A stretch of DNA of 64,000 nt. Source: an uncultured Gammaproteobacteria bacterium (GTDB lineage Bacteria > Patescibacteriota > Patescibacteriia > Magasanikbacterales > GWA2-37-8). A program made the translations under genes and the position numbers. The notes beneath the pieces are model-generated. The model worked only from the letters and a program-made list of their open reading frames with translations, searched no databases and was not told where the DNA came from. The first letter of the stretch is position 1; every line of letters starts with the position of its first letter. This document shows, in pieces, positions 1 to 64,000 of this stretch. Location of the stretch: positions 267,978 through 331,977 of the forward strand of contig CAYOXC010000001.1 of the NCBI GenBank assembly GCA_964407865.1, read 5' to 3'.

Positions 1-510
1 CATGCCATCCTGGCGAATATGTATTGATTCAAGAGCTTTTTTATTAAAAATTCTAAAACCATTGTGAGCGTCCGAAAGTTTTAAGCCGCAAAAAAATCTA
101 TTGATAATTCTGGCAGACGGTAAAATAAAATATTTTTTTAGCCAAGGCACTTTTGAGCGATTGTCCAAAAAACGTGAGCCTAAAACGACATCGATATTAA
201 GAACCTGCATCTTTTCAAGCGCCGGTTTTATATCTGCCGGATCGAACTGATCGTCGGCGTCAAAATGAACAACGATATCAGCCGATAAATGTCTAGCGTA
301 TTCGTCTCCGGTTTCAAGCGCAGCCCCCTGTCCTCGGTTAATTATGTGTTTAATTGCTTTTGCGCCTTCTTTTTCTGCAACCAGTGCAGTATTGTCACTT
401 GAACCATCGTCAACTACGACAATATTGTTAAAGCCGTGTTCAAAAAGGCCGCGTATCACGCGACCTATATTGTTCTCTTCATTAAACGCAGGAATTACAA
501 CCAAAATCAT
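1..510 (-). CDS. GT2-family glycosyltransferase (dolichyl-phosphate-mannose-synthase-like); truncated at the window edge
   Basis: Minus-strand translation from the ATG at 508-510 reads MILVVIPAFNEENNIGRVI...VVVDDGSSDNT...VVHFDADDQFD, a typical GT-A/GT2 N-terminus. The ORF runs past coordinate 1. Confidence 0.75.
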   Translation of the reverse strand, partial: MILVVIPAFNEENNIGRVIRGLFEHGFNNIVVVDDGSSDNTALVAEKEGAKAIKHIINRGQGAALETGDEYARHLSADIVVHFDADDQFDPADIKPALEKMQVLNIDVVLGSRFLDNRSKVPWLKKYFILPSARIINRFFCGLKLSDAHNGFRIFNKKALESIHIRQDGM

Positions 511-525
511 AGGCAACAATAATTT

Positions 526-1551
526 TTACTTCTGTTGACGGCTAAAAAGCAAGGCTTCTCTGTTTGCTACAACAAATTCTATGGTTTTGTCCAAACCATC
601 CTCTAGCCTAACAAGCGGCATCCAACCCAGTGCCTCTTTCACATAAGTTAAATCTGCAGCGCCTTTTTTGGTCAAGAAAGCTAAACTATTTTCAAAAGTA
701 ATTTTAGAATCAGAATTTGTTTTTTGGACAATCATATTTGCCACATCGACAATACGGACAATCTTGTCATCGCCAATATTGGCAATAAACACCTCCGGTT
801 CAGCGGCCATTAATTTCATTAACACACTAACAGCATCATCAACATAGCACAGTGAAGTGGAAAAAGATTCGTCGCCGTATATAATCAGATCACTGCCTTC
901 AATAGCGTTGATAATAAAATCTGGTATTAACAAACCTTGAAACAGGCGCATTCTTGGACCATAGGTAGTAAAAACACGAGCGATTTTTGCGTCAATTCCG
1001 TGAACCTGTCGATAAGTAGCAACACATGTTTCACCAAACTTCTTACCTTCATCATAGCAGGCTCTCTCTGAAAGGTGATCAACTAAACCCTGGTCGGTTT
1101 CTTTAAAAACATTTTTTTGATCTGTGGCATCACCGTAGACTACTGAACTTGAAACATAAACATACTTCGCACGATATTTTACAGCAATATCCAATGTGCT
1201 AAACATTGACATTGAATTTGCAGCCAACGTCTGCATTTTTAAATTCTCAAAATCTTTTGGACTTGTCGGGCAAGCTAGGTGATAAATTTCCTGCACACCC
1301 TGAAATTTTATTTTAAACTTATTTAATTCTTCAAATTGTTCTAAATCCAATGGTTTGGATACATCATAATTAATAAATTCAAAATCAGGATATTGCAGCA
1401 GGTGGTTAATATTTGACGGATCAGAATTAGAAAAATCATCAATACAAATTACTTTTGCTTCTTTGAGCAAACTCTGACATAAATGTGAACCAATAAAGCC
1501 GGCACCGCCGGTTACGACAACATTTTTCTTTTCAAAAATTGGGGAGTCCAT
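526..1551 (-). CDS. NAD-dependent epimerase/dehydratase, UDP-glucuronate decarboxylase (UXS)-like
   Basis: 341 aa; Rossmann VVTGGAGFIGSHL N-terminus; YVSSSVVYGD...YDEGKK active-site region typical of extended SDR sugar-nucleotide enzymes. Confidence 0.8.
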   Translation of the reverse strand: MDSPIFEKKNVVVTGGAGFIGSHLCQSLLKEAKVICIDDFSNSDPSNINHLLQYPDFEFINYDVSKPLDLEQFEELNKFKIKFQGVQEIYHLACPTSPKDFENLKMQTLAANSMSMFSTLDIAVKYRAKYVYVSSSVVYGDATDQKNVFKETDQGLVDHLSERACYDEGKKFGETCVATYRQVHGIDAKIARVFTTYGPRMRLFQGLLIPDFIINAIEGSDLIIYGDESFSTSLCYVDDAVSVLMKLMAAEPEVFIANIGDDKIVRIVDVANMIVQKTNSDSKITFENSLAFLTKKGAADLTYVKEALGWMPLVRLEDGLDKTIEFVVANREALLFSRQQK

Positions 1552-1654
1552 ATATTATAAGAATTAACAAACGAGATATTAAAAAATTGAATAATGTTAA
1601 TAAATGCTTCAATGTAAAATATTACCAGGATCTAACAATAAAATCAAGGAAAAT

Positions 1655-3580
1655 TTATTTTAGAAGAGGCAGGCTAAAAGAACCGATTTTTTTACCCTTA
1701 CCTGTAACAATATCAAATATCCCCCCTTGAAAACGATAAGCAAAAATATCCTGAAAACCGTCCATATTTTTATCTATTAATAAAATCGACTGGGGCTGGT
1801 AAGAAAGCCTTTCTTTTAGATAAGATCTACTTTCCGTATCTGCGATAAACTTATAACTTCCAACACTATCTTTGGCAATAATTGCTATTTCGTAATTATC
1901 CCGAGACCATAAATGCCCCGCTTTTATAGAAATTATCTTCGAAGCCGTTGGACCGGATATTTGAAATAATTTTTTTCCAGATAAATCAAAGGTTGCAGAT
2001 GTTAATTTACCCTGGGAAATAGTAGCGGCGTAAAGCTTGTCGCCAACTGCTTGAAAATTTCGCCAATCACCGCTCAAATAAAAATTTGAAAGTTTAACTC
2101 CGTCAATACTATACTGATTAAAATAGGTGCGCCCTGTCTTTGTGTCAAAATTGCCCGCGATAAACCTGAGGGACCCACCAATATCAAAAAGTGAGATTAT
2201 TGAATTTTGATTGTTAATTTGTATTGATTTAATCAATAATCCCCTACCCGTATAAATATCAACCCGGTTGGTTAATTTCCCAGAAATAATAACTGCTACA
2301 TAATTTTTGCCAAACCAATCAATGTCAATAACATTCTCCTTGGTATCTACAAGATAAGTTTTTGCCTGAGCGGCAATATCGTAACAATATATTTTAGAAA
2401 ATTCATTAAAACAAATTCTATCAGCAGAACCAGCCACCGAACTATGCTCTGCTTGGAATACTGCACGCCCAACATTTAAACGTCCATATCCAATTCTATC
2501 GTTAAAATCCGGATTGGAAGCGCTAATATCGTCAGCAGTTAAAATAACATTGTTTATCAATTCCTGTGCAGTCCAATCAGGCCTTAAACCTTTTATCATG
2601 GCAATGGTTCCGGCAACAAGCGGCGCGCTAAAAGAAGTGCCCTGCCAACCACCGCCAAAACCTGTAAAATTATTTGTTTGATTTGATATTTCAGTACTAT
2701 AAAGATCTTCACCTGGAGCAGTCAAATCTACACATTGTCCAAAATTTGCAAAACTGCTTAAACGGTCCTGGTTATCAACCGAGGTTACGCCAAGAATCCA
2801 GTTTTCTCGATCTTCGCTGTCGTAACAAATAGGATACAAGGGCCACTCATCTAAATTACCTTCATTGATATAACGATCATTACCAGCGGCCACAACTGTA
2901 ACAATACCCTTTTCATAAGCAGTACGCATGATATTGTATACGGCCTGGTCTGGCGTGTCGCCGATAAAACTCATACTAATTGCACCGGCTCCATTTTCTA
3001 GCGCATAAGCAACTGATTTTTCAATATTAGCATACGAACCGACACCGTAACTATTTATAGCACGAATCGGCATGATTTTTGCATTCCAAATTAAGCCAGT
3101 ACCATCAACACTATTATTACCAACAGCTCCAATGAGCCCTGCAATAGCCGTTCCGTGAGATAGTGTGCCATAATCACCAAATCCGCTATTAGGCTCTGGC
3201 TTTGGAAGGGCATTGTCATCCACAAAATTCCAACCATGAATATCGTCAATATACCCATTTTTGTCATCATCAACATTGTTTCCAGGAATCTCATCGTAAT
3301 TAGTCCAAATATTTTCTCTTAAGTCCGGATGATTATAGTCAACACCAATATCAATAACCGCCACCACCGCATCGGTTTTTGTTGATATGTTCCAGGCGTC
3401 CTTGGCATTAATTTGTGTCCAAAACTGCTTCTGAAGAATGTACTTTGGATCATTGGGTTCAGCCGCCAATACAGGTATCAGACAAAAAAACAAAAATATG
3501 CCTGAAAATGCCAGAAATATTGATTTTTTAGGCAAAATATTATAGAATCTAAACATATGAATCTTGGCCTTATTATACAA
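1655..3580 (-). CDS. Secreted subtilisin-like serine protease (peptidase S8) with long C-terminal extension
   Basis: 641 aa; signal/TM N-terminus; catalytic triad motifs DIGVDYNHPDL, HGTAIAG, GTSFSAPLVAG. Confidence 0.85.
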   Translation of the reverse strand: MYNKAKIHMFRFYNILPKKSIFLAFSGIFLFFCLIPVLAAEPNDPKYILQKQFWTQINAKDAWNISTKTDAVVAVIDIGVDYNHPDLRENIWTNYDEIPGNNVDDDKNGYIDDIHGWNFVDDNALPKPEPNSGFGDYGTLSHGTAIAGLIGAVGNNSVDGTGLIWNAKIMPIRAINSYGVGSYANIEKSVAYALENGAGAISMSFIGDTPDQAVYNIMRTAYEKGIVTVVAAGNDRYINEGNLDEWPLYPICYDSEDRENWILGVTSVDNQDRLSSFANFGQCVDLTAPGEDLYSTEISNQTNNFTGFGGGWQGTSFSAPLVAGTIAMIKGLRPDWTAQELINNVILTADDISASNPDFNDRIGYGRLNVGRAVFQAEHSSVAGSADRICFNEFSKIYCYDIAAQAKTYLVDTKENVIDIDWFGKNYVAVIISGKLTNRVDIYTGRGLLIKSIQINNQNSIISLFDIGGSLRFIAGNFDTKTGRTYFNQYSIDGVKLSNFYLSGDWRNFQAVGDKLYAATISQGKLTSATFDLSGKKLFQISGPTASKIISIKAGHLWSRDNYEIAIIAKDSVGSYKFIADTESRSYLKERLSYQPQSILLIDKNMDGFQDIFAYRFQGGIFDIVTGKGKKIGSFSLPLLK

Positions 3581-3606
3581 TAACTAGGCTATTAAATAAA
3601 CCCTGC

Positions 3607-4995
3607 ATGTTTCATCGCATCAAACAATTAACCTTACTGGTCGGAGATTGGTTGGCCTTGTATATTTCTCTTTTTTTAAGCTTATGGCTGCGTTTCCTGA
3701 ATATTCCAATCGAACAGTGGAATTTGCTTTTTTATCCAATGACGCATTTGTTTATTGCCGCGGTTATTGTTTTTTTTATTCTTGGCCTATATGATTTAAA
3801 CCAATCAAGAAATCGCTGGCCATTTTTTCAGAAAATAATGATTGCCATGGGTATTTGGATATTTTTAGGCATCTTATATTTTTATCTTAACCCAAATATA
3901 AACGCCCAGCCAAAAACAATTATTTTACTGACAGCAATAATTGGCACATCTCTTATATCCGCCTGGAGAGCCATTCATAATCAATTTTTATCAAAGTCAA
4001 TCTTAAAAACTAATATTGTTTTTGCCGGTATAACTCCGGAAACGCACGAATTGATTAATAAAATTGAAAAAGAACCAGAAATTGGCTACGAAATAGTTGG
4101 TCTTATAAAAAATAAAAACGAAGTATTGCAAGCAACTTTACCTGGACTTGATGGTCACACTGCCGCCGACACTCTTGAAGAATTAAATAGCATGCAAAAG
4201 AAACCTATTCATGTAGTGGTAGTATCCCCGGCTATGGCTCAAAATAGCGATTTGTCCAAAGAGCTTTATTCACAACTTTTTGCCCAAACAAGCGTTATCA
4301 GCCTGGCTAAATTTTATGAAGAAATTCTGAAACGAATACCGCCGTTTACTTTTTCTGAATCGTGGTTTCTAACGAATCTAGACGAGCAAAAGAAAAAAAT
4401 ATACGACAGATTCCGGGTTATTATTGATTTTGTTTTTGCCTCTCTAATGGCGATCTTTTTTGCACTGACTTACCCGATAATTACTCTGGTAATTAAACTC
4501 AATTCTCCAGGACCAGTTTTTTTTATTCAGGAGAGAATAGGTCGGAACGGCAAAAGGTTTAAAATTATTAAATATCGCACCATGCACGCGCTTTCAAACG
4601 ACGGCAGTGCGGAGACAAATGGCGCGCAGTATGCCACAGAAAATGACACAAGAATTACTACTATTGGAAAATTCTTGCGTAAGACTCGCCTTGATGAATT
4701 ACCTCAATTTATAAATATTTTTCGAAACGATATGAGTTTGGTTGGCCCCAGACCGGAACGGCCTGAATTTGTCGACCGACTATCTGATGAGATGCCCTAC
4801 TACAGGCTTAGACATTTAATCAAACCGGGATTAACTGGGTGGGCTCAAATACAAAAATCCTACTATGGCACAATTGAAGAGAATCTGCGCAAGCTGGAAT
4901 ACGACTTGTATTACCTAAAAAACCGCGGTTTATTATTAGATACTGCAATAATCCTCAGAACCTTTAATATTTTGGGACGAATGGCAGGCCGCTAA
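3607..4995 (+). CDS. Undecaprenyl-phosphate sugar phosphotransferase (WbaP/WcaJ-type initiating transferase)
   Basis: 462 aa; multiple N-terminal TM helices; conserved C-terminal sugar-transferase domain with PRPERPEF and KPGLTGWAQI motifs. Confidence 0.85.
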   Translation: MFHRIKQLTLLVGDWLALYISLFLSLWLRFLNIPIEQWNLLFYPMTHLFIAAVIVFFILGLYDLNQSRNRWPFFQKIMIAMGIWIFLGILYFYLNPNINAQPKTIILLTAIIGTSLISAWRAIHNQFLSKSILKTNIVFAGITPETHELINKIEKEPEIGYEIVGLIKNKNEVLQATLPGLDGHTAADTLEELNSMQKKPIHVVVVSPAMAQNSDLSKELYSQLFAQTSVISLAKFYEEILKRIPPFTFSESWFLTNLDEQKKKIYDRFRVIIDFVFASLMAIFFALTYPIITLVIKLNSPGPVFFIQERIGRNGKRFKIIKYRTMHALSNDGSAETNGAQYATENDTRITTIGKFLRKTRLDELPQFINIFRNDMSLVGPRPERPEFVDRLSDEMPYYRLRHLIKPGLTGWAQIQKSYYGTIEENLRKLEYDLYYLKNRGLLLDTAIILRTFNILGRMAGR

Positions 4996-5056
4996 ATGAT
5001 CCGTCTAATTACTGCAATAATTAAAAAAATCGTCCTCATGGACGATTTTTTAAGTC

Positions 5057-6688
5057 TTATTTTTTTCTTTTAATCGCAGCTCTAACTAAACCCATGAACA
5101 ATGGATGAGGATGAAGAGGTCGTGATTTAAACTCAGGGTGAAACTGCACTCCAACAAAAAATGGGTGCTTCTTAATTTCAATAATTTCCACCAGATCTGA
5201 TCGCTTATTTATACCAGCAATAATCATGCCCGCCTTATCCATTTCTTTGCGGTATTTATTATTAAATTCATATCTATGACGATGGCGTTCGCTAATTTTT
5301 ACCTGACCATAAAGCGATCTAGTTAAAGTGCCAGGCTTTAAACTGCAGTCATAAGCACCAAGTCGCATGGTGCCACCGTATTTTGCTTCAATGATATTAA
5401 GTGCTTGATTCGGATTAACCTGAATAATGATATTTGAACTTTTAGGATTGCACTCTACTGTATGAGCGTCCTTGTGGTGTAGAACATTCCTAGCGAATTC
5501 AATTGCCGCAAGTTGCATGCCATAACAAAGACCAAGATAGGGAATATTATTTTCACGAGCATAGCGAATTGCCGAAATAACACCTTCAACTCCCCGCGTA
5601 CCAAAACCACCAGGCACCACTATGGCATCATAATATTTTAATTCTTTAACCCGAATCGGATCTTTTTCATAATTTTCAGAATCAATCCAGGTCAACTCGG
5701 GTTTTCTGCTATTATGCCATGAGGCAATCTTTATAGCTTCAATTACTGAAATATATGAATCTGAAAGAGTAAAATTACCACTATTAAAATATTTGCCTAT
5801 CACCGCTACTTTTAATGGTTTTTTAGAATCTTTCATTTTAGAGACAAAATTCCTCCAGTTGCTGCCATCTCTTTTTTTAAACTTCAGCCCCAATTTTTTA
5901 GCGATTATTTTGCTTATATGATATTTTTCAAAATTATCAGGTATTAAATATATATTACTTACATCAGGCGCGGGAATAATATCATCAGGCGACCGCAGAG
6001 AACAAAAAAATGCCAATTTTTGACGCCTTGGTTCATCAAGCTCTTCCTTGCCACGAGCAATAATAATATCTGCCTGTAAACCTGAATTGTTTAATGTCCT
6101 AGAAGCATGCTGGGTCGGTTTTGTTTTCATTTCACCCAAATGACCGGGTACAGGTAAATAGCTGACCAAAACAAAAATGACGCCACCAGGGTCATCAAGT
6201 TTCATCATTCTCGCTGCTTCTAAAAATAAAATATTTTCATATTCACCAACAGTGCCGCCAATTTCAATAATCATCACTTCAGCTTTCGCCTGCTTGGCAG
6301 CTTTTTTGATGCGCCCAATCACTTCAAGCGGTATGTGTGGAACAACTTGAACGCAGCGTCCTTTATAACCCATGCTCCGTTCTTTCTCAATAACGCTTTT
6401 ATAAATACGGCCGGTAGTCATGTAATTCAACGAAAAGATATCCGTATCAAGAAATCTTTCGTAATTGCCGATATCCTGATCAGTTTCATCACCGTCATCC
6501 GTTACAAAAACTTCTCCATGTTCAATTGGATTCATAGTGCCGGCATCAACATTTATATAAGGATCTACTTTTATAGCTGATGTTCTAATTCCATTATTAG
6601 CCAATATACGCCCAATAGAGGCAACGGTAACACCCTTACCTACACCGCTCATCACTCCGCCTATAACAAAAATATACTTCGTCTTCAT
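5057..6688 (-). CDS. pyrG: CTP synthase
   Basis: Starts MKTKYIFVIGGVMSGVGKG (synthetase P-loop); C-terminal glutamine amidotransferase domain with GLCYGMQ and HPEF motifs. The track ORF starts 7 codons earlier at 6709. Confidence 0.9.
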   Translation of the reverse strand: MKTKYIFVIGGVMSGVGKGVTVASIGRILANNGIRTSAIKVDPYINVDAGTMNPIEHGEVFVTDDGDETDQDIGNYERFLDTDIFSLNYMTTGRIYKSVIEKERSMGYKGRCVQVVPHIPLEVIGRIKKAAKQAKAEVMIIEIGGTVGEYENILFLEAARMMKLDDPGGVIFVLVSYLPVPGHLGEMKTKPTQHASRTLNNSGLQADIIIARGKEELDEPRRQKLAFFCSLRSPDDIIPAPDVSNIYLIPDNFEKYHISKIIAKKLGLKFKKRDGSNWRNFVSKMKDSKKPLKVAVIGKYFNSGNFTLSDSYISVIEAIKIASWHNSRKPELTWIDSENYEKDPIRVKELKYYDAIVVPGGFGTRGVEGVISAIRYARENNIPYLGLCYGMQLAAIEFARNVLHHKDAHTVECNPKSSNIIIQVNPNQALNIIEAKYGGTMRLGAYDCSLKPGTLTRSLYGQVKISERHRHRYEFNNKYRKEMDKAGMIIAGINKRSDLVEIIEIKKHPFFVGVQFHPEFKSRPLHPHPLFMGLVRAAIKRKK

Positions 6689-6711
6689 AAACAAATATTT
6701 TTTATACAAGA

Positions 6712-7167
6712 CTATGATTTTTTACTCTCAAGCGCAGAAGCAACAAGATGAATTGTGGCCTCAAGCCCGTGCGGTAATTTAATTTTTACTTCATAGTCTC
6801 CTGGTTCTTTGACTGGTTTTACCTGTATTTGATTCTTGCCAACTTGATACCCCATCCCCAAAAGGGCTTCGGAAATTTTTTGCACCCCAACTGCGGCATA
6901 AAAAAAACCGGCCTCATTGGTCTTTTCAGAGATAGTGATTGAAAGACCGTCGAGCCGGCTAGCGAGAGATTGCTGTTCCTTTAAATCCTGTTCAGCCTCC
7001 TTTGCTTTTCTCGCCCGCTCTCTGCCGAGATTGTCTAAGGCTTTGTTGGATGCTAAAACAGCAAGATGCTGGGGAAAAAGAAAGTTTACAGCATACCCTT
7101 CTGCCACATCGACAACATCGTCGACGGTGCCAAGTCCAGCTACTTTAACCAACAATATAACCTTCAT
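6712..7167 (-). CDS. rplI: 50S ribosomal protein L9
   Basis: 151 aa; N-terminus MKVILLVKVAGLGTVDDVVDVAEGYAVNFLFPQHLAV matches the L9 N-domain. Confidence 0.85.
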   Translation of the reverse strand: MKVILLVKVAGLGTVDDVVDVAEGYAVNFLFPQHLAVLASNKALDNLGRERARKAKEAEQDLKEQQSLASRLDGLSITISEKTNEAGFFYAAVGVQKISEALLGMGYQVGKNQIQVKPVKEPGDYEVKIKLPHGLEATIHLVASALESKKS

Positions 7168-7238
7168 ATACTTGAAATTAATTCTGCCGTATTATACAAT
7201 AGATGCCTGTGGTTTTCAAATAATATGTCAACCCTTTT

Positions 7239-8120
7239 ATGACGAAACGCCAAAAAACAGAAGAAATCAGTAATAAATCAGGTATAGTTACTATCGTTGG
7301 ACGTTCAAATGTCGGTAAATCGACCTTGATCAATTCAATTATCGGCACAAAAATAGCCATAGTCACTCACCTGCCTCAAACCACGCGAAATGTTATCCAT
7401 GGTGTTCTTAATCGTCCTCAAGGCCAAGCAATTTTTGTTGATACACCCGGCGTTTTCAAAGAAATTCGCAGTCTGCTTTCCGGCAAACTTATAGAGCGAA
7501 TCGAGGAATCAATGAAAGATATAGATTTGATTCTTTATGTTGTTGATCCGACAAAAAGCATTGGCTCGGAAGAACGGTACATTTTATCACTTTTACGTAA
7601 GTCAAAAGTGCCAAAAATACTTATCATAAACAAATCTGACCTGCCAGAAAAAGAAAAAATCTATATTAATGATTATCGTGATTTGTCCGAAGATTTTTCA
7701 GCAGTGCTTGAACTCTCGGCTCTTATGAATCGTCATGTTGAACCCCTAAGAAATAAAGTTTTTGAACTTCTGCCCGAAGGTGAACCTTTTTATCCGCCTG
7801 AACAACTGACTAACATTGAACCTAAATTTTGGGTAGCAGAAATTATTCGAGAAAAAATATTTCTAGCCCTGCGCAAAGAGGTTCCCTACTCAACCCATGT
7901 TGAAGTTATGAATATTGACGACCGTGAAGATATAACTGTCATCGATGCAGTCATTTATACCAATGACAGTCGCTATAAAAAAATGATTATTGGTGCACGC
8001 GGCAGAGCACTAAAAGAAATTGGCATTGCCGCGCGAAAAGAACTTGAAACTGCGTTAAACAAAAAAATATTTCTTAATCTTGAAGTTGAAACAGATAAGC
8101 ATTGGGATAAAAGAGTTTAA
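7239..8120 (+). CDS. era: GTPase Era
   Basis: 293 aa; G1 GRSNVGKST, DTPG, NKSD motifs; C-terminal KH domain. Confidence 0.9.
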   Translation: MTKRQKTEEISNKSGIVTIVGRSNVGKSTLINSIIGTKIAIVTHLPQTTRNVIHGVLNRPQGQAIFVDTPGVFKEIRSLLSGKLIERIEESMKDIDLILYVVDPTKSIGSEERYILSLLRKSKVPKILIINKSDLPEKEKIYINDYRDLSEDFSAVLELSALMNRHVEPLRNKVFELLPEGEPFYPPEQLTNIEPKFWVAEIIREKIFLALRKEVPYSTHVEVMNIDDREDITVIDAVIYTNDSRYKKMIIGARGRALKEIGIAARKELETALNKKIFLNLEVETDKHWDKRV

Positions 8121-8141
8121 AAAAAGTAACAAATAATAAAA

Positions 8142-8165
8142 AAGCCGCCTTATTGGCGGCTTAAT
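8142..8165. terminator. Bidirectional hairpin terminator between convergent era and S41 protease genes
   Basis: aaaaaGCCGCCttatTGGCGGCtt flanked by A/T runs on both sides. Confidence 0.5.
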
Positions 8166-8170
8166 TATTT

Positions 8171-9472
8171 TTATGATTCTGGTGTAGTCGTTGATTTTAT
8201 TTCAGGAGGAAATTCCTTTGCCTTGAGAAGTTCAATCGCTTTTTCTAACATTTTATCTTCTCCAACTTTTTCATTTTCCCAATCCTCAATAAATTCTATA
8301 TCAGGCACTATTCCATCCTGATTTATATTTCTTCCTCCTGGAGTATACCATTCAGCAACAGTTAACTTTAAAGCTGAGCCGTCACTAAAGGTTTCAAAAT
8401 CCTGAACTGAACCCTTGCCAAATGTTTTTTCGCCTACGACAATAGCTTTTTTATTATCTTGTAGTGCGCCGGAGACGATTTCTGAAGCAGATGCCGAACC
8501 GCCATTAACCAAAACAACCGTACGGTAGTTAGTTAAACGATGCTGTCCGATCGTCGGATGGTCGCGACTAAATCCAGTTTCAGATTTTTCACTAACTATA
8601 TTTCCACCTTCTATCCATTCGCTTCCCATGGTCACAGCTGAATCAAGAAAACCACCGGGATTATTTCGCAGGTCTAAAACAATCCCATTAGCACCTTCAC
8701 GCACCAATTTACGGACATTTTTATCAAACTCTGAATCTGTGTCTTCGTTAAATTGCAAAATTCTAATATATGCAATTTTGTCATCTTTCCAGGAAAATGA
8801 CACTGAAGGCACGTTGATTTTGTCGCGAACAATCTTTATATCAAATGGTTCTCCGTTTCCGTCGCGACTAATTTTTAAAACTACTTCACTATCAGCGGGG
8901 CCGCGTATTTTACTAACGGCGGTATTTATATCCATGCCAAATGTTGATTCCTTGTCAATTGCTAATATTTTATCTCCAGCATGAAGTCCGGCCCGTTCAG
9001 CCGGTGAATCTGATAAAGGCGCGATCACTGTCAACTGGCCGCTTTTATTGCCGATTTCCGCACCAATACCCTCAAATTCGCCCGAAAGATCTTTGGCAAA
9101 CTCCTCTGCCTCTACAGGCACCATGTATATGGAATACGGATCCTGTAAAGAATATACTAATCCCTGAATTGCGCCATATAATAAATCCGCGTCATTAATT
9201 TCTTTTTTTACATATTTTTGCTTTATCCTATCCCAAACCTGCCAAAACTGATTGAAATCAACTGAATCTGAATGATTTATTGTCCTATTAAAATTTATGA
9301 CTTTGCTAATCTCAATATTACCTTTTTCGTTTTCAATCTGCTTTTTAACAATAATTGCCTGTCCAACAAGAATACCTAAGCCAAAAGCCGATACAAATAA
9401 TATTAATGATAAATATATTCCAATATATTTTGAAAATCTTGCTTTTGACGGAGTTGTATTTTTACTTATCAT
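8171..9472 (-). CDS. Carboxyl-terminal processing protease (peptidase S41) with PDZ domain
   Basis: 433 aa; N-terminal TM anchor; PDZ region (GLHAGDKILAID); S41 core (VVLVNGGSASASE...GEKTFGKG). Confidence 0.85.
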   Translation of the reverse strand: MISKNTTPSKARFSKYIGIYLSLILFVSAFGLGILVGQAIIVKKQIENEKGNIEISKVINFNRTINHSDSVDFNQFWQVWDRIKQKYVKKEINDADLLYGAIQGLVYSLQDPYSIYMVPVEAEEFAKDLSGEFEGIGAEIGNKSGQLTVIAPLSDSPAERAGLHAGDKILAIDKESTFGMDINTAVSKIRGPADSEVVLKISRDGNGEPFDIKIVRDKINVPSVSFSWKDDKIAYIRILQFNEDTDSEFDKNVRKLVREGANGIVLDLRNNPGGFLDSAVTMGSEWIEGGNIVSEKSETGFSRDHPTIGQHRLTNYRTVVLVNGGSASASEIVSGALQDNKKAIVVGEKTFGKGSVQDFETFSDGSALKLTVAEWYTPGGRNINQDGIVPDIEFIEDWENEKVGEDKMLEKAIELLKAKEFPPEIKSTTTPES

Positions 9473-9475
9473 ATA

Positions 9476-10786
9476 TTATTTGTCTTCAATTATTTTTATC
9501 TCCGCCCCAGCTCGATTAAGCGTACCATAAAAATCTTCATAACCCCGTTCAATCATGTAGGTGTGGCGTAAAATTGATTTACCCGGCGCCGCTAACATGG
9601 CAATAAGCACGTTGACAGCTGGACGCAAAGCAGCGGGACAAATTATCTCATTGGGAACAAACTTAGTCGGTCCTTCAACCCAAATGCGGTGCGGATCCAG
9701 CAAAGTTACCTTTGCCCCAAGCTTGGCAAGCTCTAAATTATAAATTGCCCTATTTTCATATGCCCAATCATGTACTAAAGTTCGTCCATTCGCCACGGCC
9801 AATATTGGCACAAAAAGCGGCAGGTTATCTATGTTTAATCCTGGAAAAGGCCTGCCCTCTATTTTGTCGGGCAAGGCTTTCAGTTTTGAAGGGATGATTA
9901 ATATGTCTGCCACCCTAAAATTTTTATTGCGTGACCAGCGCATTTTTCTTAATTCATATTTTTGCCCCATTTGTTCGAGCTTAACTAATTCCAACTCTAA
10001 AAACTCAAGCGGGCAATTTTTTACCACTACTTTTGAACCGGTAGCAATGGCAGCGGCAATATAACTCATGGCCACAATCGGATCTGGCATAATCGAATAA
10101 TCTGACACGGAATGCAATTTTTTTACGCCTTGAATTGTCAGGGTGGTCGTTCCAATACCTTTAATTTTTGCGCCCGCTTTATTTAAAAAATAACACAGAT
10201 CCTGAACCATGTAATTAGCTGAAGCCATTTTTATTATTGTAATTCCTTTAGCTAAAACTGCAGCCATGATAGCATTCTCTGTTGCCGTATCTCCAGATTC
10301 ATACATTACAATCTTCGCTGCCTTAAGCGGGTGATTATTTGTTACTTCATAATAATTATTGTGCGACACGACTCTTACGCCTAATTTCTCCAAAGCATAA
10401 AGATGAGGCCTGACCGTCCTTTCACCCAACTTGCATCCTCCTGACTTGTATAGCTTATACTGTTTCTCACGCGATGCCAAAGCACCGAGTAAAAGAAGAG
10501 ATGATCTAACTTTTTCTGAAGCAAGACGATTGATATTTTGCATTTTTAACGGAGAACGAGAATCAAACGAATATTTCTTTTTTCCAATTTTTTCCACCTT
10601 AACCCCAATGCTTACCAAAATCTCTAATATTCTGTTAATATCTTCAATTTGAGGCACATCAGAAAGCACTGTTTTACCTTTTATCATGGTAGTGGCGCAA
10701 AGCAAAGCAACGGCAGAATTTTTAGCCGTTTGATTATCGATTTCACCGCGAAGCTTGCGTCCGCCATTAATTAACAAAAAGGACAT
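9476..10786 (-). CDS. murA: UDP-N-acetylglucosamine 1-carboxyvinyltransferase
   Basis: 436 aa; EPT-fold N-terminus LINGGRKLRGEIDNQTAKNSAVALLCATTMIKGKTVL matches MurA. Confidence 0.9.
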   Translation of the reverse strand: MSFLLINGGRKLRGEIDNQTAKNSAVALLCATTMIKGKTVLSDVPQIEDINRILEILVSIGVKVEKIGKKKYSFDSRSPLKMQNINRLASEKVRSSLLLLGALASREKQYKLYKSGGCKLGERTVRPHLYALEKLGVRVVSHNNYYEVTNNHPLKAAKIVMYESGDTATENAIMAAVLAKGITIIKMASANYMVQDLCYFLNKAGAKIKGIGTTTLTIQGVKKLHSVSDYSIMPDPIVAMSYIAAAIATGSKVVVKNCPLEFLELELVKLEQMGQKYELRKMRWSRNKNFRVADILIIPSKLKALPDKIEGRPFPGLNIDNLPLFVPILAVANGRTLVHDWAYENRAIYNLELAKLGAKVTLLDPHRIWVEGPTKFVPNEIICPAALRPAVNVLIAMLAAPGKSILRHTYMIERGYEDFYGTLNRAGAEIKIIEDK

Positions 10787-10905
10787 AATTGACTTTGCCG
10801 GACAATGTAAGTAATATTAAGTAATATAAAGATTATACATCAATCGCCTTAACGAATCAAGACGGCATATAAATAATGAGCAGGCTTAGTCTGCAAAGAT
10901 AATTT

Positions 10906-12255
10906 ATGGAATATCCAGGATCAAAGATATCAAAAAAAATAAGGTATGCTATTTTATTCACTGCAATAGCTATTTTTTTTATAATGGCTCCGGCTCTAAT
11001 TATGTATACCAGTGGCTATCGCTATGACTGGAAACGCGGCTTTTTGCGTGAAACAGGTGCTTTGAATATTGATATTGAACCAAAAAATGCCGGTGTCACT
11101 ATTAATGGCGTTAAAATGAAACCAGGCATGCCGCTACGTTTGACCGACAGAATTCCGGGTAAATATAAAATATTAATATCTGCACCTGGTTATATTGACT
11201 GGCAAAAAGAAATTGAAATCAAAAATAAGCAAACTTTATATATCAAAGATGTCTCCCTGCTTAAATCCAACCAACCAAGTCTTATTGCCGAAGGCAATGT
11301 CAATGATGTAAAAATTTCATTTGACGGTAAATATTTAAGCTACCTAAGAACAACTGAAACGAACATCGAGGCCCACCTTGTTACATTAGATTCCTTTTCT
11401 GACCTTACTTTATTGGTGCTACCAAAAAGCACAGGCGCGAAAATTGAAATGTCTCCAAACAATCATTATATTGCCATTAGCGAAGCTCAAAGCCCCTATA
11501 ACACTTTGACTATCTTTAATTCTGAAGATGTGTCAAAAAAAATTGACCTGATTGCTCGAACCAAAGTTTCCATAACTAAATACCAATGGAAAGAATCCTC
11601 AGCAGCTGAACTTTACTACAGTACTAAATCCAGTCTTATGTCGATCATTCCGTTAACCGAACAGCGTTATTTACTTTCAAAAAATACATGGTTTGATTGG
11701 TATATGGAAAACGGACAGCTCTGGACACTGCAACTATCTTCAACCACAAAAAAAATAAAATTAGTACGAGACAGCCTAGGTTTTAACGAGGATTTTGCCG
11801 CGGAAAATATATTTACTCCCTCTGAGCAACAACTCTCCATTCTTATTGCCACGAATAATCATTTACTTTTTAAAAAAAATAACCAGCCTGAAATGATTTT
11901 GCTTGCAAAGGATAAAAAATATAACTTGGCTGGAGAAAAATTTAAAATTTCACCGTATAATAACTGGTGGCTAATTTGGACTCCATGGGAGATATGGACA
12001 TACAGCATGGGTAAAGAACCGAACTTACTAAATCGATCCGGTGAAGGTTTAAATAATATTGAGCCTCTAGATCAGTATAATACTTTGGCTTTAATCTGGA
12101 ATGATAAATTAACAATTCTTTATCCTTACTACTTGGTCACCCACGACTTAATAAATCATCAAATAAATTCAATGGCAGCTGACTCAAAAAATAAAATTTT
12201 GTATTTTTCTGGCACTATCAATAATAAATCTGGATTGTGGAAATTGGATTATTAA
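10906..12255 (+). CDS. Membrane-anchored PEGA-domain protein
   Basis: 449 aa; N-terminal TM; PEGA-like segment (GVTINGVKMKPGMPLRLTDRIPGKYKILISAPGYIDWQKEIEI); rest beta-rich with no known catalytic motif. Confidence 0.6.
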   Translation: MEYPGSKISKKIRYAILFTAIAIFFIMAPALIMYTSGYRYDWKRGFLRETGALNIDIEPKNAGVTINGVKMKPGMPLRLTDRIPGKYKILISAPGYIDWQKEIEIKNKQTLYIKDVSLLKSNQPSLIAEGNVNDVKISFDGKYLSYLRTTETNIEAHLVTLDSFSDLTLLVLPKSTGAKIEMSPNNHYIAISEAQSPYNTLTIFNSEDVSKKIDLIARTKVSITKYQWKESSAAELYYSTKSSLMSIIPLTEQRYLLSKNTWFDWYMENGQLWTLQLSSTTKKIKLVRDSLGFNEDFAAENIFTPSEQQLSILIATNNHLLFKKNNQPEMILLAKDKKYNLAGEKFKISPYNNWWLIWTPWEIWTYSMGKEPNLLNRSGEGLNNIEPLDQYNTLALIWNDKLTILYPYYLVTHDLINHQINSMAADSKNKILYFSGTINNKSGLWKLDY

Positions 12256-12265
12256 AAATATAGAT

Positions 12266-12682
12266 ATGAAACTAACTATTTACACTGATGGCGGTGCGCG
12301 TGGCAATCCCGGACCAGCGGCAATCGGCATAGTGCTGAAAAACGAGAACGATGATACTGTCGCGTCTTACGGCGAATATATTGGAGAACAAACAAATAAT
12401 TTTGCCGAATACTCGGCGCTAATTTCCGGTTTAAAAAAAGCAAGAGAATTAGGCGCTGATGAAGTTCTCTGCATAATGGATTCCGAACTGGTGACTAAAC
12501 AAATGCGCCAGGAATACAAAGTCAGAGAACCAAATTTACAAAAACTTTTTGTCCAGGCATGGAATGCTGCTGGTCAATTTAAGAAAGTTACCTACCGACA
12601 CACGCTTCGTACAGGAAATAAAGAAGCAGACTCAATACTTAATAAAATTCTCGACCAAGAGACGCGACGGGCAATAAAATAA
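12266..12682 (+). CDS. rnhA: Ribonuclease HI family protein
   Basis: 138 aa; MKLTIYTDGGARGNPGPAAIGIVL RNase H fold start with DEDD-type residues. Confidence 0.8.
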   Translation: MKLTIYTDGGARGNPGPAAIGIVLKNENDDTVASYGEYIGEQTNNFAEYSALISGLKKARELGADEVLCIMDSELVTKQMRQEYKVREPNLQKLFVQAWNAAGQFKKVTYRHTLRTGNKEADSILNKILDQETRRAIK

Positions 12683-12691
12683 AAAACGAGC

Positions 12692-13807
12692 TTAAAGCTC
12701 GTTTTTTATTTCCTCAAGCGCCTGTTTTATTTTTTTACTTACTTTTTTAGGTACTCTGATTTTAATACGTACATAATGGTCTCCCCGACCACTTTTTTGT
12801 AAAAAATTAATACCTCGCCCTTTAAGGCGTATAAGTTGTCCTGACTCAATACCTTCTGGAATTGCGACATTAATTTTCCCATCAAGAGTTTCTACTTCAA
12901 TCTTATCCCCTAATACAGCCTGAGAAAATGAAATTTCCGCATTTGAATAAACATCAAAATTGTCACGTTCCCAAATCTTACTCGGCTTTATATGAACTCT
13001 AACATATAAATCGCCTGATCCACCACCGTATGGAGCCGCCTCGCCATAACCTGAAAGCCTTACGGATTGCCCCTCGTTAATTCCAGCCGGAATTTTTACT
13101 TTGACACTTACGGTTTTTGATAATATTCCATCACCACCGCAATGCTTGCATCTTTTGGCCGATCGTTCACCGCGACCACGGCATTCCGGACAAGCGCTGA
13201 CTGTCTGCATGGAACCAAGAAAAGTTCTTTGAGTCTGAACCACTCTACCTTGGCCATTGCATTTATTGCATTTTTCCATCTTACTTCCAGGTTCAGAGCC
13301 GGAACCGGAACAGACATCGCAACGGCTTTGCTTTCTTACGCTCACTTCTCTTTCAACTCCAAATGCCGCATCCTTAAAATCCAATTCAATATCTATTTGA
13401 ATATCGCGTCCTTGAGCGCTGCGTCCTCCGCCAAAACCGTTAAAACTCCAACCGGAACCGCCACCTGAAAATAAATCACCAAATAAATCACCTAAATCAA
13501 TTCCACCAAAATTAACGTTGCTATAACCACCCTGACCCCCTCTAGCCGCTTTCATAAAATCATCCCAGCTCATGCCTGAACCCCATCCGCCTTGAGCATC
13601 AAAATCAGAGCCGAATTGATCATAGCGTGCTCGTTTATTGGAATCACCCAAAACCTGATAAGCTTCATTAATATCTTTGAACTTCTTTTCATCTCCGGTC
13701 GGCCGATCCGGGTGGTATTGCATAGCTAGCTTTTTAAAAGCTTTCTTTACCTCATCTTGTGAAGCACTCTTATCAATACCTAAGGCCTTATAATAATCTT
13801 TTCCCAT
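12692..13807 (-). CDS. dnaJ: Chaperone DnaJ
   Basis: 371 aa; J-domain with HPD (QYHPDRP); Gly-rich linker; four CxxCxGxG zinc-finger repeats; C-terminal domains. Confidence 0.9.
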   Translation of the reverse strand: MGKDYYKALGIDKSASQDEVKKAFKKLAMQYHPDRPTGDEKKFKDINEAYQVLGDSNKRARYDQFGSDFDAQGGWGSGMSWDDFMKAARGGQGGYSNVNFGGIDLGDLFGDLFSGGGSGWSFNGFGGGRSAQGRDIQIDIELDFKDAAFGVEREVSVRKQSRCDVCSGSGSEPGSKMEKCNKCNGQGRVVQTQRTFLGSMQTVSACPECRGRGERSAKRCKHCGGDGILSKTVSVKVKIPAGINEGQSVRLSGYGEAAPYGGGSGDLYVRVHIKPSKIWERDNFDVYSNAEISFSQAVLGDKIEVETLDGKINVAIPEGIESGQLIRLKGRGINFLQKSGRGDHYVRIKIRVPKKVSKKIKQALEEIKNEL

Positions 13808-13809
13808 AG

Positions 13810-15177
13810 TTATTGCTGGGAAAGATTTAGTTTGACTGTCTTCTCTTCCCCTTTGTGGAATACTTTTAATTTTATTTCATCACCAGGCTTCTTTTCTTGA
13901 ATTGCGTCTGATAACAAATATCTTTCATTTAACTTCTTTCCATCAACTTCTAAAATTATATCATTCTCTACGATACCGGCCTTATCAGCTGGAGATCCTG
14001 GCATAACTGCCAAATCAGTCACCGTATCACCGCGAATAACTAGCATGCCATAATCATACGGTAAATTATTCTTTGTTTTTAATTCATCGGTAATCGGTAT
14101 ATAACGTACTCCAAGCCACGGAAGAGCTACTTTTTCAATCGTGCCAGTTTCTTTTACCTGATCAAAAGCTAACTTGACCAAATTTATTGGAATAGCAAAA
14201 CCGATACTCTGGGCATCCGCCATGGCAGTATTGATACCAATTGCTTTTCCGCTAATGTCTAAAAGCGGACCGCCTGAGTTTCCAGGATTTATAGCCGCAT
14301 CCGTTTGAATTAAATTATTTAATTTTTCATAACCACCGTTTGATATACCGGCGGTAATTTTTCTCGACAAACCCGAAACGACACCTTTGCTGACCGTGTT
14401 ATCAAATTCACCCAGCGAATAACCGATCGCCACAACAGTTTGGCCAATATCTAAATTATCTGAATCACCTAACACCACAAAAGGCAGATCGGATTCTTCA
14501 ATTTTAAGAATGGCTATATCATTACTAGGATCACGAGCTAAAACTTGAGCAACAATTTTTTTACCTAAATTTTTTTCATCATTTAATACAACGGTGTATT
14601 CAGCATTTTCATCCGCTACCACATGCTTGTTGGTAACAATATAGCCGTCGCTAGATAATACAAAACCAGTCCCCGCTCCTATCCGGCGTTTTTCGGTACC
14701 ATTCTGACACCAAGCGGGAAACTGAAAGTTAAAAAATTGTTGGAATTCCTGCGGTACGCCATACATCGGAGCATTTTGATAGCACTGCTCCAATTTTGGC
14801 ACTTCAGCTGACGCAATAATACTTACAACTGCCGGTGAATTTTTCTTAACAACTTCAATAACTTGTGATTGTTCGTCAACAACTTTGATGACAGTATTTG
14901 CCTCATCTTTATCATTAGTAAATTTATTCATTAAACCACCCCAAGAATCACGAATACTGCCGAGCAAACTCCAGTTGTATGTTTTTACTGACTGATCTTC
15001 GGTCACTGCTGCGCTCTTGCTAAAATAATTTATCGAACCCCAAACTATAAAAACAATCAGCACTGCCGTACAGACAAACAAAATAATTGCAGTAATCAAA
15101 CCAATGCGAATAAATCGTTTACCTACGTCTCGAACAACAGGCTCCTTATTTTTAAAGGGATTATCAATATCCTCCAT
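13810..15177 (-). CDS. htrA: HtrA/DegP-family serine protease with PDZ domain
   Basis: 455 aa; TM anchor; trypsin-like core with GNSGGPLL oxyanion/Ser motif; C-terminal PDZ. Confidence 0.85.
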   Translation of the reverse strand: MEDIDNPFKNKEPVVRDVGKRFIRIGLITAIILFVCTAVLIVFIVWGSINYFSKSAAVTEDQSVKTYNWSLLGSIRDSWGGLMNKFTNDKDEANTVIKVVDEQSQVIEVVKKNSPAVVSIIASAEVPKLEQCYQNAPMYGVPQEFQQFFNFQFPAWCQNGTEKRRIGAGTGFVLSSDGYIVTNKHVVADENAEYTVVLNDEKNLGKKIVAQVLARDPSNDIAILKIEESDLPFVVLGDSDNLDIGQTVVAIGYSLGEFDNTVSKGVVSGLSRKITAGISNGGYEKLNNLIQTDAAINPGNSGGPLLDISGKAIGINTAMADAQSIGFAIPINLVKLAFDQVKETGTIEKVALPWLGVRYIPITDELKTKNNLPYDYGMLVIRGDTVTDLAVMPGSPADKAGIVENDIILEVDGKKLNERYLLSDAIQEKKPGDEIKLKVFHKGEEKTVKLNLSQQ

Positions 15178-15203
15178 AGTAAATAATTTTTATTAATAAA
15201 TAT

Positions 15204-17141
15204 TTATTTAACCACTTCACCCTCTATTGGCCCATTATCTTTATTTTCATTGCTGTCAGAATCTGACGACTGGTCGCCTTTTGGTTCCTGCTCGTTATCA
15301 GGCGTCGCTGGTGGAGGGGTTGTGCCTTGCTTCTCAGCAGAATACATCTTCATGCCGACTGCCTGTGCAGCTTTAGATAACTCTTCACTCATTTTTTTTA
15401 TCGCCTCTACATCATCCTTATCTTTTACCTCTTTCAAATTGGCCAGTGAATCATTAACTGCCTTTTTTTCGTCGTCAGTTATATCAACTTTCTTTTCTTC
15501 AACTTCCTTCATCATTTTCTCGGTCGTATAAATCATGGTGTCAGCAATATTTCTCGCCTCAATTAAATCCTGCTTGCCTTTATCCTCGGCAGCATGCACT
15601 TCAGCTTCTTGTCTCATTCGTTCAATTTCTTCTTTTGATAAACCGGATGAAGCCTCGATACGAATTGATTGTTCTTTGTTAGTTGCTTTATCCTTTGCCT
15701 TAACATTTAAAATACCATTAGCGTCAATATCGAAAGTAACTTCAACTTGAGGCACGCCTCTTGGAGCTGGTGGAATACCGTCCAACATAAAGCGGCCTAA
15801 AGTTTTATTGTCAACTGCCATTGAACGCTCTCCTTGTAAAACATGCACCTCCACACTAGGTTGACTATCAGCTGCCGTAGAAAATACCTGAGTTTTTGAA
15901 GTTGGAATAGTAGTATTTCGATCAATTAATTTTGTCATCACACCTCCTAAAGTTTCTAAACCAAGTGAAAGTGGAGTAACATCCAAAAGTAAAATATCTT
16001 TCACTTCGCCCTTTAAAACACCCCCTTGTACTCCTGCACCAACCGCCACTACTTCATCTGGATTCACGCTGATATTTGGTTTTTTACCGAAAAATTTCTC
16101 AACCGTTTTTATAACTAGCGGCATTCTGGTCATACCGCCAACCATAACAACTTCTTCAATATCAGAGGCCTTTAATTTTGCATCATCAAGCGCTCGCTGA
16201 ACCGGTTCTAAAGTTTTTTCTATCAAACCACCAATCAATTCTTCTAATTTTGCTCGCGTTAATTTCATCACTAGATGCTTCGGCCCATTTGAATCAGAAG
16301 TAATAAATGGCTGATTAATTTCCGATTCTTGAGTTGTGGATAATTCAATTTTGGCTTTCTCGGCTGCTTCCTTAATACGCTGAAGAGCTAAAGTATCTTT
16401 CGCCAAGTCAATCCCTTGATCACGCTTAAACTCATCAATTATCCAATTAATAATCACCTGATCGAAATCATCACCACCTAAATGCGTATCGCCATTGGTG
16501 GAAAGCACCTGAACATTATCAGGAGCTACATCTAATATTGAAATATCAAAAGTTCCACCGCCCAAATCATAAACAGCTATCTGCTCATTGGTTTTTTTGT
16601 CAAAACCATAAGCCAAAGCAGCCGCGGTTGGCTCATTAATAATACGAAGAACATTCAATCCAGCTATCTCACCGGCATCCTTGGTTGCTTTGCGCTGTGA
16701 ATCATCAAAATATGCCGGTACGGTAATCACTGCATCGGTTATCTTTTCTCCCAGACGTTCTTCAGCATCAGATTTCATTTTTCCCAAAATCATTGCGGAA
16801 ATTTCCTGAGGGCTATATTCCTTACCCTGCATTAAAACTTTTATTCCATCACCAGCCTGAACAATTTTATACGGCATCAATTTCAAATCACGCTGAACCT
16901 CTGCGTCATCCCAACGGCGACCAATCAAACGCTTAATCGAAAATAGTGTGTTCTCAGGATTTGTTACAGCTTGACGTTTGGCTAACTGCCCAACTAATCG
17001 CTCACCTGATTTAGCAATAGCTACAATTGACGGAGTTGTCCGTGTCCCCTCTTTGTTTTCCAGCACCTTTGGCTGACCACCTTCAATGATAGCCATGCAT
17101 GAATTTGTGGTGCCGAGATCAATCCCTAGTACTTTTGACAT
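15204..17141 (-). CDS. dnaK: Chaperone DnaK (Hsp70)
   Basis: 645 aa; [16 protein letters not shown], Hsp70 substrate-binding domain and lid. Confidence 0.95.
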
Positions 17142-17173
17142 AAAAAATTTTATTAATTATTTTTCAACTCACC

Positions 17174-17199
17174 TCTCAGCCCTTAAATCTAGGCTGAGA
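17174..17199 (-). promoter_or_regulatory. Perfect 8-bp-stem hairpin in the dnaK 5' leader (TCTCAGCC-N10-GGCTGAGA)
   Basis: Seen directly in sequence between the hsp20 stop and the dnaK start. It is not a CIRCE sequence. Confidence 0.3.
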
Positions 17200-17231
17200 A
17201 TAAGTGGAAAAATTTGTCCGCCTTGAGCGGA

Positions 17232-17657
17232 TTATTTTTTAACTACTTTAACATCAACTTTTTTAGTCTTTGATGACATTGCCTTTGGACAAGTAATTTT
17301 TAAAATACCATCCTTAAATTCAGCAACCGTCTTATCGTCCACTACCGGAGCAGGCAGAGCAAGTTCGCGGTAGAACGAACCACTTCTAACTTCCTTGCGA
17401 TAATAATTCTTTTCCTCTACCTCGTGTTCCTTTTTACTTTCGCCTTTTATGGTGAGCACACCCTTATCAACACTAACCTTTACATCTTCCGGCTTCATGC
17501 CGGCTAAAGGCGCTTCTACCACCACCTCTGTGTCTGTTTCATAAACATCGACTGGTGGTACAAAAGCCTTAAGTGACGGATGGACCATAGGCAAGCGCAT
17601 CGCCTCGTCCATCTCGCTAAACGGGTCCCACATTGGAGACCAACGTATTAAACTCAT
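17232..17657 (-). CDS. Small heat-shock protein (Hsp20/alpha-crystallin family)
   Basis: 141 aa; alpha-crystallin domain signature (DVYETDTEVVVEAPLAGMKPEDVKVSV...LTIKG). Confidence 0.85.
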   Translation of the reverse strand: MSLIRWSPMWDPFSEMDEAMRLPMVHPSLKAFVPPVDVYETDTEVVVEAPLAGMKPEDVKVSVDKGVLTIKGESKKEHEVEEKNYYRKEVRSGSFYRELALPAPVVDDKTVAEFKDGILKITCPKAMSSKTKKVDVKVVKK

Positions 17658-17734
17658 ATTTTAGCCTCCTTCTGTTTAACGCCGTTCGACGAAAAACAGA
17701 AATATATATTTAATAAATATTTAATATTTAATAT

Positions 17735-18616
17735 TTACTCTTTAACTATTACCTTGGCCGGCCTGATCACCCGGTCGCCCATCATATATCCAGCGGTTAT
17801 TTCTTGCAAAATCTCGCCTTCTTCAGCGTCAACTGCCTCTTCTTTACCAACCGCTTCGTGAAACTTAGGATCGAACAGCTCACCAACAGTTTTTATTTCC
17901 TCCACTCCGTGCGATTTTAAAATATCACCAAATTGCTTAATCACATGTTTTACCCCCTCTGTCCAAGGATTAACTTCGACCTCCTTTGTACCGTTCAAAG
18001 CCAATTTAAGATTTTCATACACTGGTATAAATTCTTCCAAAACTTGCTGTTCGCTCATTTTAATCCATTCGGCACGACGGCTATCAATTTCTTTTTGTAA
18101 ATTCCGATAATCGGCTAAAGCCCTCTGCCAATTCAACTTATATTCTTCAATTTGCTCAGCCGCATCTTTGTTTTCAAAATGCTTAATAAAAAACTTTACA
18201 GTAGTTTCGGTAAACGGATCGATCTTGTATTTTTTGTCAGTTAAAACTTCTTTTGGATCAACCCAAACCCATTCGCTCATTTCACGACTTTCTTTCAGCT
18301 CACCACCGCACATATGGGCCGCATAATCCAAAAAAATAAAATGCGCCTTCCGATGAAAAAATTTAGGATTATTTGCCTCCTGAAATCCAATGTATTCAAC
18401 TTTATCAACATCTAAACCAGTTTCTTCTAAAATTTCACGCTTATTTGCATCTTCGCATGATTCGCCTAGTTCTACATGGCCTCCGGGTATATGCCAACGC
18501 TCGCCCCATTTTGGTGATCTAATTAATAAAACTTTTCCTTCATCATTGTATATAAGCGAACCCACGGTTGGTTCGGGATAGGTTTGGTTCCAGTCTTTGT
18601 TAAATTCAGCTGACAT
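17735..18616 (-). CDS. grpE: Nudix hydrolase fused to nucleotide-exchange factor GrpE
   Basis: 293 aa. Residues about 40-65 carry a perfect Nudix box GX5EX7REUXEEXGU (GGHVELGESCEDANKREILEETGL). The C-terminal about 150 aa is GrpE (FDPKFHEAVG...GYMMGDRVIRPAKVIV). It sits in the GrpE position of the hrcA-grpE-dnaK operon. Confidence 0.8.
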   Translation of the reverse strand: MSAEFNKDWNQTYPEPTVGSLIYNDEGKVLLIRSPKWGERWHIPGGHVELGESCEDANKREILEETGLDVDKVEYIGFQEANNPKFFHRKAHFIFLDYAAHMCGGELKESREMSEWVWVDPKEVLTDKKYKIDPFTETTVKFFIKHFENKDAAEQIEEYKLNWQRALADYRNLQKEIDSRRAEWIKMSEQQVLEEFIPVYENLKLALNGTKEVEVNPWTEGVKHVIKQFGDILKSHGVEEIKTVGELFDPKFHEAVGKEEAVDAEEGEILQEITAGYMMGDRVIRPAKVIVKE

Positions 18617-18617
18617 A

Positions 18618-19325
18618 TTATTTAATTAAGTCATTAGCCTTTGATACTACGGCAAAATTTTTCTTATAATCCATCCTAATAGGTCCGAAAACAATAAACA
18701 TACCTTCCCTGTTCTTCCCAGTTCGTGATGCCACTACGCTTAAATATGATCCAAAGGGGTGTTCCTGGCCAATAAAAACACGTGTTTCATTGCCCACATG
18801 ATTATAGAATCTGCTCAAGCAATCTTCACATTGATCAAACATTCTAGAAGTATTTATTACCATTGATGAACTGGTAAATTCCGGCTTATCAAACAAGCTG
18901 GAAAGTCCGGTATAAAAAATTCGATCTTGGGTAAAAGCGATGATAACTGCCTCGCGAGTTATTCGCGCAGACTCTTTAGCTAGAGACTTGCAAGCCAAAT
19001 CATGCTCATGCTCTTTCTTGTATGATTTTTCCAGATCAGCCAAATCTTTTTTATTCAATTTCAGATCTCTATGATTCAAATTTTTGATATAAAAATGATA
19101 ACCCGATTCAGTTGGAATTCGTCCGGCTGAAGTATGCGGGTGTGTTAAATAACCTGCTTGTTCAAGAGCTCTCAAGTCATTCCGGATAGTAGCTTCGCTC
19201 CAGCCAACTTTTTCCTTATAAGCTAGAAATTTGGAGCTAACCGGTTCGGCAGTACTAATAAAATTTTCTACTACAATGTTGAGGAGCTCTTTCTGGCGAG
19301 GTTCAATTTCATGCTCTGCTGGCAT
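18618..19325 (-). CDS. hrcA: Heat-inducible transcription repressor HrcA (short form)
   Basis: 235 aa; N-terminal wHTH (LSERQKELL-like ...ATIRNDLRALEQAGYLTHPHTSAGRIPT); shorter than the canonical ~340 aa protein. Confidence 0.8.
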   Translation of the reverse strand: MPAEHEIEPRQKELLNIVVENFISTAEPVSSKFLAYKEKVGWSEATIRNDLRALEQAGYLTHPHTSAGRIPTESGYHFYIKNLNHRDLKLNKKDLADLEKSYKKEHEHDLACKSLAKESARITREAVIIAFTQDRIFYTGLSSLFDKPEFTSSSMVINTSRMFDQCEDCLSRFYNHVGNETRVFIGQEHPFGSYLSVVASRTGKNREGMFIVFGPIRMDYKKNFAVVSKANDLIK

Positions 19326-19334
19326 AAAAAATAT

Positions 19335-19361
19335 TTATCACTCTAATCTATTGAGTGATAA
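19335..19361 (-). promoter_or_regulatory. CIRCE-like HrcA operator (TTATCACTC-N9-GAGTGATAA) in the hrcA promoter
   Basis: Perfect 9-bp inverted repeat with 9-bp spacer, one position off the CIRCE consensus TTAGCACTC-N9-GAGTGCTAA. It lies just downstream of a minus-strand TTGACA(-35) / TATATT(-10) pair and about 10 nt before the hrcA ATG. Confidence 0.6.
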
Positions 19362-19433
19362 TATACCACGCTTGCTCAATGTGTCAAGTATTAAAAAACC
19401 CCCAGATAAGGGGGTAAATTCATTGTGTTCACA

Positions 19434-20000
19434 TTATATCGACTGAATCTCGCTTAAAAGCACATTTTCAACGTAAATACCACGCGAGTAAAAAATACTC
19501 TCTAATTCTTCTTTTAACATTTCCTCAACTTCATCTCTTCGCGCACCAACAATATCTTGATAATTAAAACGTGAAAAAACCATGCGAATCCTACTTCTTA
19601 CCGTCGGCCGAACAATTTTTTCCACAAAATCTTCGCCAATTGTCTGCCAAATAAGCGGCACCTGATGCAAATCCAACCGCAAAAGCACCGTACCCTCAAC
19701 TCCAACTCGTTTACCATCCATGGTAATTCCAGCAATCGGTATGTCACCAAGAGCTCTGGGTAATTCAGGGTTAAACTGCCGTGAAATACTATATTCCAAC
19801 GTTTGGGTATTAAATAATTTTGCTTTTTGCCAAAAAGGAATTTTTAAATGCAAACCAGGAGTAAGAACTTTTTTTAATACACCCCTGCCTAAATCATAAA
19901 CACAAGCAACATATCCAGGCGGAACATGTATAAAAAAACCTTTCAGTACGTCTTCAACGACGAAAGAATACATTAGCTTATCTAGAGAGTCTCCTGCCAT
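19434..20000 (-). CDS. SPFH/Band-7 (prohibitin-like) domain protein
   Basis: 188 aa; band-7 core pattern (IPIAGITMDG...GTVLLRLD...IVRPTVRSRIRMVFSRFNYQDI). Confidence 0.7.
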   Translation of the reverse strand: MAGDSLDKLMYSFVVEDVLKGFFIHVPPGYVACVYDLGRGVLKKVLTPGLHLKIPFWQKAKLFNTQTLEYSISRQFNPELPRALGDIPIAGITMDGKRVGVEGTVLLRLDLHQVPLIWQTIGEDFVEKIVRPTVRSRIRMVFSRFNYQDIVGARRDEVEEMLKEELESIFYSRGIYVENVLLSEIQSI

Positions 20001-20013
20001 ATTTTATGTTATT

Positions 20014-20727
20014 TTAGGTTTTTTCCGCATTTTCTTTTGACGGAAAAACCGCTATTCGAGCAAGCGTCAATATATCAGAAAATACTATAGAAGTCAAGAT
20101 GAAAAGGGATTTTGCCATTGGTAAAATCCAAAGAAATGTAAAAGTAAAAAGTGGAAATAAAATAAGAAAAACCGCCTCTGATTTTTCCCATTTGCGATCG
20201 GCAAATTTTTCTATGAAATTAACGATAAATAAATAAATAGCGACCATGCCGGCCCAAACCCAATCATGCGACAAGCCAACATTATGACCATAAAAATTGT
20301 TATTAATTTCACCTGGAAAACTTACCGATTGATAAAGTACGCTCACTAGTTTTTCGCCAAAAATACCGCTCATAAAAACACGATAAAGAACGATTAAGAC
20401 TACAACCTGGATTCCCAGTACGGTTACTTTTGCCCAAGGTGAAATGCGGTTAGCGCGAATAATTTTACGGTACTCTTCATTCATGGCCACGCGGTCTGCC
20501 TTAAATACTTCAACTGCCTTGCGCGCCTCTACTTCTACTTTCTTTCTGCGTAATGTATCACGCTGTGAAATAACAGATAGAGGCAAAAGTGCAATACGTA
20601 GAAAAACGGTTAATATAATAACTGCCCAGCCCATATTTTGGCTGGCAATTTCGTTATATATCCAAATTAAAAAATTTAGAAGCGGTTGAAACAAATAGGA
20701 AAACCACAAATCATGAAGCATAATCAC
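20014..20727 (-). CDS. yidC: Membrane protein insertase YidC/Oxa1 (short type)
   Basis: 237 aa polytopic; conserved GWAVIILTVFLRIALLPLSV segment typical of the YidC core. Confidence 0.7.
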   Translation of the reverse strand: MIMLHDLWFSYLFQPLLNFLIWIYNEIASQNMGWAVIILTVFLRIALLPLSVISQRDTLRRKKVEVEARKAVEVFKADRVAMNEEYRKIIRANRISPWAKVTVLGIQVVVLIVLYRVFMSGIFGEKLVSVLYQSVSFPGEINNNFYGHNVGLSHDWVWAGMVAIYLFIVNFIEKFADRKWEKSEAVFLILFPLFTFTFLWILPMAKSLFILTSIVFSDILTLARIAVFPSKENAEKT

Positions 20728-21332
20728 AAACTATAAGTAAAAAGCGAAAAAATAGCGAAGGCAATAGCCATATAAAAAATGCCTCTAGAAACTGGCAAAA
20801 GAGCATCCAAATTAAAAACGAGAGACAAAAGTAGAAATACTACTCCGGCAACCTGCAAACACATTTTGACTTTACCCCAAACATTGGATTGAACTACTAC
20901 CCCATTTCTCATTTTAAAAAGCGCCGCCGTGATAATGACGCTTTCAAGAATAATAATGAACCAAGCGGCGTAAAAATCTACGTATTTTAATACTAAAACA
21001 AAAACAACGGTGCAAATTAAAAGTTTATCAGCCAAAGGATCGTAAAGTTTCCCCCAATTTGTTATCTGATTACGAGTTCTTGCCATCGCCCCATCTAAAG
21101 CGTCGGTTAAAGCGGCAATAAGAAACAAAATTAAACCAATCCAGTAATTTCCGTTCCAAATAAAAAAAGCCACCCAAGGAACCATTAAAAAACGAATGAC
21201 TGTCAAATAGTTCGGTTTTACATTACGCGGTATCAACTTCAAAATCGTGGCCCGAAAAACCTTATCGAAGAAAAATATTTCAGGTTGCTGATTTTGACTT
21301 GTATCAGACATATTATTTTTCAATAATATCAA
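20724..21332 (-). CDS. CDP-alcohol phosphatidyltransferase family protein
   Basis: 202 aa; DALDGAMAR...G...DPLADKLL signature (D-G-x2-A-R...D-x3-D). Confidence 0.8.
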   Translation of the reverse strand: MILLKNNMSDTSQNQQPEIFFFDKVFRATILKLIPRNVKPNYLTVIRFLMVPWVAFFIWNGNYWIGLILFLIAALTDALDGAMARTRNQITNWGKLYDPLADKLLICTVVFVLVLKYVDFYAAWFIIILESVIITAALFKMRNGVVVQSNVWGKVKMCLQVAGVVFLLLSLVFNLDALLPVSRGIFYMAIAFAIFSLFTYSL

Positions 21333-22077
21333 TATTTTTTATTTTTACTGGATTGACTGGCTTGGAATTTTCACCGGAAAAACTTTGCTCCATCGGCGCC
21401 TCGGCAATCTTATCAACCACATCCAAACCCTTTACCACTTGACCAAAAATTACATAATTTTTCTCCAGCGGGTAATCTTTATGCATTATAAAAAATTGAC
21501 AACCATTAGTATTTGGCCCAGAATTCGCCATGGCGACAATACCGCGTTTATATTCTCCAGAAAAAGGTTCGTCATCAAAAGTATAGCCAGGATTGCCGGT
21601 GCCGTCTCCTTTTGGATCACCGCCCTGAATCATAAAACCGCTAATCGCTCGATGAAAAATGGTATTATCATAAAAATTATTTTTCGACAGTAAAACGAAA
21701 TTATTGACGGTAAGCGGTGTCTTGTCGGCAAATAAGTTTATCTCAATGTCACCTTCTTCAGTATGAAGAATGGCTGTATATTGTTTACCCGCTTGGATTA
21801 CTACTGGCATAGATTGTGGAGTTGGTTGATTAGTTGTTTTATTTTCTTCGTTCGGAACATCACTCTCTGCCGGTTCTCTGACGATGCCATTGGCGAGATC
21901 ATCTATTTTTTCCTCAAGTATTTTTGCACCTTCTTCAAAACTGACATTATTTTTAATATCATCTGCCTGGTATACTTTTGGCGTTTGATATTGACCGTTA
22001 AAAAAAGCGCAACCGGATAAAACAGTTATGCAGGATAATATCAATATAGACAATGATATGTTGCCCTTATTTTGCAT
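21313..22077 (-). CDS. Cyclophilin-type peptidyl-prolyl cis-trans isomerase, lipoprotein
   Basis: Lipobox LSGC; FHRAISGFMIQGGDP...GIVAMANSGPNTNGCQFFI cyclophilin core. The likely start is the internal M at 22077; the track ORF extends to 22134. Confidence 0.85.
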   Translation of the reverse strand: MQNKGNISLSILILSCITVLSGCAFFNGQYQTPKVYQADDIKNNVSFEEGAKILEEKIDDLANGIVREPAESDVPNEENKTTNQPTPQSMPVVIQAGKQYTAILHTEEGDIEINLFADKTPLTVNNFVLLSKNNFYDNTIFHRAISGFMIQGGDPKGDGTGNPGYTFDDEPFSGEYKRGIVAMANSGPNTNGCQFFIMHKDYPLEKNYVIFGQVVKGLDVVDKIAEAPMEQSFSGENSKPVNPVKIKNIDIIEK

Positions 22078-22141
22078 ACATTTATACATTGTATTAATAA
22101 TATAGCATAAAACGAGAAAAGAAAAGCCCCGCAAACTTTAT

Positions 22142-22200
22142 CTATAATCAATCATCAAAAAATATATCGATTGATAAGATGTTTGTGTTTGCGGGGGCCA
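22142..22200 (-). terminator. Long hairpin terminator after the 22304-22636 gene
   Basis: CCCCGCAAAC...GTTTGCGGGG 10-bp stem followed by a T-rich run on the minus strand. Confidence 0.45.
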
Positions 22201-22303
22201 AGTCCACAGGCTCTTCGACAAATAACAATCCTTAAAAAAATCGAGCCTTTGGACAACCTGCTTCGCGTTGATTTTGTTCATTCTTACCTCCACACTTACT
22301 TCT

Positions 22304-22636
22304 TTAATCGAACGGAACGTCTTTCTTTCTCTCCAGAACACTACCGGGACAGAAGCGCTTTGATTCAACTACAACCCTAAGGACATCTCCTACTTCACGC
22401 CTTGAAAGCCAACCTTGAACCATGCAGTAACAGATATCGCTCCAACAGGGGGTGAGCGAAACTTCAGTGGTAACAATCCGATCAGGCAGCCTGATAGCTC
22501 TTATCAGGGCGTCAAACGCCCGATCCACCTCCTTTTCGCTAAGTTCTCCCGAACTCACAAGGTCTTTTGCCTTGAAGTACCATTCATATGGTGTGTTTCT
22601 AAGACTTACTATTGCCAGTGTTGCTACCGTCGCCAT
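22304..22636 (-). CDS. Hypothetical protein in GC-rich islet
   Basis: About 110 aa from the ATG at 22634-22636, preceded by GGAGGTG RBS; no recognisable domain; local GC clearly above the genome background. The track ORF extends further upstream to 22711. Confidence 0.4.
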   Translation of the reverse strand: MATVATLAIVSLRNTPYEWYFKAKDLVSSGELSEKEVDRAFDALIRAIRLPDRIVTTEVSLTPCWSDICYCMVQGWLSRREVGDVLRVVVESKRFCPGSVLERKKDVPFD

Positions 22637-22811
22637 AATGCACCTCCTTTCGGTTTTGGCGAAGCTTGAAAATTTCTTACGCACCAGTGCGCTAGAAATT
22701 TTTTTGTTCAATGTTCTATTTATAATTTACCATTTTTTGAATATATAGACGACCCGGTTTGTCAAGACTAAACGTATTTAATTAACCAGTCACTAGCAAT
22801 TTGGTCAATCA

Positions 22812-22868
22812 TCTCTGTAATCAAAAATCTGCCCCAAGGGCAGATTTTTTCCGTGCGGAGGGAGAGGG
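22812..22868. repeat. Direct repeat copy A: terminator hairpin plus 15-nt copy of the tRNA-Ser 3' end (att-like)
   Basis: TCTCTGTAATCAAAAATCTGCCCCAAGGGCAGATTTTTTCCGTGCGGAGGGAGAGGG. The last 15 nt (TGCGGAGGGAGAGGG) equal the 3' end of the tRNA-Ser gene at 24294. Copy B at 24059-24116 is near-identical. Confidence 0.6.
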
Positions 22869-23086
22869 GTTCGGCTTCGACTAAAATTTTCTTCCGAAAA
22901 TTCTGTCTAGCCATCGCCTCGCGCCTGCCTGCCGGCAGGCAGAGTCGCGCCTCACAGCGAAATCAGCGCCCCGCCGTCGCTCGTGGGTAGCAGAACCCCA
23001 ACCCACTCCGCCACACCTCGCGGGTACGATTCATTTTTTCGGCGGAATTTGAGGTTGTGCCAACATCATTGGCACACCACCTAAAA

Positions 23087-23866
23087 TTATTTTACCGCTT
23101 CAACTTTCAAACTTTCAAGTGGCACTCCCTCATATTGTCTTTTACTAATTTCTTTATCCTCTGATAAAACATTAACTTCAAATCCTGCGTCTTTAATAAT
23201 TTTCAAATAGTCTTTTTTGAGCAACGCCCCGCCAACACAGCCAGCTATCAATCCGTCATCATTTTTTTGGGCTTCAGAAAGATTTTTTAATAAAACAATG
23301 TCCGAGAGATACATTCTACCACCTTTTTTCAGCGTTCTATGCGCTTCCCTAAATACTTTTGATTTATCGGGTGCAAGATTGACAACACAATTGCTGATTA
23401 CCACATCAATTGAATTGTCCTCAACAGGCAATTTTTCAATATCGCCTAATCTGAACTCCACATTTTTATAGCCGTATTTGTCGGCGTTGGTCTTAGCTTT
23501 TTCTATCATTTCTTCGGCCATATCCACGCCAATAACTCGGCCGTGCTCACCGACTTTTTTAGCGGCGAGAAAACAATCGAATCCAGCTCCCGAACCCAAA
23601 TCTAAAACAATATCACCCTCTTTTATTTCTCCCATTCCCTTCGGATTACCGCAACCAAGACCAAGATTGGCGTCCGAAACCGATTTAATATCTTGATCAG
23701 AATAGCCAATGCTTTTTGATATTCGCTCATTTTCGACTTTAGAATCGCAACCGCACCTGTTGCAACAACTGCCGCCACCAGCGGCAATCTTGCCATAATG
23801 TTTTTTTACAATTTGTTTAATTTTATCGTTTTGCATAATTTTAGATAATGTTTTTATTAAATGCAA
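23087..23866 (-). CDS. arsM: Arsenite S-adenosylmethionine methyltransferase-like (ArsM family)
   Basis: 259 aa; SAM-binding motif I ([11 protein letters not shown]); ArsM-like cysteine pairs ([20 protein letters not shown]). Confidence 0.75.
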
Positions 23867-24058
23867 TTCTAAACAAAAATTATTTCTGCCGTCTGTTTTT
23901 TCGCCTCGGCGATCGCGGATTCGGCTTCTTGACGCAAATTCCTTGCCTTATTATAAATCATTTTCACTCCTGCGACAATTATTTCTTGCGTTTTTCTGGC
24001 ACAACGATTTTAATTTTTCTCAAATCTTCCGCTGTTATGGCGGCAGTTTGGTTGCTCC

Positions 24059-24116
24059 TCTCTGTAATCAAAAATCTGCCCCAAGGGCAGATTTTTTTCC
24101 GTGCGGAGGGAGAGGG
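24059..24116. repeat. Direct repeat copy B (terminator hairpin plus tRNA-Ser 3'-end copy)
   Basis: Near-identical to 22812-22868 with one extra T in the T-run. Followed by about 180 nt containing TTCGAAT T-loop-like fragments but no foldable tRNA. Confidence 0.6.
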
Positions 24117-24249
24117 CGCTTTGCTATTCGAACTCGCTCGTTTCACTCGCTCTTTGGGAAACCTTCGGGTTTCCCAATACCCTTCCTCAAAATGTGAAAA
24201 CTACCGTTTTCACCCTTTCCCTGTTCGAATCCCTCTAACTTCTCCTACA

Positions 24250-24291
24250 CAATAACAAATAATACACCCTTATAAGGGTGTATTATTTGTT
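24250..24291 (-). terminator. Hairpin immediately 3' of tRNA-Ser
   Basis: AACAAATAATACACCC-ttataa-GGGTGTATTATTTGTT perfect 16-bp inverted repeat. Confidence 0.5.
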
Positions 24292-24293
24292 AT

Positions 24294-24379
24294 GCGGAGG
24301 GAGAGGGATTCGAACCCTCGATACCTTTCGGTATACACGCTTTCCAAGCGTGCGCCATCGACCACTAGGCGACCCCTCC
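24294..24379 (-). tRNA. tRNA-Ser (anticodon GGA) with long variable arm
   Basis: Minus-strand sequence GGAGGGGTCGCCTAGTGGTCGATGGCGCACGCTTGGAAAGCGTGTATACCGAAAGGTATCGAGGGTTCGAATCCCTCTCCCTCCGC folds as a cloverleaf: 7-bp acceptor, D-arm, anticodon loop TTGGAAA, 16-nt variable arm, TTCGAAT T-loop. CCA is not encoded. Confidence 0.85.
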
Positions 24380-24385
24380 AGGGGG

Positions 24386-25174
24386 TTAATTTTTTAGTGT
24401 TTTCCAAGCACGCAAAATTCTACGCAAAAAAACGCTTATTGTCAACATGAAAAATACAGAAATACCCCACTGGGCTGGGGTTAAAGATAGATATCTGGGA
24501 TCAGACCAACTTAAATCAGTTGCCCGCAAAAAATCCAAAAAGAAACGACCCACGCCATAAATCACGAAGCTCCAAAAAAACGTTCTACCTGGCTTAACCT
24601 CACGAAAAACGCGATATAGTATTATTGTCATTCCAAAAACCACTAAAGAAAAAATCGCCTCATATAAACCCAAATCGTGTCTAGAACCGCCGGCAAAATT
24701 TATAGCCAAGAAAAAGTCACTTAACTTTCCAGGATGATCATGAATCATAAAACAACCAATCCTTCCGATCGCCCAACCTAACCACAAAGATATGGCCAGA
24801 ATATCCGCGTATGGCTTAAAACCTGAAAACGATATTTTTCTTTTTCGAGTATAGATTAATAACGCGGCAAAAGCACCGATAAATCCACCGAGCGAGGATG
24901 CGCCGCCGTGCCAGATCCTAAACATTTCAAAAGGATCGCTATAAAACAATCCTGGATCATAATAAACAACATAAAATATCCTGGCGCCAATAATACCGCC
25001 GATAAGAAGCCAAACAAATAAATCCCAAATAATTTGATCTTCGAGTTTTCTCTTTTTTGCCAAATACAGTGATAAAATAAGAGCAGCAACAGCACCGAGT
25101 GAAACAAAAAGCCCCCAGACCTGTATGGTCAAGGGACCTAACGATATTGTTTGCCAAGAAAAAAAAGGTATCAT
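24386..25174 (-). CDS. lgt: Prolipoprotein diacylglyceryl transferase
   Basis: 262 aa polytopic; Lgt N-terminus (LGPLTIQVWGLFVSLG); conserved central region. Confidence 0.85.
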   Translation of the reverse strand: MIPFFSWQTISLGPLTIQVWGLFVSLGAVAALILSLYLAKKRKLEDQIIWDLFVWLLIGGIIGARIFYVVYYDPGLFYSDPFEMFRIWHGGASSLGGFIGAFAALLIYTRKRKISFSGFKPYADILAISLWLGWAIGRIGCFMIHDHPGKLSDFFLAINFAGGSRHDLGLYEAIFSLVVFGMTIILYRVFREVKPGRTFFWSFVIYGVGRFFLDFLRATDLSWSDPRYLSLTPAQWGISVFFMLTISVFLRRILRAWKTLKN

Positions 25175-26553
25175 TTTGATTTAATACAACTTACAACATC
25201 ATCAATATTATCAATCACTTTAAATAAATCGCGATCATTACGACTTATGGTGTGATAATCCTGATACATAACGTGAACGAAATCAGCCAATGGCTGCCAA
25301 AATTCTCGATTGTATAAACAGAGAGGTATGTGCGCAATTTTACCAGTTTCAATAAGGGTGAGCATCTCGAATAAATGATGAAGCGTGCCTAACCCACCTG
25401 GAAAAAAGACAAAACCTTTTGAGGGCGCAGTAATTACAAGTTTTCTAACAAAAGGAAAAGAAAAACCCATTGATTTTGTCAGATAATTATTTCTTCGTTC
25501 CAATCCTCGCACCCGCATGTTAATACCGATACTATCTCCTCCAACTTCAATAGCTCCTTTACTAGCAGCTTCCATAATGCCCGGGCCGCCGCCAGTCACC
25601 ACAGGATAACCAAGCTTGGCAATCTCATGCCCCAATTTATGCGCCGCCTCATAATAATGCGTACCCGGCATTAAACTCTTCGTGCCCAGCACGGTAACGG
25701 CATTACTAATTTTAGTTAAAAATTCAAACCCTTCAACCAATTCAGCCATTATTCTGAATATGCGCCATTCAGCATCTGCGCCCTTGTTAAATTGAGGGCT
25801 AAAAATATTTGGCCGATCAACCGAACCTTTAACGTGCTTGAAAGCATCGTCTGCTGAATCCACCAAATGCCAACTTTTAATATCTTTTTCCGAAACAGCC
25901 TGTGCAGTTTTGCCGGATTTTTCAGTCAAAAATTGTAGTATCGGTTTCCAAAAATCAGATCCAACAAGAATAATTGGTGAATCTGGCATGTAGCCCTGCT
26001 CAATCATATCCACGACTTCAAAAAATTCATCTAATGTTCCAAACCCGCCGGGAAAAAATACAAAAGCATTGGCTGGCGAAGTCAGCATTGTTTTACGAGT
26101 AAAGAAATAGTAAAAAGCAGCAGATTTCTTTACATACGGATTAATACGCTGTTCAAAGGGTAGCTGGATGTTTAACCCAACCGATTCTCCGCCAGCTTCA
26201 TAAGCGCCACGATTTGCCGCTTCCATGATGCCTGGCCCTCCACCAGTAATAGTAGTAAATCCATTCTTGCCTAAAAGATGGCCGAGTTCAACTGCGATTT
26301 TGTAATATTTTGAATTTGGCGCAAGACGGGCAGAGCCCAAAATCGTAACTTCCTTTTTAAGTTCGCCTAAAAACTGGTAACCCTCAACAAATTCTGACAT
26401 CACTCTAAAAATTCTCCATGATTCACGATAGTCAACAATGGCACCAGCAGTAACCAAAGGTTTGTTGTCTTGTTCTACTGCTTTTGATTTTTTTTCAGTG
26501 GTTTTTTTACGAGGCATACCCAGCATATCAACTTCCAGAGACAAACACTGCAA
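25171..26553 (-). CDS. Tandem double LOG-family (TIGR00730 / lysine-decarboxylase-like) protein
   Basis: 460 aa with two consecutive about 190-aa repeats, each carrying GGGPGIMEA and PGGxGTL(D/H)E motifs. Confidence 0.75.
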   Translation of the reverse strand: MQCLSLEVDMLGMPRKKTTEKKSKAVEQDNKPLVTAGAIVDYRESWRIFRVMSEFVEGYQFLGELKKEVTILGSARLAPNSKYYKIAVELGHLLGKNGFTTITGGGPGIMEAANRGAYEAGGESVGLNIQLPFEQRINPYVKKSAAFYYFFTRKTMLTSPANAFVFFPGGFGTLDEFFEVVDMIEQGYMPDSPIILVGSDFWKPILQFLTEKSGKTAQAVSEKDIKSWHLVDSADDAFKHVKGSVDRPNIFSPQFNKGADAEWRIFRIMAELVEGFEFLTKISNAVTVLGTKSLMPGTHYYEAAHKLGHEIAKLGYPVVTGGGPGIMEAASKGAIEVGGDSIGINMRVRGLERRNNYLTKSMGFSFPFVRKLVITAPSKGFVFFPGGLGTLHHLFEMLTLIETGKIAHIPLCLYNREFWQPLADFVHVMYQDYHTISRNDRDLFKVIDNIDDVVSCIKSK

Positions 26554-26673
26554 ATTGTTTGTACTCCGTGATAAAAATTATATTTAATAAAAAAATATAT
26601 TTCAAAAATTAATTATGTGTTTATTTGCTGTAAACTGGAAGTTTTTATATCTGGGCATAAAAAATATCAATTA

Positions 26674-28098
26674 TTAATTTTCAAGATGATGACCCAAACG
26701 AAGAACTGTAGATTCATTCATGCGTCCTCCGATTATTTGTACCCCAACAGGCAGACCTAACTTTGTGTTTCCAAATGGCACTGATAAAGCTGGCATCCCG
26801 GCTACAGAGGCAGGTGAAACCATAACATCGGCCATATACATTGAAAGAGGGTCGTTAATTTTTTCACCAACAGCAAAAGCCGGAAACGGCGATGTTGGGG
26901 TAATCAAAGCGTCAACTTTTTTAAAAATATCATCAAAATCTTTTTTAATAAGCGTTCTTACTGCCTGCGCTCTTTTGTAATAAGCATCGTAATAACCTGC
27001 TGACAAGGCATAAGTACCGATCAGAATCCGTCGTTTAACTTCTTCTGGAAACCCGACTGAACGCGATTTTGCGTATAGATCGTATAATTTTTTTGTCTTA
27101 GCTCTAACTCCGTAGCGCACACCATCAAGACGAGCTAAATTTGAGCTGTCTTCGCTTGGTACGATAATATAATAAACCGCAACAGCATATTTTGTATGTG
27201 GCAAACTAACTGGTACTATTTTACAGCCAAGATTTTTTAACTTATCAATCGATTCTTCGGTTCGTGCTGCTACTTCAGGATCTATGCCCTCTGCCTCAAA
27301 ATATTCCTTTGGTACGCCTATTTTCAATCCCTTAACATGGTTATTTAACTCAATTGAATATTTTGGCACTGTTACATCAACCGTGGTCGCATCTTTTGGA
27401 TCATGCCCGGCAATCACTTCCATAATTAGAGCAACATCTTCAACTGTTTTTGCTATCGGGCCAACAGTGTCTAGTGAAGATGCCATCGGCATGATTCCAA
27501 AGCGCGAATTACGGCCATAACTTGGACGAAGGCCGACCACACCACAAAAAGAAGCGGGTTCACGAATAGAACCGCCTGTATCTTCTGCGATCGAATATAT
27601 TGATTGATTATCAGCAACCGCTGCAGCTGATCCGCCAGAAGAACCGCCGGCAACCTTGCTTTCATTCACCGGATTCCGTACTGGGCCATACATGCTGTTT
27701 TCATTGCTGGCACCGTGACCAAAGGTATCGCAATTATTTTTGCCAATTATAACACCGCCTACTTCTCGAATTTTTTTTATCACTGTCGCATCATAAGCAG
27801 CGGTATAATTATCTAATATTTTTGCCGCACCAGTTGATCTCAAATCTTCTGTACAAATTGCATCTTTTACCGAAAAAGGAATGCCTGTTAAAATATTACC
27901 CTTGCCTTTTTTTAATATTACATCGGCCATTTTTGCTGACTGGACTGCTTCCTCTTCAGTCAAAGATATGAAAGCATTGATTTTTTTGTTTCGCGCCTTT
28001 GCTCGCTTTAGACAGGCCTCTGCAAGTTCAACAGCACTGAACTTTTTCGCCCTCAAACCATCGCTGGCGCTTTTTATTGTAAGCTCATTTATATCCAT
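26674..28098 (-). CDS. gatA: Glutamyl-tRNA(Gln) amidotransferase subunit A
   Basis: Amidase signature GGSSGGSAAAVA. Start chosen at the internal Met at 28098 so it follows the gatC stop; the track ORF extends to 28155 and would overlap gatC. Confidence 0.85.
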   Translation of the reverse strand: MDINELTIKSASDGLRAKKFSAVELAEACLKRAKARNKKINAFISLTEEEAVQSAKMADVILKKGKGNILTGIPFSVKDAICTEDLRSTGAAKILDNYTAAYDATVIKKIREVGGVIIGKNNCDTFGHGASNENSMYGPVRNPVNESKVAGGSSGGSAAAVADNQSIYSIAEDTGGSIREPASFCGVVGLRPSYGRNSRFGIMPMASSLDTVGPIAKTVEDVALIMEVIAGHDPKDATTVDVTVPKYSIELNNHVKGLKIGVPKEYFEAEGIDPEVAARTEESIDKLKNLGCKIVPVSLPHTKYAVAVYYIIVPSEDSSNLARLDGVRYGVRAKTKKLYDLYAKSRSVGFPEEVKRRILIGTYALSAGYYDAYYKRAQAVRTLIKKDFDDIFKKVDALITPTSPFPAFAVGEKINDPLSMYMADVMVSPASVAGMPALSVPFGNTKLGLPVGVQIIGGRMNESTVLRLGHHLEN

Positions 28099-28108
28099 AG
28101 ATAAAACA

Positions 28109-28402
28109 TTATTCTTCCGCAAACACTCCAGGCACCTTAAGTTCACTGTTCTCAACCTCCGGCATTGCCGACATCAAAGCATCTTTGTTATAAGCTCTTA
28201 CTGCCACATCATCTCTGTAAATGTTTGTCAGTCCGGTAACCTGAGCAGTAGGTTCAATACCCTTAATATCAACTTCATTTAAAATTTTCATATAATCTAA
28301 AACAGCTGAAATTGTTTCAGCGTGCCTTTGCTCCTCTTTGTCCGTTAATTCAAGACGGGCCAAAGTAGCAATTTTTTTAATTTCAGAAATTGATATTGGC
28401 AT
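28109..28402 (-). CDS. gatC: Glutamyl-tRNA(Gln) amidotransferase subunit C
   Basis: 97 aa; IKKIATLARLELTDKEEQ...ETISAVLDYM typical GatC. Confidence 0.8.
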   Translation of the reverse strand: MPISISEIKKIATLARLELTDKEEQRHAETISAVLDYMKILNEVDIKGIEPTAQVTGLTNIYRDDVAVRAYNKDALMSAMPEVENSELKVPGVFAEE

Positions 28403-28447
28403 AGAAAAAGCCTCTGAACTATAACAAAAATAGCTATTAGAAGCAAA

Positions 28448-28816
28448 CTATTCACTAATTTTTTCCCTCACTAGCTTGACCACATCTTTAATATTCCAGT
28501 CAGCTTTTACCAAGTAATCATAGGAATGCTGTTCAACCGCCTCAGCCACTCTTTCGTTGTCGTTTAAATTTGTCAAAAGAATTACCTTAACACCAGCGCC
28601 CCAAGGATCTTTTCGCAACTTCTTAAGCATTGTCATACCGTCCATTTTTGGCATTATAATGTCCAAAAGAATCAAATCAGGATGTAAATCAAGAGCTTTT
28701 TCCAGACCCTCCATGCCATCATGGGCCACCTCTACTTCAAAATCATTTTCTTCCAACTGTGCAGAAATTACATCAGCCAATTCTTTTTCATCCTCCACTA
28801 ATAAAATCTTTTTCAT
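28448..28816 (-). CDS. Stand-alone response-regulator receiver (CheY-like) protein
   Basis: 122 aa; ILLVEDEKE...DLILLDIIMPKMDG...KVILLT REC motifs; no output domain. Confidence 0.85.
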   Translation of the reverse strand: MKKILLVEDEKELADVISAQLEENDFEVEVAHDGMEGLEKALDLHPDLILLDIIMPKMDGMTMLKKLRKDPWGAGVKVILLTNLNDNERVAEAVEQHSYDYLVKADWNIKDVVKLVREKISE

Positions 28817-28836
28817 ATTATTAAATCAATTAATAA

Positions 28837-31212
28837 TTAATTTTTATGTCTGTTATTTTTTGGAAATTCAATATAAAATGTCGTACCCTTGTCTTCAGCA
28901 GAATCAAACCAAATCCGGCCGCCATGTCCTTCAACTATAGCCTTGGCGATATAGAGCCCTAATCCCGTACCCGCTTTACCAGACTCAGCCACATTTTCTC
29001 CGCGAAAGAATTTTTCAAAAACTCGGCCATGTTGACGTATTGGAATACCAATACCGAAATCACGTACAAATACTACCACACGACCATCCTTAGATTCAAA
29101 ACCAACAACTACTTTTCCGCCGGGTGACGAATATATTACTGCATTATGTATTAAATTTTGGAAAACTTGATACATTTGTTCATCATCAATCATAACCAGA
29201 AATTTTTTCGGAATATTCATTGTTTCAATTTTAACATTTGCCTGTTCTGCGGCCACACCCTGATCAGCGATGACACGATTAAGCAAACCAGACAAATCAA
29301 CGGAATGTTTATCTATCACAAACTTATGCTTTGCTTCAATACGGGAAATACTTAGCAAGTCATTAACCAAGCGTATCATCTTCTGGTTGCTGTCATAAAT
29401 CTTATGCACATACTTCATCTCTTTAGCTCGTAAACTATTTCCTGCCGAAAGTAAAAGTTCAGTATACCATTTGACTGCGGTTAATGGAGTTCGAAGCTGG
29501 TGCGAAGCAACAGTGACAAATTCGCTTTTCATCCGGTCGACTTCTTTGGCTTTTGAAACATCTCTTTCAATCCCAACAAAAAATACTACATTGCCATCTT
29601 TGTCCAAAATGGGCGAAACGTGCACTTCAGCATCATACAGTTCACCATTTTTTCTTTTATTTTTAAGTTCACCCATATAAATATTCTTATCAATCTTGAT
29701 CGTTTTCCACATTTTTTTGAAAAACTCCTTGTTCATCTGTCCGCCCCAGAGCTTTCCTGGATTTTTACCTATTATTTCTTTGGTGCTATAACCAGTAGTC
29801 GCTTCAACCGCTTTATTGGCAAAAATAATATTAGCATCAATATCAGTAATCACAATATGATCAGACGCTCCCTCAACGGCTAGTTTAAACTTAGCTAAAT
29901 CTTTAGCCAATACTTCAAGCATCTTTTTACCGTTTTTAACATCTTCAAAACTTTTCTTCAAATTGCTTTGTGTCTTTTCCAGCTCAATATTCCTTCTTTT
30001 TAATTCATCTTCCGCTCGTTTCCGCTCAGTAATATCAACGGAAATGCTGACAAACTCCACCCCGCCGGCCACCTGAATTGCAAAAACCGTTGTCAACATT
30101 ATATGAACATTTAAGTTTTTGTCATAGGCAATTATTTCAAAAGGTGCAAGCGGCTTATTTGTTTCTTTTATTTCATTTACTTGTTTTAGAAAAGTTGAAA
30201 AACCTTCTTTATCTAAAAATATCTTATCAGCAGTCTTGCCGCACGCTTGACGACTCCTCCATCCATAAATCAATTCAGCCGCGGTGTTCCAGCTTAAAAT
30301 CCTTCCGGCATCATCGTATGAAATGATAACAACATTTGGCGTATTATTAACTGTATTGAACAATTTAGCTTCTCTTAAACGAAGCTCTTCTTCCATTTTT
30401 TTGCGTTCAGTAACATCTCTGGCAATGCCGAGTATTAAATATTCGCTTTTAATTCTTACCGGGTGGGTGGATATTTCAACCACTATCTCACGGCCGTCTT
30501 TGCGTGTTAAGGCAAACTCATCAGGACCGGTTGATTTACCGGCCAAATTTTTTCGGAGCAAATTAAGCGCCCTTGGAATGTCTGCTTTTTTTAAAAGACC
30601 GACACTGGCCCAATCTTTGCCAAGAAGATCAAATTTATTATGACCGATCAATTCTTCTGCTGCTCTGTTACCTTCAACAAATTTGCCTTTTAAATCAGTT
30701 AAATAATAAGCGTCAGGTGCTAAATCAAAAATTAATTTAAATCTTTCTTCTGATTCTCTAGCAGCTTCTTCAACAGCAACCTGTACGGTTAAATCCGCAA
30801 CAATGACAATAACATACTTACGGCCCTTAATTGTTATAATCTTGCCGATTACATCAACCGGATACAGCGAGCCGTTCTTTCTTCTGTTGTAGGTACGCCT
30901 ATGAAAACCTCCTTTTTTCAACTCGGCTTCTATTAATTTTGGAAAGCTTTTTGCAACATCAGACGGCACCAAATCAGCTGCCGTCATTTTGCGGAGTTCT
31001 GTTTTAGAATACCCTGACATTTTAGAAGCCTCTTTATTGCAATCCACTATTCTTCCGTCAAGAGTTTCCAAAAAGACCGATGCCGGAACCATTTCAAACA
31101 TCACTTTAAATTTGGATTCAGCTTCGCTAATCTCCTCTCGAAACTCTTTCATTTCACGGCGATTTCGATTCAAATCACTATCAATTTTTTTATGAAATTT
31201 AGATAACCACAT
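28837..31212 (-). CDS. Multi-PAS sensor histidine kinase
   Basis: 791 aa; several PAS/PAC repeats; HisKA (ASHQLRTPL) and HATPase_c (GTGLGLYIAK) motifs. Stop lies 20 nt upstream of the receiver gene. Confidence 0.85.
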   Translation of the reverse strand: MWLSKFHKKIDSDLNRNRREMKEFREEISEAESKFKVMFEMVPASVFLETLDGRIVDCNKEASKMSGYSKTELRKMTAADLVPSDVAKSFPKLIEAELKKGGFHRRTYNRRKNGSLYPVDVIGKIITIKGRKYVIVIVADLTVQVAVEEAARESEERFKLIFDLAPDAYYLTDLKGKFVEGNRAAEELIGHNKFDLLGKDWASVGLLKKADIPRALNLLRKNLAGKSTGPDEFALTRKDGREIVVEISTHPVRIKSEYLILGIARDVTERKKMEEELRLREAKLFNTVNNTPNVVIISYDDAGRILSWNTAAELIYGWRSRQACGKTADKIFLDKEGFSTFLKQVNEIKETNKPLAPFEIIAYDKNLNVHIMLTTVFAIQVAGGVEFVSISVDITERKRAEDELKRRNIELEKTQSNLKKSFEDVKNGKKMLEVLAKDLAKFKLAVEGASDHIVITDIDANIIFANKAVEATTGYSTKEIIGKNPGKLWGGQMNKEFFKKMWKTIKIDKNIYMGELKNKRKNGELYDAEVHVSPILDKDGNVVFFVGIERDVSKAKEVDRMKSEFVTVASHQLRTPLTAVKWYTELLLSAGNSLRAKEMKYVHKIYDSNQKMIRLVNDLLSISRIEAKHKFVIDKHSVDLSGLLNRVIADQGVAAEQANVKIETMNIPKKFLVMIDDEQMYQVFQNLIHNAVIYSSPGGKVVVGFESKDGRVVVFVRDFGIGIPIRQHGRVFEKFFRGENVAESGKAGTGLGLYIAKAIVEGHGGRIWFDSAEDKGTTFYIEFPKNNRHKN

Positions 31213-31270
31213 AAGCCCTCCTTTGAGGCAGGGTTTGTTAAAACTAATTTAATATATTATACCATAAAAA

Positions 31271-32983
31271 TTACCAACTTCCTCCACCGCCACCGCCAAA
31301 ACCGCCACCTGAACCGCCACCGGAAAAACCACTGCCGCCTGATGAAGCAGAAGACGGATTGGCAGCCAGAGCTGAGGAAGCTGAACTGTCAAAACTAGAC
31401 ATCACACCAACCAGCGTTGCCGCATTAAACATGCCTCTATGTGCCGGATCTTCATACCAATCAGGCTGGGTATTATAGATACCCTCAAATTGTTTAGCCC
31501 ACTCTTTTTCAACCTTCATCACCATGGCATAAGGCAAAAACTTTTCAAACTGTTCCGGATTCTTTTTTGGCGCATTATGGAACTCGATCCGCGCCTTTTC
31601 CGCAACAGATAAATACATTTTTAATCCAAAAATCTTTTCTTTAGCTTCTGCTCCTTTTTTTGTCAGAGCTACCATAAGAAAACCGAATATAATAATAATT
31701 ATTGCAGATAAAATTATTGCAACGACGCCAAAAACGCCAAAAAATGCACCGACAAAAAAAGCCAGGAAAAACACCACTGCCGCGCTGATAAAATATTTTG
31801 CCTTAACAGTCGAAGGATTTTTAACAAAATACTCTTGACTGGTTAAGTCGCTGTATAACTTACTCATCACCGCATTCATGACGCTATAAAATTTATATTT
31901 CAAATCTGATAATTTAACCTCGTCGCCTTTTTCAAAAATTCCATTCATGATATCTTTATCAAATTGTTTTTTTAGATCGTCAGCTGATTTTAATTTTATA
32001 AAAACAAAATCCGTGCTTTTGAATACCGTTCCAGCTTCAATCCTGCGTATTTTTAAATATCCCTGAATAGCCAGTTCAATAATTTCAGCCGAAACATCGT
32101 GTCGGTCCGCCCTGCCGTCGAGAAGCGTACCCACTTCAGCCGGCGTCAGATTATCCGGCGCCTCATATTCCGGAATTATTGTTCCCCTGCCCTTTGCGTC
32201 TTTGCCGTGTTTTTTCCAACGTCTAAAAAGCCAAATAAAAACAAAAATTGGAACCAGTATTATGATGTTATCACGAACAATTTCCCAGATAACTGAGGCA
32301 AGGGGCGGTTTAGCAATTGTTCCTGACGGCACTCCGACCACCACAGTCAAACCCTCGGACGGGCCAAGATCATAAGCGCTAAACTCTAAAACAGAAACTG
32401 GTTGCTCCGACGATATCGGACCAATATCGCAAACTGACTGGCTGCCAAATCCACCAAAATAACATGTTCGTTGTATTTCATTTTCATCGAATTCACCCGG
32501 CAGATAAACTGTAGTTTTTGCCTCGCCTATCGGCACCTGCCATTCATTGCCGGTTGCATTCCAGTACAACTCTTCATGGTCGCTAAAATAATTGATTCCT
32601 CGTTTTACCGTGTAGGATATTTTATACCAATGCCTTCCGGAAATTGTTTTATCCGCATCGCCTATTTTCAAACGCAAATAATTGCCCGGATAAGAAGATT
32701 CGAAATTGTATTGATTATCAAATTCATCAGTCACAGAAATATCTGAAACTCGTAATTTGTAATTTCCTCCACGCGCCTTATAGGCCACGGTAATGTCTCG
32801 ATATATTCCATGGCGCTCGGCATCACCAAAATCATACAAAATATTTTCTTCTACCTGTACACTGCCGTCGCGATTCAGTTGAATATTGGTATAATATTTA
32901 TCTATACTCTCCGCTGCCAGAGCTTTTATCGGCAATAAAAAAAGAGCAAAAGCCGCTAAAATAAAAATAAAATTTTTACCCAT
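31271..32983 (-). CDS. DUF2207-family membrane protein with Gly-rich C-terminus
   Basis: 570 aa; signal peptide; extracellular DUF2207-like N-domain; TM helices; C-terminal GGGSGGGFGGGGGGSW tail. Confidence 0.6.
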   Translation of the reverse strand: MGKNFIFILAAFALFLLPIKALAAESIDKYYTNIQLNRDGSVQVEENILYDFGDAERHGIYRDITVAYKARGGNYKLRVSDISVTDEFDNQYNFESSYPGNYLRLKIGDADKTISGRHWYKISYTVKRGINYFSDHEELYWNATGNEWQVPIGEAKTTVYLPGEFDENEIQRTCYFGGFGSQSVCDIGPISSEQPVSVLEFSAYDLGPSEGLTVVVGVPSGTIAKPPLASVIWEIVRDNIIILVPIFVFIWLFRRWKKHGKDAKGRGTIIPEYEAPDNLTPAEVGTLLDGRADRHDVSAEIIELAIQGYLKIRRIEAGTVFKSTDFVFIKLKSADDLKKQFDKDIMNGIFEKGDEVKLSDLKYKFYSVMNAVMSKLYSDLTSQEYFVKNPSTVKAKYFISAAVVFFLAFFVGAFFGVFGVVAIILSAIIIIIFGFLMVALTKKGAEAKEKIFGLKMYLSVAEKARIEFHNAPKKNPEQFEKFLPYAMVMKVEKEWAKQFEGIYNTQPDWYEDPAHRGMFNAATLVGVMSSFDSSASSALAANPSSASSGGSGFSGGGSGGGFGGGGGGSW

Positions 32984-32987
32984 AATC

Positions 32988-33197
32988 TTATTTAAATAAT
33001 TTTGATATTTTTTCGAACACGCTGCTCACAACCTCGCCCGCAGGCGGGCCGACATAAAGCATCACGGCCAAAAAAATCAAGGCGGAAAAAACTGCCACAA
33101 ATAAAAAAATCGTGAAAAAATTTTTCCAAAAACCGCGCTTAAATGATGGTTCTTTGAATTCCTGGCTCTTGTGCGGCTCTAAATGAGATATTGGCAT
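32988..33197 (-). CDS. Small single-TM protein
   Basis: 69 aa with one hydrophobic helix; 4 nt from the upstream gene. Confidence 0.35.
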   Translation of the reverse strand: MPISHLEPHKSQEFKEPSFKRGFWKNFFTIFLFVAVFSALIFLAVMLYVGPPAGEVVSSVFEKISKLFK

Positions 33198-33291
33198 TTT
33201 ATTGGTATTATTTGAATATATTTTATCATTAATTGAGGATAAATTCCACTAGAAATAAAAAAGCCCCGGAGCGGGGCGCGTGGTAGGAGGT

Positions 33292-33540
33292 CTAGTGGCA
33301 GTTAGGGCAGTCGACTTCTCCGTTCGCAACCATTTGATCGCGAAGTCCGCAACTCGGACAAAGATCATCGTCAATAAAACGCTGATCAATCTCTTCTGCC
33401 TTAACAAAAAAACGAAGATTGATATCGCCGAGGTGTACCTTGGCCCAATACGAAGCCGCCTGGACTTCCGAATAAGCCTTGACAGTACTTTGAAAACTGC
33501 TATTGCGAAGCATCAATCTGACGCGGTAGGATTTCATTCT
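33292..33540 (-). CDS. Small hypothetical protein with C-terminal CxxC...CxxC zinc ribbon
   Basis: About 83 aa from a TTG start 9 nt after AAGGAG; ends ...DLCPSCGLRDQMVANGEVDCPNCH; followed by hairpin terminator GCCCCG-ctc-CGGGGC plus T-run. The track ORF extends to 33639. Confidence 0.4.
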   Translation of the reverse strand, partial: RMKSYRVRLMLRNSSFQSTVKAYSEVQAASYWAKVHLGDINLRFFVKAEEIDQRFIDDDLCPSCGLRDQMVANGEVDCPNCH

Positions 33541-33680
33541 TCTATTTGGTTTTTTCAAATAAAATACTCCTTTTAATGGGCAAATGCCATTTGAAAATGT
33601 ACTAGAACGCACTATAGCACAAAATGACGAAAAAATCAATATAAAATCCCTTAGCTTTGAACTAAGGGATTTTTTGTTTC

Positions 33681-34274
33681 TTATTCTTTAATCAGTATTT
33701 CAACCTGCTTGTCTGGCGCCATATACATAACCAGCCGTTTAATTTCTTCCTTGGCTTTATCGTTTGCCGCATTCAACATTTGGGTGGAGCTAACAGCGCC
33801 TTCTGCCTGGATGATAAGTTCGGCCATCGCCAGGTTATAACCATCATCGTTTTCTAAAAGACGCTTTAATATCCCCTGTTTATTTTCTACATTGACATCA
33901 CCGACCAGGCGAGAGTTAAAAATTTCAGCCGCCGGTATATGAACAATAATTTTGTTCGAACTTATCTGAACGTCATCGGCTCTGGTTTTTTCCAAATCCA
34001 CTCCCAAATTTACTTCTACCACACCTGAGGCGCTTACTTCCTGACCCCAAAGTAATTTCTTCCAAATACTGGATTCGTCTGTTTTTATCGTAGCCGATAC
34101 ATTAGAGACACTTGTTTCAGTCACCAAAAATCCGCGTTCACGCAAAGCGCTCAAAATTGTCTGACTAGTCACCTCTTTATCAGTAGCTTTCGGTTTGGCT
34201 ATAAGCCAACCCATAAGAATTCCGACTCCTATAAGAACAGCGACTAGAATTGCCGCTCCAATAAACTTTTTCAT
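33681..34274 (-). CDS. DUF4230-like membrane-anchored protein
   Basis: 197 aa; N-terminal TM anchor; soluble domain resembling DUF4230. Confidence 0.5.
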   Translation of the reverse strand: MKKFIGAAILVAVLIGVGILMGWLIAKPKATDKEVTSQTILSALRERGFLVTETSVSNVSATIKTDESSIWKKLLWGQEVSASGVVEVNLGVDLEKTRADDVQISSNKIIVHIPAAEIFNSRLVGDVNVENKQGILKRLLENDDGYNLAMAELIIQAEGAVSSTQMLNAANDKAKEEIKRLVMYMAPDKQVEILIKE

Positions 34275-34286
34275 GTAATGTAAAAA

Positions 34287-34967
34287 TTAATTGCAATTTT
34301 CCTTGATGCACTCGTCTCTGGCTTCACCGGCCGGCAACTGACTGCACAATCCGCAAATATCATAATCTGCCGCTCCACCTGGGCTACCCGGACCACCCGA
34401 TGTGGCGCCCATGTTTTGGAAGCCTTTCATCATTGCGTCCAAATCCTGAAACTGCACATTTGACGGCGGGGCAAACATGCCTGGATCAATATTCCACTTT
34501 CTACATTTCAACTGATACTGCATGTTCAGATCAATATTTTGCTGGTCACTCTCTTCCATCTGTTCGCTGTAATACTCTTCATCCTCATCGGTAATAGTCA
34601 TTTTTATGCCATTTGGTTGATCGTCGCCCCAAATGTACTGGGTATCACCATCTTTTATAAAATAAGACATTCTCTCACCCATCTGTGGAATATTCATTTT
34701 TACCTCTCCTCGGAATTTATTCTCGCCAGCAAAATAAAACATGCCCTGCTGTTTTACCCCTTCGTAATCCATTGAATATTCGCAAGCATACGGCTTGCCC
34801 TTTTTAGCCATTTCCTCAATAGTAGCTGAAAATTCCTCCATATTACTCTCGCTGCCCTGAAATTGAACCTGATTTTGCTCTCCTGTTTGGTCCTTTTTAA
34901 AGCACCCTGCTCCCAAAAACACTAGCGCGACCATTAATATAGCCGCAAAATATGCAACTTTTCGCAT
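34287..34967 (-). CDS. Lipoprotein, hypothetical
   Basis: 226 aa; lipobox LGAGC; acidic Cys-containing mature part. Confidence 0.55.
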   Translation of the reverse strand: MRKVAYFAAILMVALVFLGAGCFKKDQTGEQNQVQFQGSESNMEEFSATIEEMAKKGKPYACEYSMDYEGVKQQGMFYFAGENKFRGEVKMNIPQMGERMSYFIKDGDTQYIWGDDQPNGIKMTITDEDEEYYSEQMEESDQQNIDLNMQYQLKCRKWNIDPGMFAPPSNVQFQDLDAMMKGFQNMGATSGGPGSPGGAADYDICGLCSQLPAGEARDECIKENCN

Positions 34968-35004
34968 ATAATTTAAATAATAAATAATTAACTGATAAAT
35001 TAAT

Positions 35005-35922
35005 TTAACTCTTTTTAAATCGAAAAATCAAGGCCACTAAAAATACAGTAAATATTGCCACCCCACCAAACAAGGCGTACACCATTTCCGGGCTATGCGC
35101 CCAAGGCAAGGTTTTCAAATTCATGCCATAAAACCCAGAAAGTAAAGTCAAGGGCATAAGCGAAGCAGAGATAACAGTCAGGATGGTAATAATCCTATTG
35201 GTGTGCTGGGATATCAGCGATTCATTTGTCCAGTGTAAGCCATCAATAGTGTATTTCTGGTTTTCTACTTCCACCCAGGTCTTTTCAATAAAATCATGGA
35301 CATTGTCAAAATATATACTCATATCCTCCGTACCATAATCACGCTTCAAATTAACCAAAGTATCAATAGTAAATCTCTGCGGTTCAAGAATGCGGCGTAA
35401 GGTCAAAACCGAACGCTGAATCAGAGCCAAATCACGCGCCACGCTCTTGAGCTCGTGTTCATAAACATCTTCTTCCACTTCGTTTATTTGGCCATTAACA
35501 ACATCAACAGCCAAATGAGACTCGCGGAAAAGTTTCTCCAGTATTTTATAAAGTAAAAAGCTCGGTCCTTTTTCCAGCCACATTTTTTTCAATTTAGCGC
35601 TCTTTTTAACCCGGTCAAAAATATGATCCAAAAACGGGTGGTGGTTTTTTGCTATTGTAATCAAAACTTTATCGGTAATAAAAACATCCACCTCTCGGCC
35701 AATGACTTTAAAATTTTCCTTGTCAAAAAAAGGAAAAACAGCAATTAAGAACAGATAATATTTATAAATATCCACTTTCGGACGTTGGCGTTCCGAAGCT
35801 ACATCTTCAATGTCCAAAGAGTGAAATTTAAAATTTTTAGACAAATAACGCAGTGTCTTATCATCGACACCGTCAAAATATATCCAATGACATTTTTTAC
35901 CCTTGAGTTCATGCATGACCAT
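35005..35922 (-). CDS. corA: CorA-family magnesium/cobalt transporter
   Basis: 305 aa; two C-terminal TM helices; YGMN motif (GFYGMNLKTLPW). Confidence 0.8.
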   Translation of the reverse strand: MVMHELKGKKCHWIYFDGVDDKTLRYLSKNFKFHSLDIEDVASERQRPKVDIYKYYLFLIAVFPFFDKENFKVIGREVDVFITDKVLITIAKNHHPFLDHIFDRVKKSAKLKKMWLEKGPSFLLYKILEKLFRESHLAVDVVNGQINEVEEDVYEHELKSVARDLALIQRSVLTLRRILEPQRFTIDTLVNLKRDYGTEDMSIYFDNVHDFIEKTWVEVENQKYTIDGLHWTNESLISQHTNRIITILTVISASLMPLTLLSGFYGMNLKTLPWAHSPEMVYALFGGVAIFTVFLVALIFRFKKS

Positions 35923-36017
35923 AAAAAAATATTTTGCAACTTAAAAGTATAAGGAAATTATACCATATTATTTGCACGACTAACAGTTTTCATTGATCGC
36001 CATGAAACAGTTCAGTG

Positions 36018-37349
36018 TTATTCCAAACCCCTCGCCGCCCTGCATGTTTTTGTGTACAAATCTCTAAATATATTATCAGGATCTGTTTGTTTTTTGATTT
36101 TGAAATAATTTTCTTTATTCCAAGTCTTCCAGAAATCGTCTTCACTATAGTAATTCTCCGTTATCAAGGTTTTTACCCCTCCAATCTCCATCAGTTTTTC
36201 TTCAAACATTTTGTAGTAATTCACCCCTTCTTTTCGTTTTAAGCCATAAATAGCTATATCCAAAAAAAGTTCGTCTTCCACTTTCAAATCATCGGAAAGC
36301 CATTCATACACTCTGACAATTTTATACGGCACGACCCAGAGGGCATAATGACCAACTGTCCTATCGTACCACTCTAGAAAATCATCTGTTTTTGAAAAAG
36401 GTATAAAAGTGTCTATGGTAACTGGAATTTTCTTTTCAGGAATATGTTTATGAAACAAGCTTGCAAACTTCAACGACATTGTCGAACTCACCAGCTTGCC
36501 AAACAGCAGTCTGCCAATAAATGATTTAAATTTAGTTTTGGTGAAATAAGTATCGTATCTGAAAAAATAATGAGGTGTTTCAATATAATCTTCGTCCTTT
36601 GTTTGCACGGCTGTGGAATAAACCTTTGTCCAGTCATATTTATTTGAATACGGCGCCTGGTCAACAAAATTACCGATGCAAAGAGCGTAATTCGTAGGAG
36701 AATATATTATCCCGTCCATGAAATCAGCATTTTTGTTTTTAAAATAACCAAGTATCGCTTTTTTGTATTCAGCTAAAGTTTTGTACTTCTCGTATCTCAT
36801 TTTTACAAACTTCTTCGCTGGTATTAATTTGAATTTTAACTTTGAAATTATACCGAGCGTGCCAAAAGTTCCATGCATCATTTGAAACAGCAATTTGTTT
36901 TCATTGTCAGGCGTACAAACTAGGACATCTCCTTTTGCTGTAATTACTTCATATTCCAGACAAGTATCATGAAAACCGCCGTATTTAAACGACTGGGATT
37001 CTACCGAGCAACCTGCTACTGCGCCGCCAATGCTGATAGTTTTAAACTCAGGCACTATGATTGGCACGAGACCGTGCTTAAAAGTTGCGTTAACCAGATC
37101 AACGAAAGTTACACCAGGTTCTGCGGTGCAAGTTTTGTTTTCCACATCGATTTCTAAAATTTCATTCAAGTCGCTGATATCAACTTTTTCATCCGTGTGT
37201 GTCTTGTCCCCTTTTTTCGGAACCTGATGGGATACTGATTTCTTTTTTATGGATAACGGCTCTTTTGATTTGCGTGTTGCTAAAAATCGGCTTATCCTGT
37301 TAACTTTATTTTCGTGGGTCATTTGTTTACGATAAAAATAATAAACCAA
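36018..37349 (-). CDS. FAD-linked oxidase (PCMH-type FAD-binding domain; DHCR24/alkyl-DHAP-synthase-like)
   Basis: 443 aa; FAD_binding_4-like region (ISIGGAVAGCSVESQSFKYGG...GTFGTLGII). Confidence 0.65.
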   Translation of the reverse strand: MVYYFYRKQMTHENKVNRISRFLATRKSKEPLSIKKKSVSHQVPKKGDKTHTDEKVDISDLNEILEIDVENKTCTAEPGVTFVDLVNATFKHGLVPIIVPEFKTISIGGAVAGCSVESQSFKYGGFHDTCLEYEVITAKGDVLVCTPDNENKLLFQMMHGTFGTLGIISKLKFKLIPAKKFVKMRYEKYKTLAEYKKAILGYFKNKNADFMDGIIYSPTNYALCIGNFVDQAPYSNKYDWTKVYSTAVQTKDEDYIETPHYFFRYDTYFTKTKFKSFIGRLLFGKLVSSTMSLKFASLFHKHIPEKKIPVTIDTFIPFSKTDDFLEWYDRTVGHYALWVVPYKIVRVYEWLSDDLKVEDELFLDIAIYGLKRKEGVNYYKMFEEKLMEIGGVKTLITENYYSEDDFWKTWNKENYFKIKKQTDPDNIFRDLYTKTCRAARGLE

Positions 37350-37379
37350 ACATTGCGCCTGGACTAAGCGGCATAAATT

Positions 37380-37973
37380 TTACTTTCCGTTTTTCATTCT
37401 CTCCGATAACCTCTTGCCTATCTTCACGATTTCCTCATCAGTCGCGCCAAAATGGTTTGATTTAATCATAAAAAAATGATTTTCATCAATCAACAAGTCA
37501 ACTCTGTAAGCGGTTTTACTTCCTTTTGATTTAACCAGATAATGTTCCCATGAAAAACTATCATCTTTGACAAACTGGTATCCTTTGGGTTCATACTTGG
37601 CGATTTCTTCGGTAGCATGATTTTCTTCAACAAGAGAAACTAAAATATGCGGACCTCCCGGCGATGTTTTGCCATACGGAGATTTATTATAATCCTCACT
37701 ATACTCTGTATAATAATGGCATAAATTGGAACTGAGCAAAGTTTCGTTGTCGGCATGCACAATCGGCTTGCCAATAGCCTCTTCCACGATTTCCTTTGGA
37801 AAATAATTGCAAACATCTTCCATCGCCGACAAACTTTTGCTTTTTGTCGCTGTTTCTTTACCCGGTTCCGGCCCCGGCCCGCCTTCTCCATGTGTCGGGT
37901 CATTACAACCTGCACCTAAAAAAATAAACACCGCGACAAATGCCACTGCGCTAAAAAATATTTTTTTGATCAT
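37380..37973 (-). CDS. Lipoprotein, hypothetical
   Basis: 197 aa; lipobox LGAGC. Confidence 0.5.
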   Translation of the reverse strand: MIKKIFFSAVAFVAVFIFLGAGCNDPTHGEGGPGPEPGKETATKSKSLSAMEDVCNYFPKEIVEEAIGKPIVHADNETLLSSNLCHYYTEYSEDYNKSPYGKTSPGGPHILVSLVEENHATEEIAKYEPKGYQFVKDDSFSWEHYLVKSKGSKTAYRVDLLIDENHFFMIKSNHFGATDEEIVKIGKRLSERMKNGK

Positions 37974-37995
37974 ATTTACCCAGTTAAATAAATAA

Positions 37996-38328
37996 TTATT
38001 TAAGAAGACATCCGCACGGTTTCTGGCGCAAAATTTCGCGCTGCTCGCGCGGACTATGCAGATATTCTATCTGAATACCTTTGCCTTTGGCAAATTTCTT
38101 ATCCAAAGGCGATTTGTGGTTATAGCCCCGTCTTTTCATTTCCTTTATCAATAACTCATGACGCAAAAACAACGCCTTTAATTTACCCCGCCAGCGCAAA
38201 GTTTCCGGATGTTTGCTATATCCTTTTTTGTTTTCCGTCAGCACCGACCAAATGGCGTGCACTTCCCTGTGCTCGCCCAGCAAATGCTCGCGGCATAAAT
38301 TTTTCGGGGGAATATCCCAGACACGCAT
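37996..38328 (-). CDS. Pyrimidine-dimer DNA glycosylase (T4 endonuclease V / DenV family)
   Basis: 110 aa; N-terminus MRVWDIPPKNLCREHLLGEHREVHAIW parallels the endo V catalytic N-terminus (LxxQHLxAEYREL). Confidence 0.65.
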   Translation of the reverse strand: MRVWDIPPKNLCREHLLGEHREVHAIWSVLTENKKGYSKHPETLRWRGKLKALFLRHELLIKEMKRRGYNHKSPLDKKFAKGKGIQIEYLHSPREQREILRQKPCGCLLK

Positions 38329-38329
38329 A

Positions 38330-38578
38330 TTAACTATTATTTTTTATCAACTTTAACTTTTCCTCTCTAGTCAAATTTTTAATTTGGCTTTCCGCTTTTG
38401 TTGCCAAAGATCGACTCTTATACTTTTTAGAATAAACCAACTTCACCGGCCGTCGCGCTCTGGTATATTTCGCTCCCAACTTGGATAAGTTATGTTCTTT
38501 CACCCTGCGCATAACATCTACCGTGATTCCGGTATATAGGGTGTTATCAGCGCATTTCAATATATAAACAAAGTACAT
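38330..38578 (-). CDS. GIY-YIG nuclease domain protein
   Basis: 82 aa; FVYILKC...LYTGIT...R..EHN GIY-YIG signature. Confidence 0.8.
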   Translation of the reverse strand: MYFVYILKCADNTLYTGITVDVMRRVKEHNLSKLGAKYTRARRPVKLVYSKKYKSRSLATKAESQIKNLTREEKLKLIKNNS

Positions 38579-38677
38579 AACATAATAAGTAATTTTACCG
38601 ATAAATTATACCGCTTTTGAACCTATAAATCAAAAACCCTCGACCTAAGGCCGAGGGTTTTATTTTTTTCAAACTAT

Positions 38678-39229
38678 TTACTGCACATTGATAATCTTTG
38701 CTCGAAGCACATCTTCTTCATCCATTGAACCGAAAATAATTAAATTCTGTCCTGGCTGAAGCGAGTCTATGCCGGTTTCGGTTGACGAAACGACAATTAC
38801 TGTTTCTGCCTCTGACATTACTATCTGTTCTGCTGCCGCATTGGTCATGACAGTAATCTGATTGCCTTGAATTTTTACGATAGAAGCATAAATACGCGTC
38901 GGCATCTTTCCAATCATATCGCTTTTTGTCACTATCGGCATTTCTCCGTCTTTTATTATCATACCAACTCCGCCGGTCCGCATTGCATAAAATCGGTCTT
39001 TTTGCTCCATTTCAACAGCTCTAGGCGCGTAATATTGAATCCGCTTGCTTGCTTTGGTGGCTTTCCAATCGATACTCAAAACCCACTGCATGGAAAGCGC
39101 CAACACAAAAGCGATGATCACCAGCGCCAAAAACATTTTTACAAACATGTGGCCAACTGTGATTTTGCCACATGGGCAGTACAAGCCACAACAGTGGCCT
39201 TCCTGCTTGCATACCTCCTTTTTTGCCAT
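38678..39229 (-). CDS. Hypothetical membrane protein with Cys-rich N-terminus
   Basis: Start taken at MAKKEVCKQEGHCCGLYCPCGK (39229); one TM helix. Confidence 0.4.
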   Translation of the reverse strand: MAKKEVCKQEGHCCGLYCPCGKITVGHMFVKMFLALVIIAFVLALSMQWVLSIDWKATKASKRIQYYAPRAVEMEQKDRFYAMRTGGVGMIIKDGEMPIVTKSDMIGKMPTRIYASIVKIQGNQITVMTNAAAEQIVMSEAETVIVVSSTETGIDSLQPGQNLIIFGSMDEEDVLRAKIINVQ

Positions 39230-39465
39230 ATGAAAAAAATTAGAAGATAAATTAATATTATTTCTTTTTATATTATACAGTTTTTTAAAAAAGCAAGCAA
39301 CTAAAAAAGTCACCATCACGCATTGCTGTCCGTTTTCTTTTTCTCGTTATCCTGTACGTCGTACTTGAAACCGGCTATTGATACTATTATCAGAAGAATA
39401 ATAATTGTTATTACGCCAATAATAAACATGTTTATATTACTTACCTGCCTTCAAAAATCGATTAC

Positions 39466-40011
39466 TTATTTTATAATATTTACTCCGACCGGCAAACTCT
39501 TCATGATAACCTCTAAATCTATGATGGAATAGTTGTTACCAGACAGATTCAGGGTTTTCAAGTTTTTCAAATTCCCCAATTCATAAGGCAAACCAGTCAG
39601 CTGGTTGTTGGACAAATCCAATACTTCCAGATTTTTTAACTGGCCCACTTCCGCCGGTACACCAGTCATCTGATTATTGCTTGCGTTTAACACGCGAAGC
39701 GCCTGTAAATGTCGAATCTCGGCTTGAATCGCGCCGGTTAATTTATTGCCTGAAACATCCAATTCCTGCAGATTAGTCTGCTTAAAAACTGAATCGGGAA
39801 TCTTGGTTAAATTCTGATTGCTCAAATCCAATTTTTTGCTCGATGGAACTGACACATCTTCCGTTGGCGCGGATTTTTCGTTTTCCGTTATCGCACTGTC
39901 GCCCGCAGGAGTTTTCTTATCAGCATTTGTATCTGGCTGTACCCAATTGACTATGGCACAACCGCCAAGAAACAAACTCGCTAACGCAACCACAAAAAAT
40001 ACTTTTTTCAT
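39466..40011 (-). CDS. Leucine-rich-repeat lipoprotein
   Basis: 181 aa; lipobox LGGC; at least 5 LRR units (LxxLxLSxNxLTGxP). Confidence 0.75.
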   Translation of the reverse strand: MKKVFFVVALASLFLGGCAIVNWVQPDTNADKKTPAGDSAITENEKSAPTEDVSVPSSKKLDLSNQNLTKIPDSVFKQTNLQELDVSGNKLTGAIQAEIRHLQALRVLNASNNQMTGVPAEVGQLKNLEVLDLSNNQLTGLPYELGNLKNLKTLNLSGNNYSIIDLEVIMKSLPVGVNIIK

Positions 40012-40019
40012 ACAACAAA

Positions 40020-40709
40020 TTAAGTTATTTTATAAACTACATCTTTTCTCTCCACTACCACTTTCCAGCCGGCGCGCTTTGCGTGCAAATAAAGTTTTTT
40101 GTTTGGATTAAAACAAATCGGATTGTCCACCATTTTTAAAAAAGCAATATCCATTTCAGTATCCCCTACGCCATAAGAATCCTTAAGGGTCAGGCCTTCT
40201 TTTTTAGCCGCTCTCTTTAATGTTTTAGCTTTATCGCGGGCTAGATCCTGAAACAAAACCTTTCCCGTAAATTTATTATTTTTACCAACTTCTAACTTTG
40301 TGCCATAGGCCTTGTCAAAACCCCAACCACGACAAAACTCTCGCACGATTTCAAACGGCGATCCTGAAATGGCCAATAAATAATATTTTTTCTTTTTCAA
40401 ATCTTTTATCAGCGCCCGGGTATGTCGGTAAACACGATTTTTATGAAAATTACTAACCGTCTTTACCACTTTCAAAAAATCATCATAATCAACCCCTGTA
40501 ATATGCTTAACAAATACAGCCACCACCGCTTCAATATATTTTTCATAACTACCTTTGCGTTCTGACCAATTTTTGTAGGCTCTGGCATAACCAGATCTGG
40601 CGGCAGGGGGAAACAAACCCTCTTGTACCAAGGATTCCACAACTTCAATCAGCAGGCTTGAACGAAAAATCGTCCCGTCAATGTCAAATATTGCGACTTT
40701 TTTAGTCAT
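40020..40709 (-). CDS. HAD-superfamily hydrolase (copy 1)
   Basis: 229 aa; FDIDGTI motif I; GVGDTEMD motif; 98-99% nucleotide identity to copy 2 at 42363-43046. Confidence 0.8.
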   Translation of the reverse strand: MTKKVAIFDIDGTIFRSSLLIEVVESLVQEGLFPPAARSGYARAYKNWSERKGSYEKYIEAVVAVFVKHITGVDYDDFLKVVKTVSNFHKNRVYRHTRALIKDLKKKKYYLLAISGSPFEIVREFCRGWGFDKAYGTKLEVGKNNKFTGKVLFQDLARDKAKTLKRAAKKEGLTLKDSYGVGDTEMDIAFLKMVDNPICFNPNKKLYLHAKRAGWKVVVERKDVVYKIT

Positions 40710-40718
40710 TTCAAAAAA

Positions 40719-41243
40719 TTAAGGCGCTTCAACATTTCCGGCACTCGGATTCGGGTCGTGCGGATCAGGGCATTCCTGATCAAAATTCGCCTGGACGGTG
40801 CAAAGGGTACCGTCGATACGCTTGCACATCGGAGTTTCCGTGCCTACCCCCTCAACTTTGCCGCCGGTAATGGCGCAGTATATTTGCGCGTCGTTTTCAT
40901 AACCGGTTATTTTTAGCCCACCCTCCGGACACTCGCCCCGGAAAAGCGCCCACTCCTCGCACTGCCGGTTATCTTCAAACAAGCAGACCCCGTATTGTCC
41001 CGCTTTATTTTCCCGCATTTCAATCGTGCCGCCTTTATCTATGCAGTTAGTCGAGGCGGGATTAGCCATGCCAATGACTGGAGCTTGCTCCGCCGGCTCT
41101 TCCGACGTCGATGTCATGTCGCCGGCTGTTTCAGCTGTCTTTTCGCCGTTCAGCCGATTAACCGTATCCGTTCTCATGAAATACCACGACAATGCCGCGA
41201 TCACCACCACTGCCGCGACGACTAGAATGATTTTCTTGACCAT
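40719..41243 (-). CDS. Secreted/membrane-anchored Cys-rich hypothetical protein
   Basis: 174 aa; N-terminal TM; 8 Cys in the mature region. Confidence 0.5.
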   Translation of the reverse strand: MVKKIILVVAAVVVIAALSWYFMRTDTVNRLNGEKTAETAGDMTSTSEEPAEQAPVIGMANPASTNCIDKGGTIEMRENKAGQYGVCLFEDNRQCEEWALFRGECPEGGLKITGYENDAQIYCAITGGKVEGVGTETPMCKRIDGTLCTVQANFDQECPDPHDPNPSAGNVEAP

Positions 41244-41264
41244 AAAAATATATTAAATTAATTA

Positions 41265-41666
41265 CTATTCAATTATACGCCTTCCCGCCTTAATCCGCGA
41301 ACGATGTATTTTGGATTCCTGTCGGCGTAGCTTTGACGCCTTGGTCGGTTTGGTCGGACGGCGAATCTTTGGTACATGCAAAGCGCGGACAACAAGCGCT
41401 TCCAGACGGGCAATAGCGAGCACCCGGTTCCGTCCCTGCGTTCGTTCCTCTTCGGATACAACCACCACCTCGTCGTTCAGATTTATCCGGTAGGCAAGTT
41501 TCACTCGAATCCGCGCCTTTTCATCGTCGGACAAAACGCGCGAACGTCCCACTTTCCAATGCACTGTCGCTTTAGTCGAGGTTTTGTTCACATTTTGCCC
41601 GCCCGCGCCCGATGACCGGGAAAATGTCACCAAGAGTTCGGATGGCGGAATACGACGTTGGTTCAT
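41265..41666 (-). CDS. arfB: Alternative ribosome-rescue factor ArfB (peptidyl-tRNA hydrolase, RF-1 domain)
   Basis: 133 aa; GGQ motif (SGAGGQNVNKTSTKA); basic C-terminal tail. Confidence 0.8.
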   Translation of the reverse strand: MNQRRIPPSELLVTFSRSSGAGGQNVNKTSTKATVHWKVGRSRVLSDDEKARIRVKLAYRINLNDEVVVVSEEERTQGRNRVLAIARLEALVVRALHVPKIRRPTKPTKASKLRRQESKIHRSRIKAGRRIIE

Positions 41667-41796
41667 ATTATACCCCGATTTTTTAAATCCACCTTTCCCC
41701 TAATTCATCGGAATCCTATCCGATAATTCCTAAATTTTATGGGTGTGGATAATTTTTTAAAAACCTTTAGTTCTAGGAGGGACAAATCGAATATAT

Positions 41797-42249
41797 TCAA
41801 CGCTTCCTGTGTAATAAGAAAAAAAATAGAACTAAAAAAATTATGGCAATAAAAAATACAATATAAATTTGGGGATAAACAAAATGAGCTGTATACAAGA
41901 GAACTGCCGTAATAATCGCCGCTAAAAATAATCCTAACACTCTTCGTTTAGCCACTTTTTTCGGGTCCGAAGACGCCAACTGTTTGCATCTTTTTTTCGC
42001 GTAAGCCCAGGATGAGAACGAGATGTGTCCTTCCCCAGCGATCCAAGGATCATCACCAAACATGGTGTACTGTTCGTACAATTGAGAAAAAGATTTACCC
42101 TTTCCTTTCATGGAATTACAATTTTTATCAACAATTTCCTTACAAACCCGTATTGCTTCATCCAAGCTATCATATTCATCAAACAAAATACGGTAATTTT
42201 TGTCCTGATAATGAAAATTGTCATCTACATAAACTCTGTATTTCCCCAT
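41797..42249 (-). CDS. Hypothetical protein with C-terminal TM helix
   Basis: 150 aa; sits between the full arfB and its truncated duplicate. Confidence 0.45.
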   Translation of the reverse strand: MGKYRVYVDDNFHYQDKNYRILFDEYDSLDEAIRVCKEIVDKNCNSMKGKGKSFSQLYEQYTMFGDDPWIAGEGHISFSSWAYAKKRCKQLASSDPKKVAKRRVLGLFLAAIITAVLLYTAHFVYPQIYIVFFIAIIFLVLFFFLLHRKR

Positions 42250-42269
42250 ACAAAATTATATTAAATACG

Positions 42270-42350
42270 CTAAACATTTTGTCCGCCCGCGCCCGATGAG
42301 CGAGAAAATGTCACGAGAAGTTCGGATGGTGGAATGTGAACAGCGTTCAT
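42270..42350 (-). pseudogene. Truncated 5' fragment of arfB
   Basis: Translates MNAVHIPPSELLVTFSRSSGAGGQNV-stop. About 85% nucleotide identity to the first 75 nt of arfB at 41666; ends right after the GGQ motif. Confidence 0.6.
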
Positions 42351-42362
42351 AAAACTAAATAA

Positions 42363-43046
42363 TCAAAATTTATAAATAACATCTTTTCTCTCCACTACCA
42401 CTTTCCAGACGGCGCGCTTGGCGTGCAAATAAAGTTTTTTGTTTGGATTAAAACAAATCGGATTGTCCACCATTTTTAAAAAAGCAATATCCATTTCAGT
42501 ATCCCCTACGCCATAAGAATCCTTAAGGGTCAGGCCTTCTTTTTTAGCCGCTCTCTTTAATGTTTTAGCTTTATCGCGGGCTAGATCCTGAAACAAAACC
42601 TTTCCCGTAAATTTATTATTTTTACCAACTTCTAACTTTGTGCCATAGGCCTTGTCAAAACCCCAACCACGACAAAACTCTCGCACGATTTCAAACGGCG
42701 ATCCTGAAATGGCCAATAAATAATATTTTTTCTTTTTCAAATCTTTTATCAGCGCCCGGGTATGTCGGTAAACACGATTTTTATGAAAATTACTAACCGT
42801 CTTTACCACTTTCAAAAAATCATCATAATCAACCCCTGTAATATGCTTAACAAATACAGCCACCACCGCTTCAATATATTTTTCATAACTACCTTTGCGT
42901 TCTGACCAATTTTTGTAGGCTCTGGCATAACCAGATCTGGCGGCAGGGGGAAACAAACCCTCTTGTACCAAGGATTCCACAACTTCAATAAGCAAGCTTG
43001 AACGGAAAATTGTACCATCAATGTCAAATATGGCGGTTTTTTTCAT
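42363..43046 (-). CDS. HAD-superfamily hydrolase (copy 2)
   Basis: 227 aa; near-identical to copy 1 except at both termini. Confidence 0.8.
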   Translation of the reverse strand: MKKTAIFDIDGTIFRSSLLIEVVESLVQEGLFPPAARSGYARAYKNWSERKGSYEKYIEAVVAVFVKHITGVDYDDFLKVVKTVSNFHKNRVYRHTRALIKDLKKKKYYLLAISGSPFEIVREFCRGWGFDKAYGTKLEVGKNNKFTGKVLFQDLARDKAKTLKRAAKKEGLTLKDSYGVGDTEMDIAFLKMVDNPICFNPNKKLYLHAKRAVWKVVVERKDVIYKF

Positions 43047-43052
43047 AAAAAT

Positions 43053-43508
43053 CTATCTTTCAAATTCTTTAACAAATTTTAAATATTTTTTCTGTATATT
43101 TTCAGAAATTTTATCTATTCCTAATTTTTTAATACCTTCATAATACACAATTCGCGAGCATTCACCAAAATAAAAACCTTCTAGTGTTGCAACAAACAAC
43201 CAGGAGGGATCCCATCTTTTCATCTGTTTTTTTGCGGTTCTTATAATTTCATCAATATTAAATTTTGATTGGAATTTTACCTCAACCAAAAAGATGGACT
43301 TACCATCACGCATTATCAGAGCATAATCCGGAGCAGTGCGAATATTATCTACCACTTTTTTTGCACTCGGATTTTGAAATCGCGCTAATTCAGGAACAAT
43401 TTTTTCATACCCAAAAGGAATTACTGTATACCCCTTTGCCTCCCTAAACATTTCCTCAAAAATAACTTCTGCAATTTTTCCTTTAATAAAATTTTTCACA
43501 TTTTTCAT
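43053..43508 (-). CDS. Small PD-(D/E)xK-like nuclease-fold protein
   Basis: 151 aa; ...PDYALIMRDGKSIFLVEVKFQ... fits a D...(D/E)xK restriction-endonuclease-like core. Confidence 0.45.
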   Translation of the reverse strand: MKNVKNFIKGKIAEVIFEEMFREAKGYTVIPFGYEKIVPELARFQNPSAKKVVDNIRTAPDYALIMRDGKSIFLVEVKFQSKFNIDEIIRTAKKQMKRWDPSWLFVATLEGFYFGECSRIVYYEGIKKLGIDKISENIQKKYLKFVKEFER

Positions 43509-44983
43509 ACTTGTTTTCTTAAAAAATTATATAACTCTACCATGGCAAAAGTGTCACGCTCACAGTATTCCAAAAGTTGCTTTTTAACCTCCTCTTTATT
43601 CTTAACCTCTCCAAAAACCAAATCGTAAATTGCTTCCATCGCTTCTCCACCGCCCTGCACTTCCAAATCCACATAACTCAATTTAGGGAAAAGTACCGGT
43701 AAAACCGCCTTCAAAGACGCGCTACCTTTAAAGCGATAATCAACATATCCCTCTTTAAAAATCAATTTTAAATCTTTCATCCGACGGTTCACATCAGCCA
43801 TAAACTCAGCATATCTTGGAACCACTTCCCCTATCTCTTTATTTCTTCCTTTTTCAAAAACATCATGCCAAGCAATCACCGTACCAGTATCACCAATCTG
43901 TTCACGCAAAAATTTAGCGATCGGTTCAAAAGGTGAACTTTTAGAAATATGTAAATATTCATAATGCCTTACTTCGCCACCCGGCTCATCTTGAACATGC
44001 AGGGAATATTGCATGGGGATCTGTTGCCACGGTCGCGTACCGTCGAAAAGCGGTAGGGGTGAAGAAATGGTTTCGTAATCTAAATAATATAAAGGGTATT
44101 TATATTTTTCTAAACTTTCAGCAATTACCTCTTTATTAACTTCTACACTCTGCTTTTTCGTCAATTCAATTTGCCTAATTTGATCAACATGCATTTTTTC
44201 ACTTATAGGGATATCCTTCAACAACAAAATACCCTGTTCTACCAATTCATTTATTTTTTCTTGTCCAAAACGCCCGCTCAAATCATAGATACTATAATCA
44301 GGCAACCCCTTATAATATTCCTCGTACATGAGCGGCGGCAATTCGTATTCAAAACTTTTTTTCCAGGCCTTAACCTCCGGTTTTTTATCACCTATAATAA
44401 TTTCGTAAGCTCTATCCATCTCTTTTAATTCATCATCCAATCCAGCCATAATCTCATCGGTCATATCCTCAACAATAAACAATTTATTCAATTCCAGTCC
44501 TTTGTTAGCCCGGTAAACATACTCACGATTCAGGTGTATCAAATAAGCAGCTTTTATTTCAATGCCGGATAAATTAAAAACATTTACTTGAAATTGTAAG
44601 TCATGAATATATTTCGTCTTGTGTTTTTTAAAATCTGAACTACTTTTTACCTCATACAAATGCCAGCCATCTCTTTTTTTAACTAAAATATCCGCCCGTG
44701 CTAAAAATTTATCGGTCATGGCTTGGGCTTGGTAAATAACCTGAGCACCCTTGGTGATTAATTCCTGGGTTTCTTTGGATCCACTATCATAATAAGTCTT
44801 CACTTCTACTCCTTTTTCAAAAAGACCATGTGCCACTGCTTCTACTTCTTGGCCCTGGTGAAAAATCAATTTATCTTTTTCCTTCATCAGTTCCGGCTTG
44901 TGTTTGGCCAACCATGCATAAAGCGGACACTCCACATAACGCATGTAATCGGTTTTAGATATTACTGATAAGCGACTAGACAT
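43505..44983 (-). CDS. DUF2779-like protein with N-terminal RecB/Cas4-like nuclease module
   Basis: 492 aa; N-terminal ECPLYAWL...DILVKK...YEVKSSS (PD-(D/E)xK); C-terminal YYLDYETISSPLP RNase-H-like/DUF2779 pattern; 4-nt overlap with the downstream nuclease gene. Confidence 0.55.
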   Translation of the reverse strand: MSSRLSVISKTDYMRYVECPLYAWLAKHKPELMKEKDKLIFHQGQEVEAVAHGLFEKGVEVKTYYDSGSKETQELITKGAQVIYQAQAMTDKFLARADILVKKRDGWHLYEVKSSSDFKKHKTKYIHDLQFQVNVFNLSGIEIKAAYLIHLNREYVYRANKGLELNKLFIVEDMTDEIMAGLDDELKEMDRAYEIIIGDKKPEVKAWKKSFEYELPPLMYEEYYKGLPDYSIYDLSGRFGQEKINELVEQGILLLKDIPISEKMHVDQIRQIELTKKQSVEVNKEVIAESLEKYKYPLYYLDYETISSPLPLFDGTRPWQQIPMQYSLHVQDEPGGEVRHYEYLHISKSSPFEPIAKFLREQIGDTGTVIAWHDVFEKGRNKEIGEVVPRYAEFMADVNRRMKDLKLIFKEGYVDYRFKGSASLKAVLPVLFPKLSYVDLEVQGGGEAMEAIYDLVFGEVKNKEEVKKQLLEYCERDTFAMVELYNFLRKQV

Positions 44984-45295
44984 ATAATTATTTTATTTAA
45001 AGTATTATCCCACTTTAACCGACACAAAACAAGTAAAAACAAAAAAGCGGCTAAAAGATTCCATCTAAAAATTATGTGCCCATCTATAGTCTCTTGCGAA
45101 ACAGTAGAGGGTTACATGCTCTTCAAATGAAATCTTCCAACCGCCTTGGTGGTTTATCGTCAAAACCCGTTTTTTCGGGTTTTTTCGTTTGTTTTTACTA
45201 AAAAGTACTCGGATATACTATAGCACATTTTGACGATTTTGTCAATAGCTAGATTTGGCTAAGATTGGGCAAAATAAAATTTTATATTATTCAAT

Positions 45296-45452
45296 CTTCA
45301 TTATAACCAAGGGGATCGTCATTGTCTGGAAGCTTTTCATCCAATTCTAAAACCCGATTCTCTAATCCACTAATTCTATTATTAGTTCCTCTAAGACCCG
45401 CAAAAATAAGAATAATTGCAATTAGAAAAAATATATCCCAACCACTCATATT
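45296..45452 (-). CDS. Small single-TM protein (52 aa)
   Basis: MSGWDIFFLIAIILIFAGLRGTNNRISGLENRVLELDEKLPDNDDPLGYNED read from the sequence; below the ORF-track cutoff. Confidence 0.3.
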
Positions 45453-45458
45453 ATTTAG

Positions 45459-45734
45459 TTAATTTTTAAAAAAATCTTTAATCTCTTTTGGTAGTTTTGA
45501 TATTTTCATGCGGTTAATTAAATAACCTTTAGTCAGCAAGAATTTAACTCTATCCATATCTTTTTTGTCTTCCATATACAGTTCAGCGGCGTAATTCAAT
45601 AAACCAAAAGAAAAAATATCTTGAATCGGTAAATTTTTAAAATATTTCTTGTATTTTAAATAAAAATCAATTACAGCCTTTTCTTCTTCTTTTGAAAACT
45701 TCGGATACATTGTGTCAAAAACTTCTTTGGGCAT
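45459..45734 (-). CDS. Hypothetical protein
   Basis: 91 aa, Lys-rich; no recognisable domain. Confidence 0.4.
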   Translation of the reverse strand: MPKEVFDTMYPKFSKEEEKAVIDFYLKYKKYFKNLPIQDIFSFGLLNYAAELYMEDKKDMDRVKFLLTKGYLINRMKISKLPKEIKDFFKN

Positions 45735-45917
45735 AAAAAATAGTTTTTCTTATTATCCCACTTTAGCCGGTTTTGGACAAGTTCTAGATAAAACAAAACC
45801 CCGAAAAACGGGGCTTTGAAAAATAATTAGTTCGGCCGCGTTTAGTGCGATAATTTCAGCTGGCACAGCTTTTTCGACCATACATTTTCCGCTCCGCACG
45901 CGCGTCCTACTTTAAAT

Positions 45918-46091
45918 TATTTTTTAAAAATAAACCTTTCGTTACATTCTTTACACTCATAAATTGGGTGTTCTGGCATATTAATTGGTTTTCCCGGTAT
46001 ATAATCCTGAACATCTCCAAAACGAGAACCAGAATCTTCAATGTCAGTAGAATGACATTCTGGGCACTCTAATATATTTGTGGTTTTCATA
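45918..46091 (-). CDS. Small zinc-ribbon protein (57 aa)
   Basis: MKTTNILECPECHSTDIEDSG...IYECKECNERFIFKK with two CxxC pairs; strong RBS AGAGGAGGTG 8 nt upstream; hairpin terminator downstream. Confidence 0.5.
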
Positions 46092-46350
46092 ATATTTTCA
46101 CCTCCTCTCTTTTAATATTTATAACACTAAAATTTTATGATCGGCGCAGTTAAAATGCAAATCTGAAATTTCTCCTTTAAAATAAAGCAAAAAATGATTA
46201 ACTGATCAATTTTATCCACAGTTCAAAAACCCCGCATTTGCGAGGTTGGGTTTAAGTTTAGTACTTTGTCATTTTCGAGGATTGTTTGTGGATCGTCGAG
46301 CTGGCACTCTCATCACACTCTTAATCGTCACGAAGCCTCCTTTGTATATA

Positions 46351-47259
46351 TTATTTAAAAATATCTAAATATTTTTTTGATATGAATAAGCCGTTTTCTC
46401 TAATTTTTTCTGCATTCCATTTACGTTGTCGTAAAATATTTTTTGTCAAATAATTATTTTTTTCAATGTCGCGATAAACGGACTTTTTTTCTTTGAAACC
46501 CTTATCGCTAAGCGAAGAGTTGTCCGCATGTGCTAAAATTAACATATTACCAATCGATTGAATATAATACTTATAATAAAAATCTAACTTATCATCTAAT
46601 TCTAGAAAACGATTTGTTTCACGACTAACAATTGAATCTTTTGCAAGATCGTTCTTCACAATATCAAACCATTCTTTACGGAGGTTTAAAACTCCATTAT
46701 TCATGGTTTGTGGCATGATGTGTTCTAAAGTCTTATCAAATTTTTTAATATCTAATTCAGTAATGTTTGAACCTGCGTTCTTCTTAAGAACTCTAAACAA
46801 TAAATATATTACACCATTCTTTTTTGCACGTAACAATGTTAATCGTGATAATCTGTCAGAGTTATTTTGTTTTAGCTCAGTTAATTTTTTCTTTAATAAT
46901 GCATTTATTTTGGACAACGACCTTTTGTCGTTTAATTGCCACATCAAACTATAAAAGAAATTTTTTATTACTTGAGGTAACGCACCCTCTGACACATTTT
47001 GAAATAAAAATTGTATTGCTTCTACATATTTAATAGCCTCTAAGAAATCTTGGTTAAAACCTTTGGTGGTTTTAATAAATTTTAATAACAAAGGAAGATG
47101 TGATTTATATCCCAAATAATTAATGCAATCTATCGAGTCATTAATTTCTTTAATAATACGGGACCTGTTGGTCGATCTATTTTTTAACAAATCGTAATAC
47201 TTTAAATATTCGATTAATGATTTTAATATCAATAGTGTATCGTTGTTATTTCTTTTCAT
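46351..47259 (-). CDS. GmrSD-family C-terminal half (DUF1524 / HNH-like)
   Basis: 302 aa; LEHIMPQ motif typical of DUF1524; overlaps the upstream DUF262 gene by 4 nt. Confidence 0.6.
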   Translation of the reverse strand: MKRNNNDTLLILKSLIEYLKYYDLLKNRSTNRSRIIKEINDSIDCINYLGYKSHLPLLLKFIKTTKGFNQDFLEAIKYVEAIQFLFQNVSEGALPQVIKNFFYSLMWQLNDKRSLSKINALLKKKLTELKQNNSDRLSRLTLLRAKKNGVIYLLFRVLKKNAGSNITELDIKKFDKTLEHIMPQTMNNGVLNLRKEWFDIVKNDLAKDSIVSRETNRFLELDDKLDFYYKYYIQSIGNMLILAHADNSSLSDKGFKEKKSVYRDIEKNNYLTKNILRQRKWNAEKIRENGLFISKKYLDIFK

Positions 47260-48104
47260 GCATTCATTTTTAAAAAAGGCGTATGATTTTGACGATTAAA
47301 ATTATCTTCTTTTTTAGATTCAGCAAAACAAAAGTATTCAATAAAATTTTCTCTCTCACTATTCTTTGAAAAATAATTATAAAATTCATTCCATAATTTT
47401 AAGGCCTCAATCTGTTTTGATTGCGGGGTTTCGCTTAATAAATAATTTTTAATGAGATCGGCGCTTGATAATTCTACTCGTTTTGAATTAATTGCCTCAA
47501 AAATATCTGACTCCTCTGCAGTGTGACTTAACTCAATAATAACAAACTCAACACCTTGAAATATGAAATTATAAATTTGATTAATTTGTTTTTTTGTCAT
47601 ACCAGTAAAAAGCTCATCGAAAGTTTCGATTGCCAATACCACATTTTCTGATAAAGTTCTGTGTTCACTTGTATAGACATCAATATTATCGCCATTCCAA
47701 ATTACAGCCTTAAAAAATTCATTTCTTTGCGTTTCATTCAAATCAATGTCCAATCTTTGAAATGTGGTTTTACTAAACCATTGTTTTATATCTCTTTTAT
47801 TATCATCGTCGAGCTTGCCTGAACGCAATAAGCAACGTAATAAAATAATTATTGTAATTATGCGTTGTTGGCCGTCAACTATATAAACTTGTTTGTTTTT
47901 ATAGTCTTTAGTAAGCAATGTCCCCAGATATAAAGTACGTTTATCTTTAATACAAACCTCAATATCTGCTACCAACTGTTCAATTAATTCCCTATTCCAC
48001 GCATAAAATCTTTGATATGGCGGAATAACAATTGTATTTTGAAAAAATTTTGTTAAAAAAATACACGGCACCGGGCTTACTATATTTTTTTTAAAGTTTA
48101 TCAT
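47256..48104 (-). CDS. GmrSD-family N-terminal half (DUF262 / ParB-like nuclease domain)
   Basis: 282 aa; VIPPYQRFYAWNRELIEQLVADI matches the DUF262 [IV]PxYQRxYxW core. Confidence 0.7.
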   Translation of the reverse strand: MINFKKNIVSPVPCIFLTKFFQNTIVIPPYQRFYAWNRELIEQLVADIEVCIKDKRTLYLGTLLTKDYKNKQVYIVDGQQRIITIIILLRCLLRSGKLDDDNKRDIKQWFSKTTFQRLDIDLNETQRNEFFKAVIWNGDNIDVYTSEHRTLSENVVLAIETFDELFTGMTKKQINQIYNFIFQGVEFVIIELSHTAEESDIFEAINSKRVELSSADLIKNYLLSETPQSKQIEALKLWNEFYNYFSKNSERENFIEYFCFAESKKEDNFNRQNHTPFLKMNA

Positions 48105-48119
48105 ACTTTATAAAGCTTA

Positions 48120-48641
48120 CTAATTTGGATTAGATAGACCTAATTTAAATAATGGCAAATATTCAAAATAATATTGACAGCCCACAGAAATAATATAATC
48201 AAGGACGTCTTTATATTGTGGTTTACGAAACCAGTCGCTTAGTATATAAATATATTCAACTTCAATATTTAACGGCGCCATCAATTTAGCATACTGTTTT
48301 CTTTTAAAATCACAAGTCTGTAATTTTTCATCAACCGAGCCGGCAACTTTTTGAAATTTAACCTCAATAACAAATAATGTATTGTTAATAATTACATACA
48401 AGGCCTCATCAGGTAAAAGCTTTTTCGATAATATTTTTTTATAATTAACACCCTTAAATTCGAGAAATTTATATAAGGCATTTTTTCTATAGCTTCGCGC
48501 AACTTCTTTATCCTGAAAAAAAATTACCGAACCTTTAACAGCATATCCTTTTTTCTTTTTCAGAAGTGAAAGAATATCTATTTCCTTTTCAAAATTTAAG
48601 CCTGTAATAGTGTTTCCACCCCCAACGCCTTTTTCTTTCAT
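48120..48641 (-). CDS. Putative type II restriction endonuclease
   Basis: 173 aa; PDEALYVIINNTLFVIEVKFQ fits PD-(D/E)xK; 4-nt overlap with the methyltransferase gene. Confidence 0.5.
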   Translation of the reverse strand: MKEKGVGGGNTITGLNFEKEIDILSLLKKKKGYAVKGSVIFFQDKEVARSYRKNALYKFLEFKGVNYKKILSKKLLPDEALYVIINNTLFVIEVKFQKVAGSVDEKLQTCDFKRKQYAKLMAPLNIEVEYIYILSDWFRKPQYKDVLDYIISVGCQYYFEYLPLFKLGLSNPN

Positions 48642-49471
48642 AATTTTATATCTTTTAAACGTTTAACAGATAGATCCAAATATTTTTTCTCCAAATCAAT
48701 ACCGACAAATTTTCTGTTATTTAATATCGCTGCCAAACCTGTCGTGGCCGAACCAGAAAATGGATCTAAAACAATATCACCCTTATCAGTGCTTGCTAAA
48801 ATAATTCTTACCAATAAATCAATTGGTTTTTGAGTTGGATGTTTACCAAATTTTTTCTCATCTTTTTTCGGTGGATAAATTGACCAGACGCTTCGCATTT
48901 GTAAATTTGGTTTTTTTATAAAATCTTCTGACCAATCACCGTTTTTCATCAAACCATAATTAAACTTGTGTTTTCCTTTTTTATCTTTCCTCGCCCAAAT
49001 CAAAGTCTCATGACTAGCGGTAAAAAAACGACAACTTAAATTAGGCGACGCGTTCGGCTTGAACCATGCGATATCGTTTAAAATATGAAATTTTTCTACC
49101 TGTAATGCAAAACCGCATTGATATATTGAATGATACGTACCGCTTATCCAAATCGTACCGCCCGGCTTTAAAACTCGCTGACATGCTTTTATCCATGAAA
49201 GGTGAAATTCAAAATCTTTTTTAACACCATTGCTTATATCCCATTTACCTTTGTTTACACTAACCATTTTTCCGCCATCACAAGTAAAACCGCCGTTAGA
49301 CAAAAGATAAGGGGGATCTGCAAAAATCATGTCGATGGAATTTTCAGGCAACTGTGCCAAGGTATTTAAGCAGTTATCACGATATAAAACAAAATCCCCT
49401 TTCTGAAAATAGGGTTTTTTTGCAATTTTTGATAAAATCTTGGTCATTTTACTCTTTGCCTTTTTGGGCAT
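48638..49471 (-). CDS. DNA methyltransferase (N4-cytosine/N6-adenine, beta class)
   Basis: 277 aa; IFADPPY (motif IV) precedes DPFSGSATTG (motif I). Confidence 0.85.
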   Translation of the reverse strand: MPKKAKSKMTKILSKIAKKPYFQKGDFVLYRDNCLNTLAQLPENSIDMIFADPPYLLSNGGFTCDGGKMVSVNKGKWDISNGVKKDFEFHLSWIKACQRVLKPGGTIWISGTYHSIYQCGFALQVEKFHILNDIAWFKPNASPNLSCRFFTASHETLIWARKDKKGKHKFNYGLMKNGDWSEDFIKKPNLQMRSVWSIYPPKKDEKKFGKHPTQKPIDLLVRIILASTDKGDIVLDPFSGSATTGLAAILNNRKFVGIDLEKKYLDLSVKRLKDIKL

Positions 49472-49581
49472 AACTTAACTAATGGTTATATTTTACCATT
49501 TTAATTATATAATCGAAAAAAGTTATCCACTATGATCAACATATAATAAATAATCAATTTTAAAACACGTACTCTCAACTA

Positions 49582-50427
49582 TTAAATCGGGCAGGTGTTT
49601 TTGCCAATGGCGGCGTATAGTCCGCACCAGCTAAATACAGCTTCAAATACAACGAAACCGGAAATAAACAAAAGCCAGGGGCTCCATAAAGTGGTAATGG
49701 CCCAAATAAGCAGGCCAATACCAATCGCCAAACGAATCATCCTGTCCGCGAACCCGATATTATGTCGCTTTTTGCGAATCGCGTTTTTGGCCAATTTTCT
49801 AAGTGCTAACCGATACAAAAATCCTGCTATAAAAGCCAAGATATACATAACAAGTATATACCCCCAGCCAAAAGGAGACTTGATTAAACTTATCGGAGAC
49901 TCTTTAAAAAAATCACGTTTTAATCTCGGAATAATCTGTAGGGCGCTAGCTATCTCTTTTCCATTAAAAGATTCAATATTGCCGACGGCAAGAGAATATT
50001 TACCTGTATTGTCAGCGCTGGAAACGATTATGATGTATTTGCCGCCGTCAACATTTGCTCTATAATCACCGCCGTCCCAATAATTACTCTGTCCAAAAAA
50101 CTCAAACATCTTTTCCCAACTGGCATTACTGCCACCAACGACATCGAGCGTCTCATCCCCCTTTCGTATTTCCGCCTGAACATCTTTTTTGGAATCCATT
50201 GCATACGGCATCAAAATACCGACATAAAGCTCAAAATTCTCCGCTGATTCAATCGTATAAACATGAGGCGAACCAATTAGTTCGCCATAATATGCTTTTG
50301 ACACCTCGGGATCAACTACCTCTGTTGCCTCACTTTCAACAAGCCTTGGCTGATGAGCAAACGCTGTATTAGCGGTGACAGCAAAAAAGGCTATCGTTAA
50401 AAAGGTAAAAAAAATAATTTTTTTCAT
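49582..50427 (-). CDS. Secreted domain fused to C-terminal DUF2892-like two-TM module
   Basis: 281 aa; signal peptide; C-terminal hydrophobic hairpin ending ...FSWCGLYAAIGKNTCPI. Confidence 0.45.
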   Translation of the reverse strand: MKKIIFFTFLTIAFFAVTANTAFAHQPRLVESEATEVVDPEVSKAYYGELIGSPHVYTIESAENFELYVGILMPYAMDSKKDVQAEIRKGDETLDVVGGSNASWEKMFEFFGQSNYWDGGDYRANVDGGKYIIIVSSADNTGKYSLAVGNIESFNGKEIASALQIIPRLKRDFFKESPISLIKSPFGWGYILVMYILAFIAGFLYRLALRKLAKNAIRKKRHNIGFADRMIRLAIGIGLLIWAITTLWSPWLLFISGFVVFEAVFSWCGLYAAIGKNTCPI

Positions 50428-50436
50428 AATAACTAT

Positions 50437-51825
50437 TTATTCCCTAATAAGCCTGTTGCCGACCAGACCATTCTTTCCCGGTTCGGCTACGGTGCCGTCT
50501 GTGTAGTTGGTTTTCACCCATTCCAAAGTGTTGGTATCAATAATTTTATAATACATCACTGCCCCCAAATCTTTCCAATCAACCACCACCATATCCCCTT
50601 CTAATTTCCAAGTATAATTAAAAGTGGTTACTGCTTGACCATTTTGAACTTTCATTATAGCCATGCCATCAGATTTGAATTGGATGGGCGCGTTGGATTT
50701 CACTTTGGTCGCCATATTAAAAGAATACCAGTTCCCGAGCAAACCTTCCTTGGTCACATTGACCTTTTCGTTACTTTTTTCCGGTTGTTCAACTTTCTTT
50801 TCCTCTTCTTTTGTTGTCTTTTCTTCCGTCTTCACTTCTATTTTTTCCGCCACGGTGGTGATTTTGGCCACTACCGCTTCCCTATCCGGTTTTTTATTCA
50901 TACCTTGTTCATCCAACCATTTATCTATATCGCCCGAGACAATTTTATCCACCGTGCTATTCTCGGCAATTTTATCTATTTTGAAACCCAATATTTCATT
51001 ATCATTTTTTAAAGATAAATACTGATCAATCACAAAGGTGCCGGCTGAAATCACACCCTCTGCGTCAGACACATCTAAAGTAGCAAAACCCATAAGCGTG
51101 GCCACCGGTTTAGACATAGTTCGCATACCGGAAAAAACCGCTGTGTATTCATTGTTGTAACCGGCAAATATATTGGCGGTGTCTTCTCCTATTTCCAAGA
51201 CTAAATCCGCTCCACTAACAATAGCCGACGCATTACTCAGTGCGGCTGCCACTCCGGTCGTCCCGCCGGTCGCAACTAGTCCGCCGACGTACAAACCGAC
51301 TTTGCAGGCGTTTTTCACCCCGCGGGCGGCATTTTCCAGATTCTCTGCCCTGTCGCCAGTCTTGTCCCAATAATCGGCAGATTTTGTTTCTTCAGCTTTG
51401 AGTAGCGCATAGGCTTCTTTGGCGCTAACCCCGAGCATGTTGGCCAAAGTTTTGATTCGTTTGCCCGGTGGCGCCGCGTCATACATTTTTTCAATGATAC
51501 TACGGTCATCGCTTTGGGCATGAGCAATAGGAATAATATTTAAAGCCACCTCTTCGGTATCATCAGCTATTTTTTCCAATTCAGTTGCTTTTTCTTCCAG
51601 TAATTTCCAACGAGAAGATAATTTTTCCATCTCTTTGAGAGCCGCCTCATAATTGAGCGAGGCCAACTCCGGCAATTTTTCAGTTTGCAAAACATTATCC
51701 GAATAAAGCACTGAAGCTTCCATAACCATTTGTTTAACATCTTTCTTGTCTCCGGTCGGATAAAATAAAATTCCAATAATAATGATGGCAACCGCGGCAA
51801 TGGCAATTTTAACAGCTTTTTTCAT
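50437..51825 (-). CDS. Membrane-anchored hypothetical protein
   Basis: 462 aa; N-terminal TM; Lys/Glu-rich linker; C-terminal beta-rich domain. Confidence 0.45.
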   Translation of the reverse strand: MKKAVKIAIAAVAIIIIGILFYPTGDKKDVKQMVMEASVLYSDNVLQTEKLPELASLNYEAALKEMEKLSSRWKLLEEKATELEKIADDTEEVALNIIPIAHAQSDDRSIIEKMYDAAPPGKRIKTLANMLGVSAKEAYALLKAEETKSADYWDKTGDRAENLENAARGVKNACKVGLYVGGLVATGGTTGVAAALSNASAIVSGADLVLEIGEDTANIFAGYNNEYTAVFSGMRTMSKPVATLMGFATLDVSDAEGVISAGTFVIDQYLSLKNDNEILGFKIDKIAENSTVDKIVSGDIDKWLDEQGMNKKPDREAVVAKITTVAEKIEVKTEEKTTKEEEKKVEQPEKSNEKVNVTKEGLLGNWYSFNMATKVKSNAPIQFKSDGMAIMKVQNGQAVTTFNYTWKLEGDMVVVDWKDLGAVMYYKIIDTNTLEWVKTNYTDGTVAEPGKNGLVGNRLIRE

Positions 51826-51850
51826 GTCTATGAATCATTTATAAAAAAAA

Positions 51851-52570
51851 TTAATAACAATCCTCGATCATCTCACTCGGAAAGCCGTATTCAGACAATT
51901 CGCACGAGATCGCTCCATTGCCATCAAATACTATCTGCCACTGGCCATCCACTTTTGTTGCCAAAAATACACCACCCGGCATACCCTCAACAAAAACAAC
52001 TCCTCCGCGGGCGTGGTTTTCTGTTTCCTTTTCTATGTTCACTGAAATTGTATCATCGTACTTCGGATATTTTTCCGCGAATAGTTCAGTCAGCTCGTCC
52101 GCTGTTGAGGCTTCCGGCACGATGAGGCCGGTACAGCGCCAGTTAATCTCGGTTTGACCGGTTTCTTCGCTCACCACGCAGGCCGGATTGCACCCCTCCT
52201 GCGTGGCATTCAGGTTTGCGTCAAACCACCATGTTTTAGAATTCGGATTGTAATACCCTGGAGAGAGCGATTCTCCGCCTTTAATACACCCCTGCTCCGC
52301 TATTACGCGAGCTTCCGCCTCAGTCATCATTGACTGGACAGTAATATTTTCCGTAAATACCTCGTCATCTGCTCTGCATTGCCTCGGATAGCTCTCCATC
52401 ACTGGATTGCCGGCGGAAACACATTCCTCAAAATTGGATACCTGTTTCACCTGCGGCGCTTCCCTACCCTCTCGCACTTTCGGCATAACAAGGAAGAAAA
52501 TAATAAAAACAGTGAGTAGAGCCGGAAGTACCACTACCAAAAAATTTTTTATTGATGGTTTTGTATCCAT
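51851..52570 (-). CDS. Membrane-anchored hypothetical protein
   Basis: 239 aa; N-terminal TM; Cys-containing ectodomain. Confidence 0.45.
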   Translation of the reverse strand: MDTKPSIKNFLVVVLPALLTVFIIFFLVMPKVREGREAPQVKQVSNFEECVSAGNPVMESYPRQCRADDEVFTENITVQSMMTEAEARVIAEQGCIKGGESLSPGYYNPNSKTWWFDANLNATQEGCNPACVVSEETGQTEINWRCTGLIVPEASTADELTELFAEKYPKYDDTISVNIEKETENHARGGVVFVEGMPGGVFLATKVDGQWQIVFDGNGAISCELSEYGFPSEMIEDCY

Positions 52571-52589
52571 ACCCAGTATATTTATTTAT

Positions 52590-52997
52590 TTATTTATTTA
52601 AAAATGTAATTGTCAACTGTAAAACCGAGGCGAATGAAACCCAAAGCAAATATGGAATATTGACAAGCGCGACCCAGCGGGCGTGAGGCCAAATGGCAAT
52701 CATAGCCCAAATGAGTGTGCCGAGAACGAGAAGGATGTCTATGGCGGCGAGCCAGTTGTTCTGCAGACCGAACTGTAGCGGAGTGAAAGCTAGATTAAAA
52801 ACAAGATTTAAAATAAAAGGCAGAAAAACCAGCCAGGTGATTTTCTTTTGCAAAACCAGAGCAAACGCCCAGCCGAAAGAAATGGCGATAAGAATATACA
52901 AAACAGTCCAAACCGGACCAAAAATCCACGACGGTGGCGCCCAGCTCGGTTTGATCAAAGTTTGATACCAGCTATATGTTGGTGTAACATTTGCCAT
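52590..52997 (-). CDS. tspO: TspO/MBR family (tryptophan-rich sensory protein)
   Basis: 135 aa; YQTLIKPSWAPPSWIFGPVWTVLY matches the TspO signature. Confidence 0.75.
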   Translation of the reverse strand: MANVTPTYSWYQTLIKPSWAPPSWIFGPVWTVLYILIAISFGWAFALVLQKKITWLVFLPFILNLVFNLAFTPLQFGLQNNWLAAIDILLVLGTLIWAMIAIWPHARWVALVNIPYLLWVSFASVLQLTITFLNK

Positions 52998-53070
52998 ATT
53001 TAGCTAAAATTTAATGAAAAACATATCTAAATTATACTACTTTTTACCCTTTAGCGTCAAAGACTATTTA

Positions 53071-53162
53071 TTGACATTTTTGTCGACAACTGCTACTGTT
53101 TACTGTTTCGTACATTTACAAAAAAATAGCCCCGGAAAGGCTATACAAAAAAGGAGAAAGAA
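53071..53162 (+). promoter_or_regulatory. Promoter/5'UTR cassette copy 1
   Basis: TTGACA at 53071; 17-nt spacer; TACTGT; ACTGTTT ACTGTTT direct repeat; UTR hairpin ATAGCC-ccggaaa-GGCTAT; AAGGAG RBS. Repeated at 54339 and 55659. Confidence 0.5.
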
Positions 53163-54074
53163 ATGTATGTAGCGAGCACAAAAGATGTCCTGGCAGATAT
53201 CGCCAGGAGTATATGGAAAGATTTTTTAAGACCGCTCTTAATTTTTCTTGTCAAAGCATTTGCTGTTTGTCTCGCACTTTGCATCATCGCCTATATCGTC
53301 ATGCTCTTTATGGCTCATTCAGCCATCAAAAAAATGACCGATCCGGATAATACGGAATTCCAAACTTTTGCTAGCGCGATACCACTATTCTGCACTGCAA
53401 AAGAAATTGAAGAAAACGAAGAAGAATTCGCTCTGTTGGCTGACTTTGCCAACGATGTTGAAAGGAAAAAAAATAAATGCACCAATTCGCTTGGTGACGC
53501 CTGGGACTGCGCTTCCGAAGCATGGTCGGCACTTGACGACACTGGAACATACAAGAAAGCCTATCAGAAAGGCAAACGGTTAAACCGGGCAAGAAAGAAA
53601 GTCAAAGGCATAATCGAGCGGACTGTCAAACGTATAAAGGCGATTGAGCCATATGACGAAAACAGCGCCGAGCTGAAAAAAGATGCTCTCTCGCTTGCCG
53701 TCTATATAAACAATAATGCAAACGCATGGGATGTGGCAATAAACAGTGAACGTATTGTAAATGAAATTGGACGACGTGGCGATAAAATCTTTGAAAAAGA
53801 TAATTTGAAAAAAATTTCCAAACATATTTGGGATAAATACCCCCAATCTATCGTCCTGATTTTCGACCCTGTTTACAAAATATTCGCTGACGAGGATAGT
53901 CTCAAAGAAGCAGCGTGGCGTTCAAAGACATTCCGCGAAGCGATGAGTGACGACGGCTGTCTTACCAACATATATACTGACAATATCGCTCCGGCTAGAT
54001 TTGTCGGCTTTGCTGCACTGATGGGAATGATGCAAAAAGATGAGCCGACAGAAGAAGCTGACGATACCGAATAA
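53163..54074 (+). CDS. Membrane-anchored hypothetical protein, paralog A
   Basis: 303 aa; TM anchor; shares DPDN, CTNS, RTVKRI.AIE.YDEN.A.LK.D..SLA.Y.NNN and RSKTFR blocks with 54431-55321. Confidence 0.6.
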   Translation: MYVASTKDVLADIARSIWKDFLRPLLIFLVKAFAVCLALCIIAYIVMLFMAHSAIKKMTDPDNTEFQTFASAIPLFCTAKEIEENEEEFALLADFANDVERKKNKCTNSLGDAWDCASEAWSALDDTGTYKKAYQKGKRLNRARKKVKGIIERTVKRIKAIEPYDENSAELKKDALSLAVYINNNANAWDVAINSERIVNEIGRRGDKIFEKDNLKKISKHIWDKYPQSIVLIFDPVYKIFADEDSLKEAAWRSKTFREAMSDDGCLTNIYTDNIAPARFVGFAALMGMMQKDEPTEEADDTE

Positions 54075-54104
54075 TCTTTCTTTCCTCTTGCCTATTCTAG
54101 GCCA

Positions 54105-54172
54105 CCCCGCACAACAACGCGGGGCCCAGCCCCGCACAGACGCTTGCGTATTGTGCGGGGTTTTTCTTTTTA
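54105..54172 (+). terminator. Tandem-hairpin rho-independent terminator after paralog A
   Basis: CCCCGC-acaacaac-GCGGGG then CCCCGCACA...TGTGCGGGG followed by TTTTTCTTTTT. Confidence 0.6.
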
Positions 54173-54204
54173 ATTGCGTAATCCGATTAATCTATACGTG
54201 ATTG

Positions 54205-54338
54205 CCGGTAGAATATCTGGAGAACTCTATCGGGCCTGCCCGGTAAAATATCTGGAGAACTCTATCGGGCCTGCCCAGTAGAATCTTTGGAGAGCTCTAT
54301 CGGGCCTGCCCGGTAGAAGCCGAAGGCGTTCTACCGGG
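54205..54338. repeat. 35-bp tandem direct repeat x3, closed by a 30-bp palindrome
   Basis: Unit CCGGTAGAATATCTGGAGAACTCTATCGGGCCTGC, 3 slightly variant copies. Ends with CCCGGTAGAAgccgaaggcgTTCTACCGGG immediately before TTGACA. Confidence 0.85.
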
Positions 54339-54430
54339 TTGACATTTACCTGCATAACTGCTAATGTTTACTGTTTCGTTCATTTACAAAAAAATAGCCC
54401 CGGAAAGGCTATACAAAAAAGGAGAAAGAA
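54339..54430 (+). promoter_or_regulatory. Promoter/5'UTR cassette copy 2
   Basis: About 95% identical to 53071-53162. Confidence 0.5.
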
Positions 54431-55321
54431 TTGAATACCGACAACAAACAAATTGATTCACCATATTCAGTGTGGCCTGGATTAAAAAAAGCTCTCAAAG
54501 TAATATTTCTTCTATTTTCTATAATTGTCATTGGTGCACTAATATGTATATATATTGTCACCGATAAGCTGGTACACAAATTGATCGATCCCGATAATCA
54601 CGAAATAGAGTTGATAGCCAGCATGATGCCACTGTGGTGTAGTGTCTATGAATTTCAAGAACATGCTGATGAATATGAAGAATTCGCTAATTTTATAGAT
54701 GAAGCATTACAAAAGAAGGATGAATGCACTAATTCGCCCCTCGGCAGCATTAAATGTGCAAAACAATTGTACGGAACACTTAAAAATCCCGAATCCTATT
54801 TTCGTGGAATTCAAAAAGGTTCGCAGCTATATCAGGCACATAATGAATTCAAGAGTCTTGCTTCACGAACAGTAAAAAGAATTGAAGCAATTGAAACCTA
54901 CGACGAAAATACTGCCAAACTAAAACAAGATTTGGTTTCATTGGCCAGGTACGTTAACAACAACCTAAACATTGTCTCTTTGGTTACCAAATCGGATGAA
55001 ATTCTTGAAGGAATAGAGGAACGTGCGATAATTCTAGGAAATGACGAGCAGCTAATAGATAATATTATAGTGAATACTATGGATAAGTATTATCCTGAAA
55101 TCTTTATAGTACTCCATCCGTTGGTTAGTAAAATTTCCTTTGCTATAATAGTCAACCACGATGAGTTTAATGATGTTAAACTTGAACGCTTATTTGTGCG
55201 CTCTAAAACATTCAGAGATGAGTGGAACCACGGCTGCATCACTAAGATGACATGGCCGGCTGAAAAAAGAAATGTTCGATCACTAATCGAACACATTGTT
55301 CACACCGTAGATAATTGGTAG
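54431..55321 (+). CDS. Membrane-anchored hypothetical protein, paralog B
   Basis: 296 aa from a TTG start at the same spacing from the RBS as the ATG of paralog A. Confidence 0.6.
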   Translation: MNTDNKQIDSPYSVWPGLKKALKVIFLLFSIIVIGALICIYIVTDKLVHKLIDPDNHEIELIASMMPLWCSVYEFQEHADEYEEFANFIDEALQKKDECTNSPLGSIKCAKQLYGTLKNPESYFRGIQKGSQLYQAHNEFKSLASRTVKRIEAIETYDENTAKLKQDLVSLARYVNNNLNIVSLVTKSDEILEGIEERAIILGNDEQLIDNIIVNTMDKYYPEIFIVLHPLVSKISFAIIVNHDEFNDVKLERLFVRSKTFRDEWNHGCITKMTWPAEKRNVRSLIEHIVHTVDNW

Positions 55322-55354
55322 TACCTTTCCTCGGCCACATACTGATCATATCTC

Positions 55355-55421
55355 CCCGCACAACAATGCGGGGCCCAGCCCCGCACAGACGCTTGCGTAT
55401 TGTGCGGGGTTTTTCTTTTTA
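55355..55421 (+). terminator. Tandem-hairpin terminator after paralog B
   Basis: Nearly identical to 54105-54172. Confidence 0.6.
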
Positions 55422-55453
55422 ATTGCGTAATCCGATTAATCTATACGTGATTG

Positions 55454-55657
55454 CCGGTAGAATATCTGGAGAACTCTATCGGGCCTGCCCGGTAAAATAT
55501 CTGGAGAACTCTATCGAGCCTGCCCAGTAGAATCTTTGGAGAACTCTATCGGGTCTGCCCGGTAGAATATCTGGAGAACTCTATCAGGCCTGCCCGGTAG
55601 AATCTTTGGAGAGCTCTATCGGGCCTGCCCGGTAGAAGCCGAAGGCGTTCTACCGGG
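55454..55657. repeat. 35-bp tandem direct repeat x5, closed by the same 30-bp palindrome
   Basis: Same unit as 54205-54338 with five copies; copy number differs between the two loci. Confidence 0.85.
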
Positions 55658-55658
55658 A

Positions 55659-55746
55659 TTGACATTTACCTGCATAACTGCTACTGTTTACTGTTTCGTT
55701 CATTTACAAAAAATGGCCCCGGAAAGGCTGTAACAAGGAGCGAGAA
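55659..55746 (+). promoter_or_regulatory. Promoter/5'UTR cassette copy 3
   Basis: TTGACATTTACCTGCATAACTGCTACTGTTTACTGTTTCGTTCATTTACA...GGCCCCGGAAAGGC. Confidence 0.5.
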
Positions 55747-56601
55747 ATGAAAAATGAAAACAAGTCAAAAAAATCCCCCAGTCAGCTTTTTTGGTGGCCA
55801 ATCTGTCTTGTGGTTATTGTGCTCAGCGCCGTCCTTATTTCTACCGATACTTCGGCGCAAGAGCAGGTGACAAAATTCCGTAATCCGGATGCGAAATTGG
55901 AAAATTGCTTTGAAATCGGTTTTGATTTTGACAAAGGCATCTACATGAACTGGACCGGCAAGGCCGAGGTGAGATACAAGCAATTCGAAAACAAACTGAA
56001 ACGATATGTACGGCACAACAAGGACGACGAAGAAGCCGCCGAAATGCTAAAATTCCTACAAGAGGAAGTCGGACCGATTATGCCCGACTATTTCAATGGA
56101 GACTACGACGCGCGAGTAAAGATCAACAATATTGCCGAGAAGGATAAGAAGAAAAAAGAATGGCTTGAGGGCTCAATCGGTGGCAAGGCAATGACCAAGA
56201 AAAAAGGCGCGGTCAGCCGCGTCCGAGGATACCAATTCCTGAAAGTCTATGATGAAAAAGCTGTGAGCAAGGGGTATGCTAAAGCAAATATTCAAATCCC
56301 TCACGATGTGGAAGCTCTCGGACTGAAACTGTTTACTCTTGACGTAAACGCTGCCGGAGGCAGTGCCTCTGATACGATCACGATTTACAACCGACCGGAC
56401 GGCAAGCCACAGGCTGAAGTCAAAGCCGGCGCGAAAATGTGGGCGCTCGACGGCACCGATGGTTGGATGCGCGTCACCTACGTTGACGACAAGGGAGACC
56501 TTGTCTGGGGCTACGTGCTCGGCCCGAAAATTCAAAAAAAAGTTGAGGAGCTCTCTGGCCAGCCCGTTCCAAAAAGAGAAAAGGGTAAGAAGAAATTTTA
56601 A
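55747..56601 (+). CDS. Membrane-anchored protein with C-terminal SH3b-like domain
   Basis: 284 aa; TM anchor; C-terminal ITIYNRPDGKPQAEVKAGAKMWALDGTDGWMRVTYVDDKGDLVWGYV resembles bacterial SH3 domains. Confidence 0.55.
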   Translation: MKNENKSKKSPSQLFWWPICLVVIVLSAVLISTDTSAQEQVTKFRNPDAKLENCFEIGFDFDKGIYMNWTGKAEVRYKQFENKLKRYVRHNKDDEEAAEMLKFLQEEVGPIMPDYFNGDYDARVKINNIAEKDKKKKEWLEGSIGGKAMTKKKGAVSRVRGYQFLKVYDEKAVSKGYAKANIQIPHDVEALGLKLFTLDVNAAGGSASDTITIYNRPDGKPQAEVKAGAKMWALDGTDGWMRVTYVDDKGDLVWGYVLGPKIQKKVEELSGQPVPKREKGKKKF

Positions 56602-56630
56602 CAAATAACAGCCGAAAAGGAGGCAAAAAA

Positions 56631-56915
56631 ATGGGTGCACGAACTGTTCGAAACACTTGTTCTTCATGTGATGGTAGTGGAAAGACATGGAGCAGTGAAA
56701 GGTGCTCCAGCTGTGACGGCAAAGGTTGGGTCAGTGGAATATTTGGTGGTGAAAAAGTCTGTTCCCGTTGTGACGGCGACGGCAACATCAGCAGGCACAA
56801 CGTTACCTGTTCCAGTTGTAACGGCAAAGGCTACAGCGTCTCGGTAGAAGAAGAGAGTGAACAGCCAAGGCGTAACCGACGTGGCGAGTACGTATGGGAT
56901 AGAGACGACGACTAA
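56631..56915 (+). CDS. Stand-alone DnaJ-type zinc-finger mini-protein (4x CxxCxGxG)
   Basis: 94 aa with CSSCDGSGK, CSSCDGKGW, CSRCDGDGN, CSSCNGKGY and an acidic tail; AAGGAGG RBS. Confidence 0.6.
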   Translation: MGARTVRNTCSSCDGSGKTWSSERCSSCDGKGWVSGIFGGEKVCSRCDGDGNISRHNVTCSSCNGKGYSVSVEEESEQPRRNRRGEYVWDRDDD

Positions 56916-57211
56916 CATTTCTCCGCTTTGCACTTTCCTTTTTATCCGTTCTGGATAAACTAACCCCGCGCTATACGCGGGGATTTTTTTATAACAATCA
57001 TGTTAATAAAAAATAAATTATTTACAATCTCGTTTTCTAAATAGTTCATTTAACAACTGGGCGGTCAGAAAATGACAGGAGCAACGAGATCAATCTGCAA
57101 CTACTCACTCATACCCTGTTCATTCCGAATAAAGCCCATATAAATCAATGCTTGGTTTTATATTTATAAAAAGGACTTTCGCTAAAAATTAAGTAAAAAT
57201 TCTGTCGGATA

Positions 57212-57240
57212 TTGACTAAATTAATTTTTTCATCTATACT
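57212..57240 (+). promoter_or_regulatory. Sigma70-like promoter of the first small CxxC gene
   Basis: TTGACT-17 nt-TATACT. The 5'UTR at 57270-57288 carries TCTACCGG-aacaa-CCGGTA, the same half-site found in the 35-bp repeats. Confidence 0.5.
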
Positions 57241-57311
57241 TTGCATTCAGTTCTTTCTAAAATAGTAGATCTACCGGAACAACCGGTACACTCACAAAAG
57301 CGGAGGCTGGA

Positions 57312-57536
57312 ATGTTGGCGCAGAAACAAGTTAAGAAACGCGAACTGAAAAAAGAAGAGTTTCACATTATCTGCGAAAGTTGTGGCATGATACAATATTT
57401 CAACGCAACAAGCGAACTGGCGGCAAAAATCACAGCGCAAAATAATCACGTGGTGTATTGCGAACGCCACAGATCCCGGTGTGTTTCCCCAAAAATGAAA
57501 ATGACACGTCCTAACGGGACTACTGTCTACATTTAG
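57312..57536 (+). CDS. Small CxxC protein, paralog 1
   Basis: 74 aa; FHIICESCG...A..I....H..YCERHRSRC. Confidence 0.5.
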   Translation: MLAQKQVKKRELKKEEFHIICESCGMIQYFNATSELAAKITAQNNHVVYCERHRSRCVSPKMKMTRPNGTTVYI

Positions 57537-57680
57537 CCTTCCGAACTACCAAACCCTGCCACAAGCAGGGTTTTATCATACACGATTACGCGACAAGCTA
57601 ATTAGGGATATAATCGGGTTGACAATCACATATTTCCACGCTAAGGTACGGGCGGTTCTTTTTAAATAAGGGAGGTAATA

Positions 57681-57896
57681 ATGGCATCAAAATGGAGATC
57701 TGCGCCAAAAAAAGATACATTGGCGAAAAATAATATTATTGTTTACAATTTCTTCTGTTCGCAGTGTGAATTTGCTACCACAGTGGAAGCTTTAAATCTG
57801 CAAGAAGCGCTGGGGGAATCATTCAGAAAACACCATAATCACCACAACCAGGAAGGCAGCAGTTGTGAGGGCAAATACTACGAAATTTTTGATTGA
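57681..57896 (+). CDS. Small CxxC protein, paralog 2
   Basis: 71 aa; YNFFCSQCEF...EA....F..HH.HH...SCEG; TTGACA promoter and AGGGAGG RBS upstream. Confidence 0.5.
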   Translation: MASKWRSAPKKDTLAKNNIIVYNFFCSQCEFATTVEALNLQEALGESFRKHHNHHNQEGSSCEGKYYEIFD

Positions 57897-57948
57897 ACTG
57901 AAAAAAACACTCCCGCCTAAATGGCGGCAGTCAAACAAGGAGGAGATA

Positions 57949-58419
57949 ATGGAACAAACGGACAAACTGCCCATGATTTTTGAAGACAAAATGCCCCGCC
58001 TCAAACAACTGATGCGGATACCGCAGAAGAAACCGGTGTATGTACTCGTCGTAGATGACAACGAATACGCCGTCATCGGTATGCGGACCATTCTCGGACA
58101 CTGGAACAATCTCGGCGCCACCACGACCATCGTCTCGAACGGACAAATGCCACACATCGATCTCAACAACCACATCATCCTGATCGATTCGGATATGGCT
58201 GGAGTCAAAGACGAAGACATCTACAACTGGCTCTCTGATCAGTCCTACGCCGGCATCGTCGCGTCGACTCTCTACTACGGCACAGACACACCTGCGCGTG
58301 TCGGCAGGCACTACCGATACCACTTCGGCTACAAAGTTGGCATCGGCACGTCTTTCGCGACCGCGATCGAATTCGTCAAATTCATGAACGAACTGATCGC
58401 CGATGCCGAAAAACACTAA
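57949..58419 (+). CDS. Atypical receiver (REC)-like domain protein
   Basis: About 157 aa from the ATG after CAAGGAGG. VYVLVVDDNEY (acidic pocket), IILIDSDMAG (putative phospho-Asp), GIVASTLYYG (Thr/Ser) and HFGYKVG (Lys) sit in REC-consistent order. Confidence 0.45.
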   Translation: MEQTDKLPMIFEDKMPRLKQLMRIPQKKPVYVLVVDDNEYAVIGMRTILGHWNNLGATTTIVSNGQMPHIDLNNHIILIDSDMAGVKDEDIYNWLSDQSYAGIVASTLYYGTDTPARVGRHYRYHFGYKVGIGTSFATAIEFVKFMNELIADAEKH

Positions 58420-58491
58420 AAAATGAGGTTCGCGCACATCATGATAAAAACACTTGGATTCGACATTGGCCAAGAATAGAAAGGAGGAGCC

Positions 58492-58707
58492 GTGGAAGAA
58501 AAAAATGATGAAGAAAGACTGGTCGGAAATTATCATTTTCTCTGTCTCGAGTGCGACTTCGGAATTAACATTCAAAGCACGGACATAGAAGCAGCCACAC
58601 GGGAAGCTTTTATCCGGCATGATGCCTACTTCGAAGGCATCATGTTCAAATGCAGTGCTGATCACTACCGGATTACCGGCCCGGACGGAACGTTCGTTGA
58701 ATTCTAG
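58492..58707 (+). CDS. Small CxxC protein, paralog 3
   Basis: GTG start 5 nt after AAAGGAGG; YHFLCLECDFG...EA.IRH....KCSADH; hairpin terminator downstream. Confidence 0.5.
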   Translation: MEEKNDEERLVGNYHFLCLECDFGINIQSTDIEAATREAFIRHDAYFEGIMFKCSADHYRITGPDGTFVEF

Positions 58708-58867
58708 CCAAAATCAAACAAGTCTCCCACCCGCTCATTGCCCACACCCCTCGCTATCAAGCGAGGTTTTTTCTTCTGCAATTTAATATAACCCATACCT
58801 AATTGACAAAACTGCCAAAATACGCTAACTTTGTTCAAATGCACATTTCACCAAAAAGGAGGTACTA

Positions 58868-59125
58868 ATGGGTTTTAACAAAACTGACGATGAGTCTTGT
58901 GATGAAATATTCCAAGAGAAAGTCACGAAAAAAAAGTACACGCTAGAATTACTCACCACCAGTAGTCGCAACTATTCGTTCAAGTGCTTGGACTGCGATT
59001 TCGCTGTAATAGTGAACACAAGCAGTAGAAGCGAGGCCGTGACAGAGGCCTTGTACCAACACGACATTTTTCACAGCAAAATTAGCGACAAGGGTTGCGA
59101 TGCCGACAACTTTGAACTACGCTAA
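58868..59125 (+). CDS. Small CxxC protein, paralog 4
   Basis: 85 aa; YSFKCLDCDF...EA..QHDIFH...GCDAD; TTGACA promoter at 58803 and AAGGAGG RBS. Confidence 0.5.
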   Translation: MGFNKTDDESCDEIFQEKVTKKKYTLELLTTSSRNYSFKCLDCDFAVIVNTSSRSEAVTEALYQHDIFHSKISDKGCDADNFELR

Positions 59126-59338
59126 AAAATTTTCAAAAAAGACAAAAAAATTGCCCTTCAATCACCGGTCTGACCGTTAGCAGGCCGGTTTTTATTTATA
59201 TTTGATATTTTGCCTACCCCCTTGACAAAACCGTTATTTTATGCTATACTAGAGACCTCAAAATCGTGCTTCCAAGTAGAAAATAGTCGAATTTCTGCAG
59301 AGGCCGTCTTTGCAGCTTAGTTCACTATCTAACCTATT

Positions 59339-59542
59339 ATGAACGGAAAAATCAAAAGATTAACAGACAAAGGGTTCGGTTTTATCGCTCCTGAGGGAGA
59401 AGATGGAAAGGATATTTTCTTCCATTCCTCTGCTCTTCAGGGTGTTACCTTCGACGAATTACGCGAAGGAGATGCCGTCACCTTTGACACTGAAGATTCA
59501 GACAAGGGCCCTCGCGCTACCAATGTAGCTCGCGTCGCCTAA
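59339..59542 (+). CDS. cspA: Cold-shock protein (CspA family)
   Basis: 67 aa; GKIKRLTDKGFGFIAPEGEDGKDIFFHSSAL RNP motifs; TTGACA-17-TATACT promoter with about 100-nt leader; terminator at 59559-59585. Confidence 0.9.
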   Translation: MNGKIKRLTDKGFGFIAPEGEDGKDIFFHSSALQGVTFDELREGDAVTFDTEDSDKGPRATNVARVA

Positions 59543-59558
59543 ATCTAAAAAATAAATG

Positions 59559-59585
59559 CCCCGACCTAGCGTCGGGGTTTTTATT
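59559..59585 (+). terminator. Rho-independent terminator after csp
   Basis: CCCCGAC-ctagc-GTCGGGG followed by TTTTTATTTT. Confidence 0.7.
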
Positions 59586-59722
59586 TTATTTGTTTTATAA
59601 ACGCCTGATAAAATTTTACCGATTGTTTTGGTTGTGGGCATTGTGCACAATTGACAAAATATTTTAAATGCTCTATCATAATGCTCTGTATTTTTTCAAA
59701 CACTCATCCAACTAGGAGGGAA

Positions 59723-59956
59723 ATGATGCTGGCCAAAGGTAAAATACACAATTTTGAGTTCGTCTGTTCATCCTGCGGATACATCGCAAACGTGGCCGCA
59801 TATGATCCGGCCGAAGCGGTAAAATCCGGTTTTCAACTTCACGACATACGTCAAAGAGACAGCAAAATGCCGTGCTACAACAACCGGAAAAAATGCGGAC
59901 TCCGGCAACTCAAAACCGAGGAGAAATCACAGCTTAATTTAGCGTTCTTTTTTTAA
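59723..59956 (+). CDS. Small CxxC protein, paralog 5 (GFQLHDI subfamily)
   Basis: Start ATG after CTAGGAGGG; FEFVCSSCGY...GFQLHDIRQ...PC...KKC; TTGACA-17-TATCAT promoter upstream. The track ORF extends further upstream to 59651. Confidence 0.55.
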   Translation: MMLAKGKIHNFEFVCSSCGYIANVAAYDPAEAVKSGFQLHDIRQRDSKMPCYNNRKKCGLRQLKTEEKSQLNLAFFF

Positions 59957-59978
59957 CTAACAAAAGGAAGGTAACGAA

Positions 59979-60185
59979 ATGCCTAAAAAGGCTCCCGTAC
60001 ATGTCTATGAATTTACCTGCTTGATCTGCGGATACAGTACGTATGTGACTGCATCCTATGTCGCAGAGGCGATTGCGCCAGGATTTCAACTGCATGATAT
60101 CCACCAGGAAGAATCCCGCAACAAATGCTTCAACCCTGAAAAGAAATGTCGAGTTAAGAATATCGAAAATCAAAAACTAGTATAA
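59979..60185 (+). CDS. Small CxxC protein, paralog 6 (GFQLHDI subfamily)
   Basis: 68 aa; YEFTCLICGY...GFQLHDIHQ...KCFNPEKKC; AAGGAAGG RBS; co-transcribed with paralog 5. Confidence 0.55.
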   Translation: MPKKAPVHVYEFTCLICGYSTYVTASYVAEAIAPGFQLHDIHQEESRNKCFNPEKKCRVKNIENQKLV

Positions 60186-60315
60186 CCTCCACCTTTCTTG
60201 TTCTTTACATTGACCGATCTGTTCTGGGTCGGTTTTTTAATATTTGACAAAAAATTTTAAATAGCATAAAATGCTGTTCTCTAAAATGTTCTTTTCAACA
60301 ACCTGGGAGGGTAAA

Positions 60316-60516
60316 ATGATAGAAATCAAAGAAAGATATAAATTCCATCTTACTTGCATTCGCTGCGGGTACAAAGTCGAAATCACCACCTTTTCCGGTG
60401 AACAAGCGATAACGGCCGGTTTCCAGCTACATGATATACGGCAGCACAGAAAAGAATTTCCCTGCGTCAGCCCGTTACGAAAATACACAATCAGGTGTAT
60501 GGGCAAGGTGAAATAA
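60316..60516 (+). CDS. Small CxxC protein, paralog 7 (GFQLHDI subfamily)
   Basis: Start after TGGGAGGG; FHLTCIRCGY...GFQLHDIRQ...PC...RC; TTGACA-17-TAAAAT promoter upstream. The track ORF extends further upstream to 60271. Confidence 0.55.
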   Translation: MIEIKERYKFHLTCIRCGYKVEITTFSGEQAITAGFQLHDIRQHRKEFPCVSPLRKYTIRCMGKVK

Positions 60517-60620
60517 GTAAAGAAGATGTCCCGATGGACGAGAAAGTACACACTGAGTCAAACCAACCAAGCTGATCCTCGGCTAACCACTCCTTCAACA
60601 ACAAGGGAATGGAGGAAAAC

Positions 60621-60839
60621 GTGGAACGAAGATGTGTAGATGACGACTATTACTTCACCTGCTTCGGCTGTGGCTTTGGCACGACGATCCACACATCGAA
60701 TCTGAAGACCGCTTCAGAAGAAGCATTGCGGCAACACAAGGAACACTACCCGTCAGTCATGTTGCTTTGCCGCGCCGACCACTGCAAAATCGTATGCCCG
60801 AACGGAACAGTCGTTTGTTTCGAGGCTTCCTACCCCTAA
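60621..60839 (+). CDS. Small CxxC protein, paralog 8
   Basis: GTG start 5 nt after GGAGG (alternative ATG at 60609); YYFTCFGCGFG...EA.RQH....LCRADHC; terminator 60863-60892. Confidence 0.5.
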   Translation: MERRCVDDDYYFTCFGCGFGTTIHTSNLKTASEEALRQHKEHYPSVMLLCRADHCKIVCPNGTVVCFEASYP

Positions 60840-60862
60840 CCCCTAGTTCTTTTCCAAAAACA

Positions 60863-60892
60863 CCCCGCTAACAAGCGGGGGTTTTCTTTTTT
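60863..60892 (+). terminator. Rho-independent terminator ending the small-gene array
   Basis: CCCCGC-taacaa-GCGGGGG followed by TTTTCTTTTTT. Confidence 0.7.
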
Positions 60893-60938
60893 GCATTTTA
60901 CCAATTGACATTTTATATAAGTTGTCCACAGCTTATTT

Positions 60939-60967
60939 TTGACAGGTGAACAAATGTTCACTATAAT
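60939..60967 (+). promoter_or_regulatory. lexA promoter with embedded LexA box
   Basis: TTGACA(60939)-17 nt-TATAAT(60962). The spacer contains the perfect palindrome GTGAAC-aaat-GTTCAC at 60946-60961, matching the Gram-positive-type LexA/Cheo consensus. Confidence 0.65.
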
Positions 60968-61002
60968 CAAATAGAGAAAGTTATCAAGCATTAAATAATT
61001 GT

Positions 61003-61575
61003 ATGCCAAACAAATATCTCCCCTATTTTATTAGATTTTATAAACGCCACCACCGTCTGCCAAGCTATCGCGAATTCATGGAACTATCCGCGCTTAAATC
61101 CACCAACGCGGTTCATAAAATTACAGCCAAGCTGGAAGAAGAAGGATTTTTACGGCGCGATGAATCAGGACGATTGACGCCAGGGCGCAAATTTTTGGGT
61201 CTACCACTTTTAGGCGATATTGCCGCCGGCTTCCCCTCTGCTGCCGAAGAAGAACTGTGCGACACAATGACTCTGGATGAATACCTGGTGCCTCACAAAG
61301 AAGCTACCTACATGCTCAAGGTATCCGGCGACAGCATGATTGAAGCTGGTATTATGCCGGGCGATCTTGTTTTGGTTGAACGAGGCCGTGAAGCGCGCAA
61401 CGGCGATGTAGTGGTGGCTGAGGTGGATAAATCCTGGACCCTAAAATATTTTGACAAAAAAGGCAAACAGGTGCGACTAATTCCAGCCAACAAAAAATAC
61501 AAGCCGATTGTACCGACTGATGAATTAAACATAGCCGCTGTAGTAATCGGGGTTGTGCGGAAGTATAAGACTTAA
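61003..61575 (+). CDS. lexA: LexA repressor (S24 peptidase)
   Basis: 190 aa; N-terminal wHTH; Ala-Gly cleavage site (IAAGFP); catalytic Ser in VSGDSM; Lys in VVVAEVDKSWTLK. Confidence 0.85.
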   Translation: MPNKYLPYFIRFYKRHHRLPSYREFMELSALKSTNAVHKITAKLEEEGFLRRDESGRLTPGRKFLGLPLLGDIAAGFPSAAEEELCDTMTLDEYLVPHKEATYMLKVSGDSMIEAGIMPGDLVLVERGREARNGDVVVAEVDKSWTLKYFDKKGKQVRLIPANKKYKPIVPTDELNIAAVVIGVVRKYKT

Positions 61576-61590
61576 TGAAAAAATAATCCA

Positions 61591-62295
61591 TTATTTCTTT
61601 AACTTGAAAGTTTTGACAATCAAATTATCCAGATCATGATTTTTCCGCCAAATTTTTTCCATCGGGATAAGCAACTTCGCCGCCCCCTTGTCATAAGGCT
61701 TGGAAATTCCCCCACCAGAAAACGGCCGCCACATCTTGGAATTTTCAATCAGCACATTCAGGTTTTCTGTGAATCGCCAGAAAAAATTATCCTTACTATA
61801 ACGCTCACTCGGCTTCAAATGATATTTTTTCTGCAAATAATCATAAGTAATGAAATGCAGCATTTCATGGGTGATAACCCGCAAATCAACGTTAACGAAT
61901 TTAGGATTGTTATACTGTCTGGGAAAAGCGAATATTTTCCGACTGATGAAACGCGGAAAACGATGCCAGACGGAAATGTAGCCGCGGTAATTCCCTTTAG
62001 GCCACGAGTAATTTTTAAAAATTTTATCAACCAACCGGAAAAATGTTTTTTCATGCTTGCGCCATTTTCGTTCTGTAATCTTTAAATCACTCCGCATCAT
62101 ATCAAACTCTTTCTTATATTGATGTTCTCCATAATTCTTAGCTAACTTCTTTCTTTCTTTTTTGGAAAAATTTTTTCCATTAACAAAGCGCATTATGTTG
62201 GGAAAACAGTGTTTTATATAATCATCGCCCCATTCCAAAGCTGCCATATCCTGTTTTTTATCAAAAATAAATTTTACACGCGGATATTTGGACAT
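61591..62295 (-). CDS. HExxH-motif protein (putative zinc metallopeptidase)
   Basis: 234 aa, very basic; single HEMLH motif (VITHEMLHFITYDY); convergent with lexA, 16 nt between stops. Confidence 0.45.
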   Translation of the reverse strand: MSKYPRVKFIFDKKQDMAALEWGDDYIKHCFPNIMRFVNGKNFSKKERKKLAKNYGEHQYKKEFDMMRSDLKITERKWRKHEKTFFRLVDKIFKNYSWPKGNYRGYISVWHRFPRFISRKIFAFPRQYNNPKFVNVDLRVITHEMLHFITYDYLQKKYHLKPSERYSKDNFFWRFTENLNVLIENSKMWRPFSGGGISKPYDKGAAKLLIPMEKIWRKNHDLDNLIVKTFKLKK

Positions 62296-62431
62296 AAATA
62301 AGAGTTAATTATTGGCTATAGTTTACACTAATAAATCACGGCTGTAAAAAAACACCCACGCCCGCGCAATCTCCTGAAGAGACGGCGAGCGTGGGGTCCG
62401 GCCCGAAGAAAGAACTACCGATGTGAAGCGG

Positions 62432-62647
62432 TCAGTCGGGCAAATTGACCACTTTACCGAGGTTCAGACGATTCGCTTCCTCCCGAGCTCTACGGAACAA
62501 ATTCTCGCGAGCCGCCTGCGGCGAACTGACATCTGTCTCGGTGACGGTAAAAATCGATTTTGCCGGAGGCACAATACTGGGGGCCTTCCCCAGAAGAGTG
62601 GCGGCATAGTACTCTCCCCCCAATTTGTAAACTACGAGACTGAGCAT
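62432..62647 (-). CDS. Small hypothetical protein (71 aa), divergent from the Y-family polymerase gene
   Basis: ATG preceded by AGGGAGG with a 5-nt spacer; GC-rich coding sequence; hairpin plus T-run terminator downstream (about 62350-62400). Confidence 0.45.
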   Translation of the reverse strand: MLSLVVYKLGGEYYAATLLGKAPSIVPPAKSIFTVTETDVSSPQAARENLFRRAREEANRLNLGKVVNLPD

Positions 62648-62670
62648 GGTAACCTCCCTATTTTTTTCAA

Positions 62671-62691
62671 GTCCACTGCGGACAAGTGGAC
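62671..62691. promoter_or_regulatory. Perfect palindrome GTCCACT-N7-AGTGGAC in the divergent promoter region
   Basis: Lies between the 71-aa gene start (62647) and the polymerase start (62743). A related GTTGTCCACAGC occurs at 60921-60932 upstream of lexA. Confidence 0.35.
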
Positions 62692-62742
62692 AAGATAATA
62701 TCAGTTTTTATTTTAAACGTCAAGTAGATACGATAAAAAAAT

Positions 62743-64000
62743 ATGTTTGCTGTTTCTTCATATCCAAAAGCCATACTTCATGTTGACGGCGATGCCTTTT
62801 TTGCCTCTTGTGAACAATCGCGCCGTCCAGAACTTAAAGGCAAGCCGGTAATTACAGGCAAAGAACGCGGTATTGCCTCATCCATGAGCTATGAAGCCAA
62901 GGCGCGCGGGGTGACCCGGGGCATGCCGCTTTTTGAAATTCGCCGAATCTGCCCGGAGGCAGTTATTTTACCATCCGACTATGAAACCTATTCCCTGCTC
63001 TCCCGCCGTTTGTACGCCATTGTACGGCGCTACACGCACGCAGTAGAAGAATACGGTATAGACGAATGCTTTGCTGACCTGACCGGCTATGGCAACCGCA
63101 ACGGCAGCGGGTATTTCAAATTAGCCCAACAAATTAAAAATGATTTAGACAGTGAACTAGGTTTTACTTTTTCCGCGGGCTTAGCTCCAAGTAAAGTATT
63201 GGCTAAAATCGGCTCCAAATGGAAAAAGCCCTCAGGCCTAACCGCTATATCCACTAAAGATCGTTGGAAATTTTTAGACAAATACGCCATTGAAAAAGTT
63301 TGGGGTATTGGACCGGCGACAACTAATTTTTTAAACCGGCGCAACATTTTCACTGCCGGTGACTTTGCCCGCGCCAACGAATGGTGGGTGAAAAAAAATC
63401 TCAATCGTCCTTTTTGGGAAATTTGGCAGGAGCTCAACGGCGCATCAGTTATGCCCCTTCAACTTGAAGAAAAATCTCTCTATTATTCAATACAAAAATT
63501 TAAAACATTTACTCCTCCGTCAGATAACCCGGATTTTGTGTTTTCACAACTTTCCAAAAATATTGAAAACGCCTGTATTAAAGCAAGGCGGCACAAACTA
63601 ATGACTGGAACAATGGCAATAATTCTACGTACCCAGGATTTTCGACATTTTGGCGCTGAAATTACCTTGTCTAGGCCAACAAATATTCCTCAAGAAATAG
63701 TTGCTTCAGCCAAAAATGTTTTTGGCGGACTGTTGCGTCGCCACACTTTATACCGCGCCACCGGCATAGTTCTTGGCGATCTAAATATTGCCACGGTCCA
63801 GCCAGACCTATTTTCATCAGGCGCACGTTTGCAACAAATGATTAAACTCTATAAAAGCATTGATGAAATAGCTGAAAAATACGGCAAGCACTCTGTGTTT
63901 TTAGGTACTAGTTTTGAGGCTCAACATTTTGGCGCCCATCTCGGTGACAGGGGTGATGCACCCAAACGGCAAAAAGAAAAACTACTTGGCGAAAATAACC
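62743..64000 (+). CDS. Y-family DNA polymerase (DinB/UmuC-like), C-terminus beyond the window
   Basis: Reads MFAVSSYPKAILHVDGDAFFASCEQSRRPELKGKPVIT...FAD...FSAGLAPSKVLAKIGS, the Y-family palm/fingers signature. Confidence 0.8.
   Translation, partial: MFAVSSYPKAILHVDGDAFFASCEQSRRPELKGKPVITGKERGIASSMSYEAKARGVTRGMPLFEIRRICPEAVILPSDYETYSLLSRRLYAIVRRYTHAVEEYGIDECFADLTGYGNRNGSGYFKLAQQIKNDLDSELGFTFSAGLAPSKVLAKIGSKWKKPSGLTAISTKDRWKFLDKYAIEKVWGIGPATTNFLNRRNIFTAGDFARANEWWVKKNLNRPFWEIWQELNGASVMPLQLEEKSLYYSIQKFKTFTPPSDNPDFVFSQLSKNIENACIKARRHKLMTGTMAIILRTQDFRHFGAEITLSRPTNIPQEIVASAKNVFGGLLRRHTLYRATGIVLGDLNIATVQPDLFSSGARLQQMIKLYKSIDEIAEKYGKHSVFLGTSFEAQHFGAHLGDRGDAPKRQKEKLLGENN

What the first reader, a model, noticed from the sequence alone, without database searches (positions are those of the whole stretch)
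17735..18616. Nudix hydrolase fused to GrpE in the heat-shock operon
The protein occupying the grpE slot between hrcA and dnaK has a complete GrpE C-terminal module but about 140 N-terminal residues with a perfect Nudix box (GGHVELGESCEDANKREILEETGL). Nudix enzymes hydrolyse nucleoside diphosphate derivatives including Ap4A, a stress alarmone reported to accumulate on heat shock and to associate with DnaK. Fusing such an enzyme to DnaK's nucleotide-exchange factor is a striking domain combination that I do not recognise as a described architecture.
Basis: partly seen in the sequence, partly recalled or inferred. Interest (0 to 1): 0.65.

Follow-up and report, generated by a model that had tools for sequence, protein, structure and literature searches.

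The report
Nudix enzyme fused to GrpE cochaperone
In this small-genome (Patescibacteria) bacterium the heat-shock co-chaperone GrpE really does carry an intact Nudix nucleotide-hydrolase domain in place of its usual floppy N-terminal tail. The fusion recurs in well over a hundred related lineages, has apparently not been described in the literature, and its substrate and its link to the DnaK chaperone are still unknown.

Summary
ORF 17735..18616 (minus strand, 293 aa) is uninterrupted. It has a NUDIX domain (Pfam E 2e-23) and a GrpE domain (E 1e-40), and it sits in a CIRCE/HrcA-controlled unit: hrcA, nudix-grpE, hsp20, dnaK.

It is not an assembly chimera. About 195 protein clusters and 40 of the 80 related species-level genome loci examined carry the same fusion, all in Patescibacteria. 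The catalytic Nudix core is intact in 189 of 195 clusters, and the Nudix half is about as conserved as the GrpE half.

The AlphaFold model (pLDDT 91) runs the last Nudix helix straight into GrpE's long stalk helix. The enzyme therefore replaces exactly the disordered tail (E. coli residues 1-33) that normally probes DnaK's substrate site. That puts it about 60 Å or more from the first GrpE residues that contact DnaK's nucleotide-binding domain.

The Nudix module behaves as a clean in-frame cassette, gained or lost at least 12 times among 68 species, and DnaK shows no co-adaptation. The substrate cannot be assigned, so the Ap4A idea remains untested.

Best reading: a canonical GrpE carrying an active, heat-shock-co-regulated accessory Nudix hydrolase. 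It is a new variant of a known kind, absent from the literature I could search.

The parts
19360..19387 (-). Sigma-70-type promoter TTGACA-16 nt-TATATT (TG-extended -10) upstream of hrcA
   Evidence: 11 of 12 hexamer matches. It lies just after the terminator-like hairpin of the upstream SPFH/Band-7 gene (19398..19415). This is a consensus match only.
19335..19361 (.). CIRCE-like HrcA operator TTATCACTC-N9-GAGTGATAA, overlapping the -10 region
   Evidence: 2 mismatches to the CIRCE consensus, the only such site in 64 kb, 0.01 expected by chance.
18618..19325 (-). hrcA (235 aa, a short form)
   Evidence: Pfam HrcA C-terminal domain E 2e-12 plus an N-terminal HTH. The gene holds the same position in all 80 related loci.
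17735..18616 (-). The nudix-grpE fusion gene (293 aa)
18218..18574 (-). Nudix fold, residues 15-133
   Evidence: Pfam PF00293. The AlphaFold2 model has pLDDT 88-98 over this stretch. Foldseek matches many solved Nudix enzymes with E about 1e-10.
18413..18481 (-). Nudix box, residues 46-68 (GHVELGESCEDANKREILEETGL)
   Evidence: G46, E52, R60, E61, E64 and E65 are invariant in 92 homologues. The core pattern is intact in 118 of 120 and 71 of 75 clusters and in 39 of 40 fused loci.
17993..18217 (-). One continuous helix, residues 134-208: the Nudix C-terminal helix running into the GrpE long stalk helix and the first bundle helix
   Evidence: DSSP H134-208, block pLDDT 93-96 across the junction. 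In one search, R165 aligns with E. coli GrpE R64, so residue 134 corresponds to E. coli residue 33.
17741..18172 (-). GrpE domain, residues 149-292 (stalk, four-helix-bundle helices, beta domain)
   Evidence: Pfam PF01025 E 1e-40. PDB matches are 4ANI, 3A6M and 1DKG. G221, R282 and V291 align with E. coli G122, R183 and V192.
17669..17702 (-). Stable RNA hairpin in the grpE-hsp20 spacer. Its 3' arm runs into the hsp20 Shine-Dalgarno sequence (AAGGAGG).
   Evidence: centroid hairpin, MFE z-score -3.1, none of 200 shuffles fold as well. Its function was not tested.
17232..17657 (-). hsp20 (alpha-crystallin small heat-shock protein, 141 aa)
   Evidence: PF00011, E 6e-20. It is present between grpE and dnaK in most related loci.
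17217..17231 (-). Terminator-like hairpin after hsp20
   Evidence: This is a consensus match only.
15204..17141 (-). dnaK (645 aa)
   Evidence: PF00012, E 2e-256.

Best explanation
The gene encodes a two-function co-chaperone. The C-terminal 160 residues are a canonical GrpE: full-length stalk helix, four-helix-bundle helices and beta domain. This part most likely dimerises and drives ADP release from DnaK in the usual way. The usual disordered N-terminal tail is replaced by a small, catalytically competent Nudix pyrophosphohydrolase. The last helix of that domain is continuous with the GrpE stalk. The GrpE dimer would therefore hold two Nudix domains rigidly at the stalk tip, beside DnaK's substrate-binding domain and far from its nucleotide cleft.

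Because the domain is part of the CIRCE/HrcA transcription unit, the hydrolase is made in step with GrpE when proteins are stressed. I infer that it is an accessory, stress-induced nucleotide-clearing enzyme. The candidate substrates are an adenine-containing NDP-X compound such as a dinucleoside polyphosphate or ADP-ribose, or a damaged (d)NTP. In these regulator-poor, streamlined genomes it has been plugged into GrpE for co-regulation, stoichiometry and possibly localisation. It is not needed for nucleotide exchange itself.

Shown here: the fusion, its conservation, the intact catalytic residues, the canonical GrpE residues, the operon and operator, the helix continuity in the model, and the cassette-like gain and loss. 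Inferred: enzymatic activity, dimerisation, heat induction, and the substrate class.
For: - Domain calls and the uninterrupted ORF.
- All of the top 120 homologue clusters, and 75 further clusters, carry both domains.
- Forty of 80 species-level genome loci are fused, always in the context SPFH gene, hrcA, grpE, optional hsp20, dnaK.
- The Nudix catalytic residues plus H92 and E112 are invariant. The core box is intact in 189 of 195 clusters.
- The Nudix half is about as conserved as the GrpE half, with mean pairwise identity of 45% against 51%.
- AlphaFold2 gives pLDDT 91 with a single helix spanning residues 134-208.
- The alignment to 1DKG, 4ANI and 3A6M places the domain boundary at E. coli residue 33. 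It also retains the equivalents of G122, R183 and V192.
- A CIRCE operator and a promoter lie upstream of hrcA.
- The accessory nature shows in at least 12 fused/plain switches on a DnaK tree. It also shows in clean in-frame indels of 405 nt against 63 nt and 417 nt against 57 nt, between otherwise 76-81% identical loci.
- The same N-terminal slot can also hold DUF1653, alone or together with Nudix.
- Published work shows that the E. coli GrpE N-terminal tails act at the DnaK substrate-binding domain (PMC12915176).
Against: - No activity or substrate is shown, and no Nudix subfamily signature is met.
- Frequent loss could mean the domain confers little.
- No DnaK residue co-varies with the presence of the fusion once phylogeny is allowed for. 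Physical interplay with DnaK is therefore unsupported.
- A few fused proteins (P0288, P0289, P0342, the L058 protein, the second Nudix copy of P0018) have a dead Nudix box yet keep the domain. This hints at either a non-catalytic role or decay in progress.
- Only a monomer could be modelled, so the arrangement of two Nudix domains on the dimer is unknown.
- I could not check whole genomes for a second grpE or for other Ap4A or ADP-ribose hydrolases.
Confidence: 0.6

Rival explanations
1. The Nudix domain is specifically a dinucleoside-polyphosphate (Ap4A) hydrolase. GrpE delivers it to DnaK so that the heat-shock alarmone, which binds DnaK, is cleared from or near the chaperone.
For: - Ap4A accumulates on heat and oxidative stress and was cross-linked to DnaK, GroEL and ClpB. 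Nudix enzymes are a main route of Ap4A degradation (review PMC10148737).
- The domain is a minimal Nudix of about 135 aa, like the monomeric Ap4A/Ap6A hydrolases that appear among its fold neighbours (3I7U, 1VC8).
- An aromatic residue (F, Y or W) is conserved in 91 of 92 sequences 19 residues after the box, close to the position of the subfamily tyrosine (PMC6856373).
- The gene is heat-shock regulated.
Against: - No Ap4A-hydrolase model or signature is actually met. The neighbours are equally ADP-ribose, NAD, NTP and RNA-cap enzymes.
- Pro at +16, the ADP-ribose pyrophosphatase hallmark, is present in the query and in 62 of 92 homologues.
- The domain sits about 40 helical residues (roughly 60 Å) before the first NBD-contacting part of GrpE.
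- The domain is repeatedly lost in sister species.
Confidence: 0.2
2. The Nudix domain acts mainly as a non-catalytic module. It could be a folded cap or ligand sensor that stabilises or tunes the GrpE stalk (the thermosensor). Or it could replace the pseudo-substrate tail in modulating substrate release from DnaK.
For: - It replaces exactly the tail that acts on the DnaK substrate-binding domain.
- It is rigidly joined to the stalk by a continuous helix.
- Several lineages keep the domain after losing the catalytic RE..EE residues. The dead domain is still about 70% identical between L058 and P0018.
- Non-enzymatic Nudix domains are known in the clan (PMC5389931).
Against: - The catalytic residues, plus E112 and H92, are invariant in about 97% of clusters across 40-50% sequence divergence. 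That is hard to explain without catalysis.
- Plain sister GrpEs work without the domain.
Confidence: 0.12
3. Artefact: two adjacent genes (nudix and grpE) joined by an assembly or sequencing error, or a chimeric contig.
For: In one relative (L058) a stand-alone Nudix gene lies directly before grpE. One 451-aa protein (P0018) comes from a single 2.3-kb contig and may itself be a read-through of such a pair.
Against: - The same single ORF appears in about 195 clusters from NCBI, JGI, ENA and Logan assemblies and in 40 species-level genomes.
- The alignment runs continuously through the junction, and the predicted helix across it is confident.
- Composition is uniform.
Confidence: 0.01

Closest known systems
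Canonical bacterial GrpE (E. coli GrpE, PDB 1DKG; Geobacillus kaustophilus, 4ANI; Thermus thermophilus, 3A6M)
   Same: Residues 134-293 align over the whole stalk, bundle and beta domain (E 6e-17 to 5e-10). The RALADYxNL motif and the equivalents of G122, R183 and V192 are kept. The gene sits in the hrcA-grpE-dnaK position under a CIRCE operator.
   Different: The disordered N-terminal tail of about 33 residues is absent. In E. coli that tail carries the IIM motif that binds DnaK's substrate site (PMC12915176). Here a folded 133-residue enzyme domain takes its place.
Small single-domain Nudix hydrolases (e.g. Rickettsia felis MutT/ADP-ribose pyrophosphatase 4KYX, NudI 6DT3/3OGA, Aquifex Ap4A hydrolase 3I7U, Thermus Ndx1 1VC8), plus uncharacterised stand-alone metagenomic Nudix proteins of about 140 aa
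   Same: The fold and a complete Nudix box are shared. The nearest non-fused relatives are 40-48% identical stand-alone proteins that end with the same C-terminal helix.
   Different: None is a close homologue: the best PDB E-value is 6e-10. No curated subfamily cutoff is reached. The stand-alone relatives I looked up sit among acetyltransferase and glyoxalase genes, not chaperone genes. Here the C-terminal helix carries on into a co-chaperone.
Anabaena All4144, a GrpE carrying an extra helix-turn-helix domain (bioRxiv 10.1101/2025.04.14.648684)
   Same: It is a precedent for a bacterial GrpE that has acquired an additional functional domain (abstract seen).
   Different: The added domain there is a DNA-binding HTH, not an enzyme. 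It belongs to a different phylum. I did not read the paper beyond its abstract.
Other bifunctional Nudix fusions (NadM-Nudix NMN adenylyltransferase/ADP-ribose pyrophosphatase; mycobacterial MutT1 Nudix plus phosphatase; NrtR Nudix plus wHTH)
   Same: A Nudix module is joined to a partner whose pathway uses a related nucleotide. Weak NCBIfam and Foldseek matches to these families were seen.
   Different: In those cases the partner is a nucleotide-metabolising enzyme or a transcription factor. A protein-folding co-chaperone as the partner has no described counterpart in the literature I searched.

Membership tests
GrpE nucleotide-exchange factor family (PF01025) | Sequence match to the family profile above the curated threshold, covering stalk, bundle and beta domain | tested here: met
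   139 bits against a cutoff of 25.8, profile positions 20-164 of 165; matches to 4ANI, 3A6M, 1DKG and GrpEL1.
GrpE nucleotide-exchange factor family (PF01025) | Conserved residues needed for DnaK binding (E. coli G122, R183 and the hydrophobic beta-domain contacts; the residue roles are from my own knowledge of Harrison et al. 1997 and later mutagenesis) | tested here: met
   G221 aligns with G122 and is invariant in 92 homologues. R282 aligns with R183, and the family consensus at that position is K. V291 aligns with V192.
GrpE nucleotide-exchange factor family (PF01025) | Homodimer that accelerates ADP release from DnaK | not testable with these tools
   Only a monomer could be modelled. 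No biochemistry is available.
GrpE nucleotide-exchange factor family (PF01025) | NCBIfam GrpE equivalog cutoffs | tested here: not met
   the best model, NF010738, scores 98.8 bits against a cutoff of 137. These are lineage-specific full-length models, so a divergent Patescibacteria GrpE with a foreign N-terminus is expected to fall short.
Nudix hydrolase superfamily (PF00293) | Nudix fold plus the box GX5EX7REUXEEXGU | tested here: met
   (83 bits against a cutoff of 21.1). The box at residues 46-68 can be read directly from the sequence.
   invariant in 92 aligned sequences, and the core is intact in 189 of 195 clusters.
Nudix hydrolase superfamily (PF00293) | Metal-dependent pyrophosphohydrolase activity | not testable with these tools
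   This needs an enzyme assay.
Diadenosine-polyphosphate (Ap4A) hydrolase subfamily of Nudix | Subfamily signature: an invariant tyrosine downstream of the box (PMC6856373 citing Dunn et al. 1999; the +16 to +18 position is from my memory), or a match to a curated Ap4A/RppH model | tested here: inconclusive
   An aromatic residue at +19 (F87; F, Y or W in 91 of 92) is near the recalled position but not at it. RppH models score 20-35 bits against cutoffs of 116-259.
ADP-ribose pyrophosphatase subfamily of Nudix | Proline 16 residues downstream of the Nudix box (PMC6856373) | tested here: inconclusive
   P84 is exactly at +16 in the query but is conserved in only 62 of 92 homologues. The best PDB sequence hit, 4KYX, is labelled an ADP-ribose pyrophosphatase but is a structural-genomics entry. 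NudE scores 22.6 bits against a cutoff of 169.
NADH/NAD diphosphatase (NudC) subfamily | SQPWPFPxS motif after the box and a match to the curated model | tested here: not met
   The sequence after the box is DVDKVEYIGFQEANNPKFFHRK, with no such motif. NF001299 scores 50 bits against a cutoff of 158.
HrcA/CIRCE heat-shock regulon | CIRCE inverted repeat in the promoter region, with hrcA in the same unit | tested here: met
   Actual heat induction was not tested.

The most novel reading that the evidence does not exclude
The Nudix domain is a dinucleoside-polyphosphate or ADP-X hydrolase that GrpE positions against DnaK, so that a stress nucleotide which binds or modifies the chaperone or its clients is destroyed as part of each exchange cycle. 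In that case the fusion would be the first genomic 'Rosetta stone' linking alarmone turnover directly to the Hsp70 cycle. The temperature-dependent unwinding of the GrpE stalk could also switch the enzyme.
Probability: 0.15. Interest if true: 0.8.

Novelty: new variant of a known kind. Interest (0 to 1): 0.55.

Why it matters
GrpE's N-terminal tail is currently under active study as the element that pushes substrates off DnaK. Here nature has replaced that tail with an enzyme, in a whole clade of ultra-small bacteria. Sister species with and without the module are available as natural controls.

Whether stress nucleotides such as Ap4A really act on Hsp70 chaperones is an open question that goes back to the 1991 cross-linking of Ap4A to DnaK. 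This fusion gives a concrete, expressible protein with which to test that link.

If the domain turns out to be merely a co-regulated housekeeping enzyme, it still has value. It would show how regulator-poor, streamlined genomes place accessory enzymes under heat-shock control by fusing them to a regulon member.

Tried and rejected
1. Substrate assignment by homology. PDB sequence search, Foldseek against the PDB and NCBIfam gave only generic or mixed Nudix matches below every curated cutoff.
2. Genomic context of the closest stand-alone Nudix relatives. They lie among acetyltransferase, glyoxalase and GrpB genes, with no chaperone link and no informative names.
3. DnaK co-adaptation. The columns that separate fused from plain species simply follow the Falkowbacteria-type versus Magasanikbacteria-type split. 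Within the mixed clade nothing discriminates.
4. A tree of the Nudix domains, to test for a single origin. Neighbour-joining on about 135 divergent residues mixed stand-alone and fused sequences. I regard it as unresolved and draw no conclusion on one versus several origins.
5. The idea that an active stand-alone Nudix always partners the dead GrpE-attached copy. It is true in L058 and in P0018, but P0288 follows hrcA directly with no such gene. I rejected it as a general rule.
6. My own first reading that the window protein's KFFIKHFENK is a decayed form of the KKSFFGKxCKNCEK motif. The alignment of close pairs shows it is the Nudix C-terminal helix, and the window protein simply lacks that motif.
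7. An AlphaFold-database fold search to list fused proteins by organism. That library was unavailable.
8. Rfam scan of the window. It found only one tRNA and no known thermometer or leader.
9. Direct channelling of ADP from DnaK to the Nudix site. I rejected it on geometry, because the domain is at the opposite end of the stalk from the NBD-contacting beta domain.

Full report
**1. The observation**

The window has one uninterrupted ORF on the minus strand at 17735..18616 (293 aa). Pfam places a NUDIX domain on residues 15-130 (E 2e-23) and a GrpE domain on residues 149-292, covering profile positions 20-164 of 165 (E 1e-40).

The neighbours on the same strand are:
- hrcA (18618..19325), whose stop lies 1 nt before the fusion's ATG;
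- an hsp20 gene (17232..17657);
- dnaK (15204..17141);
- an HtrA-like protease.

A CIRCE-like inverted repeat, TTATCACTC-N9-GAGTGATAA, lies at 19335..19361. It is the only such site in the window, with 0.01 expected by chance. It overlaps the -10 hexamer of a near-consensus promoter.

The gene therefore sits in the grpE slot of an HrcA-type heat-shock unit. An hsp20 gene separates it from dnaK, and a terminator-like hairpin (17217..17231) follows that hsp20 gene.

**2. It is a real, conserved protein and not a chimera**

A search of about 5.8 billion proteins returned 781 hits. All of the best 120 clusters (41-100% identity) carry both Pfam domains. Where named, they are called only "nucleotide exchange factor GrpE" or "nucleoside triphosphatase". 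A second search added 75 further fused clusters.

I scanned one genome per species for related loci and kept the best 80. My own domain HMMs find the fusion as a single ORF in 40 of them and a plain GrpE of 128-225 aa in the other 40. Every locus has the same context: SPFH/Band-7 gene, hrcA, grpE, optional hsp20, dnaK.

The named organisms are Candidatus Magasanikbacteria, Falkowbacteria, Kuenenbacteria, Parcubacteria and "Patescibacteria group". Several third-party assemblies are labelled "uncultured Gammaproteobacteria" but share this operon, so I take the label to be a placeholder.

GC content is the same in both halves of the ORF (0.393 and 0.396) and matches the window (0.391).

**3. Both halves look functional**

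In an alignment of 92 fused homologues, these positions are invariant:
- Nudix half: G46, E52, R60, E61, E64 and E65, plus H92 and E112;
- GrpE half: A166, A168, D169, Y170, N172, G221, F229, F248, G276 and V289.

The catalytic core G-x5-E-x7-RE-x2-EE is intact in 118 of 120 and 71 of 75 clusters and in 39 of 40 fused loci. Mean pairwise identity is 45% for the Nudix half and 51% for the GrpE half. The two halves are therefore under similar constraint.

The GrpE half aligns with solved GrpEs (4ANI, 3A6M, 1DKG). G221, R282 and V291 correspond to E. coli G122, R183 and V192. The functional importance of those three E. coli residues is from my own knowledge of the literature.

**4. Anatomy**

The AlphaFold2 model built on that alignment is confident (mean pLDDT 91). 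It shows a Nudix sandwich (residues 15-133), then one unbroken helix from 134 to 208, a second helix at 217-235, and the beta domain at 238-292.

R165 aligns with E. coli R64, so residue 134 corresponds to E. coli residue 33. The Nudix domain therefore replaces exactly the disordered N-terminal tail, and the whole stalk is retained. The closest stand-alone Nudix relatives end with the same helix (query residues up to about 141-145). The enzyme's own last helix has thus become the start of the GrpE stalk.

Recent work shows that the E. coli tails bind the DnaK substrate site through an IIM motif (PMC12915176). The fused protein has only about 14 residues before the Nudix fold and no such motif.

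By inference, the enzyme sits at the stalk tip next to DnaK's substrate-binding domain. That is about 40 helical residues, roughly 60 Å, from the first part of GrpE that touches the nucleotide-binding domain. Direct hand-over of ADP from DnaK to the Nudix site is therefore unlikely.

**5. What the enzyme acts on cannot be read from the sequence**

The best solved homologue is a structural-genomics "ADP-ribose pyrophosphatase MutT" from Rickettsia felis, at E 6e-10. Foldseek neighbours are a mixture of NUDT12/NudC, NudI, MutT1, NUDT15, RppH and Ap4A/Ap6A hydrolases, all with similar scores. All NCBIfam Nudix models score 19-50 bits against cutoffs of 95-475.

The subfamily hallmarks described in PMC6856373 give mixed signals:
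- The ADP-ribose proline at +16 is present (P84) but is kept in only 62 of 92 homologues.
- An aromatic residue at +19 is kept in 91 of 92.
- The NADH motif is absent.

A full-library search with the Nudix domain alone found 13,753 relatives. The nearest non-fused ones are uncharacterised proteins of about 140 aa at 40-48% identity. The three I looked up lie among acetyltransferase and glyoxalase genes.

**6. The module is an accessory cassette**

On a neighbour-joining tree of DnaK (629 columns, 68 species), one clade (Falkowbacteria-type) is fused throughout except for one member. In the other clade (Magasanikbacteria-type, which includes the window) fused and plain forms are interleaved. 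Parsimony needs at least 12 changes of state.

Two close pairs show how the change occurs:
- L009 (fused) and L064 (plain) are 81% identical at the DNA level through hrcA and the first few codons of grpE. They then differ by 405 nt (the Nudix domain) against 63 nt (an acidic tail), and are 76% identical again to the end.
- L012 and L041 show the same pattern, with 417 nt against 57 nt.

Fused and plain forms share their first five to seven residues. Whether these are repeated deletions, insertions or allele exchange by recombination is not resolved. The Nudix-domain tree was uninformative.

The same slot also takes other modules: DUF1653-Nudix-GrpE (about 345 aa), DUF1653-GrpE without Nudix (L079), and a duplicated form (P0018, and L058 with a separate upstream Nudix gene). 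In the duplicated forms the GrpE-proximal copy has lost the catalytic residues.

A few single-Nudix fusions also have a dead box: P0288, P0289 and P0342.

No DnaK column tracks the presence of the fusion beyond phylogeny.

**7. Interpretation**

The best-supported reading is a canonical GrpE that carries an active, heat-shock-co-regulated Nudix hydrolase as an optional N-terminal module. Fusion to GrpE gives the enzyme HrcA control, fixed stoichiometry with the co-chaperone, a dimeric scaffold, and a position beside DnaK. I put this at about 0.6.

Nothing here tests it, and the geometry and the frequent loss of the module count against it. I give it about 0.2.

A mainly non-catalytic role is suggested by the rigid helix junction and by the retained dead copies. 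It is contradicted by the near-universal conservation of the catalytic residues. I give it about 0.12.

An artefact is excluded.

**8. Novelty**

Full-text searches for the two domain names together, with several spellings, found no paper describing the fusion. A 2017 survey of the Nudix clan and a 2025 review of GrpE-like factors do not mention it.

The proteins themselves have been in public databases since the first Patescibacteria genomes, annotated simply as GrpE. An Anabaena GrpE with an added HTH domain is a precedent for extra domains on GrpE.

I classify this as a new variant of a known kind, of moderate interest. It is a striking and testable architecture, but an accessory one with unknown chemistry.

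Noticed in passing
L064:5911-6498, L054, L053, L041, L048, L047, L040, L052, L034 (plain GrpE); also L009:5986-6912, L012, L002, L019, L024 (fused): Many Magasanikbacteria-type GrpEs, with or without the Nudix domain, carry a conserved basic-aromatic-cysteine motif (KKSFFGKxCKNCEK, sometimes CxxCxxC) about 15 residues before the EYKxGWQRALADY start of the stalk. In a dimer this would bring four or more cysteines together at the stalk tip, suggesting a zinc or redox site. The KKSFF part resembles a DnaK-binding peptide. The window protein and L001 lack the motif.
   Followed up: partly
P0063, P0065-P0067 and others (about 345 aa); L008, L013, L014, L018, L020; L079:4292-4969: A DUF1653 domain (PF07866) can sit in front of the Nudix domain (DUF1653-Nudix-GrpE) or directly on GrpE without Nudix (L079). 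The only solved relative is an uncharacterised protein, 3BE3. The GrpE N-terminus seems to be a general docking site for small domains in these lineages.
   Followed up: partly
L058:1071-1508 and L058:1532-2371; P0018; P0288 (L086:396-1328); P0289; P0342 (L087:5001-5879): A small subclade has a duplicated Nudix. The distal or stand-alone copy keeps the box, while the copy attached to GrpE has KRKxKDE in place of REUxEE. P0288, P0289 and P0342 have a dead or degenerate domain with no adjacent active copy.
   Followed up: partly
L073:6992-7426: In one plain-GrpE genome a distantly related stand-alone Nudix gene (144 aa, intact box) lies between hsp20 and dnaK in the same operon. This is an independent association of a Nudix enzyme with this heat-shock unit.
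   Followed up: no
window 17669-17702 (minus strand): A stable hairpin in the 77-nt AT-rich spacer before hsp20. Its 3' arm overlaps the first bases of the Shine-Dalgarno sequence (MFE z-score -3.1). There is no Rfam match. It could be an RNA thermometer or a processing or stability element. Conservation in relatives was not checked.
   Followed up: no
window 18618-19325: HrcA is unusually short: 235 aa here and 224-284 aa in the related loci. Typical HrcA proteins are about 340 aa, from my own knowledge. The Pfam match covers only positions 81-213 of the C-terminal-domain profile.
   Followed up: no
window 19434-20000 and the related loci: An SPFH/Band-7 gene lies immediately upstream of hrcA in most Magasanikbacteria-type loci and is separated from it by a terminator-like hairpin (19398..19415). 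This conserved neighbourhood is of unknown significance.
   Followed up: no
L006, L012, L014, L015, L020, L024 and others: Many third-party-annotated genome records titled "uncultured Gammaproteobacteria bacterium" carry this Patescibacteria-type operon and fusion. The organism label is probably a placeholder or an error.
   Followed up: no

Follow-up and report, generated by a model that had tools for sequence, protein, structure and literature searches.

A variable slot behind tRNA-Ser(GGA) in Magasanikbacteria that carries arsM between direct repeats with tRNA-like ends

Genomic islands at tRNA genes are the closest described counterparts of the locus analyzed here. Islander-type islands (PMC4383910) are characterized by a tyrosine integrase, a regenerated tRNA gene and a displaced 3′ fragment of that tRNA, and tycheposons are elements of 10–20 kb that carry their own tyrosine or serine recombinase together with replication genes (10.1101/2020.12.28.424599). 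Arrays of decayed elements with partial tRNAs are also known from tRNA-seeded islands (PMC4383910; 10.1101/2020.12.28.424599). The recurrent horizontal transfer of arsM has been treated as a gene phylogeny (PMC5552862), in which no cassette-like unit or tRNA-linked insertion in candidate-phyla bacteria is described.

Candidate-phyla bacteria have tiny genomes, and the routes by which they exchange genes are little known. The DNA considered here belongs to a lineage of Magasanikbacteria (candidate phyla radiation), and we use the term window for the whole stretch that was analyzed, 64 kb from a 463-kb contig. The arsM locus within it is in essence an ordinary tRNA-linked genomic island in miniature that has no integrase. 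Our best explanation is that a native cargo slot, bounded by two hairpin elements (B and C), would bear old att-type scars, and that a younger recombination event would have taken place around arsM; taken as a whole, we regard this explanation as about evenly poised between right and wrong.

Layout of the locus and its direct repeats

The features are listed below in the order in which they follow from the tRNA gene.

24294–24379, minus strand: intact tRNA-Ser(GGA) gene with no encoded CCA, the anchor of the hotspot (ARAGORN call; Rfam tRNA, 54.6 bits)
24252–24293, minus strand: perfect 42-nt palindrome, ATAACAAATAATACACCCTTA / TAAGGGTGTATTATTTGTTAT, whose 3′ arm is rich in U; a terminator-like hairpin belonging to the tRNA gene
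24101–24251, minus strand: element B, 151 nt, hairpin-closed and non-coding, GC 0.50 (fold, tail-copy scores, match to relative L129)
24043–24116, minus strand: direct repeat copy 1, consisting of the 15-nt tRNA tail, ACGG, a hairpin (24070–24096) and 17 nt of diverged flank
23837–24042, minus strand: AT-rich linker with a promoter-like site and a 30-codon ORF (23869–23961) (promoter scan; reading of the sequence)
23087–23836, minus strand: arsM, the cargo, predicted to encode a 249-aa arsenite S-adenosylmethionine methyltransferase (profile and structure-sequence matches)
23043–23075, minus strand: arsM 3′ hairpin GTGCCAA-TGATG-TTGGCAC (23057–23075), followed by AAATTCCG (23043–23050)
22854–23016, minus strand: element C, 163 nt, hairpin-closed, GC 0.63 (fold, alignment to relative L127)
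22796–22868, minus strand: direct repeat copy 2, with the same tail, ACGG, a hairpin (22823–22849) and 17 nt of diverged flank
22304–22766, minus strand: native flank, with promoter TTGACAAAC, leader hairpin GCGCACTGGTGCG and a GC-rich gene of 110 aa with no assigned function

An earlier reading made from the letters alone (the sequence-only reading) had recognized the tRNA gene, the recurrence of its end and a long direct repeat, and all three stand. The 15-nt tRNA end, TGCGGAGGGAGAGGG, occurs exactly three times in the 64 kb (at 22854, 24102 and 24293), with no further copy even at three mismatches. The exact direct repeat of 57/58 nt corresponds to the two distal copies, which differ by a single T within a T-run; because this indel splits the repeat, its longest uninterrupted exact stretch is just 38 nt. 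At lower identity the repeat extends to 73–74 nt (22796–22868 versus 24043–24116, 91.9% over 74 nt). Its 27-nt hairpin, AAAAATCTGCCCCAAGGGCAGATTTTT, has exactly two copies in the window, at 22823 and 24070, where none is expected by chance, and resembles a bidirectional terminator; copy 2 of the repeat stands 30 nt ahead of the native promoter that serves the following gene.

Other parts of that reading need adjustment. An identical terminator hairpin does accompany the two distal tail copies, but not the tRNA itself, which precedes the different 42-nt palindrome. The copies share 15 nt exactly, as had been noted, but their similarity to the tRNA runs longer at the ends of B and C. The repeats bracket arsM, with its promoter/30-codon ORF region and element C, but not the hypothetical gene at 22304–22636, which had also been placed inside the element; this gene lies outside, and is syntenic in five genomes with its promoter and leader conserved.

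A slot of variable content and its arsM cargo

The locus is set in a conserved frame of genes, gatA – LOG – lgt – tRNA-Ser on one side and cyclophilin – CDP-OH transferase – YidC – band 7 on the other, and lgt adjoins tRNA-Ser(GGA) in more than 20 Magasanikbacteria loci. An empty site, which the sequence-only reading had proposed to look for, is found in relative L127, where the order is lgt, tRNA-Ser, one GC-rich element, the conserved gene and cyclophilin, and the gap measures 975 nt versus 2308 nt in the window. The palindrome at the position of the tRNA terminator in L127 differs from that of the window. Between the same flanking genes, other relatives carry a lipoprotein gene (L007), a 152-aa ORF (L129) or a ZIP transporter gene (L130). 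In L007, L127, L129 and L130, cyclophilin is preceded by a homologue of the 110-aa gene that has the same promoter and leader, and the similarity between the window and L007 begins at about 22763; a word-based homologue search with this gene returned only itself, and the homologues were recovered through synteny. These comparisons mark the slot immediately behind tRNA-Ser(GGA) as an insertion hotspot, with arsM as accessory cargo acquired horizontally. Related arrangements occur at tRNA-Ser(CGA): arsM abuts the 3′ end of that tRNA in L051, and the same arsM segment ends at a tRNA tail in L052. In L052, restriction-modification cargo also lies between 48-nt direct repeats composed of the tail and the tRNA-downstream flank, each abutted by a GC-rich hairpin element.

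The arsM product matches NCBIfam NF008823 with 318.9 bits (cutoff 263) and Pfam Methyltransf_31 (E 2e-43), which has a SAM-binding fold. It aligns with PDB chains 4KW7/4FR0 (E about 2.5e-35), including the three As(III)-binding cysteine positions, such that its motifs LGCGNP, SNCVVNL and AGCVGGA pair with the corresponding motifs of 4KW7; the As(III)-binding cysteines of the red-alga enzyme are Cys72, Cys174 and Cys224. Homologues of arsM from many candidate-phyla lineages are 70–92% identical; the best 120 listed of 8000 are 71–92% identical and include Kuenenbacteria, Berkelbacteria and DPANN sequences, while the neighboring lgt and cyclophilin are only about 50–62% identical to their nearest relatives (about 50% for lgt). 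On this basis arsM is foreign by similarity, and the gene that the sequence-only reading had called ArsM-like appears, from the profile score and the cross-lineage identities, to be a genuine, horizontally mobile arsenite methyltransferase gene. Genes in unrelated contexts reach 92% (amino acids) and 88.7% (nucleotides) identity.

In base composition, arsM is host-like (GC 0.389 and GC3 0.332, versus 0.387±0.021 and 0.341±0.046 for 30 ORFs of the window), and so is not the GC-rich gene it had been taken for. The elevated GC of the segment is real but resides elsewhere, in element C (0.631), element B (0.497) and the hypothetical gene (0.477). Element C is the GC maximum of the window, and its highest 80-nt value is 0.725.

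DNA identity of arsM to other loci (82–89%) covers the ORF and goes no further than about 45 nt beyond its 3′ end. This short extension holds the arsM 3′ hairpin and AAATTCCG, which also stand behind arsM in L043, L045, L046, L048 and L049, with compensatory changes in the hairpin stem (GCCAGC/GCTGGC, GCCAGTT/AACTGGC, GCCAAT/ATTGGC). Of everything on its 3′ side, just this first hairpin and AAATTCCG travel with arsM. The 5′ part of C, which resembles GCGAGGGCGAGGCGGAAGGGGGG in L043/L049, was also considered as an arsM-linked 3′ element and rejected, as the alignment to L127 shows the whole of C to correspond to a native element. On the 5′ side, the linker (23837–24042) shows no similarity to any of the loci compared. 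It contains the promoter-like site TTGTCG-17-TATAAT (23978–23950, promoter scan) and probably supplies the arsM promoter. Beside tRNA-Ala (L048) and tRNA-Lys (L049), no significant tail copies were found near arsM.

Elements B and C and the history of the slot

At its 5′ end, element B has an inverted, degenerate copy of the end of the tRNA, GGAGAAGTTAGAGGGATTCGAAC (24223–24251), and at its 3′ end a direct copy of 22 nt with an insert, GTTCGAAT + 9-nt insert + CCCTCTCCCTCCGCA (24102–24133); this 3′ end can also be written GTTCGAAT + 9-nt insert + CCCTCTCCCTCCGC. The inverted match is 84.5% over 71 nt, and the tail copies score z 7.7 (inverted) and 9.5 (direct). Two internal hairpins lie between the tRNA-like ends, and the element folds at −50.6 kcal/mol (z −3.2 versus shuffles). 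Element C is built similarly, with an inverted tRNA-end-like copy at the 5′ end (GCGGAGTGGGTTGGGGTTC; terminal inverted repeat 19/23, z 3.8) and a direct copy at the 3′ end (CGAACCCCTCTCCCTCCGCA) that is 18/19 identical to the tRNA from the middle of the T-loop. Its interior contains GC hairpins and a conserved GGAA-tetraloop hairpin domain (22867–22913), and its fold is stronger (−89.1 kcal/mol, z −4.7 versus shuffles) and better by 10 kcal/mol on the tRNA-sense strand than on the antisense strand.

Both elements have counterparts in relatives that have no arsM. The 3′ half of B is 94.9% identical to L129 over 59 nt, where coding DNA is 71–80% identical, and L129 has the B tail including the same 9-nt insert; conservation at this near-tRNA level could equally mean that B functions as an RNA or that it was transferred recently. 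In C, the 3′ domain aligns to L127, with four base pairs in which both sides have changed. The one element present in L127 has a B-like start and a C-like end with the compensatory GGAA hairpin (fold z −4.5), and its counterpart of C's terminal copy is a truncated tail. Elements of B or C type are carried by just two to three genomes, and on that number B and C appear native. L007 and L130 lack them, as do 18 more distantly related tRNA-Ser loci; tail repeats were not found in 19 more distant tRNA-Ser(GGA) loci, and tail copies were significant in the window and L127 alone of 20 scorable tRNA-Ser loci (21 examined). A search of the window (E up to 10) and of other loci (E up to 0.5) with the Rfam 15 covariance models matched the tRNA alone, and identities as tmRNA, Y-RNA-like, SRP or 6S RNA were rejected for B/C as they lack ARAGORN or Rfam support.

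The absence of an integrase from the islet, also stated by the sequence-only reading, is borne out: the sole ORF of more than 135 aa in 22.1–24.3 kb is arsM, and no Phage_integrase or recombinase domain occurs among the 27 window ORFs scanned (20 of them beyond the islet). The tRNA-like tails span the canonical identity block from T-loop to 3′ end, and in viral contigs L134, L144 and L146 the same 21-mer lies next to tyrosine integrase genes as a fragment that is not part of a tRNA. Because the same block adjoins viral integrase genes, we read the tails as probable scars of old integrations. In the viral contigs there is no match to the 57-nt repeat or to arsM. That the repeats are attL and attR of the arsM insertion is not supported, since the tails belong to B and C, which have counterparts in arsM-less relatives (L129, L127); hence the scars, on this comparison, appear older than arsM. 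Nor does a simple att core explain the repeat, whose identity runs past the tRNA end into the terminator. The idea of a decayed island that delivered an arsenic-detoxification gene thus survives with respect to the hotspot and the acquired cargo, but not with respect to attL/attR of this insertion or a GC-rich arsM; arsM is foreign by similarity and host-like by composition.

In the history that we prefer, the interval from tRNA-Ser(GGA) to the conserved downstream gene is a cargo slot in this Magasanikbacteria lineage, bounded by native, GC-rich, hairpin-closed elements B and C that each end in a copy of the tRNA from T-loop to 3′ end. The tail copies may be old att-type scars, left when integrases inserted DNA at the tRNA on earlier occasions. 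What the slot carries today is a self-contained unit of 1.25 kb (promoter-like site, arsM and conserved 3′ hairpin), of which the arsM part originated outside the lineage. The identity of scar plus terminator (57 nt perfect, 12/17 over the next 17 nt) would be much younger than the scars, and one recombination event across this boundary module may have yielded the duplication, placing or keeping arsM between the copies. This event might have been a single-crossover insertion of circular or relative-derived DNA bearing arsM and C, through homologous recombination or a recombinase acting in trans; alternatively, it might have been an unequal exchange or gene conversion between B and C. As a result, arsM would gain a terminator and be flanked by direct repeats able to loop it out.

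The model of the sequence-only reading is a different one, in which a tyrosine integrase specific for tRNA-Ser inserted successively the palindrome with B and then terminator – arsM – C, leaving the three 15-mers as attL, hybrid site and attR, and the integrases and most of the element bodies were lost later. We consider such tandem islands unlikely. They would account for the common orientation of the three tail copies and the intact tRNA at one end, for the reach of the copies to the T-loop (as in real attP fragments beside integrases) and for the empty site and alternative cargos of relatives, and arrays of decayed elements with partial tRNAs have precedent (PMC4383910; 10.1101/2020.12.28.424599). 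However, the identity of the distal copies continues for 58 nt downstream of the tRNA end, through the terminator, and not upstream, and the middle site of an array is expected before element DNA rather than before a copy of the chromosomal flank. Moreover, B and the 3′ domain of C are present in arsM-less relatives, so that the sites appear older than the cargo; neither an integrase nor a fragment of one was found; elements of 0.19 and 1.25 kb are far below the usual island size; arsM is host-like in composition; and the inverted copies with which B and C start are left unexplained, which is true of a simple scar model in general. We give a similarly low standing to the view that takes B and C for structured RNAs with a function, or for 3′ modules of RNAs, in which a G-rich 5′ end pairs with the C-rich tail CCCUCUCCCUCC ahead of the shared terminator. 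Here paralogous RNA elements would have the repeat in common as a 3′ module, whose likeness selection or gene conversion maintains, arsM would merely lie between, and the resemblance to the tRNA would be ancestral or structural rather than the mark of a recombination site. The folds of B, C and the L127 element all beat shuffles; the tRNA-sense strand is 10–13 kcal/mol more stable than the antisense strand, with 4–6 G-U pairs versus one; the two-sided changes between the window and L127 fall in a GGAA hairpin set within invariant sequence; B is kept at a tRNA-like level; and each element precedes a terminator or U-tract. Against this, Rfam has no match, and B and the L127 element stand directly behind the tRNA's own terminator, with no promoter upstream of B in the promoter scan. 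The bodies of the three elements are mostly unalignable, the covariation is based on two sequences, the elements are missing from most tRNA-Ser loci compared, and the varied cargo genes of the slot are not explained.

Two further explanations dispense with any special history. It is very improbable that the locus is an assembly artefact, in which arsM from a separate circle of about 1.25 kb, or from another genome sharing the repeat, was mis-threaded into the chromosome. In same-sample k=31 assemblies the arsM contig does start and end inside the repeat, and the flanking contigs stop there; a search of same-strain contigs revealed no alternative junctions, as the contigs simply break at the repeat. 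But an exact stretch of no more than 38 nt falls short of the length of ordinary reads and of the larger k values of assemblers, and therefore makes such an artefact unlikely. Each of the two copies also has its own flanks and its own 17-nt extension, and the window comes from a 463-kb contig. Hardly credible is a common terminator motif scattered throughout the genome with chance matches of the 15-mer, a possibility that the sequence-only reading had itself raised. The hairpin does resemble a bidirectional intrinsic terminator, but within the window the idea is refuted by its two copies, which together with the three 15-mers all lie less than 1.5 kb from the tRNA. In shuffled sequences the hairpin had no match, and the 15-mer (≤3 mismatches) averaged 0.62 matches and reached three in 2 of 100; among 131 other loci, copies of the repeat occur only in the same strain.

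A more general proposal can be made, which we regard as unlikely. B, C, the L127 element and the GC-rich hairpin elements beside tRNA-Ser(CGA) and arsM on further candidate-phyla contigs (L052, L060, L043) could form a single undescribed class of "landing pads", hairpin-closed modules of 110–190 nt whose ends mimic the 3′ acceptor/T-arm of the neighboring tRNA in both orientations, and which as folded DNA or RNA might direct the exchange of single-gene cassettes (arsM, ZIP transporter, restriction-modification) with no integrase at the locus. If B and C are active recombination sites or RNAs, they would offer a new tool for locating accessory genes in candidate-phyla bacteria, and perhaps also a recombination substrate of a new kind. 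Should they be nothing more than scars, the locus would be a tidy small-scale case of ordinary tRNA-island decay. The locus presents a concrete route by which one tRNA gene seeds a slot that swaps single adaptive genes between lineages without a resident integrase; arsenic methylation, metal transporter and lipoprotein genes have been seen in it.

Comparison with described systems

The elements Correia and RUP are miniature inverted-repeat elements. B and C resemble them as non-coding, intergenic, strongly folding sequences of 150–190 nt with terminal inverted repeats, but differ in that their inverted repeats copy the end of the neighboring tRNA. Assignment to MITEs was rejected, as B, C and the L127 element have interiors that bear no relation to one another, and B and C have one copy each in the 64 kb and no further copies in 131 loci; they are also not flanked by target-site duplications. 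With integron cassettes, or with attC clusters that have no integrase, the locus shares a short single ORF followed by an imperfect-palindrome element, repeated hairpin sequences that bracket arsM in other genomes, and DNA similarity limited to the arsM ORF and a short 3′ site. Unlike integron cassettes, it has no detectable IntI, and its insertion site is a tRNA end rather than attI. As attC sites, B and C were rejected because by inspection their ends read GTTC...GAAC and not RYYYAAC...GTTRRRY, and because hairpin elements flank cargo in both orientations (L043, L052).

The Prochlorococcus islands seeded by tycheposons (10.1101/2020.12.28.424599) are likewise found in streamlined genomes in which specific tRNA genes seed variable islands, with successive integrations, decayed elements, scattered partial tRNAs and niche-adaptive cargo (metal and nutrient genes). 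In contrast to tycheposons, the arsM islet contains no recombinase and no replication or mobility genes, and its host is a candidate-phyla bacterium. Compared with Islander-type islands, the arsM locus has no integrase, and its unit is 1.25 kb with a single gene; its repeat identity enters the terminator rather than ending at the tRNA end, and its tRNA fragments sit in hairpin elements with inverted copies and are apparently older than the cargo. As in those islands, an intact tRNA stands at one end with co-oriented copies from T-loop to 3′ end farther downstream, accessory cargo has been acquired horizontally, an empty site exists among relatives, and the 21-nt end of tRNA-Ser equals the attP block beside integrases of viral contigs. 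Finally, the locus agrees with the recurrent horizontal transfer of arsM (PMC5552862), in that arsM homologues are far closer across lineages than are housekeeping genes.

Cargo and native genes downstream of tRNA-Ser(GGA)

The minus strand carries every gene of the region. B and C denote two GC-rich, hairpin-closed non-coding elements on either side of the arsM unit.

Features of the region, in order along the minus strand
24294-24379, minus: tRNA-Ser(GGA)
24293-24252, minus: terminator of the tRNA, which it follows directly; 42 nt, perfectly palindromic, 3' arm rich in U
24251-24101, minus: element B, after the palindrome
After B, minus: ACGG and a terminator-like hairpin
Between this first terminator-like hairpin and arsM, minus: AT-rich linker; holds a promoter-like site and an ORF of 30 codons
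23836-23087, minus: arsM
Between arsM and C, minus: conserved hairpin
23016-22854, minus: element C
After C, minus: ACGG and a terminator hairpin, second copy of that after B
22636-22304, minus: 110-aa gene; its promoter and leader start 30 nt past C's terminator hairpin
After the 110-aa gene, minus: 47-codon ORF, terminator and cyclophilin gene, in that order

We use the term slot for the interval between tRNA-Ser(GGA) and the promoter of the 110-aa gene. The window organism is a Magasanikbacterium, and the order gatA - LOG - lgt - tRNA-Ser(GGA) is kept in more than 20 relatives; in four, the opposite flank (110-aa gene family, cyclophilin, CDP-OH transferase, YidC, band 7) is kept too. The searched collections held no relative closer than about 60% protein identity.

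Slot contents in the window and at four comparison loci
L127: palindrome and one ~185-nt GC-rich element, nothing else
L007: 306-aa lipoprotein gene
L130: ZIP transporter gene, starting 8 nt past the tRNA
L129: element B, then a 152-aa ORF
Window: B, arsM unit, C

The L127 slot is thus without cargo (lgt-to-cyclophilin gap of 975 nt, versus 2308 nt in the window) and the other three hold different cargo. This supports the sequence-only reading of an accessory islet linked to the tRNA, empty site included. The hypothetical gene that it counted as cargo must be removed from the islet: the 110-aa gene is alignable in all five genomes with a conserved promoter and leader, which makes it a native neighbour. 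This promoter/leader (window 22637-22775; L127 5345-5480; L007 11865-12002; L130 5305-5452; L129 860-985) is strongly conserved in the five genomes, with a TTCGCGTAMTGGTGCG hairpin, TCGCC, GGAGGTG and ATGGCGA, and may be a regulatory leader; the family's proteins are just 25-32% identical despite it, and the 110-aa protein matches nothing in Pfam or NCBIfam. The adjacent 47-codon ORF (22138-22281), preceded by a GGAGG ribosome-binding site, has no family match and ends within a long terminator hairpin (GCCCCCGCAAAC ... GTTTGCGGGGC). At six further loci (L002, L005, L006, L013, L016, L024) the contig ends at most ~250 nt past tRNA-Ser(GGA), often inside GC-rich hairpins; this pattern points to repeats or strain variation as what interrupts assembly there in many Magasanikbacteria genomes.

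Nor is arsM itself GC-rich, as had been proposed: its GC and GC3 (0.389 and 0.332) compare with 0.387 ± 0.021 and 0.341 ± 0.046 (mean ± sd) for 30 window ORFs. The GC-richer parts are C (0.631, containing the window's top 80-nt value, 0.725), B (0.497) and the 110-aa gene (0.477; GC3 0.450). Elsewhere in the window, GC is higher from about 50 kb on (0.42-0.44), and an AT-rich segment at 46351-49471 (GC 0.29-0.33), probably a separate defence islet, encodes an N6/N4 DNA methylase and a GmrSD-type restriction enzyme whose N- and C-terminal domains are split onto separate ORFs. At 53071-56601 are three tandem paralogous genes (53163-54074, 54431-55321, 55747-56601) that have no Pfam match, each with a conserved 98-nt promoter/leader block upstream; two GC-rich intergenic blocks of 214 nt (54105-54318 and 55354-55567, 98% identical) hold 35-nt tandem repeats and terminator-like hairpins.

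The arsM cargo and its contexts

The 249-aa arsM product scores 318.9 bits against the NCBIfam arsenite methyltransferase model (cutoff 263). Among solved structures, ArsM proteins are its closest matches (E about 2e-35), and all three cysteine motifs for arsenite binding line up with theirs. Among the matches listed, homologues 70-92% identical occur in Kuenenbacteria, Berkelbacteria, other Patescibacteria and DPANN archaea, whereas the neighbouring lgt and cyclophilin reach at most 53% and 62% identity to their nearest relatives. DNA identity to other loci (82-89%) runs from the ATG to about 45 nt past the stop, its 3' limit being a hairpin and AAATTCCG, with the stem kept through compensatory changes. 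The contexts at those loci are mutually unrelated (GmrSD/HNH, PD-(D/E)XK nuclease, TrwB-like ATPase, EcoRI-type methylase, protease, TyrRS). Together, these features show arsM to be a horizontally mobile, cassette-like gene, as expected from the literature on its recurrent transfer (PMC5552862).

A tRNA is found less than 500 nt from arsM in three contexts: the window, L048 (downstream of 16S - tRNA-Ile - tRNA-Ala) and L051 (57 nt from the tRNA-Ser(CGA) 3' end). At L048 (1467-4747; contig of 362 kb), the gene lies 213 nt past the rRNA-tRNA cluster, where the 23S rRNA gene usually comes next, and its protein is 91% identical to that of the window. The arsM 3' hairpin sequence is found again ~45 nt upstream of arsM at L049 and L050 (93% identity).

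Elements B and C and the direct repeats

Both elements are closed by pairing between their two sides: the 5' side carries an inverted, degenerate copy of the end of the tRNA, the 3' side a direct copy, or tail. The tails span the T-loop-to-3'-end block. C's end matches the tRNA at 18/19 positions, and B's consists of GTTCGAAT, a 9-nt insert and CCCTCTCCCTCCGC, with the identical insert in L129. The 3' half of B is 94.9% identical to L129 over 59 nt (coding DNA of the two genomes, 71-80%). The L127 element has a B-like start, a truncated direct copy (CGAATCCCTCTC) and a C-like end, in which invariant TGGCTAGAC ... AGTCGAAGCC flank a GGAA-tetraloop hairpin; it resembles a product of fusion or deletion in which B's start and C's end were kept. 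With such counterparts in L129 and L127, B and C, or their ancestor, appear to predate the insertion of arsM and to be native to the sublineage. Among 20 scorable loci (21 examined), significant tail copies 3' of tRNA-Ser occur in the window and L127 only.

The repeat observation itself is real. The 15-mer TGCGGAGGGAGAGGG has three exact copies in the 64 kb and no further site with up to 3 mismatches, and a 27-nt hairpin has two exact copies (chance expectation, none). The two distal copies (at 24102 and 22854) measure 57 and 58 nt and are identical but for one T of a T-run, and identity drops to 12/17 over the next 17 nt, giving direct repeats of 73-74 nt, 1,248 nt apart. Same-strain assemblies have contigs that just break at the repeat; misassembly is unlikely, because the T-run indel splits the repeat and leaves a longest exact stretch of only 38 nt.

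The tRNA-Ser end is found beside integrases elsewhere. The 21-mer TTCGAATCCCTCTCCCTCCGC is present in 20 viral contigs, and in three of these loci (L134, L144, L146) it is a non-tRNA fragment, starting at the T-loop, that directly adjoins a tyrosine integrase gene. This is the classical attP arrangement and shows the tRNA-Ser end to be a real integrase target. The tails of B and C are equal in extent to the viral fragments, and we read them as old att-type scars, consistent with the Islander definition (PMC4383910). A rival reading, an RNA role for B and C, does not exclude this one. Both fold far better than shuffled sequence (z-scores: B, -3.2; C, -4.7), the tRNA-sense strand is favoured by 10-13 kcal/mol with more G-U pairs, a terminator follows each element, and four pairs of the GNRA (GGAA) stem show compensatory changes on both sides between the window and L127. 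However, B and the L127 element sit behind the tRNA's own terminator, the promoter scan reports none upstream of B, there is no Rfam family match, the interiors are mostly unalignable, and very few genomes carry the elements.

The attL/attR proposal, which makes the repeats the att sites of the arsM insertion, is not supported. Identity between the distal copies ends at the tail's upstream edge and extends 58 nt downstream through the terminator before fading, while a tandem integrase array should place element DNA after the middle site. Moreover, the tail ending C appears to predate the window-L127 split, because it aligns with the truncated tail in L127, yet over 57 nt C's tail region now has the same sequence as B's, so a recent event is needed. 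It may have been a single crossover, located in the tail-terminator module, with DNA that carried arsM; unequal exchange and gene conversion are other options. The diverged 17-nt extension fits two homologous, non-identical parental sequences. The outcome is a self-contained unit (promoter-like site, arsM, arsM hairpin, C, terminator), flanked by repeats long enough for it to loop out via homologous recombination.

Comparison with other loci and known islands

The L051 locus reads arsR - arsM - 57 nt - tRNA-Ser(CGA), the tRNA being convergent to arsM. At 1722-2070 the tRNA is followed by a second, disrupted copy of itself, whose T-loop is the exact site of a ~130-nt GC-rich insertion; the disrupted copy shares the 15-nt upstream sequence of the intact one. 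L052 and L060 share this arsR-arsM segment (98% identical) as far as TGGCGG, the tRNA tail, after which a ~110-nt GC-rich hairpin element replaces the tRNA. At L052 this is followed by 3.6 kb of restriction-modification cargo, a 48-nt direct repeat (76% identity) made of the tail and the flank downstream of the tRNA, and then the hairpin element again, inverted. At L043, two 185-nt GC-rich elements (8-173 and 4783-4966) are 84% identical and inverted. The association of tRNA tail and downstream flank with GC-rich hairpin elements around cargo thus recurs outside the window, the likeness being one of architecture. The L052 segment (2385-6189) encodes an HTH protein, a 373-aa endonuclease candidate and a 669-aa N6-methylase, and is bracketed both by inverted hairpin elements and by the 48-nt direct repeats of tail and flank; its hairpin elements and that of L060 (4816-4987) contain GGCGGACGGAATTCCCCCCGAACCCCCCCTTCCGCCCGCC. 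The L043 elements enclose a 4.6-kb block of defence genes and arsM (HTH, EcoRI-type methylase, GmrSD/HNH, protease, arsM).

What stands out at the locus is a cargo slot bounded by conserved hairpin elements whose ends mimic that of the tRNA. Neither the islet nor the 27 window ORFs scanned yielded an integrase. The tails agree with what is known of tycheposons, where decayed arrays surround tRNA genes (10.1101/2020.12.28.424599), and the locus is a variant on the tRNA-seeded island, of miniature size and with no integrase.

What the first reader, a model, noticed from the sequence alone, without database searches (positions are those of the whole stretch)
43053..44983. Operon of a DUF2779-like two-nuclease-module protein and a small PD-(D/E)xK protein heading a defense island
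A 492-aa protein with an N-terminal RecB/Cas4-like PD-(D/E)xK module and a C-terminal RNase-H-like/DUF2779 pattern overlaps by 4 nt a 151-aa protein with a D...EVK restriction-endonuclease-like core. They sit immediately upstream of small proteins, a split GmrSD and an R-M system. Defense genes cluster, so this pair is a candidate uncharacterised defense or DNA-processing module.
Basis: partly seen in the sequence, partly recalled or inferred. Interest (0 to 1): 0.55.

Follow-up and report, generated by a model that had tools for sequence, protein, structure and literature searches.

The report
Two unlinked nuclease genes, adjacent here
Two nuclease genes overlap by 4 bases next to a restriction island in a Patescibacteria genome, but they almost never occur together elsewhere, so they are two separate genes and not a new two-gene defence system.

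Summary
ORFs 43505-44983(-) (492 aa) and 43053-43508(-) (151 aa) overlap by 4 nt (ATGA). The large protein is a clear DUF2779/PF11074 member (E 7.8e-36). It has a Cas4/RecB-like PD-(D/E)xK N-domain (D98, E111, K113) and a DEDDy-type exonuclease C-domain (D302, E304, Y473, D477). The small protein is a minimal PD-(D/E)xK nuclease (E14, D61, E76, K78) with no Pfam family. A split GmrSD and an MTase plus putative REase lie beside them.

The module interpretation fails. Only 2 of 80 loci encoding the small protein have an adjacent DUF2779 gene, both in other arrangements, and one more has it 6.4 kb away. None of 113 DUF2779 loci has the small gene within 5 kb. The closest relatives of each gene lack the other. 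Neither gene has any conserved neighbour.

The DUF2779 two-nuclease architecture is already published (NAR 2014; mSphere 2026, quasi-essential in JCVI-syn3.0). The small protein belongs to an unnamed family found mostly in Patescibacteria. It is AT-rich, patchy in distribution and sometimes multi-copy, which marks it as accessory.

Verdict: a lineage-specific juxtaposition at the border of a variable island. The family membership is ordinary. Interest is low.

The parts
43505..44983 (-). DUF2779-family protein, 492 aa. N-terminal Cas4/RecB-like PD-(D/E)xK nuclease (about residues 1-200; D98, E111, K113, Q132), a helical linker, and a C-terminal DEDDy-type 3'-5' exonuclease (about 298-492; D302, E304, E377/D404, Y473, D477). 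Only two cysteines (C19, C474).
43053..43508 (-). Stand-alone minimal PD-(D/E)xK nuclease, 151 aa, with E14, PFGYE31-35, PD60-61, EVK76-78 and W99 invariant. Member of an unnamed family found mostly in Patescibacteria. Its start overlaps the DUF2779 stop by 4 nt.
42363..43046 (-). HAD-family hydrolase, the second, near-identical copy of 40020-40709. It starts 6 nt after the small nuclease gene and is probably co-transcribed. It is absent from this position in relative L085.
45217..45245 (-). Sigma-70-like promoter match (TTGACA, 17-nt spacer, TG-extended TATAGT; 11 of 12 positions), about 230 nt upstream of the DUF2779 start codon.
   Evidence: A consensus match only.
45162..45183 (.). G+C-rich hairpin (AAAACCCG...CGGGTTTT) inside the 307-nt leader between the promoter match and the DUF2779 start. 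No Rfam family matches.
45291..46090 (-). Three orphan small ORFs: 52 aa (45291-45449), 91 aa (45459-45734) and a 57-aa zinc-ribbon protein (45917-46090). No homolog was found in the related loci tested (L085-L207).
46351..48104 (-). GmrSD-like type IV restriction enzyme split into two ORFs with a 4-nt overlap: GmrSD_N at 47256-48104 and GmrSD_C at 46351-47259. The best PADLOC match is HEC-06.
48120..49471 (-). Type II R-M-like pair: an N6_N4 DNA methyltransferase (48638-49471) and a 173-aa ORF with a weak PDDEXK_11 hit (48120-48641), overlapping by 4 nt.
   Evidence: Homologs of both also occur in L079.

Best explanation
These are two unrelated nuclease genes with independent distributions. 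In this one Patescibacteria lineage they have ended up abutting, and are probably translationally coupled. They sit at the border between a syntenic core block (ArfB, DUF333, GIY-YIG) and an AT-rich variable island (R-M, split GmrSD, orphan small ORFs).

Gene 1 is an ordinary member of the DUF2779 family. It fuses a Cas4/RecB-type PD-(D/E)xK nuclease to a DEDDy 3'-5' exonuclease, and both active sites are intact. Inferred mechanism: one polypeptide attacks DNA ends or flaps with both polarities. The PD-(D/E)xK domain would act 5'->3' or on single strands, and the DEDD domain 3'->5'. The role would be end resection or degradation of linear DNA, in repair or against foreign DNA.

Gene 2 is a minimal Hjc/RecU/YraN-like PD-(D/E)xK endonuclease with an E...PD...ExK site. 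It behaves as a mobile accessory gene with no fixed partner. Inferred mechanism: a small, probably dimeric, metal-dependent DNA endonuclease that is structure- or site-specific.

Shown here: the domain and fold assignments, the conserved catalytic residues, the lack of co-occurrence, the synteny and the base composition. Inferred: substrates, polarity and biological role.
For: Domains and catalytic residues.

No conserved pairing:
- 2 adjacent and 1 nearby among 80 small-gene loci, 65 of which have at least 1.5 kb on both sides.
- 0 of 113 DUF2779 loci, 90 of which have at least 500 nt on both sides.
- Neighbour clustering finds no conserved neighbour for either gene, and the Pfam and PADLOC hits of the immediate neighbours are heterogeneous.

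Synteny:
- L085 has small, ArfB, (NERD), DUF333 and GIY-YIG collinear with the window at 65-80% amino-acid identity, and no DUF2779.
- L093 has the MTase (71% amino-acid identity) and DUF2779 (60-69%) collinear with the window, but different cargo between them and no small gene.

Composition (GC3):
- The small gene is at 0.23 in both the window and L085, against 0.55 for ArfB.
- Island cargo is at 0.19-0.29.
- DUF2779 is at 0.34 in the window but 0.61 in L093, which is core-like there.

Accessory behaviour of the small gene:
- Two copies occur in some MAGs (L037/L045; L052/L055).
- Serine recombinases lie within four genes in 9 of 78 loci and HUH Rep-like proteins in 7 of 78.

Literature: the two-nuclease architecture of DUF2779 is described in PMC3985635 and PMC13621843.
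Against: - The 4-nt overlap suggests co-expression in this genome.
- Two further independent adjacencies (L052, L066) exceed the random expectation of 0.16-0.27, giving P(>=2) of about 0.01-0.03. Some weak association exists. I attribute it to both genes living in variable islands, but a loose functional link is not excluded.
- The related loci were found by peptide patterns plus tblastn, so very divergent partners could be missed.
- Genome-level co-occurrence (same genome, not adjacent) was not measured.
- No biochemistry exists for either family.
Confidence: 0.8

Rival explanations
1. DUF2779 and the small PD-(D/E)xK protein form a dedicated two-gene defence or DNA-processing module. The small nuclease would nick or cut target DNA, and the dual exonuclease would then degrade it.
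For: - 4-nt overlap.
- Location beside R-M and GmrSD.
- Two more adjacencies, in L052 and L066, both inside island-like contexts. This is a mild excess over chance.
Against: - 0 of 113 DUF2779 loci have the partner, and 77 of 80 small-gene loci have no DUF2779 within 8 kb.
- The three adjacencies have three different arrangements: DUF2779 then small, small then DUF2779, and convergent.
- The closest homologs of each gene lack the other.
- Neither protein matches a PADLOC defence model, apart from a sub-threshold Cas4 hit.
Confidence: 0.06
2. DUF2779 on its own is a defence or anti-MGE effector, a solo-Cas4-like nuclease that degrades invading linear DNA. It belongs to the island as cargo, and the small gene is unrelated to it.
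For: - Close homologs sit next to toxin-antitoxin, Fic/RhuM, Bro-N and R-M genes.
- Among the +-1 neighbours of 80 metagenomic loci, 5-7 of 142 proteins are type I/III restriction subunits and 4 are UvrD-like helicases.
- The family occurs on 32 plasmids and 33 IMG/VR contigs.
- On Aliarcobacter plasmid pACRY43158 it lies in a tight same-strand run between a Qat system and AAA, hypothetical and dGTPase genes.
- The mSphere 2026 paper discusses it under 'immunity connections'.
Against: - It is quasi-essential in the minimal cell JCVI-syn3.0 (PMC13621843).
- A transposon mutant in this gene was among those recovered in a Mycoplasma bovis cell-culture screen (PMC7373297).
- Its GC3 is core-like in L093.
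- It has no conserved partner.
- I could not compute a background rate for defence neighbours, so the association is only qualitative.
Confidence: 0.3
3. The small protein is a housekeeping Holliday-junction resolvase or YraN-type enzyme of this organism, part of the core block with ArfB.
For: - Best structural matches are Hjc ST1444 and RecU.
- Weak YraN hit, TIGR00252 at 1.6e-4.
- JGI names one homolog a 'Holliday junction resolvase-like predicted endonuclease'.
- Adjacency to ArfB is conserved in L085.
Against: - Only 123 loci were found in a collection of 185,579 species genomes. The search was pattern-limited, so this is a lower bound.
- There is no conserved context in 78 loci, and some MAGs carry two copies.
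- GC3 of 0.23 is far below the neighbouring core genes in two genomes.
- The YraN score of 21.6 is well below the cutoff of 69, and the fold matches are weak (TM about 0.4).
Confidence: 0.1

Closest known systems
DUF2779 / PF11074 family (for example MMSYN1_0389 of JCVI-syn3.0; RNase H-like family F.17 of Majorek et al. 2014)
   Same: Full-length Pfam match. Same two-domain architecture: Cas4-like PD-(D/E)xK with conserved D/E/K, plus a DEDD exonuclease with tyrosine in the h/y position. As in MMSYN1_0389, the Cas4 Fe-S cysteines are mostly missing.
   Different: 492 aa against a longer Mycoplasma protein, whose DEDD domain starts at about residue 460. The NCBIfam UU173 subfamily score is below cutoff, 71.6 against 225. 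Here the gene sits beside an R-M/GmrSD island.
Cas4 (CRISPR adaptation nuclease) and solo-Cas4
   Same: PD-(D/E)xK RecB-type fold. The top Foldseek hit is Cas4 Pcal_0546, 4r5q. The D...ExK and QxxxY-type motifs are conserved.
   Different: TIGR00372 scores 14.3 against a cutoff of 65. The four-cysteine cluster is absent. None of the neighbouring genes scanned matched a cas model. The protein carries an extra DEDD exonuclease domain.
TM0106-family RecB-like nuclease (TIGR03491; PF13482/COG2251 group)
   Same: The same design idea, a RecB-like nuclease fused to an RNase-H-like exonuclease. Some DUF2779 homologs also hit PF13482. Majorek et al. 2014 place the two families close together.
   Different: Score 21.7 against a cutoff of 97.45, so it is not a member.
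Archaeal Hjc, bacterial RecU, and YraN (UPF0102) minimal PD-(D/E)xK nucleases
   Same: The small protein has the same size class, the same alpha-beta-beta-beta-alpha-beta core, and an E...PD...ExK catalytic arrangement. These are its best structural and HMM matches.
   Different: Only weak similarity: TM 0.38-0.44 and 13-17% identity. It falls below every family cutoff. It has its own invariant PFGYE and W99 motifs. Its distribution is patchy and island-associated, not that of a core gene.

Membership tests
DUF2779 (Pfam PF11074) | Match to the family HMM above the gathering score | tested here: met
   123.6 bits against 23.3, E 7.8e-36, profile positions 1-126 of 126.
DUF2779 (Pfam PF11074) | N-terminal Cas4-like PD-(D/E)xK domain with conserved Asp, Glu and Lys (as described for MMSYN1_0389) | tested here: met
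   D98, E111 and K113 are invariant in 56 homologs. Foldseek matches to Cas4, RecE and MGME1 at probability 1.0.
DUF2779 (Pfam PF11074) | C-terminal DEDD(h/y) exonuclease with the acidic residues and a Tyr or His before the last Asp | tested here: met
   D302, E304, E377, D404, Y473 and D477 are invariant. Which of E377 and D404 is the ExoII residue was not resolved.
Cas4 (TIGR00372 / PF01930) | HMM score above the family cutoff | tested here: not met
   14.3 bits against 65. There is no Pfam Cas4 hit for this protein.
Cas4 (TIGR00372 / PF01930) | Four cysteines that ligate an Fe-S cluster | tested here: not met
   Only C19 and C474 are present. 21 of 56 homologs keep at least 3 Cys in the 190-235 region, but this clade does not.
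UU173 family (NF045869) and TM0106 family (TIGR03491) | HMM score above the curated cutoff | tested here: not met
   71.6 against 225, and 21.7 against 97.45.
PD-(D/E)xK nuclease superfamily (small protein) | Conserved (P)D...(D/E)xK motif on a restriction-endonuclease-like alpha/beta core | tested here: met
   PD60-61 and EVK76-78 are invariant, as is E14. AF2 pLDDT is 87.9. All top fold hits are PD-(D/E)xK enzymes. Family members hit TnsA_N, VRR_NUC and REase-ARP weakly.
YraN / UPF0102 | HMM score above cutoff | tested here: not met
   TIGR00252 scores 21.6 against 69.05. There is no Pfam hit.
Holliday junction resolvase (Hjc / RecU) | Close structural similarity and cleavage of four-way junctions | tested here: inconclusive
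   Best hit 2eo0, E 9e-4, TM 0.38-0.44, rmsd about 9 A. Junction cleavage cannot be tested with these tools.
Conserved multi-gene defence system (any) | The component genes co-occur as neighbours across genomes | tested here: not met
   2 of 80 adjacent, and 0 of 113 in the reverse direction. There are no PADLOC system hits for either protein beyond a weak Cas4 match.
GmrSD type IV restriction (neighbour) | Both the DUF262/GmrSD_N and DUF1524/GmrSD_C domains are present | tested here: met
   PF03235 at 3.2e-29 and PF07510 at 8e-15, on two overlapping ORFs. PADLOC HEC-06 matches both.
Type II R-M (neighbour) | A methyltransferase with a cognate restriction endonuclease | tested here: inconclusive
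   The MTase is clear (PF01555 2.3e-57; PADLOC MTase_II 4.7e-95). The 173-aa partner has only a weak PDDEXK_11 hit, 7.6e-4, below cutoff.

The most novel reading that the evidence does not exclude
The roughly 155-aa PD-(D/E)xK family (E...PFGYE...PD...EVK...W) has no Pfam or NCBIfam model. It has about 800 representatives at the 50% identity level and is found almost only in Patescibacteria. It may be a new stand-alone nuclease that is mobile-island or defence associated. Its repeated, differently arranged adjacency to DUF2779 (the window, L052, L066) could reflect a loose functional cooperation: an endonuclease that creates ends, and a dual exonuclease that degrades them.
Probability: 0.12. 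Interest if true: 0.45.

Novelty: new member of a known kind. Interest (0 to 1): 0.2.

Why it matters
Mainly as a caution. A 4-nt gene overlap beside defence genes looked like a new two-gene system, but comparative genomics shows the pairing is specific to one lineage.

Two modest positives remain:
- DUF2779 is a widespread, still uncharacterised dual nuclease. It is quasi-essential in the minimal cell. Here it has both active sites intact but lacks the Cas4 Fe-S cysteines, which makes this a simple variant for biochemistry.
- The small protein defines an unnamed PD-(D/E)xK family, found mostly in Patescibacteria, that behaves like accessory or mobile cargo.

Tried and rejected
- Conserved partner search. 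I clustered the +-3 or +-4 neighbours of 78 small-gene loci and 116 DUF2779 loci. No family recurred at a fixed position.
- Pfam and PADLOC on the +-1 neighbours. The hits were heterogeneous. Without a background rate I did not claim defence enrichment.
- Sequence search of the PDB with single sequences and with profiles found nothing meaningful.
- The small protein has no match in IMG/VR, curated phages or plasmids.
- Rfam and tRNA scans of the leader and the window gave only one tRNA-Ser, far away.
- I tested the idea that the DUF2779 5' end is a general integration site. A duplicated 5' fragment occurs in L093 only, 1 of 116 loci, and not in the window. I rejected it as a general feature.
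- A hidden second copy or fragment of DUF2779 in the window: none found.

Full report
OBSERVATION.
The two ORFs exist exactly as described: 43505..44983(-) at 492 aa and 43053..43508(-) at 151 aa. They share ATGA, a 4-nt stop/start overlap. A HAD hydrolase gene (42363..43046) follows only 6 nt after the small gene, so a putative operon would contain three genes. The best sigma-70-like promoter match in the region (TTGACA, 17-nt spacer, TGcTATAGT; 45245..45217) lies about 230 nt upstream of the large gene, with a hairpin in the leader. No Rfam family matches there. On the coding strand the pair lies downstream (3') of the island genes, not at their head.

THE LARGE PROTEIN.
- Pfam DUF2779 matches at E 7.8e-36, far above the gathering score.
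- N-terminal similarity to Cas4/RecB-type nucleases is weak by sequence: PADLOC Cas4 2.3e-4, TIGR03491 8e-5, TIGR00372 0.027.
- The high-confidence AF2 model (pLDDT 94.9) finds Cas4 4r5q, RecE and MGME1 as best PDB matches at probability 1.0. It also finds a DinG entry (9kqh).
- In an alignment of 56 homologs, D98, E111, V112, K113 and Q132 (PD-(D/E)xK) are invariant. So are D302, E304, E377, D404, Y473 and D477 (DEDDy-type).
- The protein has only two cysteines (C19, C474). 21 of 56 homologs retain a three-Cys cluster around residues 190-235. This clade has therefore lost the Cas4 Fe-S ligands.
- This two-nuclease architecture is already in the literature. Majorek et al. 2014 placed PF11074 among the 3'-5' exonucleases and noted its fusion to a PD-(D/E)xK (DUF83) domain (PMC3985635). 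A 2026 mSphere paper describes MMSYN1_0389, a quasi-essential DUF2779 protein of JCVI-syn3.0, as a Cas4-like plus DEDDh/y fusion with incomplete cysteines (PMC13621843).

THE SMALL PROTEIN.
- It has no Pfam, PADLOC or PHROG family. The only sequence hit is a weak YraN match, TIGR00252 at 1.6e-4, 21.6 bits against a cutoff of 69.
- Forty homologs at 41-67% identity show invariant G10, I12, E14, F17, M20, PFGYE31-35, P39, I56, PD60-61, EVK76-78 and W99. This is a classical E...PD...ExK site.
- The AF2 model (pLDDT 87.9) gives only weak, generic PD-(D/E)xK matches. These are Hjc ST1444, RecU, cap-snatching endonucleases and small phage endonucleases, with TM 0.38-0.54.
- A profile search of 1.84 billion representative proteins finds 809 members at E<=1e-3 and 278 at E<=1e-10. 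Nearly all are about 155 aa and stand-alone.
- A few members carry extensions. One has an FtsK-gamma winged-helix DNA-binding domain, which points to DNA as the substrate.

THE KEY TEST: CO-OCCURRENCE.
- Small-gene loci. The family was located at 123 loci in species-representative genomes. Nearly all record titles are Patescibacteria/CPR lineages. Eighty loci were fetched with up to 8 kb of flank.
- DUF2779 is within the flank in 3 of 80. In L052 it is adjacent but convergent. In L066 it is adjacent but in the opposite order. In L034 it is 6.4 kb away. Sixty-five loci have at least 1.5 kb on both sides.
- DUF2779 loci. None of 80 metagenomic and none of 33 IMG/VR loci contains the small gene within 5 kb. 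Ninety of these loci have at least 500 nt on both sides.
- Clustering of the neighbouring ORFs finds no recurrent partner for either gene.
- The two extra adjacencies exceed the random expectation of 0.16-0.27, giving P(>=2) of about 0.01-0.03. Both lie in island-like settings. L066 has an SF1 helicase and a WYL protein. L052 has an MmeI fragment, a DinG-like helicase and a serine recombinase. I read the excess as co-residence in variable regions, not as a module.

SYNTENY AND COMPOSITION.
- L085 carries the closest small-gene homolog (66% identity). Its order is small, ArfB, NERD, DUF333, GIY-YIG. This is collinear with window 43.5->38.3 kb at 65-80% amino-acid identity. Upstream it has a 1048-aa lipase-like protein and a 90-aa protein in place of DUF2779.
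- L091, L093 and L094 carry the closest DUF2779 homologs (62-63% identity). None has a small partner. All lie next to variable cargo: RhuM/Fic, Bro-N, SocA-Panacea with PemK, HigB, and Eco57I-type or N6_N4 methylases.
- L093 shares the window's MTase (71% amino-acid identity) and DUF2779, but the genes between them differ.
- GC3 of the small gene is 0.23 in both the window and L085, like the island cargo (0.19-0.29) and unlike ArfB (0.55).
- GC3 of DUF2779 is 0.34 in the window but 0.61 in L093, which is core-like there.
- The juxtaposition therefore sits at the junction of a core block and a variable island, and it is specific to this lineage.

MECHANISM (INFERRED).
DUF2779 most plausibly processes DNA ends with two polarities in one polypeptide. 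The small protein is most plausibly a metal-dependent DNA endonuclease, possibly dimeric like Hjc and RecU.

Whether DUF2779 serves repair or defence is open. For defence-like use: it occurs on 32 plasmids, including a tight cluster between a Qat system and a dGTPase on Aliarcobacter pACRY43158. It also often lies near restriction and toxin-antitoxin genes. For housekeeping: it is quasi-essential in syn3.0 and has core-like composition in L093.

VERDICT.
The domain calls are supported. The claim of a two-gene module is not supported. DUF2779 is a known, uncharacterised family. The small protein is a new, unnamed member of the PD-(D/E)xK superfamily. Interest is low (0.2).

Noticed in passing
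window 40020-40709 and 42363-43046; also 41590-41667 and 42274-42351: The HAD hydrolase gene is present twice, 99% identical over 300 nt, with near-identical proteins. A 78-nt copy (82% identical) of the ArfB 5' end lies just downstream of the second HAD copy. In relative L085 the small nuclease gene is followed directly by ArfB. HAD', the ArfB fragment and a 150-aa membrane ORF (41797-42249) therefore look like a recent duplication or insertion. Four Logan contigs break exactly at this repeat.
   Followed up: partly
L093:1830-2041 against L093:4572-6029: A 200-nt copy (80% nucleotide, 73% amino-acid identity) of the DUF2779 5' end forms a 101-aa ORF between the R-M pair and Bro-N/RhuM-Fic cargo, upstream of the intact DUF2779 gene. 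This looks like an insertion at the gene's 5' end. It was found in only 1 of 116 DUF2779 loci, and not in the window.
   Followed up: yes
window 48120-48641 against L093:1167-1727: The N6_N4 methyltransferases of the window and L093 are 71% identical. The small ORFs that overlap their 3' ends (173 aa and 186 aa) show no detectable similarity (blastp E>0.2). The putative restriction partner seems to have been swapped while the methylase was kept.
   Followed up: partly
window 46351-48104: The GmrSD-like enzyme is split into N- and C-domain ORFs with a 4-nt overlap at 47256-47259. The PADLOC HEC-06 models it matches are single proteins of about 560 aa. I did not examine whether this is a natural two-subunit form or a decayed gene.
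   Followed up: no
window 44984-45290: A 307-nt leader lies upstream of DUF2779. It has a near-consensus extended -10 promoter match (45245..45217), a strong hairpin (45162-45183) and a palindrome (45261-45298). There is no Rfam match.
   Followed up: partly
window 45291-46090: Three small ORFs (52 aa with a hydrophobic N-terminus, 91 aa, and a 57-aa zinc ribbon resembling IS1/IS1595 N-terminal domains below cutoff) have no homolog in the related loci tested (L085-L207).
   Followed up: partly
L208 (NZ_CP032824.1, Aliarcobacter cryaerophilus plasmid pACRY43158) 1-13482: A DUF2779 gene lies in a same-strand run with gaps of about 1 nt: AAA ATPase, P-loop NTPase, hypothetical, QatC, TatD hydrolase, DUF2779, a 928-aa AAA protein, a 491-aa hypothetical, then a dGTPase after a wider gap. 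DUF2779 with the AAA protein and the hypothetical could be a separate candidate system there.
   Followed up: no
L007 / protein P0027: One member of the small-nuclease family is fused to a C-terminal FtsK-gamma winged-helix domain (PF09397, 7.4e-20). Other members have unassigned extensions of 40-90 aa.
   Followed up: partly
L202, L203 (IMG/VR contigs of 640 and 676 kb): Distant DUF2779 homologs (24-25% identity) occur on very large contigs labelled viral. These could be huge phages, or small CPR-sized genomes misclassified as viral. L176 and L182 show two DUF2779 copies about 17 kb apart on one 55-kb IMG/VR contig.
   Followed up: no
L037/L045 (same contig) and L052/L055 (same MAG): Some Patescibacteria MAGs carry two copies of the small nuclease gene at distant positions. 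This fits accessory or mobile behaviour.
   Followed up: no
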